From Anthoceros angustus (Eukaryota; Plantae; Anthocerotophyta), in the NCBI GenBank assembly GCA_010909165.1, contig MU008165.1, positions 1,116,001-1,180,000 of the forward strand: DNA of 64,000 bases, written 5' to 3'. The translations under genes were made by a program, and so were the position numbers. This document shows, one piece after another, positions 1-64,000 of this stretch. Positions within the stretch are counted from its first letter, which is position 1. Each line of letters begins with the position of its first letter. Below the pieces are notes generated by a model. That model saw nothing but the letters and a program-made list of their open reading frames with translations. It was not told the DNA's origin and did no database searches.

Positions 1-675
1 GTCTCAAGGTAGTCCAAGCCTGGAACTTGTGAAAAACCTCGAGCGACTAGTCTTGCCTTATGCCTGTAAGGTACCATTAGCCTTAACTTTTAATTTGAAG
101 ACCCATTTGCATGAGACCATTTTTCTGCCAGGAGGTAATTTGGCCAACTCCCATGTGCCATTTTCGATTAAAGAATCATATTACATTAGTATGGGCATCT
201 TCCACTCCTTGTAAGAGTTTGCCTCAATGCCGCAAGCATAGGAATCAGGTTCTGGGTCGAGGCGATTGCGACATGCACCTTCATGCAAGCGGAGGAAGCT
301 ACGAAATCGAGAACCTTTGTAATGATGCAGGGGTGCGTCGTTCACGTGTAGGATAACGTCGAGCGAGGATGCAGCGAGTGGTTGTGCTCCAGTATTGTTT
401 TCTACCAGGCGGCTCCTTGGCCTCACGAATCGGATGGATCGGACTGAAAGAGTCGACAATATCTAAATTAAGATCAGCACCACCAGGATGTTGAGGATGT
501 GGGTCCTGCAAAACTGGTTGTTCATGCATAGCTAGCAGAGGAGCTTCCCTAACTCCTGCTTCCTGTATCTCACCAAGGGGCTATGTCGCAAAGGTAGAAT
601 CACGAGTAACACGGTGAGATCAAAATGTGAGACGTCAAGATCGTCCCCATCAATGCTAGGTCCCAGAATGGCCCG
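1..675 (-). mobile_element. Ty1/copia fragment (element A): integrase-RT linker and start of reverse transcriptase, cut at ~675 by the LTR of element B
   Basis: Minus-strand translation of 1-250 gives CKWVFKLKVKANG..HKARLVARGFSQVPGLDYLET, the canonical copia RT (RVT_2) N-terminus. Confidence 0.85.
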
Positions 676-874
676 TGAAATAGGTCACTATTAGGGCACT
701 CTTCACTAGGGCACCTAGAACTTAATGATTTATTTATTGGGCTAGGGCATTAAGTAGTTTTCTTCAGTTGGTTACTTAAGTGGTTATTTGTTACAACCAC
801 TAGGTGGTTACAACCACCTTTAGCCTTCTATATAAGGCATGTACTTTCTATCAAATGTAATGCAACACATATTG

Positions 875-3800
875 TATGGCATCGTCACGAAGGCGACTCC
901 AGAGCACAGGCGTGGAAAGTTGGGAAGTGGTTCCCCCTTGGATCTTGGGAACGGGCTCAAGTAGCTCGCGCCCCTATTCGAGCACGTGTTCAAATGTTGT
1001 TCCTGACTAGAGTTGGCTAACTATGGTTGGTTGCCCTAGGTTAGTCACTCGCTCTAACTAACCTCACTGCTCTAGCTTAGCCGCCTCGTGCTACGGCTAC
1101 CAAGTATGCCACCACGGCCCTCGGCGAGATCACTTGGCTCGGTCACGGTGTCTACCATAGCACGGCGATTGACTATGTCCTTCACGGAGCTTGCTCAATC
1201 CGTGACATCCTCCTCCTTCCTCTAGCTTTCCGAGGAGGACTTGGGTCCAATCCATCCGTTACGAACTTGGCCAAATGTTGGAAAGCGTCCACAAATGTTT
1301 GATTCCCAGCGGGTTCTTACGGGTTGTCACCTTCCCAACTCACGAATTCTCGGATGGTCCGTCCACGCAGGCTCGCTCCCTTGTGGCTAGGATGGTCATG
1401 GCCAAGATAAGGGCATCTCCCACTTTGAAATTCTTGCGCTTGAGAGGCTGCCCTTCATGCTTACTCCTCCTCCTCCTTCCTCTGAATGTCTTCTTTGGCG
1501 GTGGCTCTCCTTCTCTAAGGAGCTCGAACTCGGTGAACTACGCCTTCCTTCCCTCTCCTTGCTTGTTTTAGATGCCTCATCTAGAAAGCTGCATGATGGA
1601 AGGACTCCTACAAACTTCTTCAACAAGGAAACGTGGAAGGTCTTGCACATCTTCCAATGTCTTTGGCAGTCTAGTTGATAAGCTCTGGAGACCTTCTAAC
1701 AAAGAAATGGACCGACATACCTATAAGCAAGCTTGGCCTTACCTTCCCGCAGCTTGAGTACCTATTAGGCGCACTCACACTAGGTCGCCAACCTCGTGCC
1801 GTTCATCTCTTCGTTTCTTGTTGGCGTGCTTTGCTCTCGATCATTGATTGTTGCCATTCTCGACTTCTGGAAATCTTGACGCATGCTCTCATTATTTCGG
1901 TGATTGACCTTTGCGTCTCGCAACACCGGCCACATACCGGTGGTGGAATATTCTTTCCATATGTCGACGAAAGGCGAATACCCGCCAGAGTGACGGGCCG
2001 AGTTGTAAGCAAACTCGGCAAGTGGCGGCGCTTCTTCCCAATTCCTCGGCGGTCGTGGCGATGGGCAGCAAATCCTCCATCGTTTGGTTTTGCCTCACCG
2101 CGCCGATCGAGGATGGTAAGCCGAGCTCAAACACGCTTCATGCCCAAGCTTGCACAAAACTCCTTCCAAAAGCGAGGAACTTTGCATCTCTATCTGACAC
2201 AATTTCTTGTGGCACACCATGCAGGCGAACTATCTCCTTCAAGAACAAAGGCACTAGTTGCTTGGCTTTGATCGTGCCCTTGACGGGAATAAAGTGAGCA
2301 AGCTTGGTGTCTCTGTCTACACACACCCACACAGCGTCATGTCCTCTCTGCATTCTCGGCAAGCATGTCACAAAATCACAAGCCATGCTGGCCCACTTCT
2401 CTGCTGGCACCTCTTACGGCATTATAAGCAAGCCTGCTGGTGCTCTTCTCACTGCTTTGGACTGCTGACAAGGTAAGCACTCCTGCACATATTTGATGCA
2501 CTGCTTCTTCATGCCTTGCCACCAGACATGCTCCTTCAAGCGCTGATACGTCTTATCTATCCCCATGTGTCCTGCTGTTGGTGCATCATGGGCATCATGC
2601 AATAAGGAAAGCTTCAATTCCGAGCAACTCTCGGGTATGCATAACCTTCCTTCTTGAACAAACATCCTTGGTGGATCTTGTAGCGATCTCCCAATTCCGG
2701 CTGCCTTGAGAGACTGCTTCTCTGCGAAGATCCGCTCAAAGTAGCATCTTCAAGTAACAGCCGCACTTCTCTCCATAAATTTGATTCTAACTTGATGTCA
2801 TGTTGCTGCGTCACCTTAATGCATGAATCAAATTTGCTTTTCCCGGACTATAAGAAATAGTAACGTGGAAATCGGCAATTATCTCAACATCTTCTCTTCT
2901 GGGTTCAAGAGCTGCTTATAGAAGTGTTCCAAACTCCTATGATCTGTGAACACCGTGAATTCTCGAGCCATACAAGTAATGTCGCCAAGTCTTGAGCATA
3001 AATTCGCAAGCATCTCCTTGTCATGTGTCTTAATTCTTCTAAGACCTTGCTTTTCTCGATGAAAACTTACATTTCTCTTCTTGTTGCAGGCTCCCAAGGC
3101 ATAATCGATGCATCGAGTTCTCACTCGAAGGCTTTGTTGAGATCGAGCAAGGTCAAAATTGTGGTTGATGCTCTGACTCTCTTCAACTCTTCAAATGCTT
3201 GCTTTGCTCGACATGGGAACTTTGCATTCTTGCAGTCAAGTCATCAGCACGACAATCCTTGCAAACCCCGAATGAAGCTCTTCATTTGGACATCATAAAT
3301 TGTTGGAGCTCGATTAGGTCGGAGTTGCGGCGATCGAGATGAGCTTCACTTTTCTGGTCAACTTCCACTCCATCACCTGAAACCACAAACCCCAGGTAGT
3401 TCACTTTGTTCTTAAAGAATTCACACTTCTTTTGTCTAGCAAATAGCTGGTTTTCCCTTAGTGTGAACACTAACTCCAAGTGCTCCTTGTGCTCTTCTCT
3501 TTTTAGAGTAGACCAAGATGTAGTCCACAAATACCTCAACAAATTTCCCTAGATAGGGCCTCGAATCTTCATCATCAAGGTTGGGCGGCGATTTGTCATG
3601 CCAAAGGGCAGTGAATTGGTAGTGCATTGCCTTGTTCTGAAGGCGGACTTGTATTCATCTCCACGACGATTTGGTGAAAGCCGCTCAAGATCAACCTTGT
3701 CAAGACTCTAGCACCCAGAGGTTATCCAAAATCTCTTCTATCCTAGGCATTTGAAACCTATTCTTGATCGTGGATGCATTTAACCCCTATAGTCAATGCA

Positions 3801-6800
3801 CATTCTGATCTTACCGCTTCATGCTTGACTATGAGAACTGGAGCGATAAGGTGACACCGATTCCCCACTTCTTCTTAGCCCATCCACGCATTGAACCTCC
3901 ATGTTCTCTGAGCTAGCCTGTAAGGTGGCTCTACTTTTGCTCCTGCACCACGATGGCGTGGTCCACTTCTCTTCTTGGTGGCGCCCTTGCATTTACGAGA
4001 ATACATCGCAAACTTGGACAAAAGCTCAAACATCTCGTGGTGCCTCTCCTTCTCTAGCTTGCTTTTCATCCACTTGCTCTCCGACAAGAAAAGGACAAAG
4101 ATACTCTAGCTTTCCTTCCTGGATAGCTCTTCTAGCATTTCCGGATGAAAACAATTTGTCATGTGCGCCCAGTATCTCCAACTCTTGCCTTTCCAGCAAG
4201 CTCATCATGTGTCTCTAAAAGATATGTTTGGATCTACTCTCCAAAGCCAATTTGCCCAAGCAAAACCTTGAGCGTGTGTCGCCAATGACTTCTGCTTAAG
4301 GGTCATCCTTCTAATCTCTCGCCATTATCTCATGCACCATTTCTTCTCTAAGCACCTTATCCGTTGGATTTCTTCGGCATACATTGGCTTTCATCCCTAT
4401 TTCCATAATCGAGATGACAACGATATGAAGGTCTTTTCTACCGCCTTCTTCCAATGTAAGGTGAGCTTGGTATTGCCTCAAACACACCTTCTTACACCGG
4501 GCTTGTCCAAATTGCGAGTTGTCACGGTTGTCGATCCAAGGCTTGACTCCATAGTTCTCGACGTCCATTGCATTTTGCATTGCCTCTTCAACAGTGCGTT
4601 GCTTACCGAGCTTATACTCGCTTGATGGCATCGCGACGCGAGCTTTGCCTCCTGCTCCTAGGTCCGTATTTTGAGCATGGCCTTCATGAATTGCAAATGA
4701 AATTCTTCAAGTGTACCCGTGTGCTTGAGAGCGTACCACGCTGACCAACACCTTTCTTTGTGATCCTTAGGCAAGAAATTGTGAAGAAGCTCGCTTTCAT
4801 CACTTCCCATGACTGCGGCTTCTCCACGCTTCCCAGCCTCTTTCCTGTTCTCCCACCAGGCTCGCTAGATGGCTCGTGTAATGAGCTGCAAAATCCACCT
4901 TCTCCTTTTCTTGCATCGATCGCTTGAAATATGTGGTGAATGCTTGCGCCCACTCCGCAACTTACTCGGCTCCTATCTTGGCGGTGAGCACCTCGAACTT
5001 AGCTCTCTTTCTCGGATCGTCATTTCGAGTTGGCTCAGACCTTCATCGAATGACATCCCTTCTTTAGAAGCAAGGTCGGTGGATCGCTGGGCTTGAGCTC
5101 TCATGCCTTGCAATTTGCGTACCGGCTATCTCTGATTTTGGGATCCTCTGCTAGTCCTTGACTCAAAATTTTTCAATGTTGTTGGCGGGACTGTGTTGGT
5201 GACGGGAGTCCCAGCTGATGTGGGCAACTCGCTTGCAGAGGCAAGCCTTCCATCTCTATTATCATTCTCAGACTTGAACAGCTCCGATGTGCCTTGTCCA
5301 GAGGTGGGTCTCTGCATGACTTGTGCTAAAATGTTTCTCCAATTTCGCTCCTTCTCTTCATTCTGTGCAAGCAAATTTGCTAACAACTTCTCATGCTGTT
5401 CCTTTTGTTCTTGCGTCCGTCTGCGAGCGACCTCGGCTTCCATGCGTGCTTTGAATTGAGCAGGATCATCGCCTGCTCACCTCATCTCTAAGACATGCAA
5501 CTCTTCTTGGACTAAGCTGCATGTCCAGAAGCATCTCACGTAAGGCCTTCTCCCTTCGCATTTTGAGCCAAAATATCAGCCAAAAATTTTTCGTGCTTCT
5601 CTTGTCGATCTTGTAGGGTTCGTTGGATCATAGCCGAACTTGGCCTCAACACGGATCCGACCGCCTTGTTGAGCCCACGTCGCATCCAAATTCACAGCTC
5701 ACCTCGCTCCATGTGTAGGCATAGGCACGGATCGTGCACCACGCCCTCCTCCTCAACTACTTCTTTCCTTGCGGCTCGGCCTCGCTTCGACGAGTTGCCT
5801 TCCATCTTCACCGCAGCCGAGGACGGCGAGGACGGCCAATTTTCTTCTTAATGCCACCTCTAGCCGCCACCGACCACACCGCACCAAGCTCAACATCCGA
5901 GTAGGCCATATCGGCCATGGATCTCGCTCCGACGTGAGTCGAAACACCGCTATCCTCCATCGACCTCACGCACGTGATCCAAGCTAGAATATGCAGGGTT
6001 ATGCACCTTATCCCGTTGTAAAATTGCCACCCGTGCTCTCACACATGCACTGCTCGATGTTGGACTCTGTCACTTCCTACCAAGACTGATCGACCTTCAC
6101 ATCGATGTGGTCACTAGTGATCCACTCCAGATTGAAAGATCCAAGGTCACAATGAGGATATTTTGGCGACTTTCAGCTCACATGATAGCAATTTGCCCGT
6201 GCAGGATCGCATGACTCGCATCATTTCGCCGATCCAAACTGTCATTGATGTGCTAAAACTCAAGACAATGCAGTGCATGTCTCGAACTTGGTCAAGACGC
6301 GACTTGACAATCTCACTGCAACTTAGAATTCAGAGACAGCTCCACAAACTCTCACTTTTTCATGATCGCACGAGCTCTTCTGCTACAAGACCATCAGTGT
6401 CAATTGTATTTGAATCTCAAGTAAAGAACCACACACATATCAAGACAAGCGGTGCGAGCGACTCTTGGCATGATCGTGCCCACGTCGCAACTTGGTGGCC
6501 AATTTGTGCGACTTGACAATCTTCTTCAACTTAGAATTGCGAGAGATTTCGACCCGTCTTTGCTCACAAACTCTTCTTTCGGATCGCAATTGTAGCTCTT
6601 GGAATTGTGCTTGACTCAAGACTCAATTCACGCTCTTGCCCGCTTTTCTTGATTCACAAGACCCCTCAGAATTTCAAGTTCACCACACTTTCTTGAATGC
6701 AATCATTTCCTCGTCTCGTCTCGGACCTAATGTTCAAGATCGAGCTACTGCCTCGCCCGCTTCTCGCAAGACCGAGCTAGCAATTCTTGCAACACGACCT

Positions 6801-7790
6801 CATGCGATGTGACATGCTCTAGGTTTGGCGCTAAGACCTCAACTGGGACCCATGTCGCCTTTTTCGCTTTGGTAACAGACAAAGAACAAGACGCCCTGTT
6901 CTTGCATGCCTCGACTTTAGGAGTCTGTCACCGCCTTGTGCCCTGCCACACGACACAAAATGCCAACGTGAATCGAGTCGCTCATGGGTGCTCTCCGGCC
7001 ACTTATTGGCAGCCATTGAGCGTGCCTCCTGCATTTAGTGCCCGTAACTTCGCAATGTTGAATCGGCGTAGCTGTCAAGGGAACAAGGATCTCCCGATTT
7101 TCTCACTTCTCCTTTCGCCGAGTTCCTCTCATTCTTCATCTCGACGTTCCTCTTTCTCCCGCGATTGACTATTCATCCCTTCTTGCATCTTGCTCTATCT
7201 CCCTGCCTTCAAAGTCCACGGCTCCTTTCCCACACCTTCCGCCTCACAAACTCTTGTGCGCCTTCAAAATTTTCATGTGTTCTCCGCTAGATGTAGAGCC
7301 AATACAAGATGCGCATAATCTCGGTCCAAAGACCACACGACCCCAAAAGCTCCTCGCGGCCACTTCTCCCCACTCCTCGATGGTCCGCTGAGCTCCCATA
7401 CCGCTGCCTCCTAATCCACTCCAAGACGGCGCGACCGGAGTCATCCCATCGATCCGATCGTCCTCTGATACAAGATTAAGCGGCATCACGAGATGGCGAC
7501 TCGGACACCAAGAGCGGAAAGCTTCGTCTTGATCTTGGGAACGGCTCAAGCCCGCGCCTGCTCGAACACGTGTTCAAATGTTGTGCCTCGACTAGAGTTT
7601 GGCTAACTATGGTTAGTTGCCCGTTTGTAAGGTCACCACCTAACTAACTCAATCGCTTAGAGCCTCGTACATGCCATACCATGTATGCCGCCATGGCCCT
7701 GCCAGAGATCACTTGGCTCAAAGGTTCACTATAGCCTGGCGATTGACAATATGTCCTTCACTACCGAGCTTGCTCAATCCGGCCGCGACA
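875..7790 (-). mobile_element. Ty3/gypsy chromovirus LTR retrotransposon (gag-pol degenerate), nested in the LTR of copia B
   Basis: Direct-repeat LTRs ~875-1207 and ~7476-7790; TSD TATTG at 870-874 and 7791-7795; degenerate tRNA-Met PBS (rc of CTCTGATACA ~7463-7472); PPT at 1208-1222. Frameshifted pieces of gag, RT (VFVDYILVYSK), RNase H (FTVFTDHRSL), integrase zinc-binding region (HDAPTAGHMG..C..CQ) and core (VCVDRDTKLAHF, IVSDRD). Confidence 0.9.
1265..1400 (-). pseudogene. Chromodomain at the C-terminus of the gypsy integrase (frameshifted)
   Basis: Joining frames gives ILATRER.LRGRTIREF.VSWEGDNP....WES, resembling the chromodomain consensus IL..R.......EYLVKW.G......TWE. It lies just before the PPT. 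Confidence 0.55.
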
Positions 7791-7818
7791 TATTGTTTCG
7801 AGCTCGTATGATTCATCA

Positions 7819-7829
7819 TGGTATCGAGC
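7819..7829 (+). promoter_or_regulatory. Primer binding site (tRNA-iMet) of copia B
   Basis: TGGTATCGAGC (canonical TGGTATCAGAGC) immediately after the LTR end. Confidence 0.8.
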
Positions 7830-8010
7830 ACACTTGCTCTTTGTTTGCTTGTGCATCCTCATGCATCTAAGTAGCTTATCTAGGAGACACTTTCTAAACT
7901 AGCATTTGCCTAGATGGATTGTGTTTATCCTAGAATTGCTATCTTTGCATGCATTCTTTTATGCTAACATTTCTCTTCTAACAATGCTTTTATGCACTAA
8001 TTCTTCCTCC

Positions 8011-8560
8011 ATGGATTTGTGTTCCCTTAGAAGGAGAAGGCATAGAGTTAAGAAGAGAAGTAGTCAAGACAACAAGAACAAATTAGGAGCCCAACACATA
8101 GAAGCAATAGAAGACAACAAGCTATAGAGGGAGAGATAGAAGAAACCTCCTCTTGTATAGCAAACTTCATTGCATCTATTTTAATTTCTAAACCGGATCA
8201 AGGGAAGTTTATCAAGCTAGCTAGGCGTGATTTGCTAGAAGTTTTAGTCCAATTCACGCAAGGCATTAGAATTAGCTCCAACATATCCCAAATTTGAATG
8301 GTATTAGTACTCCTTTATCTTCTAGTCCGCAAGACAAAAATAGCATAGAAACTCTTAGATTTCAAGAAATTGATAGTCAATTAGCAACTCTTAGAATCCA
8401 ATCCTTTGATCTTAAGGAGAATTATCTGAATTAAGGACAAAATTGTCTATTCTCTCTAAGGTTGATAATGCGCAGAGATTTGAGAGCATGCTATCATCCG
8501 AATCGATTATGATGCAAGAGAAGAGTTTCGTGCAATAGAGAAGATGAGGTCACGCGAGGC
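8011..8560 (+). pseudogene. Extra ORF upstream of gag in copia B (basic N-terminus, coiled-coil-like C-terminus), frameshifted
   Basis: MDLCSLRRRRHRVKKR... and ...RFQEIDSQLATLRIQSFDLKE../SELRTKLSILSK; similar to the ORFs after the PBS of elements C and E. Confidence 0.45.
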
Positions 8561-8582
8561 CTAGTCCTCTAAATCACCTACA

Positions 8583-11500
8583 ATGGCTGGAGTGATCAAT
8601 GATGAAGAACAAACTGTTCCTAATTCCCCATTGGGTAATGATAATGCTAACACTTCATTGCATTATCATTATGGTGACAGCTTCAAAGAGAAAGACAGAT
8701 TCAATGGAAGGGATTATGACATCTGGTCATTGAGAATGCGAGGAGCTTTGCGGCAAAGAGACCTTTGGGGCATCGGATGGATCAATTCCAAGGCCACAGC
8801 CCGATTTGAACGTGAACTTCAACCTTCGGGACGCCAGGACGAGAAGGCACAAGATTTATTGGTCGGACTTTCTCAACATATGGTGAGACATGTCGCGCAC
8901 GCAAAGACCTCCAAGGATATGTGGACTCACCTTGCTCAATTATATTCATCTCGAGATGTAATGAGTATTGTTGCGCTTCACGTAACTTCCGCAACCTCTC
9001 AATGAAGGAGTCCGACACCATCGAACATCATGTTAATGCATTTCGATTGGCACGATCCCATTTGGAATCTTCAATCATGACCTATCTCGTAGAGATGGAG
9101 GCTTACGTCATTCTCTTATCTTCATTGCCACCTTCTTATAGGGCTTTCATTACAACTCAAAATGCGATTCGCAATGTCAAAAAGCAGATGAAGATCCAAA
9201 TGAAGAGCCGACATCGTGTTTCCGAACTTATTGGAGCATTGCTACAGGAGGAGGCAAGCAGACGTCACCATCACTCCAGAGCCAGCAAGCAGCAGGTGAT
9301 GTATTCACAAAGGGTAGAGGAAGAGGACGAGGCAGAGGCCGAGGTTCTACTTTCCAACGACCCCCATATCCTGCACATACTTTCCAAGATGGAGAGGCAT
9401 CTTCTTCAAGAGGTAACAAGAAGATCGGGATTATATGTAATTGGTGCGTAATCCCAAATCACATGGAAAAGGATTGTCGAAGAAGAAGAATGGGAACCTC
9501 AAGGAGGCCCCACCGGAGCTAACATTAAGAAACAATCTTCCTCAACTAGAAGGTTTCATCGGTGCTTGGCTTCTTCCAAGCCCTCCAATACCTCATGGTA
9601 CTTAGAGTGGAGCTACTTCACATATTTGTTACAATGAAACTCTTTTGAGTCTTACTCACGCCCACAGGACATCACATCCTCCTGGAGATGATCACAACCT
9701 ACCCATAGCGGGTGTCGGTTCAATTGTATTCAAGTGTGATTCGGTTCTTCATCTTCATCAAGTCCTCCATGTTCCTTCAATGTGCAAGAATCTAGTATCA
9801 CCGCAAGTCTTTGTCAAGAACACACTGCAGTGATCCTTTATGCATAGTTGTCTTCTCTTTCATAAGTGATAGAAACTATACAATCCAGCACTTTAGATGA
9901 TGGTCTCTATAGATTGTCGACAAGTGGGAGCCACCCATTCTCGCTAATGTTGCCATTCCAAACCCACACCTACCCAAACCATGCTTTGGCATTGTCGCCT
10001 TGGTCATCCTAATAGTCAAAATTAATCCAAATGTCTAAGGGAGCTTTATATAGAACCCTTGCCTTGCAAAGGTTGAACACCTACCTTGGTGCGAATCTTG
10101 TGTCCTCACTAAACGACATCAAGAGCCTTTCAAAATAAATCTCCACAAAGGGCCAAGTCACCTTTAGAGATAGTGCACATGACATTTGTGGACCCTTGTC
10201 TACACCTCCTTTAGTGGTAGTAGATATTTTTGACCTTCATGATGATTTCTCTCGCTTTGTCTTTTCCTACATCGAAAAACAAGAGTGATGCCTTTCACTT
10301 CTTCAAGGACTACATGAAATGAGAGACTTACGGATCACAAACTCAAGACCTTACTTCCGACAATGGTGGAGAGTTTACATCTATTTGAGGAGTTTTTGTC
10401 GAAGGTATAGCTCAACAACTTACGCTTGTCTACACTCCTCAACAAAATGGCGAGCCGAGAACAAGAATCTACGCCTTCAAGAGATCACAGGTTGCTTATT
10501 GGTACAAGCTAAGTTATCTAAGGCTTATTGGGCAGAGGCCCTCCTCACAGCAACCTATCTCATGAATCGATTGCCTACATCAGCTGTTCAAGGTATGACT
10601 CCATATAAAGCATTCATTGGCAAGAAGCCTTCTATTGACCACCTTCGAATTTTTGGATCCCGCATATGTTTTTATTCCCAAAGCATTGCGTAAGTTGGAT
10701 CCCAAAGCGTACACACTTTCATTGGCTACACCAAGGTATCAAAGGTACAAATTGTTCAACCCTTCTACAAGGCAACTTTTATACGCCCGAGTGTTACTTT
10801 TCATGAGTCTTACCTCTTTTCCCCGGGAGCTGATAGATTGGTCCTCCTCTTGATGAGACCATTGACCCTTCTTATTTTGATGATCTGATTATTTCACTCC
10901 ATTTCCCATTCACCTTCTCGTGTTCCTTTAGTTGAACCTATTATGCGGAGGAGGAGGAGTTAGCATCTATTCCACAACTACACTCAACTCAGACGAACGA
11001 TGTTGACATCCCAGAGGGCCTGACACTCATGATGATGAGTTTGATGACCCTACGGAGGATGACATTGTGGAGCAGATCCTCGTGCTGATCCCGCCTCGTG
11101 GATGATGCACTGCACAAAGGTACAACCTTAGATCCCGACCTACTATCTCGGTCCTGCAGTTGGAAGGAACCTCCTTTAGGATACCTAGCTGTTTTGATGA
11201 TCCTATACCCCTATATCACTTTATTCTCAAGCGTATACAAGGCAACTATAGACCCAAGAACCTCTTACCTTAAAACAAGCTTTCTCTTCTCACGAAAAGA
11301 CTTATGGAAGGTAGTCAGATTCGAATATAATTCCCTAGTTAATAACTCTACATGGGAATTGGTCAAGCCACCTAGGGGTAGGAAGATAGTAACCAGCAAA
11401 TGGGTATTCAAAATTAAAAGAAAAGGAGATGGTTCTATAGAAAGGTATAAAGCACGTCTAGTAGCCAGAGGCTTTACACAAATTCCTGGTCTAGATTACA

Positions 11501-11624
11501 TACCTTGGGCCACTTATGCCCCAGTAGCCAAATTTGCCACACTTCGAATGATATTTGCTTTATGTGCCCAACATGATCTTGAACTCCATATGATGGATGT
11601 TAAGACAACATATTTGTATGGGCG
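8583..11624 (+). pseudogene. Copia B gag-pol (gag, zinc knuckle, protease, integrase, RT N-terminus), frameshifted; continues at 34107-34270
   Basis: gag KEKDRFNGRDYDIW; CNWC...HMEKDC knuckle ~9435-9480; protease WYL.SGATSHIC ~9595; integrase YWAEALLTATYLMNRLPT; RT KWVFKIKRKGDGSIERYKARLVARGFTQ...MDVKTTYLYG. Confidence 0.9.
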
Positions 11625-11899
11625 AACAAGGTCTCCTTAGGACTGGTGACGGCTCCTGGTCACTAGTTGGAAGGGTGTACACCGGGTCGAAAGGTATACA
11701 AAAGCCACCCAAAACCATGTTTTCTGATTTCATTAAAAAAACCCCTAAACCTAGGAGCAAATCATAGAGGATCTGTTTTCCGTATTTGTATGTCCTCATC
11801 TCATATTAGTTTGGCTAACCAGTACATTGCCTATAAACGCGATTTGAAAATCGGGGCAATTTGTATGGACAACAAAAATACAAAAGCAGCGCAATGGAA

Positions 11900-12780
11900 A
11901 ATCCATATGTGTTGAGTCGGTGTCCACCGTCATGGTCACCCTCTACATTAGTGGGGAGGGTCGTGGTGGCACCGGGCGTTAAAACCTTGCATCTCACCCA
12001 ATGTCGGCGAGTGGAGGAAGATTTCGCCTACCGCTCATGTATACAGACACCGAGCGCGACCCCGTCTGCGAATCGTTTGGAAGTGGCTTGCCACGCCTCG
12101 AATATTGCATGCGATGGAGACCTCACCTCCCGACGGTGACTCAAACGAGAATTCCACATGGGCGATGGAAATTGGAAGTTGACTGGTGGCAATCACAACA
12201 TGGGCAGTTCCTTTCAAGCACGCTGGAGTGATCCGGCACCTTCATTGCTTGGTCCTTAAGGAATTTGGTTGAGGCGGGAGGTGGCGGTGCTTCGACAACA
12301 TTGCAGCGTGTTGATCAACACACGGATTCCACTCGGGGTTGGGCGGTGTGAATGGTGTGGAGGGCAAAGGAGCACGACATGTCCAGTGTACTTGCGGTGG
12401 TCAAGGATAAAATTGGAGAAAGTCATATTGCTACATGTGTGTGAGGCGGTGTTAGTGCACTATATGTGAAAAGTTGAACATCATTGTGTTTAGTTGGATT
12501 GTCACATGACATCCATTGTCATCTTCGTACATGCTTTTATCTCGTGGGTTTACAACATACATAGTCTTCCCTAGCGGAGATTAGGAAACGATTTGGCGAT
12601 TGTATTGATCACTGCATGCATGCGAATGGGCGCCGCGCTTCTTTGAAATCGGTCCGTTGTTTACGTGAAATCCATACCTTGCACGATGTGCGAACAGCGC
12701 CCATGATCTCGCTCATCAAACACCCGGCGGCAATCGAACACATTCTCGAATCGTCACCACTCCCATGCTTCCTAGCTTGC
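11900..12780 (-). pseudogene. Possible AlkB-family 2OG-Fe(II) dioxygenase remnant in transposon cargo
   Basis: Frame-joined pieces in AlkB order: GRCSHIVQG..APIRMHAVIN; QLNTMMFNF..YSALTPPHTH (12449-12435)..PILSLTTASTLDM; SVSVYMSG..EIFLHS....NA..TTL (~12050-11955). HxD reads HxH and the terminal Arg residues are not clean. Confidence 0.35.
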
Positions 12781-12904
12781 TCCACCAGACCGTGTTCGTT
12801 GTCTAGAGTGCTCCGGGGACCTTGCGCTGATGTGTTTGTTGTGTTCATAGCACCTTGCATGCACGTTCTACCACGTGCGAGATACCACCGGGCTCGGTGC
12901 CAGA

Positions 12905-14505
12905 CCGGTTCCTCCTACCGTAATCCTCGAAACAAACACGTAGCCTATCCCGTCCGCGACACACCTCGATCGTGAGCAAAGTTTTCCAATCCTACATCCC
13001 CCATCATCAAGCACACGGAGGTGCTCTTCCCTCCTTCACTTGCTCCGCATCCCCAAGGACCATTGAGTTGTCGCTGGCTTCACCACATGCCATATGACCC
13101 TTGGTCTCGGGCTTCCTCGTTGGTCTCGCTTCAACGACACATATGAACCCCGGCACCGGCCATGTTGTTCACCATGGGCTCCTTATTGAACGTCTTTCCG
13201 CCTCCATAGCCGCTCCTCGCCCACCTCCTCCTCTTCCGTCGGTGTCCATGGAATTGATTCAAGGTCCATGAATTGAGCGCACAGGATCCACATCAGAAAT
13301 GACATTACGGCATAAGCGAGCAATGCTATCATACGACCGATCCTGCGCACCGTCCCAATCTCCCTCATCAGGTGAATCAACCTCTTCAAGAGTCTTAGGG
13401 GCTTCGATAGGGGAAACAACCCGATCATCCGCGGTGTTGTAACACAATTTTAGTTCCACGCGTTCGGCAAACAGTTGTCACTCCACCGCCAAGTTGCGTC
13501 GGTTCTCGAGCACAAGCGGTTGAGGCACACAATCCTTATCCAAGCTCCTGCGGGCGCAAGTGAAAAGTCCACGCATCGTCGGCTGTCCTCGACAATCTTT
13601 GTCACATTGGTTTTATGCCGGTAACATGTAAATCACGGCACCCCACACGCTTCCATCGACTTCTCTAACCATAGATGTGTCATCCGAGAATGGAAGACCA
13701 CACCGGTCCTCCTACCATCCTCGAAACAAACACGTAGCCTATCATCCACGCGACACACCTCGATGAAGCAAAGTTTTCCAATCCTACATCCCCACCACAT
13801 CAAGCACACCCGGAGGAGGTGCTCTTGCCTCCTTCACTTGCTCCGCATCCCCAAGGACCATTGAGTTGTCTGCCGGTGCTTCACCACTTGCCATATGACC
13901 CTTGGTCTCGGGCTTCCTCGTTGGTCTCAACGACACATATGAACCCCACCATGTTGTTCACCATGGGCTCCTTATTGAACGTCTTTCCGCCTCCATAGCG
14001 CTCCTCGCCCACCTCCTCCTCTTAGTCGGCCGGTGTCCATGGAATTGATTCAAGGTCCATGAATTGAGCGCACTGGGATCCACATCAGAAATGACATTAC
14101 GGCATAAGCGAGCATGCTATCATACGACCCCGATCCTGCCCAGACCCAATCTCCCTCATGTCAATGAATCAACCTCTTCAAGAGTCTTAGGGGCTTCGAT
14201 AGGGGAAACAACCCGATCATCCGCAGTGTTGTAACACAATTTTAGTTCCACTGCTCGTTCGGCAAACACAGTTGTCACTCCACCGCCAAGTTGCGTCGGT
14301 TCTCTGAGCACAAACGGTTGAGGCACACAATCCTTATCCAAGCTCCCTGCGGCGCAAGTGAAAAAGTCCCCTGCATCGTACAGCCTGTCCTCTGACAATG
14401 CTGTCACATTGGTTTTATGCCAGTAACATGTCGTCACAGCACCCCTGCACGCTTCCATCAGCACTTCTCTAACCATAGATGTGTCATCCGAGAATGGAAG
14501 ACCAC
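12905..14505. repeat. Tandem near-duplicate (~795 bp; ~12905-13700 and ~13700-14505) covering the C-terminal part of the methyltransferase
   Basis: Same sequence twice with complementary indels; junction at short AGACC microhomology; probably a consensus artefact. Confidence 0.8.
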
Positions 14506-14760
14506 AATCGAAATACAGGATGTGGTGATGCCTTTGAAGCGCATGATGACCCCTTCAAACTCGCCTTGGTAAATCTTGTGTCATACTCGTGATTGGGGAT
14601 CTAGATCCAAGCCTCGGGAGGTCTAACAACAACAAAGCATACGGTCGGGGCTCTACAAACCGGGCCATGTTCACTATGTTCCCACACATATCCCGACCTT
14701 CTTTGGGTTTTTCGGCTTGGAGTCGTTCACGATTGTCATCGCTTATCCTCGGTGTGGTCG
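13183..14760 (-). pseudogene. Beta-class N6-adenine/N4-cytosine DNA methyltransferase (N6_N4_Mtase-like), frameshifted in this assembly, transposon cargo
   Basis: Motifs in beta-class order: GI.CGNIVNMARFVEPRPYALLLLDLP[x]GLD (catalytic motif IV, 14623-14615); IVVFHS; CYWHKTN (~14427-14410); SPIE-KPLRLLKRLIH; EGDWV.DG.AGSGS..IAC...RNVIS.DVDP (SAM-binding motifs I-II, readable by combining the two duplicated copies). Confidence 0.72.
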
Positions 14761-15491
14761 ATTTCAAGGCACGTTGCGACTCCTCCATCGCTTCCAAGCT
14801 CGGCCTTGAATATGTGCTCCTTGAAGTTCTCGGTAGGGCACCCCACTCAAGGCAAGTGTTGGCACGCAGACATGAAAGACACATCCCACCGTCAAATGCA
14901 ACGTTCTACCGTTCGAATGTATGCGGTGAATGCCTCCACTTTCCATGACTTATAAGGACAAGAAGCGACAAGAGAGAAACTACGATTTGGGTATAGCTAA
15001 GTGTTCATCGAGGACCCACAGTTTTTGAAGGCGGTGGAAGTTACTAATTTGATTCACCATGCGATGTCGGGATATCGTTCTGAACCTCTTCAAATGTCTC
15101 ACAGTGCAAATGCTTGGCCAGTGTAACATGGATGAGGTTGAGTTTTTTGGCCTTGTCCACCCACGAACATTTGTTTCAATGTCAATTCTCGGCCGGGACT
15201 TTCATGCATGTCTTCAAGTTGTTGTTCCAGTGCGGGCTCGATGCCTGAAACACTTCCATACCCTCACCGTATACTAAGCTCCTTTGTGTCAATGACCAAG
15301 TTTGCTCTAACTGCTGTTGTCTTCCTTGAATTCCTGCGGGCCTTTATTTGTTTAGTGAGCCGGCCTTCCACTGCTCGCAACTGTTTGTCTCCCACTTCTC
15401 AAAGATTTCATCCACGTACTTCCACACCTCATCATCAACCTTCGCAACACAATAATCCGGTCCGGTTATCCACGAGGCGGTGATAGTGACC

Positions 15492-16050
15492 TTAGGTCCA
15501 TGCTTGGTGCATCCCACTTAGGAACCACCTTGACCGGGCATATATCTCCAACTTCCAGTCTAAGTCACACTTCAGCCCATCAGCTAGCCTGGCCTTCATC
15601 TCAGTTCTGATGTACCTCACACGGTCGATGAAAGTAAAAGTCTTCCTGGCATCCGCAATGGTGTTGTGATCAGTGGCAACTAACCTCATCTCCTCATTTG
15701 TGAGGCCAGCAAGAACATATGCATCCATCCACCTGTACTCTTGAACCAATGGATACAAGTCGGCTAGTCTAGATCTGGCCTGGAAGGAATGATTCCCTCC
15801 CAATACATAAAATTTGTACACCCCCCGATCCACCTTATCCATGTCAAAGAAGTTCTTGTTGGGACACTGGGCCGGGTCTACAATGACAATCATGGGCACA
15901 CACACCACCACGTGGAATGCTTCATCTTTTGCATCAAAGCCTCCACCCAAGCCGAGTCTAGCTTACGTACCTTGCCAACCGACATAGTTCTTGGAGGTCT
16001 ACAACCTGATGGACAGCTTTAACGTGGACTCCCATACTCTCTTTTCCATA
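15492..16050 (-). CDS. ParB/Sulfiredoxin-like domain, transposon cargo; probably the same polypeptide or transcript as the methyltransferase
   Basis: VRKLDSAWVEALMQKM...PMIVIVD...FYVLGGNHSFQARSRL...AYVLAGLTNEEMRLVATDHN matches the ParB N-domain pattern R.ld..v..L..s...PiiV...y.v.dG.HR..A.......N (ORF 15492-15950 plus upstream frame). Confidence 0.7.
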
Positions 16051-16829
16051 ATTGCCTCCCTCGCAACATCTCTCGCCTCGGCCCTCGTCGTAGCTTTGTC
16101 GTCATCCGTGGCTACTGCATCCTTGGCCTTCTCTATGAACTTTGGGAGCTCTTGCCCCTCTCGGACATCATGTGCCATTCGTTGCTTCGCGCCTTGTTGA
16201 CCTTCCCACCCGCCCCCTCCACGATTGCACTCTCAATCCCTTCCCTCTTTTCCTCGATTGTCTACCCCGCGGGTGTGGCTTGAACCCTTCGCGTGCCATG
16301 GGAGACCCAAATCCCGGTCCGTTGCATCCACCTCGCCCCATCGTCATCTTCCACGTCTTCGTCGGGGCTGGATATGATCCACCGGCCTCGGGCCATCGGC
16401 CGAATGCCATCGCCAAACCCCTCATTGTCCTGGTCCCCACCCGCATCCTCATCTTCGTCTTCGTCGGCTAGAGAGGTTAGGGTGACATCATCGCTGACCA
16501 TGGGCTAGGAAAAACCAGCGGCTCGGTGGGCGGACTGTTGCTTGGACTCAAGCACCGGACGTCCGTGGCGCAACCCCTCTTACCAGAAGCTTTCATTTCG
16601 CAAACTAGTTCTTTGAAGCGTGTCCGAATTATATTTTGTGCCACCACCTTTTGTTGCGGTTTCACTTGGCGCGCGGTCATGCATATCGATGGCGGTTGCC
16701 AGACGCTGCATGGATTTACTGATCCCATTAGCACTAGGAGTTGCCATTTGATTTCCACTCGGCGAGATGCCATGCTAGGGGCCTTCTCGCAGCAGATGCC
16801 CTTTCGATGTAAGCAATGCATCATCCGCA

Positions 16830-17180
16830 CACCTTCTAAACATTGCTGGTGCAAAGCCTTGTGGAAGACACGATGTCCATCACCGTGTCGCAATGCCTCA
16901 AAGTTCTTGCCTTTTCCGCTCGTTGGCACGCCACAATGTCAAAGTTCTTCACCGCAACCTTGTATACTCTAATCCATTGCGGGTCCGGAAGAGGCTCCTT
17001 GTGCTTGAGCGGATCGCAATATGACGTACACACCGCTCATCCTTCATGGTAGCGTGAAAACAAGCGCTCCCGCACATTTCTTTTGGCTGGTGTGGTTCGC
17101 ATCATCCTCCATCGACACATACAAGAAGAGCAAGTCTTGATTGGGTCATTTGACCTCCAACTTCTCTTTGTAATGTCAAA
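16830..17180 (-). pseudogene. Possible trihelix/Myb-SANT-like DNA-binding domain at the N-terminus of the cargo protein
   Basis: K[W*]PNQDLLFLYVSMEDD...MKDER...SYC...QWIR.YKVAVKNFDIV...SGKGKNFEAL...VFHKALHQQ resembles plant trihelix domains; an acidic linker (DEDEDED, 16262-16501) separates it from the ParB domain. Confidence 0.35.
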
Positions 17181-19928
17181 TGGCGAGATCATCTTGTACA
17201 TCCGTGGATCAAGTCAATATCGGACCGCTTGTAAGGACTCGGAAAGATGCCTTGGTCGGCGGATGCTCTTGTGGAAAGACCCGCATCGGTGGCGCAGATT
17301 TGAGTTGTCCTTGGAGTCCGGGTGGTCCGGGCTCGTCGCCTCGTTCAAGGCCTGTGAGTCTGTACCCTTCCGTCGCGCCTTTTTTTCTCCACCGGAGCGT
17401 CCTGCGATTTGTTGGAGTCATTCTTCCGCTTCGAGCCCTTCGGAGGAGCCATTCTGTATGCAACTATGAAAGAAGTGAGATCACAGAAGTGTTTAGATTG
17501 TTAAAAGCTGATACCTGCATGAGCTGCAACTTCTCAGAACACGGGACAGTCTGTGTGCAAGCGGGAGTTGACAGAAGTTGATGCTCACAGACGACTAGCC
17601 CAGCCTGCTGCACCCTCGAGAGCAACAGAATTGCACGCTGCTGATGAGGAGGTCGACAGTGTCCTGATATCTGCAGCTGCCGGCCTGCCCGCTGATGGAC
17701 AAAGTGCGGGTGAGTGTGAGAACGACCCGTTTTCTCCAGTCCGCGGCAATCTCTTGCTTTTCCGCCCACACATAAGCTAGATGGAAATACACATCTTCCC
17801 GCCAAAGCGAGAATGAATCTATACCATCCAGAAAGGGGAAGGTGGGGTCGCTGTGCCTTCATGAAGGAAGACACAGGGCAGGCAGGCTCTGTAATCAAGC
17901 AACTCCTTAAATGCTTTGTCGCCGGCGACCGTGTTTTGCCATTGTCCCGGCTAATGTGGCAAATGCAATATTGAGCATATTCTAAGGTATATGCTAGTTA
18001 TGCCACGGCTAAAATAGTGTTCAGCGGTGGCATAACGATGGGCACCTAGAGTGATTCAGCATCCACCGACTAGCAGCTGTACACAGCCGCCGTTTCCTAC
18101 CAGCCGCAAAGTGGGCACCTCGACTTCATTGCCAGCATTTAGTGCGAAGGCTTATTTCGAGCCCGGTGTATCGAGTCTTGCGCATCCACTTCTCATCCAC
18201 CTTGCGCATCCCTCCTCCTCCCGGGCGTCCGCGCCCGTGAGAGCAATAAAGCGTGTTCGATTTTGCAAATTTCGGGCGGGTCGGATGCATGTCATTCGAA
18301 GGTGGCCATGAGTCGGCGACTCAATTGTTGATCTCAGATGCGCGCACAAGCGTCGTAGTTTTAGAGGATGATTCACGCTATGGCGGCGCGTGAGCATAGT
18401 CCTTGAAGAGACACGGTGGCGGACTTCAGCGGTGGAAGCGATGGCGATGTGCGTGTTCCGAGATATGGAGGGCGGAGGATATGGTTGCGGCGATGGGGAC
18501 CTTTTGCATGCGATCCGTGCGATGCGAGGCGGAGAGGATCGCACAAGAGGCTCGTGCGGGCGTTTAACCGGATGTCCGGTGCTCGGACGCAGCGCCGCGC
18601 GAGGCCCGCCGTGTGCCACCACGAGGCGGCACGGCACCATCCATCCGGACTTCTTGGATCACCGATGGCGGCGCATCGCGAAGATGTACCTGTTGGCGCA
18701 TTTGGGCAAAACCGGATAACACCGGACGCCCGCCGGCGACAAGGTCGGCCCTCCGGCGGATCGTGGGGGTCCGAATACTATCGAGAATGTGCTACCGGTG
18801 GGAACAGGCAAGACTACGATGTGGAGAGTGTTGCGAGTCTCCGGACTTTGGTGAGAAGATCCACATTGTTGATTTTGGGCTTGGCTTGGAAACAATATCG
18901 CCGGGTGATGGCGGAGTTGCAAATCTTGGGAGTCGTCAAGAGCTAATGTGGTCCGTGGTCCCGGATCTTTGTTTGGTGATTGTGATGCCATCCGTTGGAG
19001 TTGCACGAGATGATGCCTCGCGCATCCGAGCCAAAGGTGAGGATCTGCGTGCAACGAGCAGCGTTGCCAAGCGTAAAGTACCTCCGGCCAGAGCTAGAAT
19101 GGATTTGGTCTTAGAGAAGCATTGTTCCAGGGCCAAGTTGTGCGCCGATTTAAAGCGGCATTGTTGTGACAAAAAATGTTTAGAGCGTGTTGGCCATTCG
19201 AAATTGAAGGTGATTCGTGTAGCATTCTTCCGCATGACAAAAGGAGAGCAGGAACAGCATTTGCAAGACCATCTGGATCTGATCGAAGACGAAGAGGAGT
19301 TGTTGCCCATAGTATGGATAAACCGGATTCCACATGGGAAGAAAGCAGTGTGTGTGAGGGCTTTTACAGCCGGGTTTTACGCATTGGGTCACTAAGATAC
19401 AAGAATGCAAACCGGTAGTGAAAAATGTTAGATGGACCGTAGGCTACGGTCTCAAAGCGCCAACGCCATATGGATTACACGTCATGTGGATGGGCGTTTT
19501 CTTCAAAGGCGGAAGGCGCGAATCGGGAAGTCTTCAACTTGCCGACTGTGTACAGAGAGATCTTCATTGAGTATGCGAGCGAAACGGTCGTGTGCTCCAC
19601 GTTTATTCTGACTACTTTTGCAAGCTTTGGATGAAGTATTTCCGGGCTGTTAAAATACCACGGTGCAACCGGTTTTCAGTCTGTGCAGACTGCGATGACC
19701 TAAAGAGGAAAATAAAAGACGCAGGTGTGGAGTGTAACCTTGTGTCTAGGGACACCGTGAGGTCCACATTCACCCTCAATGTCGTTGTAGGCTTAGGATT
19801 CGCTCCCAAGGGAATGGTTTGTGCCAAGAGACGCTAACTTCTATCGCTCACGGCCTTAAGTCGTGACTACTGCACTCCTCTTACCTATCTACTCAACTAC
19901 TACCTCCCGACTTGTCCAACTACCACGA

Positions 19929-19997
19929 TCTTATTCCACGACCACAAATCTTATTCCACGACCACAAATCTTATTCCACGACCAATCTTATTCCACG
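19929..19997 (+). repeat. 20-bp tandem repeat (TCTTATTCCACGACCACAAA, ~3.5 units) inside the LTR; counterpart at ~26981-27045
   Basis: Directly visible in both LTR copies. Confidence 0.85.
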
Positions 19998-22900
19998 ACG
20001 CGGTGGCTCTCACCACTCGGGTGGTTGCTTACAGTGGGTCCCACGCCAAACCCTAGCGACTTATTTGGCGCCTGGCGCCCGCGGATCCGCAGGCGGCTAC
20101 CGTACCTGGATCGGACTTTATTCTGCACTCCACACTTCATGCACACACACACGATTCCTAGGGACCAAAGTTCCACAAATCCCTCACCGCTTCACACACA
20201 CACAAAGGCGCCACTCACACAATTCCACAAGGGGCAGCTTTTCCTCTTGTGCACACTTCCATGACCGGTTTGGATTCTTTTGGATCCACACAAATCTCCA
20301 TTAGTTTCTCAATTAGTTCTCCTTCTCAACTCCTCTTACACCTCGCATCGCGTCTGATTATTCGATCACTCCTTCACCCAATCTTCTCTCTCTCTCTCTC
20401 TCCCCCTCGGGCTTCCAACCATCCACTCAACACTTCTCTCTCAATTTGAACACAACTTCGCGGAACAAGGGTGAAGGAAAGAAGAACCCCAGGCGTCCTG
20501 GCGGGCGTTACGAGCAAGCTCCGGACCGCCCGCGCCAATCCCTTGGTTTCCTCCTCCTTTGTCGGCCAAGATTGCTCTATCACCCCTCCTCCCCGGTTGC
20601 GCAAGCTCGACCACCCCTAGGAGGCGTCTCGCGCACACCACCTCTCAATCGGACGTCTCCAACCAGCCACAGGCGTGGGGATCTCAACCAGAGTTATCTC
20701 GATGTGAGGGGGCAACCAAGCCCCTTTATACAATTCTTTTGGGCGTCATAGCCACCGGACTTTCAGTCCTAAAAGGTGAGCGAAGGCGCCCCTACAATTT
20801 CGGACGGCCTTAGGTCCAAGATGGCATCCTATCCAAAGTTCTATTCCTAGGATGCCACTACTCCCTGCCCATGTTATCTCCTCCCCTCCGATTTGGTCGC
20901 TTTGGCCCTTCGTCCTTCTTGCTGAATTTATGGGTCCTCCTTCCTCGTTCTTTGATCGGAAAATCCTCCCATAAACTCTCCTTTGTTTTCCATGATCCCA
21001 AGTCCCGGCTCCCTCACCAATCCTCCACCTCGGACCCTCAATGGTCCATATTTGGCCATTAGGCGTCAAAATTTCAGCAACCTTGGGCGCCATGCTCTGC
21101 AAAACCCTCACGCCCACGCCTCTTGCTGATAACTCGCCTCGAATCTCCAATCCCCAGGTTTCTTCCTTCCAGAATCGCGAGCTCCGCCGCCACGGGCACG
21201 CCCTTCTGACCTCGTGCGAGCTCGTGCCTGTCGAGATGCAGGAGCTACCCAGCCGCCCGCGCCGTGCCTTTCGAGTTCCCTTAGGGTTATATTTCCCGAA
21301 ACTCGCCTCGGCTTCGCTACCACTTCTTCTTCGACCGCTCCTTCCTTCCACGACCGCCCGGTTCGCCGTCTTGAAACATAGTCCCGGTCGGCGACCACAC
21401 AGTTCAACTCGCCGGTTGGTTCGACCTCTAGCCTACGGACCTCGCCAAATATGGGGACCCCCATATATAGGCCTTTTATTAAATATTCCAAGACCAAAGG
21501 CCAAGGAGTATCGAGTTCATAGTCCAAGGACCGATTATTATTTAACCCGAAACAACCCCAAAACTCATAGGCCAAGGACACTTTCTACTATAAATATCCC
21601 TTCCTACTCATAACCTAGCTCTTCTTGACACCAAACTTAAAAAAACAAAAATCACTCAAAGACACAATCCAACGAGTTTCCAATACGGATCGTTTACATA
21701 CTCCCTTCTCATTTGTTGGCGCCCTCGCCAACTCATGTAATATTTCTTGACTCTCCAACCGTTGATTTGGTTGGTAGTCATCTAGTTGGGTATGGAGCCA
21801 TTTGCGAAAACTTCAAGGACTTTATATGGCCCCATCCATGAAGGTGAAGCTTGCCTCGAAAGTGCATATATCTGTTGTCATATGGTAGGTCCAAGTCACG
21901 GTACCACCCACAACCTTTCTCTTCCGTCCGGTCCCTCGATATAAAAGTCTGTGGCGGACAAATGGACTCGAATAATGCCGAGGCATCTTTGTTGTTGCCT
22001 TGAAAGGTCAGGGGATCTTTGCCCAATTCAGAACTCAAATATTTACGAATAAGTAGGCTGTGTATCCGGATCTCCCTTCTCATTCTTGCCGTACCATCAC
22101 TTGCCGTCTTCCGATTACGCGGGCCGCTTCCCCTCCATCTCGCCCGAACAACGCTTCGCCGGGAGCAACTTCCACATCCGTCCCACCACCTTCCACTCGT
22201 TCCACCTTCCACTACCCGTAGTACCTTCCACACGGTCACGATCAGCTGTCACTCCATAACAACCCACGGTGATGGGTGGGAATGTCTCTTGATAGTCCCG
22301 CTCTTCATCCGACCAAGAAATGTGGGCAAAGAACTTCTCTTTCTCATCCTCCTCCCCAAATGTGTCTTCTCTGGAGGTATAGCCATACTTTTGTGGCGTC
22401 TCTCCTGCGTCGTATCTCGACTCCAAGATAAACATATCCTCCTTCCTTAACCTTGGGGTCCCAGTCCAGGTTTGAAGCCCACTTCCTTCCTTGCCCACTT
22501 GAAGGTACAGTGCCCCATACATCCACGTCCGCCAATCAAAGCGTCATATCCGGGAGCTTTACGTTTGATGACCACATAGTCCATAAGGTGCGGAATGGTA
22601 CCAATATGGGTTAGAACTCCATCGGCTCCCCACGGTGTCATCTGGACATGTCCGAGCGACCTTGGATGTGTGTTCTATCTCCAGCTTAAGTGTGTCCTCC
22701 GTCATGATGTTGACCCCGGACCCGAATCCGAGGTACTTTCTTGATAACATCCCGAGATTTCTATCTGCAGCTCGCGGGACCTTGGTCACCATGGCCACCA
22801 TGTTCACAGCAAGGGGCCTCGGCCTTGTTTTGGGAAGGTGCCTCTTCTTGGGTTGTCTGCCTTCAATGCCGGATCTGTGGCGGTACCTCGGATTGTCCAC

Positions 22901-23504
22901 GAGAATTGTCCAAATGTTATCATGAATTTTTGGTCCATGATGGCCTCCAGATTGAAAGGGCCATTCAGCTGTGTTCTCCCCTTCTCAGCGCTTGCTCCCA
23001 CTCCCGTTTCAGCAACCGCGGTAGCTCCCACAGGTGTCGCGGTCGGAGCGAGATGGCGGTTGGGTTGGGTGGGCGGTAGTGGGAGGTGTGGTGGTGTGCA
23101 TTCTTCCTCGGATCATCTCCATGACTTCCTTTCCGACATCTGGCGGAAACCCTAACTCATCCTTTTTCCTTTTTCGGATCTCGCGATTCGATTCTACCCC
23201 ATCGGCTCCCTCCTTCGCGTCATCCCTCGAATCCCGGGTTCACTAAAGTTACACGTGGTGCCAAAATCGCAATGTGGCGCGTATTGTGGCGTTGCCCGTG
23301 CCTCCCCTCCGGATTCGGCTGCCCCTCGACCCCTCATGGGGCTTTTTTTTGGACCCCTTCCTTCCCCGATGAAGCGACTTCCTCCTCACTCCGATGTTGG
23401 GGCTCCCAATCTTCCTTCTTTCTTTTCTTCCCCGTTCTCCCCTTAGGGTGTCGCCTTCCTCCGCTCCGGCGTTCGACGACCATGGGGTTTCATAGTACCC
23501 CCAT

Positions 23505-26500
23505 GTCCTCCAATCCTCAAACTTCTCAACATGTTGGCCTCGGAATCCTCCCATACGCCATGAGCGCGTCTTGACTTGCATCACAGGGATTTTGCTCCAT
23601 GGGTGGGTGGGTTGCGTAGGGGTTGAGCAATCCTCACATGTTTCTTGATGAGAGGACCGCCGCTACGTGCCGATTGCTTGCAATCCACACGACCTCTCAA
23701 AATCACCATTCCTGGCGAGATGCGGAGGGCACGCAAGATGCGAACCCTCGGCAATTGTAACCGAATGGCACTCATTTGCGGGGTTCCTTGCCATCGATTG
23801 CGAATGCCCATGTTTGGAGTTTCGTAAACTTGAGGGTATAAAGTCTTGGTACCAGTGGTGTCGCCTCTTGAATTTGGTATGTATCTTCCAAGCACATCTC
23901 CTCCTCCTCTTCCTCGTAGCCAGATTTGCACCTTTGTTTGTGGACGATTCGACCTCGAGTGCCCTACATCCACAAGTTGAGCGAAGAGATTCGCCCGCTC
24001 CGTGTACCCTTCTCCTCTATCGTGGTCTTGATGGCATTAAGATGGAGTTTCTCCGGTTTGACCATCATTTCCTCCATCTTGTTCCTTGTTGCTCCACCTT
24101 TTTGGCTGCTGTTTCCACCTCTCTTCTCACACTCCGCGTCCTTCTTTGCATATAGCTCCTTTCCTCACGCGTCTTGTTTCCCACTCATTTTTCTTCCTTC
24201 TTTCTCTCCCCTTGACGCTCATCTCACGAATCTTCCTCGAATCCTCTGGTCTCTTCTTGGTGGAACTATCAGGAGTCGAGAGCTATCTTCCTCCGTGGGC
24301 TGTCATCGGAGGATGAGTAGTACTTCTTCTTCTTGGATTTCTTCTTGTCCCATCCCTTCTTGATTTCTTCTTCCTTCCGCATTGGACTCCTCGTAGTTCA
24401 GGCGGCCTTGATCGCCGATCCAAGTCTTTCTCGGCTTGGGCGTCGTGCTTCCCATCTCCGCCAACCTCTTGCGACCGTGAATGGCCTTAATTCGGTGAGG
24501 TCCCCGATCCGCAGTGGAACCTTTCCACATAAGCTGCGGTCTCCTTCTTCCCTCTCCGCAATCCCTCGAGTTTGGACAAGACATATCCTTCCACATCCTC
24601 ACGAACCTTTCACAAAAGCTCTCTTCAAGGCCCCAAAGGTAGGGGGTGTGGAAGAAGCTATATACTCGTTTGTACCACTTGGCCGCTCATAAGACTCCAT
24701 AAAACAGTGGGCACGTTGCGCATCCTCTGGTTGTGGCGTCGGTGCTCAAAGCAGCTCGACAAACTCGTCGGGATCCTCATGGCCCTTCTTCTCTCCAGCG
24801 GGTAAGATTGCTTAGTGGTAACAACTCGGAGTAGTAGTCATAGCTACCGTGGTAGTACTTTCAGCAGCTAGATGGCGGATACAACTACCCGTCTGACTTT
24901 CCACCCAAAGTTTGGTGAGGCGATAGGCAATGCGGAGCGAGATCAAAAGCGGGGTCGGGTTGGGGTACACAGGCCCTTGTACGTAGCCGAGTTGGGAATC
25001 GTCGATAAGATCCCTAATTCCGGTCTCCTCATAGTACCACATCCATGTCCTCCAATCCTCAAACTTCTCGGCATATGCCTCGGAATCCTCCCATACGCCA
25101 TGAGCGCGTCTTGACTTGCATCACGTAGCATTTTGCTCCATGGGTGGGTGGGTTGCGTAAGGGGTTGAGCAATCCTCACATGTTCTTGATCGGAGAACCG
25201 CCCACATGGCGCTTGCAATCCACACGACCTCTCAAAATCACCATTCCTGGCGAGATGCGGAGGCACTGGCAAGATGCGAACCCTCGGCAATTGTAACCGA
25301 ATGGCACTCATTTGCGGGGTTCCTTGCCATCGATTGCGAATGCCCATATGTTTGGAGTTTCGTAAACTTGAGGGTATAAAGTCTTGGTGCCATGGTGTCG
25401 CCTCTTGAATTTGGTATGTATCTTCCAAGCACATCTCCTCCTCCTCTTCCTCGTAGCCAGCGGTTGCACCTTTGTTTGTGGACGATTCGACCTCGAGTGC
25501 CCTCGTCACAAGTTGAGCGAGAAGAGATTAGCCCGCGCTCCGTACTTCTCTCTCGTGGTCTTTTATGGCATTGAGATGAAGTTTCTCCCATCATTTCCTC
25601 CATCTTGTTCCTTGTTGCTCCACCTTTTTGGCTGTTTCCACCTCTCTTCTCACTGCTCCGCGTCCTTCTTTGCATATACAGCTCCTTTCCTCCGCGCGTC
25701 TTGTTTATTCGTTTCCTTCTTTCTCTCCCCTTCGCTCATCTCGTGAATCTTCCTCCGAGCTATCCTTGGTCTCTTCTTCCGTGGAACTATCCGAGTCTGT
25801 GAGGAGCTATCTTCCTCCGTGGAACCATCGGAGGATGAGTAGTACTTCTTCTTCTTCTTGGATTTCTTCTTGTCCTTATCCCTTCTTGATTTCTTTTCCC
25901 GCATTGGACTCCTCGTAGTTCAGGCGGCCTTGATCGCCGATCCAAGTCTTTCTCGGCTTGAGGCGTGTCTTCCCATCTCCGCCCAACCTCTTGCGAACCA
26001 GCGGATTGCCATTAACTCAGTGAGGTCCCCGATCCGTGGTGTGGAACCTTTCCACATAAGCTGCGGTCTCCTTCTTCCCTCTCCAATCCCTCGAGTTTGG
26101 ACAAGACATATCCTTCCACATCGACCCCTCACCTTTCACAAAAGCTCTCTTCAAGGCCCCAAAGGTGGCTGGGGGTGTGGAAGAAGCTATATACTCTCGT
26201 TTGTACCACTTGGCCGCTCCGCTAAGACTCCATAGAACGTGGGCACGTTGCGCATCCTCACGGTTGTGGCGTCGGTGCTCAAAGCAGCTCGACAAACTCG
26301 TCAGGATCCTCATGGCCCCTCTTCTCTCCATACAGGTAAGATTGCTTAGTGGTAACAACTCGGAGTAGTAGTCATAGCTACCGTGGTAGTACTTTCAGCT
26401 GAGTAGCGATACAACTACCCGTCATGCTTCCACGCAAGTTTGTTGGGTCGGCAACTGAGGCGGAGATTGAAAGGCGGTGGGTTGGGGTACACAGGCCCTT

Positions 26501-26520
26501 GTACCTTCCGTGGCGAGTTG
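23505..26520. repeat. Tandem near-duplicate (~1.5 kb; ~23505-25000 and ~25045-26520) inside the Athila-like element
   Basis: Same gag-region sequence twice with scattered indels. Confidence 0.8.
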
Positions 26521-29500
26521 GGAATCGTCGGATAGGTCCGATCCCTCAATTCCGGTGACTCGTCCCTCCTCGTCCGGCAGTGTCTCCCCGCCTCCTCGTA
26601 ACTCTCTGCAATCTTTCCTGCTTGGCGTTGTCGCTTGCGAGCGTTTCCCCAGTCGGATCGAGTCGCTTGTCTCCCGAGGCATCCATCTATCAATCTAGTA
26701 ATGCTAGACTCTCTACTTAGGCTATGGTTAGTTCTACCTCGTCCCAGCGATTTCATTCCCGACAGCGCCAAAATGTGGAGTGTGAATTGTGTCTAGGGAC
26801 ACCGTGAGGTCCACATTCACCCTCAATGTCGTTGTAGGCTTAGGATTCGCTCCCAAGGGAATGGTTTGTGCCGAGGCGCTAACTTCTATCGCTCGACCTT
26901 CTAAGTCGGGACTTACTGCTATTACTCCTCTTACCTATCTACTCAACTACTACTACCTCCCGACTTGTCTAACTACCACATCTTATTCCACGACCACAAA
27001 TCTTATTCCACGACCAAATCTTATTCGAGCAAATCTTATTCCACACGGTGGCTCTCACCACTACCGGGTAGTTGCTTTACACCGAGGTGGGTCCCACGCC
27101 AAACCCTAGCGACTTATTTCCGGCGCCGGCGCGGATCCGCAGGCGGCTACCTGCCGCAGATCGGACTTTGCACTCCACACTTCATGCACACACACGATTC
27201 CTAGGGACCAAAGTTCCACAAATCCCTCACCGCTTCACACACACACAAAGGCGCCACACTCACACAATTTTACAAGGAACTGTTTCTCTTGTGCACTTCC
27301 CCACTTGACCGGTTTGGATTCTTTTGGATCCACACAAATCTCCTTAGTCTCTCAATTAGTTCCCTTCTCAACTCCTCTTACACCTCGCGCGTCTGATTAT
27401 TCATCCTCCTTCACCCAATCTTCTCTCTCTCTCTCCCTCAATTCGCCTCAGCTTCCAACCATCCACTCAACACTTCTCTCTCAATTTGAACACAACTACG
27501 GACAAGGGTGAAGGAAAGAAGAACCCCAGGCGTCACGGCGGGCGTTGAGCAAGCTCCAGACCGCCGCCAATCCCTTGGTTTCCTCCTCCTTTGTCGGCAA
27601 GATTGCTCTATCACCCCTCCTCCCCGGTTGCGGAGCAAGCTCGACCACCCCTAGGGCGTCTCGCGCACACCACCTCATCAATCGGACGTCTCCAACCAGC
27701 CACAGGCGTGGGGATCTCAACCGAGTTATCTCGATGTGAGGCACTGGCCTTTTATACAATTCTTTGGGCGTCATAGCCACCAGACTTTCCAGGTCCTAAA
27801 AACGGCTGAACGCGAAGAGGCGCCCCTACAATTTCGGACGGCCTTAGGTCCAGGATGGCATCCTATCCAAAGTTCTATTCCTAGGATGCCACTACTCCCT
27901 GCCCATGTTATCTCCGCACTCCCCCTCCGATTTGGTCGCCTGGCCCTTCGTCCTTTGCTGCTGAATTTATGGGTCCTCCTTCCTCGTTGCTGATCTGGAA
28001 AATCCTCCCATAAACTCTCCACTGTTTTTCCATGATCCCAAGTCCCAGCTCCCTCACCAATCCTCCACCTCGGACCCTCCAATGGTCCATATTTGGCCAT
28101 TAGGCGTCAAATTTCGCTGCAACCTTGGGCGCCATGCTCTGCAAAACCCTCACGCCCACGCCTCAATTGCTGATAACTCGCCTCGAATCTCCAACTTGGT
28201 CAATCCCCGGGTTTCTTCCTTCCAGAATCGCGAGCTCCCGCCGCCACGGGGCTGCCCTTCTGACCTCGTGCGAGCTCGTGCCACCGGGATCTGGAGCTAC
28301 CACCCAGCCGCCGTGCCTTTCAAGTTCCCTTAGGGTTATATTTCCCGGAAACTCTCGCCTGCTTCGCTACCACTTCTTCTTCCGCGCTCCTTCCTTCCAC
28401 GACCGACGGTTCGTAGCTTGAAACATAGTCCCGATCGGCGACCACACACCGGTTCAACTACCGCGGTTGGTTCGACCTCTAGCCTACGGACCTCGCCAAA
28501 TATGGGGACCCCCCCATATATAGGCCTTTTATTAAATATTCCAAGACCAAAGGCCAAGGAGTATCGAGTTCATAGTCCAAGGACCGATTATTATTTAACC
28601 CGAAACAACCCCAAAACTCATAGGCCAAGGACACTTTCTACTATAAATATCCCTTCCTACTCATAACCTAGCTCTTCTTGACACCAAACTTAACAAAAAA
28701 AACAAAAAATCACTCAAAGACACAATCCAACAGGGAGTTTCCAATACCAGATCGTTTACAGCAGGGTCGGATCACGTACAAGGTGAGATGGCGGTCCTTA
28801 TTCCGGGCAGGTCACCGGATGTCCCGCGCCGAACTTTGGCGCAACCCCATGGCCTCACACCCTTTTCTTGCGAATGAAGGGCAGGGCTTGAAACAAACCG
28901 TGTGCACATTGTCGACCCTTATTGTTGCAGTGCAGACAAGAATGTGGAGCTGACTCCAAGAGAACAACAAGGGCGCGAAAATGGCGGCACCGGCACAAGT
29001 GCTAGGCGGCTAAGTTCATTGGTATTGCCATAGATGGTATGGACCAAAAAACAGAGTTGCCCCATTACAGATTGCCAAAGACGGTTGATTAGGAGCCCTT
29101 GTCGGGCTTCACGTTCTAGGTGTGCTGGTGTTCAACTACTTGGTGCGCAGTGTATTTGAGTTTCCGAATGTGAGAAATGATCCGAATGGAATCAGCCGTG
29201 ATTCAAGATGTTATCAATACCGGAGGGGCCTCTATTCTATACTTGCGGATGGACAACATGCTCAAAACAAGAATCGGAGGTATTGGCATATCATCCATGC
29301 TTGTGGCGAAAGGTATCTTCAAAAATCAAGGTGGGGTTTCTTCTTGTTGGCCATACCCACGATCGATTGACCAAATGTTTTCGAGGTTCGGTTGTGCTAG
29401 GGTTGAAGGATGCTTTCACATTGCCGAAATGATAGGGTTCTTTGAGCGGGCGTACACCCCATCACCGATTCACATCTTGAAGGAGGTGCGGACTTCAAGA

Positions 29501-32500
29501 CCTATCTATGGCCGAAAGGGGATCGTCGCAACGACTTGCATAATCACGATTTTCAACACAGTTCAAAATAACAAGGAGAAGCTGCTCGGAGGGGCGTGGC
29601 GTGCTAAGATGCAAGGAGTTTTCAAGTTCGATCCGTCACCGGAGGGTGGTGTGCGCTATTACGTTCGGTGCCACCACGGGTGATTGTGGCGACTCCATTG
29701 TTGCCGTTGGTCCCATCACATGCCCAAGGTAAAGGAAAGGGACATGCAAAGCGGAAGGATGCCCCGATGTCGTCGATGACGATAGTCTCAAGCGATGGCG
29801 GTAGTGGTAGTGTAGTGGCGGAGTCCATGAAGTAAAAGCGGGCCTAGAACGCACCGGCGACATATGAATGTGGAGCAACTAGCATGGTGGGATACGTTGG
29901 GATGAGCAGTAGCAATAGCCGAGAGACTAGCGGTGGCATTCCATTCCGTTGGAGCAGAATGGTCTTGGTACACTCGCGATGAAGAAAAGCGAGGTACCAC
30001 CAGACCCTCCGGACTCAACTTTGGTTGATCCGCAATGGCAGACGGATTTTTGGACATGGTGGAGGTGTACAGGGCACATCAAGTGCGGAGGGAGGGCAAG
30101 GCGAGGCTCGGTCGAGAGGTTGTGTGAAGGAGATTGAGGAGGGAATGATGGTTGTCAAGGCTGGGATGATCCAGGGCGACCATTCGCTCGCAAAAGTGGT
30201 GGAGGTGGACCATGATCGGGGTCCCTTTCATGATAGTTCATTGGTGGCGGACGAGAGAACAACAACGAAGGGCCGAAATGGCGGCACCGGCACAAGTGCT
30301 TGGGCGGCTAAGTTCATTGGTATTGCCATAGATGGTATGGACCAAAAAAGCGAGTTGCCCCATTCGCATTGCCAAAGGCGGTTGATTAGGAGCCCTTGTC
30401 GGGCTTCACGTTCTAGGTGTCTTTGGTGTTCAACTACTTGGTGCGCACAGTGTATTTGAGTTTCGAATGTGAGAAATGATCCGAAATGTAGCCGTGATTG
30501 ACATGTTATCAATGGAGGGCGCTCCCCTATTCTATACTTGCGGATGGACAACACGGCTCAAAACAAGAATCGGAGGTATTGGCATATCATCCATGCTTGT
30601 GGCGAAAGGTATCTTCAAAAATCAAGGTGGGGTTTCTTCTTGTTGGCCATACCCACGATCGATTGACCAAATGTTTTCGAGGTTCTCGGTTGTGCTAGGG
30701 TTGAAGGATGCTTTCACATTGCCGAAATGATAGGGTTCTTTGGGCGGGCGTACACCCCATCACCGATTCACATCTTGAAGGAGGTGCGGACTTCAAGACC
30801 TATCTATGGCCGAAGGGGATCGTCGCAGCGTATGACTTGCATAATCACGATTTTCAACACCAGTTCAAAATAACAAGGGAGAAGCTATCGAGAGGGCGTG
30901 GCGTGCTAAGATGCAAGGAGTTTTCAAGTTCGATCCTTTGGTCACCGGAGGGTGGTGTGCGCTATTACGTTCGAGGTGCCACCACGGGTGATTGTGGCGA
31001 CTCCATTGTTGCCGTTGGTCCCATCACATGCCCAAGGTAAAGGAAAGGGACATGCAAAGCGGAAGGATGCCCCTGTCGATGGCGATAGTCTCAAGCGATG
31101 GCGGTAGTGGTAGTGTAGTGGCGGAGTCCATGAAGTAAGCGGGCCTAGAACGCACAGCGACATATGAATGTGGAGCAACTAGCATGGTGGGATACGTTAG
31201 GATGAGCAGTAGCAATAGCCGAGACTAGCATGGCATTCCATTCCGTTGGAGCAGAATGGTCTTGGTACACTCGCGATGAAGCGAGGTACCACAGACCCTC
31301 AACTTTGGTTGATCCTGCAATGGCAGTTTGGACATGGTGGAGGTGTACAGGGCACATCAAGTGCGGAGGGAGGGCAAGGCGAGGCTCGGTCGGAGGTTGT
31401 GTGAAGGAGATTGAGGAGGGAATGATGGTTCTGTCAAGGCGGGATGATCGGGCGAGACCATTACGGCTCGCAAAAGTGGTGGAGGTGGACCATGATCTTG
31501 GGGTCCCTTTCATGATAGTTCATTGGTGGCGGACGAGAACAATGATGCATTCGAGGGAAGGTACATGGAGGAGTTTGTGATACTGGGCGCCCACGGTCGA
31601 GGGAAAAAGTGCGGCGATCAAAGAATGGAGGCGAGGGCGGAGAAGCATTTGCAAAGCCTCAACTTCCGAGACAAATGTGCTGGCCTATGATTTGTGACAA
31701 GGAACAAGACGCGTTGCAGAGGACGACAATGAAGCTGATAAAGACTAAAGTCTTTGAGTTGCGTTCAGAGCCGGCTGATGAGCCGGCGAGGCTTCCGCCA
31801 GCTGACACGAATGTCATGCCCGAAGACATGATTGACTCGGAAGACCTCGACAATGTGGAATCAACGGATGAGTCCACAGACGTGGTGGTGGACCCGCTGG
31901 ATGGTCTGGACTCTGGAGAGGAGCCGGACAGTAGGCCACCTAATATTGTCAACTTCCCAGTTCCTTGTACCAGGAACGTTATGTCCCCTCGGGCTTGAAT
32001 GCAGTGGATTGTTTTCGTCTTTTCGTGGAAAGGTTTAACTTGCCACCGGCATCATCTGTTGTAGGAAGTTGACGGTGTGATAATGTCCGGAGCATGTAAC
32101 GGCGACTATGTCGAAACAGATCCGGCAATGTGGTGCTCTAATTTTCTAACAATGTTCGTGGTTTTGTCCGATTGAGAGTAGCGGCGAGGTTTCAATGGTG
32201 ATCATGCAGTCATCTATGTTCGACCTTGCGGTGTGGCGAAGTGTTCCCAGGATGGTCACGCCAGGATGTCCGTGGCAAGGTATGTATGCCGCAGCAAGTG
32301 CGGCAATGTTTGTTTTCGGTTCTAGTTGGGACCGCCCTAATGACTATGGGGTGGAACGGACGGGGTCGATCTCGGCGGTGGCGATTCGAGACGGACGCAG
32401 CGTAAACGGAGTACACAAGACGGGCTCAAAAGCAGCGTCTTCCTCCACTGCTTCCACCGCCAGAGGTTGTCTTCCACCTCCTTTGTGGTTTGTGCACGCG

Positions 32501-34414
32501 CTCATCCCCTCCTCTGGCGGAGCCGTCCTCACGCCATGCTCCTCCACCTCCTTCCGACCTCGGTGCGGGTTTTGCCTGTTGATGTCGCCTCCTCCTTACG
32601 TCCCATCCATCCAACCTTCCTTGAACTAACCTGCTGTTTGCAGCCCTTCCGGATGAGGACTCGCGGAGGTGGCTACGAGTCACCACCTCGTATCACAAGG
32701 GAGGATGTGGAGGCAAAGCGGCGAGGCGGAGAAGGATGGAAGTTGCCCATCCAGGACTTGTGTGGAGGCCATTTGGGTCTCCATGCGGCGTGGGCGGGGA
32801 AAGGCTATGGGCTGGCCATCTCCTTCCATGCGGAGGGTGGCGGTGGCATCGTAGATTTTCCGGATCTTTGCGAGGTAGGAAAAAGCCAAGGGGTGGAAGA
32901 GGACTATAGGATAGCGAAGGAGGGGTTCTGGAGGCGAACGAAGGGTGCAGCAACTCCAGCCCGTCAGGAGGAAGGAGGGTGAAGGAAGAGCACGAGGACT
33001 GTCCGGTCCAGAATTGTTTAAAGCTTCCGTGACCTTACTGCCGTGAGTCCATGCGACTTACGAATGAAGGTTGCTGCAGAGGAGGCATCGCCTTGGGAGG
33101 CGGGGAGTGGAAGTGAAGGAGGAGGCGGTAAGCACTTACCTTTACCCCAGAGTTGAGCATGGTTGTCGCATGCACTAACGGGCTGTTCATTGTGGCGAGC
33201 AGTGATGGGGACACCCTTGGCAAACCGGAGGAGCACTTGGAGATAGGGCGTGAAGTGGGTTACCTAGGTTTTTTGCAAGCGATCTAGACTAGGCGGGGCG
33301 GGAGGGGAAGAAAGGGAGGGAGAGGGGTTGGATGCGTAGCTTTCTCGTGGCTTGGGGTCGAGTTGGGGACGGTCACATGATTTTGTGTATGTCAAGTTTT
33401 AGCGTCGATGTGCAAGCCATGTGCGAAGTGTGAAGGAAGCAACGGGGTTTGAGTTTGGGGAATGCACGATTCGAATGTTTTGTCCGTCACGGACAGGTGG
33501 CTATGAGCCAAGCGGTCAATGTCACATGGCATGGACTAGAGGCGGTTACATGTGAACTACACCATAGCGGTTTTCCAATACTTTATTAGCGAGAAATGTA
33601 TTCATCGGCATATACTTTGTACCTTGGGGATGTATATTTGAATAATATTATTCCATGTATTTTACATGAATAACCCTAAGGCCCACAAAGCAGTGAGCCG
33701 CTAGTGATGCATTCGTCCAATTGTGTAACATGACGGTGTACACTTTTCCATATGCCGGTTGTAAAGGTAGCTTTGGTCGTAATGTATCCCAAAAGTGACA
33801 CGATTGAAATAAAGCCTAAATAAATGTTCTAGTCTGCACGCCATAAATTTATAAGGATCTCTACTTTTTCTCCCGAATGCCTCTTTTGTTTAACCATGAG
33901 ACATCGAGGTGTGGAAATATTGCCAATAAATTTCAAGTTTTGATGAAGTGGAATGGGTTTGGGTGTCTTGCGTTGTATTTTTAGCAGCCGTTTCCCACAA
34001 ACCCTCAAAATCAACGTTCCGAGTTTTCTTAAGTGCAAATTTTGATGACATATTTGGCCCGTCCCCGGAAAGTGGAGTGTGTCACTAGCCCTAAGGAGAC
34101 CCTGTTGGCGCCTGCAAGAGGAAATATACATGAGACAACCCGAGGGTTACGAAGTCAAAGACAAAGAAGATTGGGTATGCCAACTCATCAAAGGTTTGTA
34201 TGGCCTTAAGCGAGCGAAGAATTGGAATTTAACCATACATGTACAACTTATTGGGAGAGGATTTAAGCAAAGCCGGTCAAAGACTTGTATGTCCTAATCA
34301 AACCAATTCCACTTTGCGGGCGTAGATGGGTGTCGGAGGCCAAGTTATCTAGGGCAAATGACTAACAAAAAGAAGTCGCCTGCAATTCGCTGGAGGAACT
34401 TGTCAGGAGATTAA

Positions 34415-37400
34415 ATAGCTTCCCGGTGAGTGCTGGGACATACCAGGGGGCCCGGAGCTTACGTGGCGGAAGGACCCCCGTGCAGTTTCGCTTTTGAATC
34501 AGCTCCATCCTTGCGGCTAAGTTGAGAGGCGCCACGAGCAGGATTGTGGGCTCGAGTCACTGGCGGTTCTTTGGGATCCGTTGCTGCGATGAGCCGCAAG
34601 ATGTGAAACCCGCCTTGTAAAAGAGCCGGCCGCAGGATGATTTAATCCTAAGGTTAGCTTCATCCATCCGTCATCCTTGTGAGTGTGCATACGCTATGTA
34701 AGTGACCTAACGTGTATCCTAGACTCCCTCGATGAGCTTCGTGTGCGATTCGTGTGCAGCGGGTGAAGCGCTAGACACTCCACACACACCTAGGGAACTT
34801 GAGGTTCCGCCCCCCCCTTCCACGGATAAGTCCTATGACCCATCCTTGAAGTAGGCGGAGTAATCGGCTAACCCAAGACCCTCAAGATCTTGATAGTGCT
34901 TGTGTTTTGGCAAGCCCTTTGTGAGGATGTCTGCCACGTTGTCCTCTGTATGGACGTAGTCCACTTTAACCACACCTCTCTCGACCACATCCAGCGTAGT
35001 GATCGAATTTCAATATGTTTAGTACGTGCATGAAATCTAGGATTTGCCACTAATGCAGTGACATATTGTCACAATGTAACTTTGTAGGTGCCATCTTCTG
35101 GTCAAGGTCCTTGAGGAAGCTGCGCTCCCACTGCTTCCTTGGAAGCATCTGTAAGTGATTTGTACTCGCCTGTGGAGGAGAGTGCTATGGATGTTTGCTT
35201 TTACAAGACCGGTTGGCGAGAGAGGAAGAAGCGATGGGTTGAGAGACTCTTTCGAATCACTATCGGATGCCCGGTCGGTCGTGAATCCTTCCAGGGTAAG
35301 CATTTTACAGCCACTGCTTCTATAGAATAAGCCTGTCATATGTGTTCCTTTCAAATATCGAACACACGCTTGATCGCAACCCTGGGCTTTTCAGTCGCTC
35401 AAAAGCGTGAGGCGGTGCTAGCGGCATATTGGATATCGCTGGTCCGGTTGCAACAAATATGAGACGCCACGGTACCTATAGGGAATAGCATACATGTCTT
35501 TGATCTCTCCCTCTGACTGCGGACACTGCTCACTGGTAAGCTTCATTCCTGACGCATATGGAGTGGACGCAGGCCTGGCTTGATCCATTTTAAACTTACG
35601 CAGATTTCTCCTATGTACTTGTGTTGATGGATTATTAACGGACCTTCTGTCGACCCTAAGTATCTGTATTCAGGCGCAGGCTCCCGATATCCTTCATGTC
35701 ATATCGGGTCCTCGATATCCTTAACTTCTACTATGACCCTTGCTTGTTGCGAATTACGTCGTCCACGTACAAGGCCAGAAGAACAAAATCAGCACCTCGA
35801 CTAAGGCGATATACGTTGGAGTCTGCCGTGCTTTGAACAAAACCAATCTCAAGTAAGTAAATGTGGATGGTAATATACCATACCCTTCCACTTTGTTTTA
35901 GGCCATATATGCATTTCAGGAGTTTTAGGACTTTGCCAGGATAACGCTTGTCCTGGTATCCCTCAGGCTGCATCATATAAATCTCTTCATCAAGTGCTCC
36001 GTAGAGGAAGGTACCACATCCACAGCGTAGTGATCTGAATTTCAATATGTTTAGTACGTGCATGAAATCTAGGATTTGCCACTAATGCAAGGGCTGACAT
36101 ATTGTCACAATGTAACTTTGTAGGTGCCATCTGTTCCTGGTCAAGGTCCTTGAGGAAGCTGCGCTCCCACTCTGCTTCCTTGGAAGCATCTGTAAGTGAT
36201 TTGTACTCTGCCTCTGTGGAGGAGAGTGCTATGGATGTTTGCTTTTTACAAGACCAGTTGACGGCTGCTGAAGAGAGGAAGAAGCAGTAGGTTGAGAGAC
36301 TCTTTCTGGAATCACTATCGGATGCCCGGTCGTGAATCCTTCCAGGTAAGCATTTTACATGCGCTATAGAATAAGCTCATATGTGTTCCTTTCAAATATC
36401 CGAACACGCTTGGCGCAACCATGGGCTTTTCAGTCGCTCGAAGCGTGAGGCGGTGCTAACGGCATATTGGATATCGCTGGTCCGGTTGCAACAAATATGA
36501 GGCCCGCGTGCCTATAGGGAATATACATGTCTTTGATCTCTCCCTCATTGCGGACACTCCTTTGGTAAGCTTCATTCCTGTCGCATATGGAGTGGACGCA
36601 GGCCTGGCTTGATCCATTTTAAACTTACGCAGGATTTCTCCTATGTACTTGTGTTGATGGATTATTAACAGACCTTCCTGTCTGACCCTAAGTATCTGTA
36701 TTCCCAGGCAGAATCTGAGCTCCCCGATATCCTTCATGTCATATCGGGTCCTCAGCATATCCTTAACTTCTACTAACAGCCCTTGACTGTTTGTTGCGAG
36801 AATTACGTCGTCCACGTACAAGGCCAGAAGAACAAAATCAGCACCTCGACTAAGGCGATATACGTTGGAGTCTGCCGTGCTTTGAACAAAACCAATCTCA
36901 AGTAAGTAAATGTGAATGGTAATATACCATACCCTTCCACTTTGTTTTAGCCATATATGCATTTGAGTTTTAGGACTTTGCGGGATAACGCTTGGTATCC
37001 CTCAGCATCATATAAATCTCTTCATCAAGTGCTCGTAGAGGAAGGTACACACGTCCATTTCTTTGTAGATCCAAGTCGCTCAAGCCAAAGCAAGTATGAT
37101 CCTAATGGATCTGTGTTCGCACTACAAGAAGGTCTCCACAGTAATCCAAGCCTTCAACTGTGAAGCCTCTTGCTACAAGTCTAGCTTTGTATCTAGCAAT
37201 TTCCCCTTTGCATTTAATTTTAGCTTGAACACCCACTTACAAGATATCGGCTTTCTCCTTGTGGCGGTCTGTGAGGACCCAAGTCTCGTTTTAATAAGAG
37301 ATTGATATTCGCCTCGATGGCCACCTTCCACTTGAGACTGTGGCATGAGATGGCCTCTTTGTAAGAGCGAGGCTCAAGAGCCGGTAAAATGTCGACCATA

Positions 37401-40400
37401 GCTCCAAAAGTCCTCCAGTCAATAGAGGCATATGAGGCTCCTTCCATCCCTCGGGAGGAGGTGCATGCCTAGTGGAGCAGCGAAGTTCGAGTTCGGGTTA
37501 CGCCACATGCTCGGGCGCAAGTTCGGGAGGAGGCGGGCGGTCGCAAGTCAATATCATCCGCTGCATGTTCAGCTGGGACAACATTGTCAGAATTTTCACT
37601 ATGGCTATCATCTGACTCTGACGCGTCTTCCCCCCCTGATGCGAGATCCTCTGGAGCGGCAGGAGCCATGGGTGGCACAGCAGGTACAGCAGGAGGCTCA
37701 GCATCATCTTGGGGATACAGACAGACATCAGAGTTGTCGTCCACCGGTTCCAGAACTCCTTCTGAGCGCAGAAGAGCGTCAAGAGGGGATAACTGAACAG
37801 GTTGGGACGGCTCGATAAAAGTAACACTACGGGCAAGGGTAACAGTCCGAAAGCGAGCATCATATAACTTATAAGCCTTGGTTTCACTGCAGAAAGAGGA
37901 AAGCTGGGCCTGTTGTCCAATTTCTTCCGCTTCTCGGCGGGGATATAAGCATAGGCCTTGGAACCAAAACGCGAAGATGAAGGAGACTAGGCTTACGCCT
38001 CGTAAGACTTCAAAGGAGTCTTGCAGGGGACGGTAGCACACTGCTGAGGATATAGGTGGCGGTGACGATGGCCTCCGCCCAGAAGTCCTGAGGTAAGCTA
38101 GCCCACAAGAGCATGCTGCGAGTCATTGAGAGCAAAGTCGATTTTACGCCAAGAACTCCGTTACATTGTTGGGTGTAGGGCACGATCAGCTGGCGCTGGA
38201 TTCCATGCTCCTGGAGAAATGCGTCGAAAGCAGTGTTCACAAACTCAGTACCATTATCCGTGCGAAGTACCTTGAGGAGACAGCCGGACTGCCTCTGCAC
38301 CACAGGTAACCATTCCCGGAAATAGCCTAGAGTGTCACTCTTAAGATGCATAGGATAAGTCCACGAATATGTGCTGAAGTCATCTGTAATTGTTAGATAA
38401 TAGAGGGCACCACCCAGTGAGGGCTGGTGAATTTTTCCAGAGATATCTGCATGGACTAACTCCAACAGACCTGTTGCTCTATGTGCATTCTTCGGAAACG
38501 GGAGCTCCCGCTGCTTCGCGAGAATACAAGACTCGCAAACGGGAAGATCCTTAAATTAGGATGGCAAGGGTTCTCGGTGGCAGGAAAGCTTGGACATGTC
38601 TATGAGCTTGTGCCGATTAGCATGCCCTAAACGCGCATGCCACAAAGATGCCAGCTGCTGGGAATTCAAAAGAGCTGCTCCTGTAGAATAGGCTGCAGGA
38701 GGCCGAACACACTGTACAGCAAGCCTGTACAGATCATGCTCCGGTACTCCCTTGAAGACACAGATTGTTGGATGGCCCACCTTGTAGAAGCAGCAGCCCT
38801 CACTATCAACCCGCATCTCATATAGGCAGGACTGCATGAGTTTGCTCAACGACAACAGGTTCTTGGCCATATCTGGGACAAAAAGTACACCATGGACTGC
38901 GAGGGTCGAACCATCATCAAGGAGGAAAGTACAGGTGCCATGACCCTCAACTCGCAGGCTAGTATCACTCCGCTCATCCCCAAGCAACACCTTGTCTTTC
39001 ATGTTACATAATGTTAAAGTTGAAAAAAGGTGCTTGTCATTGCAGATGTGTGTGGTAGCACCGGAGTCCAGGTACCAACATCCAGCATCATGCAAAGAGC
39101 TTGCGAGGCAAACGGTAAGAATCTTTACTATGCCTTTGGGGCTTTCTCCCTTTTCCTTACGCAAGCGTGTGCGGCTTTGAGACTTTCTGTGGGTCGCCGG
39201 CCTTCTTCTTCCGGCACTCACGAGCCCAATGGCCAGCCACACCACACCAGTTGCAATTCCCAGTTCGCTTGACAGGAGGAGACGAACCAGAAGATGAATC
39301 TGTTCGACCTCCAGCTTGCCTTCCAGTGCTTTCTGGGTCCGAAATTTTACAGCAAGGACTTTGTCACCTTTGGTTTTATGTCCTCCTGCAGAGTTAATAC
39401 GGCTCTGTTCTTCCTGAAACAGGGCACCGATGATCTCCTCTACCGTGATGGAGGGAGGAGCACCTGCCTTCTGAGTCCGGATAGGGGCATTGAAGCTACT
39501 GATAAAGGTTTGATATGAGGGTGGCAGGGAGGTTAACAACTGTGCTGCTACCTCAACTTCATCAGTGGTGGATTCAAAAGCCTTCATTTGGGGCTCGCTG
39601 CCTAAATTTTGTGACATGAGGAGCAACCCTCTCACCTTCACGCAAAGCGAAGTGAGTAGAATTCCATGCATGACATTGTAAGCATGCATGTTTTGGACAT
39701 CATATGTGGCTACGAGTTGATCCCAAATTCCCTTCCCGAGTGGTACTCCACATCGTGCGAGGACTTCATCTAGACCATGGACTAATCGCCGCTATGGAAT
39801 TTAACCGATTCCATTTTTCTATATATAGAAGGAGGCGGGGTGGCATTGGGATCGGGTTTTGCATATGTCCCATCTACCACTTCCCATACCCTCGCCAATC
39901 AAGGTGGTTTTCATGCGGACCTTCCAGACAGAAACTTGGTCCCATTAAACCGATCCTTCTCCTTTAATTAATATATGTGGGATTCGGTGCGAGTACCCAT
40001 CCCAAGTGCAAGGTAAAGCTGGGAAGGATGCTTTCTTTCTAGAGACTAGAGCTACTGATAAGAGTGAGACAGGCTAACACACACTCGTGATTATGATCAG
40101 AGTTAGTTGATGGCCTTCAAACTCTTATGCAGGCAGAGAATTTGTGGGGCCTTACTCGTTACTAACCTAGGCGATGCAGGGAGGGGCACGCGGGGCGGTG
40201 CTGGTTTGGGTCCAGAACATGATCATGTGTGGGCCTGCTCCAGCCCCGCCCTGTCGTCTCGCCTCCCAGCATCTGCAAGGGTTAATCAACGCAAAGTAGA
40301 AGCCAATGCGAAATGGGGTTAGAAACCCTAACTAGTGAAAACCAAACGTAGAATCTTGTTCCCTAATCGCGGTGTGTCCTTCTCATGTGGCAAGGCACAC

Positions 40401-41377
40401 AGGGTGTAGAAGCTGAAGGCGGAAGGCTTGAAGAGTCGCAAAGAGGCGGTGCTGTTGGAGTGGCGGCGGCAATCCTTCACACCACTTTGGCTTGGCGACC
40501 GTTCGATTCTCCTTCGCGCCGTTTCAACTTTCTGCAGCGGAAGCTTCACAAGGGAACTGATTCTTGGCGCTCTGGGGCCAAGGATCTGCTCAAACCTGAC
40601 ATTTTGAAATTCAATTGGTTCATCATCTCCATAGGCGTGATGTCAATCTTCAGTTGTTCAAATTGTTAATCCTCGCGAATCGTCCTCAGTGTCTTGAACA
40701 TCGTGTTTCAAAGATTCCTGCCGTGATAGCAACAGGGTAAGTGTTCTCTCAACTCTCGTGGCCACCGCCAGTGATTGAAGGGCAACCCCTTCAGTACTGC
40801 TTTCAGCCTGCCTTGAGATTGATCTCTTGTCCCTGTTGTCTGCAGATTTGGAGGCCCGAAGAATTGTCTCAACTCCAGGGATTTCCGGTCTTCTATAGAA
40901 CAAATCTGGATTTTGGGCTCTCTGATGACAGCGTGCCCTAAACAAAGCGTCTGTATGCGGATTTGGATAGGGAAATTTAGGCTGTCTAGAGCGGTTTGGA
41001 CCAGAATGTCTATTGGCAAGATCTCTAAGCCTGAGACGCGGGTAATCCTGCTCGTACAGGTCCAGCAATGTGTCCACAGGTAGGTAGGTAGGATTTTCTG
41101 GGCAAGAGCCCTCAAATCGCCCACGCACTCTCCTGCGGTTGCCTCCCTTACGGCGATTACCCGATCTCGGCATTTTCTAGGGATCTATATGGTAGATCAA
41201 GCATGGCTCTGATACCATGATCGGTTTGTAAGCTGATAAGCGTACAAGATAAACTTTCATCAAATAAAGAATGAATACAAAAATGTGTTTGAGATGTGTC
41301 TTTTATACTTGACTTAATAACGCTTCACTTAACCCTAACTAGCATTGCTTAACTATAGGTTTGCTTTGTATCCAACA
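34415..41377 (-). mobile_element. Ty1/copia element C: 5' LTR, PBS, extra upstream ORF, gag-pol; no matching 3' LTR seen
   Basis: LTR 41218-41377 (TG...CA, 160 bp); PBS rc GCTCTGATACCA 41206-41217; gag KEKDRFNG from ~40000; protease WYLDSGATTHIC; integrase LRTDNGTEF and FWAEAIVTATY; RT LYVDD; RNase H NPRFHARTKHIEI ending ~34870. ~35000-36010 is duplicated as ~36020-37045. Confidence 0.88.
40330..41173 (-). CDS. Extra ORF between PBS and gag of copia C (unknown function)
   Basis: 171-aa ORF 40658-41173 starts 32 bp after the PBS (MPRSGNRRKGGNRRR...) and continues after a frameshift as EQLKIDITPMEMMNQLNFKMSGLSRSLAPE. Confidence 0.55.
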
Positions 41378-42292
41378 CTGATTATCTCACTCCATTTCCC
41401 ATTCCTGCTTCTCGTGTTCCTTCAGTTGAACCTATTCTGCAGGAGGAGGAGGAGTTAGCATCCATTCCACAACCTGATACAATTCAACGATTTAACTCGA
41501 TGTTGACATCCCACAGAGGTGCGGTTGACACTCATGATGATGAGTTTGATGACCCTCGGAGGATGACATTGTGGAGCCGCAGATCTCGTTGATCCCGCCT
41601 CGTGGATGATGCACACGCACAAAGGTACAACCTCGGATCCCGACCTACCATTTCAGTCCTAGAGGTTGGAAGGAACCTCCTTTAGGATACCTAGCTGTAT
41701 TTGATGACCCTATTCCCCACATATCACTTTATTCTCAAGTCGTATACAAGGCAACTATAGACCCGGAAGAATCTCTTACCTTAAAACAAGCTTTCTCTTC
41801 TCACGAAAAGACTTATGGAAGGTAGTCAGACTCGAATATAATTCCCTAGTTGATAACTCTACATGTGAATTGGTCAAGCCACCTAGGGGTAGGAAGATAG
41901 TAACCAGCAAATGGGTATTCAAAATTAAAAGAAGAGGAGATGGTTCTATAGAAAGGTAAAAAGCACGTCTAGTAGCCAGAGGCTTTACACAAATTCGTGG
42001 TCTAGATTACATACCTTGGGCCACTTATGCCCCAGTAGCCAAATTTGCCACACTTTGAATGATATTTGCTTTATGTGCCCAACATGATCTTGAACTCCAT
42101 ATGATGGATGTTAAGACAACATATTTGTATGGACGCAGAGGAAATATACATGAGACAACCCGAGGTTCTGAAGTCAAAGACAAAGAAGATTGGGTATGCC
42201 AACTCATCAAAGGTTTGTATGGCCTTAAGCGAGGCAAGAATTGGAATTTAACCATACATGTACAACTTATTGGGAGAGGATTTAAGCAAAGC

Positions 42293-43191
42293 GGTCAAAG
42301 ACTTGTATGTCCTAATCAAACCAATTCCACTTTGCCGGGCGTAGATGGGTGCAGGAGGCCAAGTTATCTAGGGCAAATGACTAACAAAAGATGTCGATGA
42401 GGAAAGGATCTCCAATTGCAATTGGAGAAGCTTGTCCGACTTATCAATTATAAACGCTGCGGACTACCCAACTTTCTTGCGCTAAACTATATTCGACTTG
42501 TTGCTACACTATATTCGACTTGCCAATTAATTCTATCTGCATGTAGATGACCTCTTGAGCTATGACACCATTAACTTTAATAATAGAATATAAAATACAA
42601 ATCTCAAACTTCGTCAAACTATGGGTTTTTATTCTTATTCCAGTTCGACCTCAGAACTAGCTGAAACTAAACTGACATGCAATCAATACCTGCTTACGAA
42701 AGTGAATTGAGCGCCACGTGGGATTGCGTTCGGGTACCAATTCGTGCTAATTCAATGCTAGCATGCCTCAAAACTAAACCGAATCGGCTGAATTGACTCT
42801 CCAAAGTTGCAGATCGTAGATGTACTGAGCAAAATTGAACAAAACCACAAAATGCTTTTTGGACCCGAGTGGATCAGCAATTGGACGAACTAAAATATGA
42901 TGTAGTTGGCATGAACCGCTAGTCTAGTAGTGTCCTGAGGTCTTTGGCGACTCCCGTTTGTTTTGTTCTTTTATCTGCAGAAAGCATGGTTTTCCTAGTT
43001 CTTCTTTACATCATGACCCTTGCACACTTGGCCTCCTCTAAGTTTTTTGTTGCTGTGTGTGCCTGGGCAGTCTATTGCATTGCTTGTTAATTTTTTCCAT
43101 GCTCAACACATTTTGTAACTCTCATTATTTAAAATTCAGGTTTTTCTCTAGAAAAAACTATCCTCAAAATCTCGATTCGAACTGTTTGACC
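42293..43191. mobile_element. ~900-bp non-coding insertion in the copia B RT, possibly a non-autonomous DNA element
   Basis: RT frame breaks after GFKQS and resumes at SGDACMFILI (~43193); ends GGTCAAA...TTTGACC form a 7-bp inverted repeat; TSD not resolvable. Confidence 0.4.
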
Positions 43192-43393
43192 ATCAGGTGA
43201 TGCTTGTATGTTCATCCTAATATCTGGCAATGATATATGTTATCTTCTACTTTATGTTGATGATATTTTTATGGCAACAAACTCCCTTACTCTCCTAGCC
43301 GTCACTAAAGCATGGCTTAAGACTCTTTTTGAGATGTCCGATCTAGGAGAAATGACATATGCACTTGTGTTAATATTATACGAAATAGAGGTA

Positions 43394-43742
43394 CCGTACC
43401 CCAAGGGGTGCTTCAACAGGATAATCCCGAAATAATTATTTTTTGAAAAAATAAGGTTCAACATAAATATTTATATTTTTCAAATTTTTAATATTTACTA
43501 AAAATAAATTTATCAAATTTCAAAAATTATTAAAATACATAGGTATATATAAAAAACTAATGAATATGTATAGACCTCCCCTAAACAAGTCCTAAGTTTT
43601 CATACAAACCCTAGTTTCCTTGTTTTCGGCATCTTAAACTCATAAATTTTTATATATTCAACATTATAAGTATAATAATTTCCAGATTTTCAACTTTTAC
43701 TAATTTTAATTAATTAACGCCGAATCGCACCTCGGGGTACGG
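43394..43742. mobile_element. Tc1/mariner-type MITE (349 bp, TA TSD)
   Basis: Ends CCGTACCCCAAG... and ...CTCGGGGTACGG; TA at 43392-43393 and 43743-43744; AT-rich interior; removal restores RT frame RNRGNKTLSIVQTKY. Confidence 0.88.
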
Positions 43743-44649
43743 TAATAAGACTCTAAGTATAGTCCAAACCAAGTATATTAAGGAGAGTTTAGCTAAGTTT
43801 GGACTTGAGGATACAAAGCCTGCACCCACACCTTTTGCAAGTGGTGTTAGGCTTACCTCAAATATGAGTCCCAAAACAGCTGAGGAAAAGCTCGAAATGT
43901 CAGCAGTTCCATACCGACATGCTGTTGGCACCCTAATATATTTATGTAATTTTACGAGACCAGATATATCTTATGAAGTCAGTACCTGCTCACAATTCTT
44001 GTAGAATCTTGGACGTGAGCAATGGATGTCTGTTAAGCGTATATTCAGATACCTTAAAGGCACTCTTTACACATGACTGATGTTCAAGCATACACCCGGC
44101 ATACAGAAATTAACACTCACGGATCGATCGATTATCTTTGGTGACCACGATACAAGAAAATCGATGTCGTTACGTATTCGCTTGGAGGAGCTCCTATATC
44201 ATGGTCAAGTAAGAAACAACCTACTATAGCTTTATCTAGCGAGTCTGTACAGTCCTTACCTCGATCTCAAGGATATCGTATGGTCTAGGTTAGTTTTAAG
44301 TGAACTCCACCATCCTCAACTTAAGCCTACACCCTTGTTCAGTGACAGCCAGGGCGCCATCGCACTTGCTAGGAACCCTATTTTTCATTCTAGAACAAAG
44401 CATATAGCAGTTGAGTATCATTATATTAGAGAAAAAATAGAGGATCAAACAATAGATATAAGTTATGTTCAAACTTTAGACAATGCTGCCGATTTATTAA
44501 CAAAGTCATTTGGAATTAAACTTCACAAAAAACACATGAAATGTTTAGATATCCTGGACACCCAGTCCAAACCTTCTACCTAAAGTTCATCCTAGCAGCT
44601 AATGAGCCTATTTAAGATAACCTCAAAATGTTAGCCCATATTGTTTTAT

Positions 44650-45175
44650 TTTTCACAAACTTATTTCTTCCTCTTCTATCCCAAAGAAGCAAATATTGTC
44701 TTTTCCTTGCTCCTCGTAGACGGTCCATAAACATCCTGATTTATATTAGAATAATAATTAATACAGGATTTTTGCATGCATTAAATCAACCATATATGTT
44801 TTTCCCTAACACCAATCACACTTACGGAAAACATGAGTAGTGTGCCTTGGAAAATCCAAACTATAGGCACACTTGGTTTTGATCATATGGATTCCCGTCA
44901 CTTCACAAACATATGAGTACGGGACATCCACCTTGCTAGGACCTCCTTTGGTCAATACAACTACAGCTTTATCATAATCACCCAGGGGGAGATATTCAGG
45001 ATCGTAAAAGCCTATACTCTTCACTTCATTAGGCTGATTAGGATAGTTATAGTCTTCTGCACCCAAGGTACACAAGGATCAGCAACAAGATTAGAACAAT
45101 AAGCTACAAATTGAAAAGGAAACAAAATTAGAAACTCGAAATTAGAAACCAGCATATACCTTTTTCTTTCTCATT
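44650..45175 (-). pseudogene. Antisense Cys-containing ORF in the 3' region of copia B, possibly spliced and with a signal peptide
   Basis: 89-aa ORF 44806-45075 in an AT-rich context; upstream candidate GT..AG intron ~45159-45105 would give MRKKK/LIVLILLLIL. Confidence 0.3.
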
Positions 45176-45346
45176 TTCCTTTTCCTTTCCTTTTTCCTCA
45201 AATTCGTGTTCTTCCTGCTCTACTTACGCTTACAATAAATTTGAGACGAGGCGCTCCAAAATTGTAGCTCGTAGGGCTGTTTGAGACCAGACTCTGCAGC
45301 ACCACATCCAACCGTCTGCTGCGTCCATGCATTGTAAGTAAGTTGC

Positions 45347-47731
45347 ATGGACGCAGCAGACAGTGATCAGGAAGACAGAGACGTTGTAGAGGACGAATTC
45401 ATTTTTGAGGAAACACGAAAGCTTAAAATGAGTGATACAACATCATCCTCTGGTGTCATTGGTGATTCCTTCAAAGAGAAGGATAGGTTCAATGGCCCTG
45501 ACTACGACATTTGGGTAATCCGGATGGAAGGTATCCTCGAAGTAAGGAACCTGCTGAAATATGCAACCGGAAAGATAGAGTATCATGGAGAGAGTAAATC
45601 TGGCGAAGAATGGTTAGCTAAAGATAGTGCAGCCAAATACCTCATACGCAGTAGCCTAACATCCGACATGTTGAGGCAGACTGGTGGGGCAAAGACTTCG
45701 GCCGAGATTTGGACTCGTCTGTCAGATCTCTGTGCATGATCCAATGTGGTCAGTACAAATATGACAGCAATGCGTCACTTCTAGAATTACAGAATGAAGG
45801 ATGGGGATTCCATGGAGAAGCACATTAGTACTTTCAGGACCCTCACTTCGACGCTGGAAGCTGCCTCAAAAATTACCATGAAAAATGAAGAATTCGTCAT
45901 GCGACTTCTCCTCTCACTTCTTGAATCACTACGCTACACTGTTAGCCAAGAAACAGGGTGTGGAAATGCCAGATATGTCATTTGCAGAGCTTGTTAGCTC
46001 TATGCTTCAAGAGGAAGCTAGCAGGAGCAGCCACAGACGTACAGGAAAGAAATAGGCCCTGTACACCTCAAATCAAAGACGGGGAGGTAGAAGATCCTTC
46101 TCTCGAGGTGGTGGCAGCTCATCTAGAGTAGGTAGCTCGCAAGGAGCAACTTCATTTACAAAGAAAACCAAAAAGTCAGGTACATGCAATTGGTGCAAAA
46201 TACCTGGTCACTCGGAATGTGATTATCGAAAAAAGCAGGCAGGAGTTCCTTGCAAGGAGGGATCATCTAGCGCTTAGACACATGTGGTGGTCAAGAAGCA
46301 AAATACTCCATCAGCCCTAACAGTTGGGACAAGGGAGTTTGCTAGTCCACTGTTGCTCCCAACTTGTCTGTCTTCCAAAGCCAAAATGAAACCATCAGCA
46401 TAATGGTACTTAGATATTGGTGCAACAGCGCACATTTGCTTTGACAAAAATTCCTTTAACCCATACAAGTCCGTAGCTGATCAGTATGTTTACCTTGGAG
46501 ACGATAGGTCATTGGTATCCCCTGTTCGTGGTATAGTAGCCTTGTCAGTTCCCTCTGGAGTCACACTAACATTACATGATGTTTATTACGTGCCTGACAT
46601 GACCAGAAACTTGATTTCAGTTAGAAGACTGAATGCTGACAACAACAGTCATGTTGTATTCACCAGTATAGAACGCCAAATCATAGATGCATTTGACCGT
46701 AGAAAGGTACTTGCATATGGGTCTTTGGACCATGATCTATTCCGTCTCCACGTGCACAATGGAGTAGCAGAGTCCCACCTCACGCAGGATGTCTCCCTGG
46801 CATCTGCACAACATATAGTAAAATCAAAGTTGTGGCATGCCCGTTTGGGTCACCCTCACATGGCAAAACTGCAGAAGTTGGCTTTGAGTGACTTTTATCA
46901 GGATGGACCTATTGACCCCTTGACTGCCATCCCAATATGTGAAGCTTGCGTGCTATCTAAGAAGCACCAAGCTGCTTTCAAAAATAAGGCACCTCATCGT
47001 GTTGCTGATCTCCTTGAGCTGGTGCACACCGACCTCTGTGGCCCATTGTCACAGAACTCCATTGGTGGTGGCAGATACTTTCTTACGTTCACAGACGACA
47101 AGAGTCGTTTTGTTACTTCCTACATCTTGAGGAACAAAAGTGAGTGTTTTTCCTATTTCAAGGAGTACATAAAATTTGTTGAATGTTGGATTGGTAAATA
47201 GCTCAAGACCCTAAGATCAGACAATGGCGGGGAATTCACCTCCAATGAATTTCAAGCCTACTGCAAGGAAGAAGGCATGGGTAGACAACTCACTTCTGTC
47301 TATACTCCTCAGCAGAATGGAGTGGCCGAACGATTGAATCTTACACTGCAAGAGATGACCTCCTCTTTGTTACATGATGCTCAACTGCCGCTTCCATATT
47401 GGGCAGAAGCTTTGATGACATCCACCTATCTCCGAAACAGGTTGCCTACAACTGCTGTTGACGGATAGATCCCGTAAGAGGCATTTACCCGCAGGAAACC
47501 TTCTCTCCAGCACTTAAGAACCTTTGGTTGTCTTGCCTATGCCTTCATACCTAAGGAAAAGCGCAAGAAGTTCTCTGATAAGTCCAGGAAACTTCTTATG
47601 CTGGGGTATACGGAGGGTATCAAGGCTTATAGACTTTATGATGTTCCCACAAATACAATCATTTATGCTCGGAGTGTTACCTTTGATGAAGGGCGTACTT
47701 GGGCATCAGTGGGAGCCCAACAGCATGTTAC
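45347..47731 (+). pseudogene. Ty1/copia element F gag-protease-integrase (in-frame stops), truncated by the LTR at 47732
   Basis: GDSFKEKDRFNGPDYDIW; CNWCKIPGH knuckle; YLDIGATAHIC; LWHARLGH..CEAC; LVHTDLCGP; LRSDNGGEF; PQQNGVAER. Confidence 0.9.
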
Positions 47732-47968
47732 TGATGAGAATCATACAAAAGCTCAAGCAATATGTGTTGTATTACGTTTGATAGAAAGCACATGCCTTAT
47801 ATAGAAGGCTAAAGGTGGTTGTAACCACCTAGTGGTTGTAACAAATAACCACTTAAGTAACCAACCGAAGAAAACTACTTAAACTACTTAATGCCCTAGC
47901 CAAATAAATAAATCATTAAGTTTTAGGTGCCCTAGTGAAGAGTGCCCTAATAGTGACCTATTTCATCA
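47732..47968 (-). repeat. Intact copia-B-family LTR (TGATGA...TCATCA), acting as a 3' LTR
   Basis: Reverse complement of 676-874 plus 7796-7818; preceded on the minus strand by PPT GAGTGGGAG (47969-47977). Confidence 0.88.
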
Positions 47969-48298
47969 CTCCCACTCACTATGAACTAGGGTGAGATGAT
48001 AGAGAATTTCTCTAGCTTCAAAATAAGTCAAAATATGCATAGAACTAAAAACTAGTTCTTAAGTCAAACTAATTTAAAAGCATTAAGTAAAAAGAAACTT
48101 AAGTTGGAAATTAAGCGTATTTATAATTAAGTTCAAAAAGAAAAATAGCAATTTACAGAAACAGAAAATAGCTATTTATCCGGAAATCCTTAAATGGATG
48201 GTTATTAACCATCCATGGGTATCACATGCCCATGTATGAGAATACTGACACACCTTCCCGCTCCTCCCCCTCCTTCCCTCATCAACCTGCAGGTAGCT

Positions 48299-48676
48299 AT
48301 GGCGAGAGGACGAGGGCGCCCTCCGCGCGCGCCGTCGGCCGCAGGCGCGGGGCGGCGGGCGTGGCGCAGTGCCTGCCGCGCGCCGTCGCAGCCCGTGCCC
48401 TCCCCTCAATCAGTGAGGGCCTCCCTGCAGGAGAGGGATGCCCATGGGAGATTTTGTGGGAATCTTTCTCCAAAATCTTCCGCTTCTCTTGCCCAATCTC
48501 TGTTAAAACCTCAGCAGGCTTGCTCCACACTGTCTCCTGAACACGCATCAGCTCTCAAAAGCCAGAAATCTGTCAAGGAGAAGACCTATATCATCTTGGA
48601 GTCCTCGGAAGAAGAAGGCTACGACAACTTCGAACTTGACGATGATCTCCAATCTCTTGCTCCTGGTATAATCTGA
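48299..48676 (+). CDS. Antisense ORF with AT-hook-like N-terminus in a retroelement 3' region
   Basis: MARGRGRPPR... in a GC-rich island with acidic end ESSEEEGYDNFELDDD; antisense to the flanking minus-strand LTR/PBS/PPT. Confidence 0.35.
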   Translation: MARGRGRPPRAPSAAGAGRRAWRSACRAPSQPVPSPQSVRASLQERDAHGRFCGNLSPKSSASLAQSLLKPQQACSTLSPEHASALKSQKSVKEKTYIILESSEEEGYDNFELDDDLQSLAPGII

Positions 48677-48898
48677 CGTTGTGGTGTTGCTCCTGTGTGT
48701 CCTGAGTCCTCTATGCTGCAGAAATTGTTAGGAGAGAGGGCCCCTAAAACTCCCAATTTGTGAAGAAAGGTCTAGGAGGAAAAGGGATGTCTGCATTGCA
48801 GGAAGCATGGGGCCTCCTATGTCAAGGCCTCTGGGGGTCGCGCTTCTTAGGAGGCGCTGCCCCGGCTCACGCCTTCCTCACAGGCGTGGTGGTGGAGG

Positions 48899-49613
48899 TT
48901 ATTCAGGTGAGGGGATGGCCAACTTTGAAGTGTCTGACCATCCCCTCACTTTGGTGGCCTGTACAGGTGCGGGTGCAGTGGAGGAAGCGGGAGAGAAGAA
49001 AAGGGGGAATAAGGATGGAAAGGAGAAAGAGTCAAATTTGCGCTCTCGATTAGTTTTACTTGCATGCTTACAGGTTGTGCTTCTGAATGCAGGATTCTTG
49101 AGCAATTCGGGCTTGAGCAACATGACCAACTTGTAGTCCAAGTGCGCAATTTGTTCCTTCAAATCCTGTAAGTCGATGCTTGCTGTAGAGACATGTCCAC
49201 TGATTTGACTGCAGCGTCTATCCATAAGTCTGTTGTTTGCCTCAATTGCGTTGAACGATTGTGCTCACACCTGTCTGTGTGGCAGCTTGAGAAGTGATGA
49301 AACCACAGGGCTGCCCGTTTCCATCAAAAGCTCGTTGTACGCGCACTTCCGGCAATTGTTGTGGATTTCTAGGAGGGGAAGTGAAAATCAGATCCAACTC
49401 CTTAAGATAAAGCGCTTCAATAAGTGTATTGAACGCATCTTTTAGATTGGCAATTTGCATGGGTTGAGTTTGACTTCTATAGCTCCATGCTAGGACGCCT
49501 TGATGTAGCTGAGATGCTATTGCCAGCCTATCAGTGACTCTAAACCTATTCTGCCTAGGGATCTGATCAGCAGGGCGCTGACGCCTCTGCTGGTGGCCAT
49601 TTACATTGGCCAT
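48899..49613 (-). pseudogene. Extra ORF after the PBS of element E (two frames, 49242-49613 and 48899-49225)
   Basis: MANVNGHQQRRQR...; RCSQISGHVSTASIDLQDLKEQIAHLDYKLVMLLKPE resembles the upstream ORFs of B and C. Confidence 0.5.
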
Positions 49614-49956
49614 GATTTAGAGGATCTTGTAAGATGCAGAATTTCTGCATCTTTTGTTTTCTTTATATAATTTCTACATATGATTCTGCCGACTAGGCAG
49701 CTGTTCTAGTGTGCTTCCGTTGAATTGCTCTGAGTATCAATTCAAGGGAAGTGCACTAGAATTTCTACCTGATAATGCAGAATCTATATGGATTTATCAA
49801 AAGAAAAACAGCATAAAAATATTTCTTGAATATCTTCTATTTCTTGAATTTTGACTTAATTTCAAAACAAGAAAACAATCAAAAGATATCATTGTGCACA
49901 TTTTCAGATGCACAATTTAATGTGAATTCATTTGAATGCAATCTACATTAATCAGT

Positions 49957-50201
49957 GCTCTGATACTATAACGAATTTGTATAAATGTAGATCAATTATT
50001 CATTAGATAATTACATTGTATTGTCAAGAAAAGAGTAACTTGCTTATGCAATAAAGACAACTTAACTTAGAACTAAAAAGGTGTATCTATTCGCTTAGAG
50101 ACGCATCCCTAACGAAGTGACACTACTTAGATAACCCTAGCTCAACATATCTTAAATAAATATTTGAACTAAACCCTTAAATCCTAATCATGATATCAAC
50201 A
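49957..50201 (-). repeat. PBS (49957-49968) and 5' LTR (49969-50201) of copia-like element E; duplicated at ~53095-53330
   Basis: rc TAGTATCAGAGC next to an AT-rich segment whose minus strand begins TGTTGA. Confidence 0.7.
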
Positions 50202-51030
50202 CTATCTATCAATAAATATCGCCTGCATAATCAGAATCTGTAAAGACTTCCAGGTCAAGTGCCTTTCCCTTCTGTTGCTGGTATTTGATTCCTAAATGAG
50301 GAGTGCCTTTCAAGTATCGAAAAACTCTCTTCAGGCTTGTCCAGTATTCAGGTCCTGGATTTTCAAGGAACTATGACAAAGCACTTGTTGAGTATGCAAC
50401 CTCCAATCTTGCCGTGTTAGATGCATAGATAAGCTTGCCCACTCCTTGTCTGTAAGGGATCTTTAACATTTGATCTTTTCTGATTGTGTAGTTGGAGACA
50501 TACTACGACTTAGCTTGAGCCCAGTTGGCAAAGAGGTTGCGGCTGGCTTTGCATCTTTCAGATCCAACTGTTCTGCAATATCAAGAAGGTAACGAGGTTG
50601 AGTCAAAGTCATAACACGGGTCTGCCTATTCCTCTATATATGAATACCAAGGCAGTTCTGTAAAGGTCCAAGACTGGACATTTTAAATTTAGTTGCAAGC
50701 ATATCGGTGATCGTGACTATAAACGCTTAGCTGTTCCTTGACAGGATCAAGTCGTCAACATATACAGCCAGGTAACAGATCACACCCCTTTTGGTGTAGA
50801 TGTATAGGCTGCCATCTGCCTTGCTTTTAGTAAAGCCTAGTTCTAACAGCTCACCATCAAGGACTGCATTCCATTTCATAGTTGATTGCGTCAAACCATA
50901 CAGGCACTTAATAAGCCTGCAAGCATAGTCCTCTTTCCCTTTGACTTCATATCCAGGAGGCTGCTGCATATATATCTCTGCATCAAGTTTCCCATGAAGG
51001 AAAGCTGTCTTTTTGGTTGATATGCTACGC
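50202..51030 (-). pseudogene. Ty1/copia RT fragment (element G); partly duplicated at ~54330-54700
   Basis: KTAFLHGKLDAEIYMQQPPGY..LIKCLYGL..YLAVYVDDLIL and downstream PYRQGVGKLIY. Confidence 0.88.
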
Positions 51031-54000
51031 CCATACTTGCTTCGCACATCTATTAGGGAGCCTCTTCAACACCAACATGCAGTTGCCATTGAGCATCCCG
51101 CACCTTAGCTCCATTACTATGCCATGCTCGCATATGTATATCTCTCCATATTGTGATTTGCCGAGGAAACTTCCACCATTCCCTCTTAGCATCCTAAATG
51201 ATAATTGCTCCAAAACTCCACTAAAAACTAGAATGAAAATGGAATTTGACAACAGGTCATCGTCAAATCCAAGAGCTACATGATAGTCGGAGACCATACC
51301 AACATGGTTAGAAAAATATATAATAATATATGCATAAATATATAAAAAAATTAAAAAAGAATGTAACTTCCCCATACTCAAGTCCACAAACGAAATATGA
51401 AAGGAGACGCAACACAAAGAAATGGAAGACTCGGAGACGAGCCACTAGACACGGCCGCCCATGTAGTTCCTAAATTAATAATAAATAATGTAAAATATTT
51501 GCCCAAATTTGGACCCGGCCGCCTGCTCCTCCCGCTGACTCTTAACTGGGGCCGCAGTTTCCCTCACGGCGCCGTGAGCCACAGTTTCCTACAGTTTTCC
51601 TTCCTTAGGAAAAAGTCCAAAACCAACTGCGCAGTCCCGGCCTCGGTGTCGTTTGCATTCTGAAAGGCCATTGAATAGCTTTCCACAGTATGGGTGGCAG
51701 GCGCCGAAAACAGCCGCGCCACCCGTTTCTTCCTATCTTCGGTTCGCTCTAGGTATATTATGATGGGAACGGCTTACGTCATAGGGAGGATGAGCCATCG
51801 TCCTACGCCGCGCCACCCGCTTCTGCCCAGTCTCCGGCGTGCTCCATGGGATCACGTGAGCATTATCCCATCCTCTTAGCATCAAGCATCTTTGGCAGCA
51901 TAAGTTCGGAGATAAAATTTTGAGACCCAATAATACTGATCCATTATCACAAGCTTCCTCCCCATCACAATCACAATCACAATCTGCTATCAATAATGCA
52001 GACAATAAGAATGTTTTAATAATTTTAAAAATAACAATTTATTATTTACGACTAGGCATAGAAAAGCATGAAGAGGGAGCCGTGAACCTCAACACATGGC
52101 ACATGGCATGGGGTCCACGGTAGGGAGACCGGGAATCGGTAGTGAACGTGCGCCCATGCACCTTTCTTCCGTTTATCACTAGGTGGATGATTACCCTGAT
52201 ATAATATCGCCCGCGTTTGTTGATGATTGCCGATGTACAGTAGCTACGCGCAGTACATACATAGTGGAGCGTGGTGTGGAGTTGGTGGGTGTCGAGGATG
52301 CTGCGAAGCCCGCGCAATGTGGATTCAAAACATGAGATAGACAGATGTGGAGAACGACGTGTCGTGGGGCATGTGGTTGGTGATTTCCTGCTGGCTTCGC
52401 GCCGAGCACGCCGGTGCCGGGCTGTAACATCAAGCGAGGGCTATAAATAGGCGGGGCCCTTTGCCCCGCATACTGTACTGTATACGCCCGCCATGATTGC
52501 GCGCCGCCTCGCAGCATGCATCCGTTTTCCTGACGCTCGCCGTCTCAAGACACAAACCCGTGACAGGGCGATTATCAGTCACTCATCTGTCACCCGCGAT
52601 AAGTCACGTTGCGTTTTTTCACCCTCGGTAACACGTCGTATGCACGTCTTGTGACAGAAAATCTTGCCGTAGAGTGCTGGAGCAACAACCAGCCACGAAT
52701 GGCGGTGGCGGGCGTTGAAACGGCGATGATACGTCACGGTCCGGCCTCCGTCGTTCAAGTGGCCATTACATTGGCCATGATTTAGAGGATCTTGTAAGAT
52801 TTCGCATCTTTTGTTTTCTTTATATAATTTCTACATATGATTCTGACTAGGCGGCTGTTCTAGTGCTTAGTTGCTCGGTATCAATTCAAGGGAAGTGCAC
52901 TAGAATTCTACCGATAATGCGTAATCTATATGGATTTATCAAAGAAAAAAGATAAAAATATTTCTTGAATATCTTCTATTTCTTGAATTTTGACTTAATT
53001 TCAAAACAAGAAAACAATCAAAAGATATCATTGTGCACATTTTCAGATGCACAATTTAATGTGAATTCATTTGAATGCAATCTACATTAATCGATTATAC
53101 GATACTATAACTTTGTATAAATGTAGATCAATTATTCATTAGATAATTACATTGTATTGTCAAGAAAAGAGTAACTTGCTTATGCAATAAAGACAACTTA
53201 ACTTAGAACTAAAAGGTGTATCTATTCGCAGAGACGCATCCCTAAGTGACACTACTTAGATAACCCTAGCTCAACATATCTTAAATAAATATTTGAACTA
53301 AACCCTTAAATCCTAATCATGATATCAACACTATCTATCAATAATGCAGACAATAAGAATGTTTTAATAATTTTAAAAATAACAATTTATTATTTACGAC
53401 TAGGCATAGAAAAGCATGAAGGGAGCCGTGAACCTCAACACATGGCACATGGCATGGGGTCCACGGTAGGGAGACCGGAATCGGTAGTGAACGTGCGCCC
53501 ATGCACCTTTCTTCCGTTTATCACTAGGTGGATGATTACCCTGATATAATATCGCCCGCGTTTGTTGATGATTGCCGATGTACAGTAGCTACGCGCAGTA
53601 CATACATAGTGGAGCGTGGTGTGGAGTTGGTGGGTGTCGAGGATGCTGCGAAGCCCGCGCAATGTGGATTCAAAACATGAGATAGACAGATGTGGAGAAC
53701 GACGTGTCGTGGGGCATGTGGTTGGTGATTTCCTGCTGGCTTCGCGCCGAGCACGCCGGTGCCGGGCTGTAACATCAAGCGAGGGCTATAAATAGGCGGG
53801 GCCCTTTGCCCCGCTGTACTGTATACGCCCGCCATGATTGCGCGCCGCCTCGCAGCATGCATCCGTTTTCCTGACGCTCGCCGTCTCAAGACACAAACCC
53901 GTGACAGGGCGATTATCAGTCACTCATCTGTCACCCGCGATAAGTCACGTTGCGTTTTTTCACCCTCGGTAACACGTCGTATGCACGTCTTGTGACAGAA

Positions 54001-57000
54001 AATCTTGCCGTAGAGTGCTGGAGCAACAACCAGCCACGAATGGCGGTGGCGGGCGTTGAAACGGCGATGATACGTCACGGTCCGGCCTCCGTCGTTCAAG
54101 TGGCCATGGAAGGCTAGAGAGAGAGTATGTAGGAGACATTCACAACGATGCGCATGTTCATCGGTGATAGGAGGATTTTCTGTCTCGCGTGAAACAGGAC
54201 TGTGAATTAATGGCAGAGCGGAGGATCGAGAATCGGAGAGAGGTTCACGCCGCGCTGCACGGCCTCACGCCTCGCTGCTTCGTCAGAATTATGGAGCTTG
54301 AAAGGGCGGGCCAGATTGATCCACAGTCCGCCTATTCCTCTATATATGAATACCAAGGCTTCAGAAAGGTCCAAGACGGACATTTTAAATTTAGTTGCAA
54401 GCATATCGGTGATCGTGACTATAACGCTTAGGCTTCCTTGATCAAGTCGTCAACATATACTGACCAGTAATCACACCTTTTGGTGTAGATGTATAGGCTG
54501 CCATCGCCTTGCTTTTAGTAAAGCCTAGTTCTAACGACTCACCATCAAGGACGCATTCCATTTCATAGTTGATTGCGTCAAACCATACAGCACTTAACGC
54601 AAGCATAGTCCTCTTTCCCTTTGACTTCATATCCGTGCTGCATATATATCTCGCATCAAGTTTCCCATGAAGGAAAAAGTCTTTTGGTTGATATACTCAT
54701 ACTTGCTTCGCATCTATTAGGGAGCCTCTTCAACACCAACATGCAGTTGCCATTGAGCATCCCGCACCTTAGCTCCATTACTATGCCATGCTCGCATATG
54801 TATATCTCTCCATATTGTGATTTGCCGAGGAAACTTCCACCATTCCCTCTTCCGCATCCTAAATGATAATTGCTCCAAAACTCCACTAAAAAAACTAGAA
54901 TGAAAATGGAATTTGACAACAGGTCATCGTCAAATCCAAGAGCTACATGATAGTCGGAGACCATACCAACATGGTTAGAAAAATATATAATAATATATGC
55001 ATAAATATATAAAAAAATTAAAAAAGAATGTAACTTCCCATACTCAAGTCCACAAACGAAATATGAAAGGAGACGCAACACAAAGAAATGGAAGACTCGG
55101 AGACGAGCCACTAGACACGACGGCCCATGTAGTTCCTAAATTAATAATAAATAATGTAAAATATTTGCCCAAATTTGGACCCGGCCGCCTGCTCCTCCCG
55201 CTGACTCTTAACTGGGGCCGCAGTTTCCCTCACGGCGCCGTGAGCCACAGTTTCCTACAGTTTTCCTTCCTTAGGAAAAAGTCCAAAACCAACTGCGCAG
55301 TCCCGGCCTCGGTGTCGTTTGCATTCTGAAAGGCCATTGAATAGCTTTCCACAGTATGGGTGGCAGGCGCCGAAAACAGCCGCGCCACCCGTTTCTTCCT
55401 ATCTTCGGTTCGCTCTAGGTATATTATGATGGGAACGGCTTACGTCATAGGGAGGATGAGCCATCGTCCTACGCCGCGCCACCCGCTTCTGCCCAGTCTC
55501 CGGCGTGCTCCATGGGATCACGTGAGCATTATCCCATCCTCTTAGCATCAAGCATCTTTGGCAGCATAAGTTCGGAGATAAAATTTTGAGACCCAATAAT
55601 ACTGATCCATTATCACAAGCTTCCTCCCCATCACAATCACAATCACAATCTGCTATCAATAATGCAGACAATAAGAATGTTTTAATAATTTTAAAAATAA
55701 CAATTTATTATTTACGACTAGGCATAGAAAAGCATGAAGAGGGAGCCGTGAACCTCAACACATGGCACATGGCATGGGGTCCACGGTAGGGAGACCGGGA
55801 ATCGGTAGTGAACGTGCGCCCATGCACCTTTCTTCCGTTTATCACTAGGTGGATGATTACCCTGATATAATATCGCCCGCGTTTGTTGATGATTGCCGAT
55901 GTACAGTAGCTACGCGCAGTACATAGTGGAGCGTGGTGTGGAGTTGGTGGGTGTCGAGGATGCTGCGAAGCCCGCGCAATGTGGATTCAAAACATGAGAT
56001 AGACAGATGTGGAGAACGACGTGTCGTGGGGCATGTGGTTGGTGATTTCCTGCTGGCTTCGCGCCGAGCACGCCGGTGCCGGGCTGTAACATCAAGCGAG
56101 GGCTATAAATAGGCGGGGCCCTTTGCATACCCTATACGCCCGCCATGATTGCGCGCCGCCTCGCAGCATGCATCCGTTTTCCTGACGCTCGCCGTCTCAA
56201 GACACAAACCCGTGACAGGGCGATTATCAGTCACTCATCTGTCACCCGCGATAAGTCACGTTGCGTTTTTTCACCCTCGGTAACACGTCGTATGCACGTC
56301 TTGTGACAGAAAATCTTGCCGTAGAGTGCTGGAGCAACAACCAGCCACGAATGGCGGTGGCGGGCGTTGAAACGGCGATGATACGTCACGGTCCGGCCTC
56401 CGTCGTTCAAGTGGCCATGGAAGGCTAGAGAGAGAGAGGAGAGAGTATGTAGGAGACATTCACAACGATGCGCATGTTCATCGGTGATAGGAGGATTTTC
56501 TGTCTCGCGTGAAACAGGACTGTGAATTAATGGCAGAGCGGAGGATCGAGAATCGGAGAGGAGAGAGGTTCACGCCGCGCTGCACGGCCTCACGCCTCGC
56601 TGCTTCGTCAGAATTATGGAGCTTGAAAGGGCGGGCCAGATTGATCCACAGTCCGCGCGACTGTTCGCTACTGTACTTCAAAGCATACTGTTAGAGCTTT
56701 TCTCGCTCGAATTGTGTGCGGGAGTCGCTTTGAAAAAAAAAAGCGACTCCCAATCCGGCTTCCAGCTTCGACGTAGGCTGCAATTGGCCAGCACCGCAAT
56801 CTTCGCAGCAACGCCTTCCCTGGCCCCTCCTGGGCATCCTCGTGGTAGGTTCTCGTTGCGTCTGTTCATTTTGTTTTGTGCCAAACGCCGTGTCTCTGGC
56901 TTGCCTGCGGTGCCCAGGCTCGTCCCCTGCGCTTCTTGGGTTGCAACGCCCTTGGGCATTTCTTGCTTTGCCTGTTTCCCCTCCCTGCAGTTTAGTTTGA

Positions 57001-57162
57001 AAGTGAATTTTTGCGGCGCAGCCGGGGGCTCCGTCGGGCGGTTGCACAACCATCAGCAGCAGTGTGCGCACTTTTGCGGGGAGGTTGTTGATTGGTGGGT
57101 GTTTGAGTGATTCATGGTAGGTGGCATCTTGGGTGCCGCTTCCGAGGACACGCGGGGGCGGG

Positions 57163-58707
57163 ATGGCTAGTCTCTCGGCGTTGAAGAGGAGGACGATGGA
57201 AGATTTTCCGCGCGTCTGTCTGCAGCGGGCAGGGCCAAGTCCTGCGGTGAAGAGGAGGAGGACGGAGGAATTTTCCAGGCTGGTTTATGTGCAGCGGAAG
57301 GGCCTTGGTCCACCTATGGCAGTGAAGAAGCGACGGGTGGAGGATTGCTCCCTCGTGCCTGTGCAGCGGAAAGGGCCGCCGGATATGGTGCAGTTCAAAC
57401 GTGCGCTCAAGGAGATGAAGAGCAGGGTGGATATGGTGAAGATTACGCTCAAGTTCTTCGACCAGTACAGGCGGTGGCTGGTGCAGCAGGGAAGGAGTGG
57501 GAGGCTTGATCTTGAGGCTAGGGAATTTATGAAGAGGCATGGCTTGACATTGAATCAGGAGAAGCGCAGTGGAGCTGTTCCGGGGGTGGACGTTGGGCAG
57601 AAGTTCTATTATCGCTGGGAACTGGATATCGTGGGAATGCATTTTAGTCCGCAGGGTGGAATAGACACAAGGAGTGATGGGAAGAGCAGTGTGGCCACCA
57701 GTGTCATTGTTTCTGGAGGATACGAGGATGACGTGGACGATGGAGATGATGTGCAGTATACGGGGCAGGGGGGGAACGATTACTCCAGGACGAAGAAGCA
57801 AGAGGCCGACCAGAAATTGGTGCGAGGTAATAAGGCAATGGAGCTTGCGCAGAAGAGGGGGTATCCGATAAGAGTGGTACGAGGAGTAGCGGATGAGGGG
57901 AGTCCGTCGAAGAAGGCTTACACCTATGGAGGCCTCTACAAGATCTATCGTTCTGAGAACAAGCCTGGATTGTCAGGCCATCTGGTGTGGACCTTCTACT
58001 TGCGGCGGATTCCGGGGCAGGCACCCCTGCAGACCCAAAAAGTCCGATTCCTTCCAGGGAAGCGAGGTGGTTTAGGTTCGCGCAGGGGATTGTTGCTCGC
58101 AGATGTGACAAAGGGCCAGGACATGCTTCCTGTCCCGGTTGTCAACGACCTCAATGAGGATGACTCCCTCCCACCAGTGTTCAGCTGCTGCTCGGTGATG
58201 AGATATCCTGAGAAGCCGAGGAGGTCCTCGTCAGGCTGTGCTTGTGACCATACCCTCTGTCAAGGGTCGCAAGCTTGTGCTTGCCGTGCTAAGAATGGTG
58301 GGGAGTGGCCTTACACTCCGGAGGGCACTCTGGTGCGGGCGCAGCCGGTCGTTTTCGAATGTGGTCCGAGTTGCAAGTGCAACCCCAAGACTTGCCCTAA
58401 CAGGGTCACTCAGAAGGGAGGGAAATTTCGCCTCGAAGTCTTCAAGACCAAGTTGACGGGCTGGGGATTGCGTTCATGGGACTCCATTCCGCCTGGAAGC
58501 TTCATCTGTGAGTTCACGGGAGAGATAATCGACAGCGACGAAGCACTGAGAAGGGAGTTGGACGATCAGTATATGTTTAGTTTGGATTACGGTAGCGGGA
58601 CAGCAAATCGGTGGGGAACCCAGTTCGAAACGATGACTGTTGCCCAATTCAAGGAGTTGATTCACTTGATCGATATGCCCATGCACTCTGTTGTCCAGTA
58701 TCAGTGA
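57163..58707 (+). CDS. SUVH: SUVH-family histone H3K9 methyltransferase (SRA/YDG, pre-SET, SET), intronless, SET domain truncated at ~58636
   Basis: [57 protein letters not shown] (SRA); [22 protein letters not shown] (pre-SET); [31 protein letters not shown] (SET N-half). RFINHSC and post-SET are absent. First in-frame ATG at 57163. Confidence 0.9.
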
Positions 58708-60999
58708 AACCAGCAAATGCTCCACATCCTTCTCAGGGATGTTCAACTCCTGCAAGAGGTGGAGAGTGAGGGACCGGTTCAGAAGCGTGTGTGTGCCTGG
58801 AAACATTAGGAAACCACTTGGAAAGTAATCTGAAACTGAATCCCATACCTTTGATACGAAAGGAATTCGAATACGAGTATAGGGCTTGATCAGCTTCAAC
58901 AGGACTTGAGTACGGATGTTCTTCAAGAGATCCTCGATATAATTCCGAATGAAGGGGTCATCCATGATGGTCTTGCGGTTGTTCTGGGAAAGCATAAATA
59001 GTTGACCGACTCAGGACCTCGATCCGAGTTAGGCTGTGAAGCGTTAAGAATCAGCCCCTCTAACCTTCAGGATCTTCTCAAACTCCAAGATCTCGTTCCT
59101 CTGATACGCGGCCACCAGATTTGTCATGGCAAGAATTTCAGAGTCGTTCTTGTACCTGGCACACACCATCACGACTTCACACTAAATCAGGCCAATTCAG
59201 ACCACTTACCTCAGTTTTAAACATTTCGGTTCACCAAAACTTACGGCTTTGCTTCCTGGCCATCGAAGGGATTCACTTCTGATTCCATCAACATGTTGGC
59301 GAGAACTAAATACCTGCACAAAATAAGATGCAGCAATTCAAAAAACTCAGCTTTCAGTCACAAATATCTCAGACAGCTATAACCACACTTTCAGTCAAAA
59401 CATTTAGCAGGAACTTTGTTCAGCATACTTGAGACACTGTATCCGACGTTGTGTGCCTGCTTCGTCGTAATTCTTGAAAGCATCAAAGAAATCTTGAGCG
59501 GCCTCAGCCCATTGACGTTCGGCCATGTGCATTTTTCCACCACACTCATGTATGATGCCCATGATGCGCGGGTGAGGGATTGCTGATTTGATGGATAATG
59601 CCTTCTGGTAGAGTTGCTGCAATGTCAAACAAAAAACGTCAAGGCCCTGCACCCGAACTCCAAGATGCAGGTCAGGAAGGAGTTCCCGTTGTCAGGAATA
59701 CTTGGGACTCGTGACCATTCCAGATTTATGGAAGCGAGAGTTGTGCAAGCAGACCAGGCAAAGGTTCGACTGATCCACATTCAGGCAGTCAGTTTGCCAC
59801 CCCAATACAGGTCAGATACCCCATAGCCTGCCTACTGCAGTACAAAAGATTGGGTCACCATGTTTCTGCAGAAACGCAACTTGTCAGCAACAAGCCTGAG
59901 TACCTTCAACTTCTTGTTGTTCTTTGTCTCAGTGTACATTTGAATTTCAATGGCATAAACTTCGAGAAGCTGTGTCCCCTTCTTCTGATCATCGGAGCCA
60001 TCTTCCCTTTGGCAAGATTTGTGCAGTTCCTTTAAAATCTGTCAACATGTTCCATAAATCCCCAGTAAGAATCACATCCGAGTAATCAGGGGCATATGTC
60101 ACGCAATATCCTTCTACAAATTAAACACAAGGAGGATCACCTTGTTCATGCGACTGTACTCTCCCATGTCGAACCATAGCTTGCAAAGTTTCAGATTCGT
60201 CTTGAACCAAAGCCTCTACAATGACAACAGAGACCCAGAAACGTCACGTTTTCAAATAGTGACAGACAACGGCATGGAGGCTTCATCTACTGGTCCATGG
60301 ACAAGCTGCATCTTGAACTGAATCGCAGAGAAGAAATCCAATTTCCAGAAAAGACAAAACAAAATTCTCACCTCGTTTTTTGCTTCTTCAAGAGCTTTCA
60401 GCGTGGTTTGGTAGAACTCTTGGAGAAGCTCCAAGTTCTGGCTGGCACTACCAGAAACAAAATCCAAAATATTGTTGATGCACTTCTCACTGTAGTTCCG
60501 TGTTACAGCAGACTTGATATATGTCAACATTTCTCTATACGCATCCATCATGGCCTGATAGTTGCTCATGCGATAGTGGAGTTTCACCGTTTGCTTCAAA
60601 GCCTTGAAGCCCCTGCTCAAAATAAAAAGTCACTTGGATCCGAATGGACCAAACTATGGCAACAAGTAAAACAACCTGTGCTGGCAATCTCTTCAAGTTC
60701 ATACCACTCTCCCTTCACCCCTTCCATGGTAACCACCTCATCGAAGCCTCTGAGTGCCCCTTCCGGCTCGGTCTCCACCAAACCTGGTGACAACATAAAC
60801 GTTAAGTGACAAATGAGAGTAGTCCAAGCCAGCTACCCTCAGTGCAGAGACCTGATGCAACACGAGCTCCCTTCCGCAATTTCACCAAACAACCACCTTT
60901 GGAGTTGTAGTACTGATTCTCAATGTCGACATCCTGCTCTTCGGTCTCCTCATCCGAATACTCGAACCCGTAGTCCTCCATATCCGCATCTTCAGACAT
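58637..60999 (-). CDS. CSN2: COP9 signalosome subunit 2 (PCI domain); 10 exons visible, terminal coding segment missing
   Basis: [18 protein letters not shown]...; exons with GT-AG boundaries at approximately 60999-60897, 60783-60705, 60612-60372, 60215-60141, 60038-59904, 59616-59429, 59313-59245, 59155-59065, 58983-58849, 58749-58637; ends at [14 protein letters not shown]. Confidence 0.95.
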
Positions 61000-61445
61000 A
61001 GCAAACGACGCAAGGATTAAGTTCCTCCACGGCAGCTTCTGAGTGAAGTCATCAATCATCCCACCCAAGAAGGCGTCTTCCTCCCAGCCAAGCTACAGGA
61101 GGATTCCCCACCTTTGAACCCTACGACGAACACAAACCACCTGATTCAGCTGACTTACCGGAATCCATTGCTGCGCATCCGCAGAAACAGAAATCCGAGG
61201 AGAGTGACGCTGTCCGAGACCTCGTCCGCTTCTGCCGCTCTTTTCTGACTGAATACGCAAATAACTCCCCCGGCCCTCTGCTACAACGAACAGTGCGTTC
61301 CCACTGGCAATGATGCTCATAAATTAATACCGATAACCTGTAAATTTCGGGGTAGCGAGGTTTGAGACGTCTCGGATTTGCGAAGCCTGAGGTCCCGAGA
61401 ACACATCAGCGCAGCCGAGCAAACTTTCGAGGTCACAGCGACAAG
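61000..61445. promoter_or_regulatory. Short divergent (bidirectional) promoter and 5' UTR region between CSN2 and Mini-III
   Basis: ATGs point away from each other 446 bp apart; candidate 5' UTR intron of CSN2 (GTAAG ~61158 to TGTAG ~61095). Confidence 0.55.
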
Positions 61446-62195
61446 ATGATTCTTCGGATGCAGGATGCGATCACCTGCGTCTCTGCTGCTTGTTGGTGTG
61501 ACGATTTTCCAGTTGAAGCTTCTGCATGCCCTAGTCGGGCGAGGTTGAGGAGGAGGGAATGCAGAGCAGGCGCGTGGCCATGGCCCAGCCTGAGCCCTAG
61601 CCCGTCTGTGGCGCCTTCATCGGAGCCGGGTGTGCAGAGTCCCAGGCCGAAGAGGCAGAGACTCAGCCTGGCCAAGCTACTGCAGCGCAGCCCTGCGGAG
61701 ACGGAAAGGGCCGGGGAAGGGAGTATGGTAAGGGATGCGGACGGGAGAGTGTGGCTGCCTGCTGCACCGGCTGTTCCCCGTCCCCGGGCTGTGCACAATG
61801 CTGCATCTTTGGCATACCTGGGAGATGCCATCTACGAGTTGTACGTGCGTCGGCATTTTCTTACACCTCCGCAGAGCATCGAGATGTACAACACCCGGGT
61901 TCAGGCTCTGGCGTGCTGCGAAGCGCAGGATGCGCTGCTGAGGAGGCTGGTGAAGGATAGGTTTCTGTCGGATGAGGAGGAAGATGTGCTCCGATGGGGA
62001 CGGAACGTGAAAATGGGACACAAGAGAGCTACCAAGCGGGCAGGAACGGCCGTGTATAATAGTGCTTCTTCGCTGGAGACTCTGATAGGATACTTGTACT
62101 TGACCAATTCTGACAGACTTGACCAGATGATGTCCAAGCTTGGCCTCCATGGTGATGGAGCTCTGGTTGACGTTGGGCCGGAGCCTCCTTCCTGA
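61446..62195 (+). CDS. Mini-ribonuclease III (plastid-type, RNC3/RNC4-like) with N-terminal transit-peptide-like extension, intronless
   Basis: NAASLAYLGDAIYELYVRRHFL..CEAQDALL..LSDEEEDVLRWGRN..YNSASSLETLIGYLYLT; Ser/Arg/Pro-rich N-terminus. Confidence 0.92.
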   Translation: MILRMQDAITCVSAACWCDDFPVEASACPSRARLRRRECRAGAWPWPSLSPSPSVAPSSEPGVQSPRPKRQRLSLAKLLQRSPAETERAGEGSMVRDADGRVWLPAAPAVPRPRAVHNAASLAYLGDAIYELYVRRHFLTPPQSIEMYNTRVQALACCEAQDALLRRLVKDRFLSDEEEDVLRWGRNVKMGHKRATKRAGTAVYNSASSLETLIGYLYLTNSDRLDQMMSKLGLHGDGALVDVGPEPPS

Positions 62196-63455
62196 GGCGG
62201 CATCTTCACCGTTCTGGACAACGATTCTGCGAGCCACCGCTTCTGCTCTCTCGCAGCGACTCGATGGCCAGTTGCCTTGTCTCAAACCAGGCTGGTAGCT
62301 GGATGTGCCGTCCGCTTGTAAGTAGGGGCCGACTCTGTGTCATGTCTCTGTCATGTCCTTCCAGTCAACTGCTTTGCTCGTTGGTGTCGTAACAAAACCT
62401 GGGTACGTCTGAAGCAGGTTGGAATAAATTCCACATGCTCGAAGGGTGGGGGACTGGCGTCTCTGTCAGGATGGAGAGCCCTTTCGGTGAGCTTCGTGAT
62501 GTGGAACACCAAGACACCATGCTGGCTTTTGAAGACCAAACTGCAATCCTGGCTGGCCTTCGAAGCCCAAAGCAGCATGCTGAAGCTAGCATCTACGTGG
62601 TGCGGCGTGCTATCTCACCACGACAACACAAGGACCGGCTTCCTTTGGTTATTAGTGACTGGTCGAGTACATAATTTCAGCGAAGCTTGAACTTGTGTTT
62701 CTGAAATAGGCAGCCCTTATATCTTTCCTTGCCACCGATAAAATGCCCTGTCAATGAAATGGCGGGGCCATGGCGATGTCCAAGAACGCATGGGCCAGAT
62801 GAAGGACGGTGCTTCATGCCACCGGAGTTGCTCAGCAGAAGGCTATTGATACCAAGAACAACACCGGCAACATGCTGCAGCAGGTCACCACCGCTGCCCA
62901 GCAATTTGTGCCTTCCTAGAAATCTTGAACGCTTCGAAAGGCATGCAGGTTCAGCTGGTGTTGACATCATGAATGTTTCAAATGCACTTCTAGGCTGGAG
63001 ACAGGACCAAGCAGGCAGCCGAGGGAGCAATGGACAAGGTGAAGGGAGCTTTCTCTTCCAACGTTAATTGAACAGTAGGCGCGGCAAGTCCTGTACATAT
63101 AGAGGTTAATCTGCAGTAGAGCTAGAACTCTGAAGGGGCGATTAGTTTCTAGCTCCATTGCCTCCTTATTGTCTGTCCAGGGTGTGTTCTCTAGTCCTAT
63201 CTCCGAAGGCGTTTTGTTCGAAACTCTGTATGTAACATTGTAACTACAACTTTGGAGGAAGACATCTGGACTTCTAGCCAGCTGGCGTCCGCTTAGGCGA
63301 GCAATGCCTCAATCCGAATAGGTGATCCGTTGTTGGGGATCGGGAGTCCCGAAAATCCCTGCCTGTGGCTGCTTCCGTGAGTGACCAACTGTTTGTTGCG
63401 AAAACACGAAGGAAATGATCGGTTAACGCTGAATTTAGTAACTCCAAAATTATAT

Positions 63456-64000
63456 GTCACTTGGATCCGAATGGACCAAACTATGGCAACAAGTAAAACA
63501 ACCTGTGCTGGCAATCTCTTCAAGTTCATACCACTCTCCTTCACCCTTCCATGGTAACCACCTCATCGAAGCCTCTGAGTGCCCCTTCCGGCTCGGTCTC
63601 CACCAAACCTGGTGACAACATAAACGTTAAGTGACAAATGAGAGTAGTCCAAGCCAGCTACCCTCAGTGCAGAGACCTGATGCAACACGAGCTCCCTTCC
63701 GCAATTTCACCAAACAACCACCTTTGGAGTTGTAGTACTGATTCTCAATGTCGACATCCTGCTCTTCGGTCTCCTCATCCGAATACTCGAACCCGTAGTC
63801 CTCCATATCCGCATCTTCAGACATAGCAAACGACGCAAGGATTAAGTTCCTCCACGGCAGCTTCTGAGTGAAGTCATCAATCATCCCACCCAAGAAGGCG
63901 TCTTCCTCCCAAGCTACAGGAGGATTCCCCACCTTTGAACCCTACGACGAACACAAACCACCTGATTCAGCTGACTTACCGGAATCCATTGCTGCGCATC
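63456..64000 (-). repeat. CSN2: Near-identical duplicate of CSN2 exons 1-2 and 5' UTR (~60629-61179), running off the window
   Basis: Identical except small deletions; entry point at shared GTCACTTGGATCC. Confidence 0.85.

Follow-up and report, generated by a model that had tools for sequence, protein, structure and literature searches.

A frameshifted ParB-like methyltransferase gene as probable cargo of a likely Sola1-like DNA transposon in Anthoceros angustus

Can a methyltransferase gene that no single reading frame reveals be recognized in a plant genome, and if so, what carries it? This question arose from a 64,000-nucleotide stretch of Anthoceros angustus DNA (assembly GCA_010909165.1, contig MU008165.1, positions 1,116,001 to 1,180,000 of the forward strand), referred to here as the window. 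The window resembles an error-prone long-read assembly, in which long ORFs are rare in the repeats. A first-pass annotation, made from the letters alone, had proposed that a beta-class amino-methyltransferase (MTase) is hidden there by frameshifts and that two duplicated copies of it complement each other. Judged from its sequence, the MTase domain is real. We conclude that it is very probably part of a ParB-like plus beta-class MTase gene borne as cargo by a transposon.

As the first-pass annotation had stated, no single ORF shows the MTase. None of the 34 fragments matched a Pfam MTase model, and Pfam ParB models likewise found no match to the window's single-frame fragments. A homolog search with the MTase fragment of the window yielded 0 matches among 162 candidates, and profile comparisons of two single-frame MTase fragments gave weak agreement (E 2.8e-4 and 8.1e-4). 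Because the single-frame fragments gave no MTase match, the search was begun from an upstream 156-aa ORF at 15495-15962. From the relatives we built an MTase profile of 230 columns out of 13 MTase-domain slices, none of which had been found via the window's MTase. A frameshift-aware alignment of this profile to 14659-14160 on the minus strand scored 53.8 bits with 5 frameshifts; the highest score among 40 shuffles was 18.5, and the other 83 of 84 window tiles reached no more than 22.6.

The motifs lie on the minus strand where they had been placed and in beta-class order: D-L-P at 14623, W-x-K-x-N at 14422, K-P at 14196, E-G-D-W at 14157, and R-N-V-I-S at 14101, with motif IV thus N-terminal to the motif I region (14623, then 14157). 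The alignment spans from before motif IV to just past K-P, and over this part it bears out the proposed motif array; motif I lies beyond its end and did not gain the same backing. Because the alignment stops just after K-P, motif I was read by eye. The reading D-G-x-A-G-S-G-S was assembled across the copies, with A-G-S-G-S in one and D-G in the other, and by eye neither shows the whole of the hydrophobic strand before the motif I Asp.

The MTase is the C-terminal half of a minus-strand gene at ~16115-14070, which is a fusion of ParB-like, helical and beta-class MTase parts (Table 1). A full-length profile of relatives aligned collinearly from 16115 to ~14190 with 351.8 bits, 19 frameshifts and 0 stops, while 8 shuffles gave at most 25.1 bits; because the profile includes proteins found via the window's ParB ORF, the ParB share of this score is not independent. 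The relatives P0001 and P0069, otherwise identical, diverge at the position of the 174-nt gap in the alignment, and both P0020 and P0083 terminate only a few residues from it. From this we infer a conserved intron, and ParB and MTase are therefore probably one spliced gene. Upstream, the stretch 16116..17452 had no Pfam match above the cut-off; the Cys-rich, coding-like part of it at 16500-17452 (minus strand) gave a weak hint of a GATA zinc finger (E 0.028).

Table 1. Features of the inserted element and its cargo gene, in window coordinates.
Feature	Position	Strand	Evidence
Left TSD (GGCG)	11621..11624	.	Site comparison
Left TIR, 26 bp, starts AACA	11625..11650	+	23/26 match with right TIR
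Partial tandem repeat of the MTase, comprising its 3' half and tail; possibly an assembly artefact	12900..13702	-	89% identity
Beta-class amino-methyltransferase domain, frameshifted; motif IV D-L-P-x-G at 14623, motif I region ~14157	14070..14700	-	
174-nt gap in the alignment, probably intronic (one or two introns)	14847..15020	-	Donor-like GTGGGT at 15019; pyrimidine tract and AG at 14949
Helical middle region	15021..15500	-	HMM matches collinear with relatives
ParB/sulfiredoxin-like N-terminal domain (predicted), G-G-N-H at 15800	15495..16115	-	68 relatives; relative's model
Unassigned; perhaps an N-terminal extension, perhaps an accessory gene of its own; from a possible ATG start at 17452 it runs Lys-rich, Cys-rich and finally acidic	16116..17452	-	
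Transposase-like gene, 5' part, Cys-rich	18568..19725	+	By eye and position; no Pfam match
Nested LTR retroelement, ~2-kb LTRs, TG...CA ends, 5-bp TSD GCAGG	19726..28760	-	Repeat and TSD analysis
Transposase-like gene, 3' part (DUF7869)	28766..31900, end approximate	+	PF25273 fragment matches
Right TIR, ends TGTT	34081..34106	-	Pairs with left TIR
Right TSD (GGCG); Copia RT gene resumes beyond	34107..34110	.	Site comparison

The 156-aa ParB ORF has 68 relatives among 1.84 billion representatives, and its Atlas lead was a ParB_N cluster at 0.92, with the family in 35% of members. A second search, from the relative P0027, returned 13 proteins; Chara braunii is the named source of 11. Named relatives (30 proteins looked up by cluster) come from Chara braunii, Adiantum nelumboides, Riccia sorocarpa and Ginkgo. 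PF01555 was detected in 5 of 30 relatives scanned, with hits in Chara, Adiantum, Ginkgo and JGI proteins and none in the Riccia or animal ones scanned; many of the 25 relatives with no match are partial gene models. In a tree of 62 ParB-like domains, rooted at the midpoint only, the window's domain joins three Logan proteins (98/85) and stands away from those of Chara. Two metagenome scans confirmed no locus of a relative. The ParB-like domain is also shared by the animal proteins P0049, P0063, P0064 and P0047 (Exaiptasia, Ptychodera, Mytilus and Saccoglossus). PF01555 had no match in the three animal ParB-domain proteins scanned, and the animal proteins are possibly derived forms in animal transposons.

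Among 89 stored proteins, motif IV was matched in 16 (DFPY 7, DFPC 4, DAPY 2, DALY 1, DIPH 1, DFLY 1). Its first residue is Asp in every match and Ser or Asn in none, and D-x-P-Y is kept in nine of the 16, with the other seven departing from it. The motif I pattern D-x-[FC]-[SA]-G-[ST]-G is kept in 9 matches, in distant hosts. Outside the eukaryotes, the nearest matches among the 25 of 574 records listed are phage MTases, annotated from PHROGs, at 23-29% identity.

The fold was tested on the intact relative P0027 (19-row alignment; mean pLDDT 65.9, pTM 0.37) rather than on the window's product. In this model, the C-terminal domain is predicted to adopt a permuted Rossmann fold, matching CcrM with Z 22.6 (rmsd 3.5, 222 aligned), and Foldseek agreed on the MTase fold. 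M.RsrI and M.MboII had been suggested earlier as the enzymes for comparison; the model matches M.RsrI at Z 18.8 and M.MboIIA at Z 21.2, along with M.BceJIV (21.6), M1.HpyAVI (20.1), PvuII (19.3) and N4CMT (18.8). Thus, family membership and the fold of P0027 together uphold the assignment to the beta-class amino-MTases. Residues ~100-234 of P0027 gave modest matches to PadC (Z 9.3, rmsd 2.5, 95 aligned), Srx (Z 8.5) and KorB (Z 8.2), and the model places the N-terminal domain of this relative within the ParB/sulfiredoxin fold. The G-G-N-H motif presumably occupies the position of the ParB arginine patch.

The idea that the duplicated copies complement each other did not survive for motif IV. 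The duplication (12900-13702 / 13698-14506) covers only sequence downstream of 14506, and because the tandem copy starts there, motif IV at 14623 is single-copy and is not complemented. The two copies differ by 39 indels versus 21 substitutions, and the second copy alone scores 15.9 bits, within its own shuffle range (maximum 16.6). We lean towards regarding this copy as an assembly stutter. Four head-to-tail duplications of 0.8-1.5 kb are present in four different TE genes of the window (12900-14506, 23490-26556, 28959-31538 and 34984-37057). They are 87-92% identical with indels at CWG, the LTR pair is similar at 89%, and the four duplications are probably assembly stutter.

Across five repeat pairs, indels exceed substitutions 1.4 to 2.7 fold. 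CWG is touched by 116 of the 306 indel events between repeat copies, a ratio of 5.6 to background, while the ratio for the other nine triplet classes is at most 1.7. Substitutions between CTG and CCG were dropped as evidence of error; because CpG deamination yields the same change, indels alone were counted. Nanopore consensus errors in bacteria concentrate at methylated CCWGG, according to the accessible text of PMC6591954, and the literature searched held no plant report of such errors at methylated CHG. Since the indels cluster at CWG sites, most of the frameshifts are probably nanopore-type errors at methylated CWG. Within the gene the signal is weak and counts against this reading, with only 9 of the 19 frameshifts at CHG (background 31%). 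Because the CWG error pattern implies 5mC methylation, this copy of the element is probably 5mC-methylated and hence silenced despite its cargo. We also observed that CHG observed/expected is ~0.5-0.8 in 1-34000 versus ~0.8-1.2 in 36000-64000; the lower values in the first half fit miscalling or deamination in methylated repeats.

The first-pass annotation had held that activity cannot be judged, and this was correct: the fourth residue of motif IV falls on the break at 14614. We examined this site in the read run X1, which covers 0.13 of words and possibly stems from the source sample, so that it lacks independence; we did not read copy number from its depths. Over 14500-14800, the run gave 55 short contigs with 15 indel and 5 substitution variants, which include different insertions at one site and look like noisy reads. 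Of the 8 contigs listed out of 55, the one with the greatest depth across motif IV (94.8) carries the same broken reading as the window. Other forms carry one additional base (29.5) or lack one more base (49.8), the latter being in frame without a fourth residue. None of the X1 variants listed (12 of the 15 indels) restores a full codon at the 14614 break. With deletion alone, the three read forms fit A/H/L/P/Q/R/S/T, while Tyr needs an additional miscall. The read variants fit His or Gln better than Tyr as the fourth motif IV residue, and the catalytic aromatic residue may be absent in this lineage.

The gene lies, in a setting that the first-pass annotation had not recognized, within an insert of 22,482 bp (11625-34106), on either side of which a Copia RT gene breaks at 11620 and resumes at 34111. 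An uninterrupted, empty-site paralog of the insertion target is present in the same window at 42070-42200. The insert ends in 26-bp TIRs, 23 of 26 positions matching, a score reached by 0 of 20000 random window pairs; its termini are AACA at the left and TGTT at the right, and both are flanked by the 4-bp TSD GGCG. We also weighed by eye longer TIRs flanked by a TSD of only 2 bp, but these agree less well with the empty-site paralog. The element is likely a cut-and-paste DNA transposon of a non-flowering plant, a lineage to which the named relatives, the probable intron and the CHG pattern also point. Three non-retroelement stretches of it were scanned and contained no parS-like repeat array. 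A 17-bp inverted repeat with a 6-nt spacer (17997-18036) lies between the two divergent genes, as a binding site or by chance.

Divergent from the ParB-MTase gene, on the plus strand, is a transposase-like gene. Frame fragments of its 3' part matched PF25273 (DUF7869) with E values of 4.9e-5 and 1.3e-4, which do not reach the curated cut-off, and this part includes one of the head-to-tail duplications (28959-30256 / 30254-31538). We take DUF7869 to be linked to Sola1 transposases. The Atlas gave no usable match for the transposase fragment. The gene is split by a nested LTR element of 9,035 bp, by eye of Gypsy type, and because of this split the present copy is probably non-autonomous. Without the nested element and the two tandem copies, the transposon would measure ~11.3 kb. 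By eye, the tails of both element genes (12850-13000, minus; 31200-31580, plus) are small-beta-barrel-like, presumably resembling beta-barrel reader domains, with a Tudor-like tail at 12850-13000. No Pfam or PDB match was found for these tails.

With its TIRs and 4-bp TSD the element agrees with Sola1, and it is likely a Sola1-like DNA transposon. Its target differs from the AWWT TSD described for insect Sola1 elements in the accessible text of PMC3845634, as judged from one site only, GGCG, in noisy sequence. Because of this difference, and because no transposase tree was possible, we use the label Sola1-like only.

Elsewhere, the window shows nesting in three levels at 8565-37057 (LTR element within TIR element within Copia RT gene), with readable TSDs for both inner elements, and it also holds Copia gag/RT pieces. 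Host genes are present as well: an SRA-preSET-SET gene of the SUVH type (57121-58707, plus), a PCI-domain gene (~58474-60629, minus) that overlaps the 3' end of the former, and a mini-RNase III gene (61356-62195, plus). Their ORFs are long and unbroken compared with those of the TE genes. Complex near-identical repeats (92-99%) surround them at 49593-56656 and 60618-64000, reflecting either segmental duplication or misassembly.

The ParB-MTase architecture and layout are already in print for brown and red algae; the comparisons here draw on the accessible text of the papers cited. Sola1-1_Ec32 of Ectocarpus is 21.5 kb long, with AACCG-CGGTT termini, a 4-bp TSD said only to end preferentially in A, and a Physcomitrella Sola1 transposase as its best match; it carries a 1104-aa ParB-like plus N4/N6 MTase protein on the strand opposite the transposase, for which its authors propose self-modification, without a test in that text (PMC12477816). 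Compared by layout, the present element shares with it the giant TIR form, the 4-bp TSD, the AAC...GTT ends and a ParB-MTase opposite the transposase. The TIRs differ in length, however (282 bp in Sola1-1_Ec32, 26 bp in the present element), a nested LTR element makes up 9 kb here, unlike in Sola1-1_Ec32, and the host there is a brown alga without cytosine methylation whereas here it is probably a CHG-methylating plant. Iyer et al. 2011 is reportedly the work that the Ectocarpus paper cites for similar proteins.

In red algae, Plavaka PAG2/PAG3 likewise travel as cargo of DNA transposons and encode a PF01555 methylase and a ParB-like domain, but two genes are involved in that case, one joining the methylase to SET and the other joining ParB to a 2OG oxygenase, whereas here a single gene holds both. 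Those elements are of EnSpm/Plavaka type with inverted-repeat arrays, and no array was seen in the non-retroelement stretches scanned here; self-modification is proposed for them as well, without a test in the accessible text of the Bostrychia paper (bioRxiv 10.1101/2025.02.11.637652). Closer to land plants, hypothetical proteins of Chara (CBR_g41648-type), Adiantum (L7F22_065550) and Ginkgo (Gb_37443) have the same ParB-like, helical and PF01555 parts and a D-x-P-x-G motif IV; they are known from database annotation only, and the window's ParB domain groups elsewhere (98/85). With CcrM, M.BceJIV, M.MboIIA, M1.HpyAVI and M.RsrI, the family has the fold and the IV-before-I order in common. It differs from these N6A MTases in that D-P-P-Y is replaced by D-[FLAI]-P-[YCH], in its ParB-like fusion, and in that no restriction partner was seen in the element.

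Marchantia MpDN4MT1 and rotifer N4CMT are likewise prokaryotic-type beta-class amino-MTases in eukaryotes, but both belong to the host, carry S-P-P-Y and produce 4mC, the former without extra domains and the latter with a chromodomain (PMC8885841). DAM-LTRs embody a comparable strategy, in which a TE employs an adenine MTase of prokaryote-like type, but they are retrotransposons with DAM domains; they are reported to show higher 6mA and transcription and to be absent from Streptophyta, and neither 'ParB' nor 'Sola' occurs in the accessible text (bioRxiv 10.64898/2026.05.21.726589). The accessible text of PMC4738411 describes no ParB-MTase clade in land plants, and we found no description of a land-plant ParB-MTase transposon in the literature searched, which left aside most subscription papers, Repbase and bioRxiv supplements.

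What might such a gene do for its element? Taking as the basis what was observed directly (the motif order, the family, the TIRs and TSD, the insertion in the Copia RT gene, and the orientation opposite the DUF7869-type gene), we favor, as reasonably probable on the whole, a Sola1-like element whose cargo ParB-MTase binds the element's own DNA, adds 6mA and resists silencing. In such a scheme, the protein would engage its own DNA via the ParB-like and helical parts and would methylate an exocyclic amine, probably adenine N6. This N6-methyladenine would likely help the element resist host silencing, and the methylation would keep intact copies expressed or tune transposition. The probable silencing of the present copy, the departures from D-x-P-Y among relatives and the lack of a parS-like array in the stretches scanned weigh against this scheme. 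That self-marking with 6mA is the function of the ParB-MTase family we put forward tentatively, as a possibility that falls somewhat short of being favored.

The weightiest alternative is that the same cargo gene encodes an MTase that is catalytically dead or decayed, serving as a DNA-binding accessory only or persisting as a fossil amplified with the element. This would accord with the read forms, which favor a non-Tyr residue or none at motif IV, with the DFPC, DIPH, DALY and DFLY variants among relatives, with the degenerate motif I in both copies, and with the 25 of 30 scanned relatives that lack a PF01555 match, even though many of those are partial gene models. Furthermore, DIRS-borne MTase domains are called likely inactive in the accessible text of PMC4738411. 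Nevertheless, we consider it fairly unlikely, given 0 stop codons on an aligned path of ~1.9 kb and the retention, in distant hosts, of both D-x-P-Y and the motif I pattern.

An active enzyme could instead write N4-methylcytosine, thereby occupying the cytosines targeted by the host 5mC machinery. The domain has repeatedly switched between 6mA and 4mC specificity (PMC8885841, accessible text), a liverwort already uses a beta-class 4mC enzyme, and the N4C enzymes PvuII and N4CMT match P0027 nearly as well as the others, within ~4 Z of the top structural match. The base modified would nonetheless be adenine on our reading, as the first-pass annotation had reasonably leaned, for which the Asp-first motif IV is only a hint from sequence: S-P-P-Y occurs in none of the 16 motif IV matches, and the four best structural matches as well as the best sequence matches are N6A enzymes, so that a 4mC writer seems distinctly improbable. 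Hardly credible is a domesticated host gene or a bacterial contaminant in place of transposon cargo. The phage MTases found as nearest non-eukaryotic matches, among those listed, would suit such an origin, but the gene sits within TIRs and a TSD inside the Copia RT gene, it has a probable intron, and its labelled relatives are eukaryotic.

Returning to the cargo ParB-MTase of a Sola1-like element, a broader proposal is that a transposon family ranging from Chara via liverworts and ferns to Ginkgo bears an active, ParB-guided MTase that marks the family's own copies with 6mA or 4mC; at present we regard this as rather doubtful. Enzymatic 6mA in plants is disputed, and a transposon-borne beta-class amino-MTase in an apparently CHG-methylating plant is a concrete candidate writer, for which the intact relatives P0027 and P0070 exist. 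The locus also illustrates how long-read errors linked to methylation can keep TE cargo genes from being annotated. If the proposal is true, land plants, which are thought to be without abundant 6mA, would gain a TE-restricted, non-5mC mark used as an anti-silencing device.
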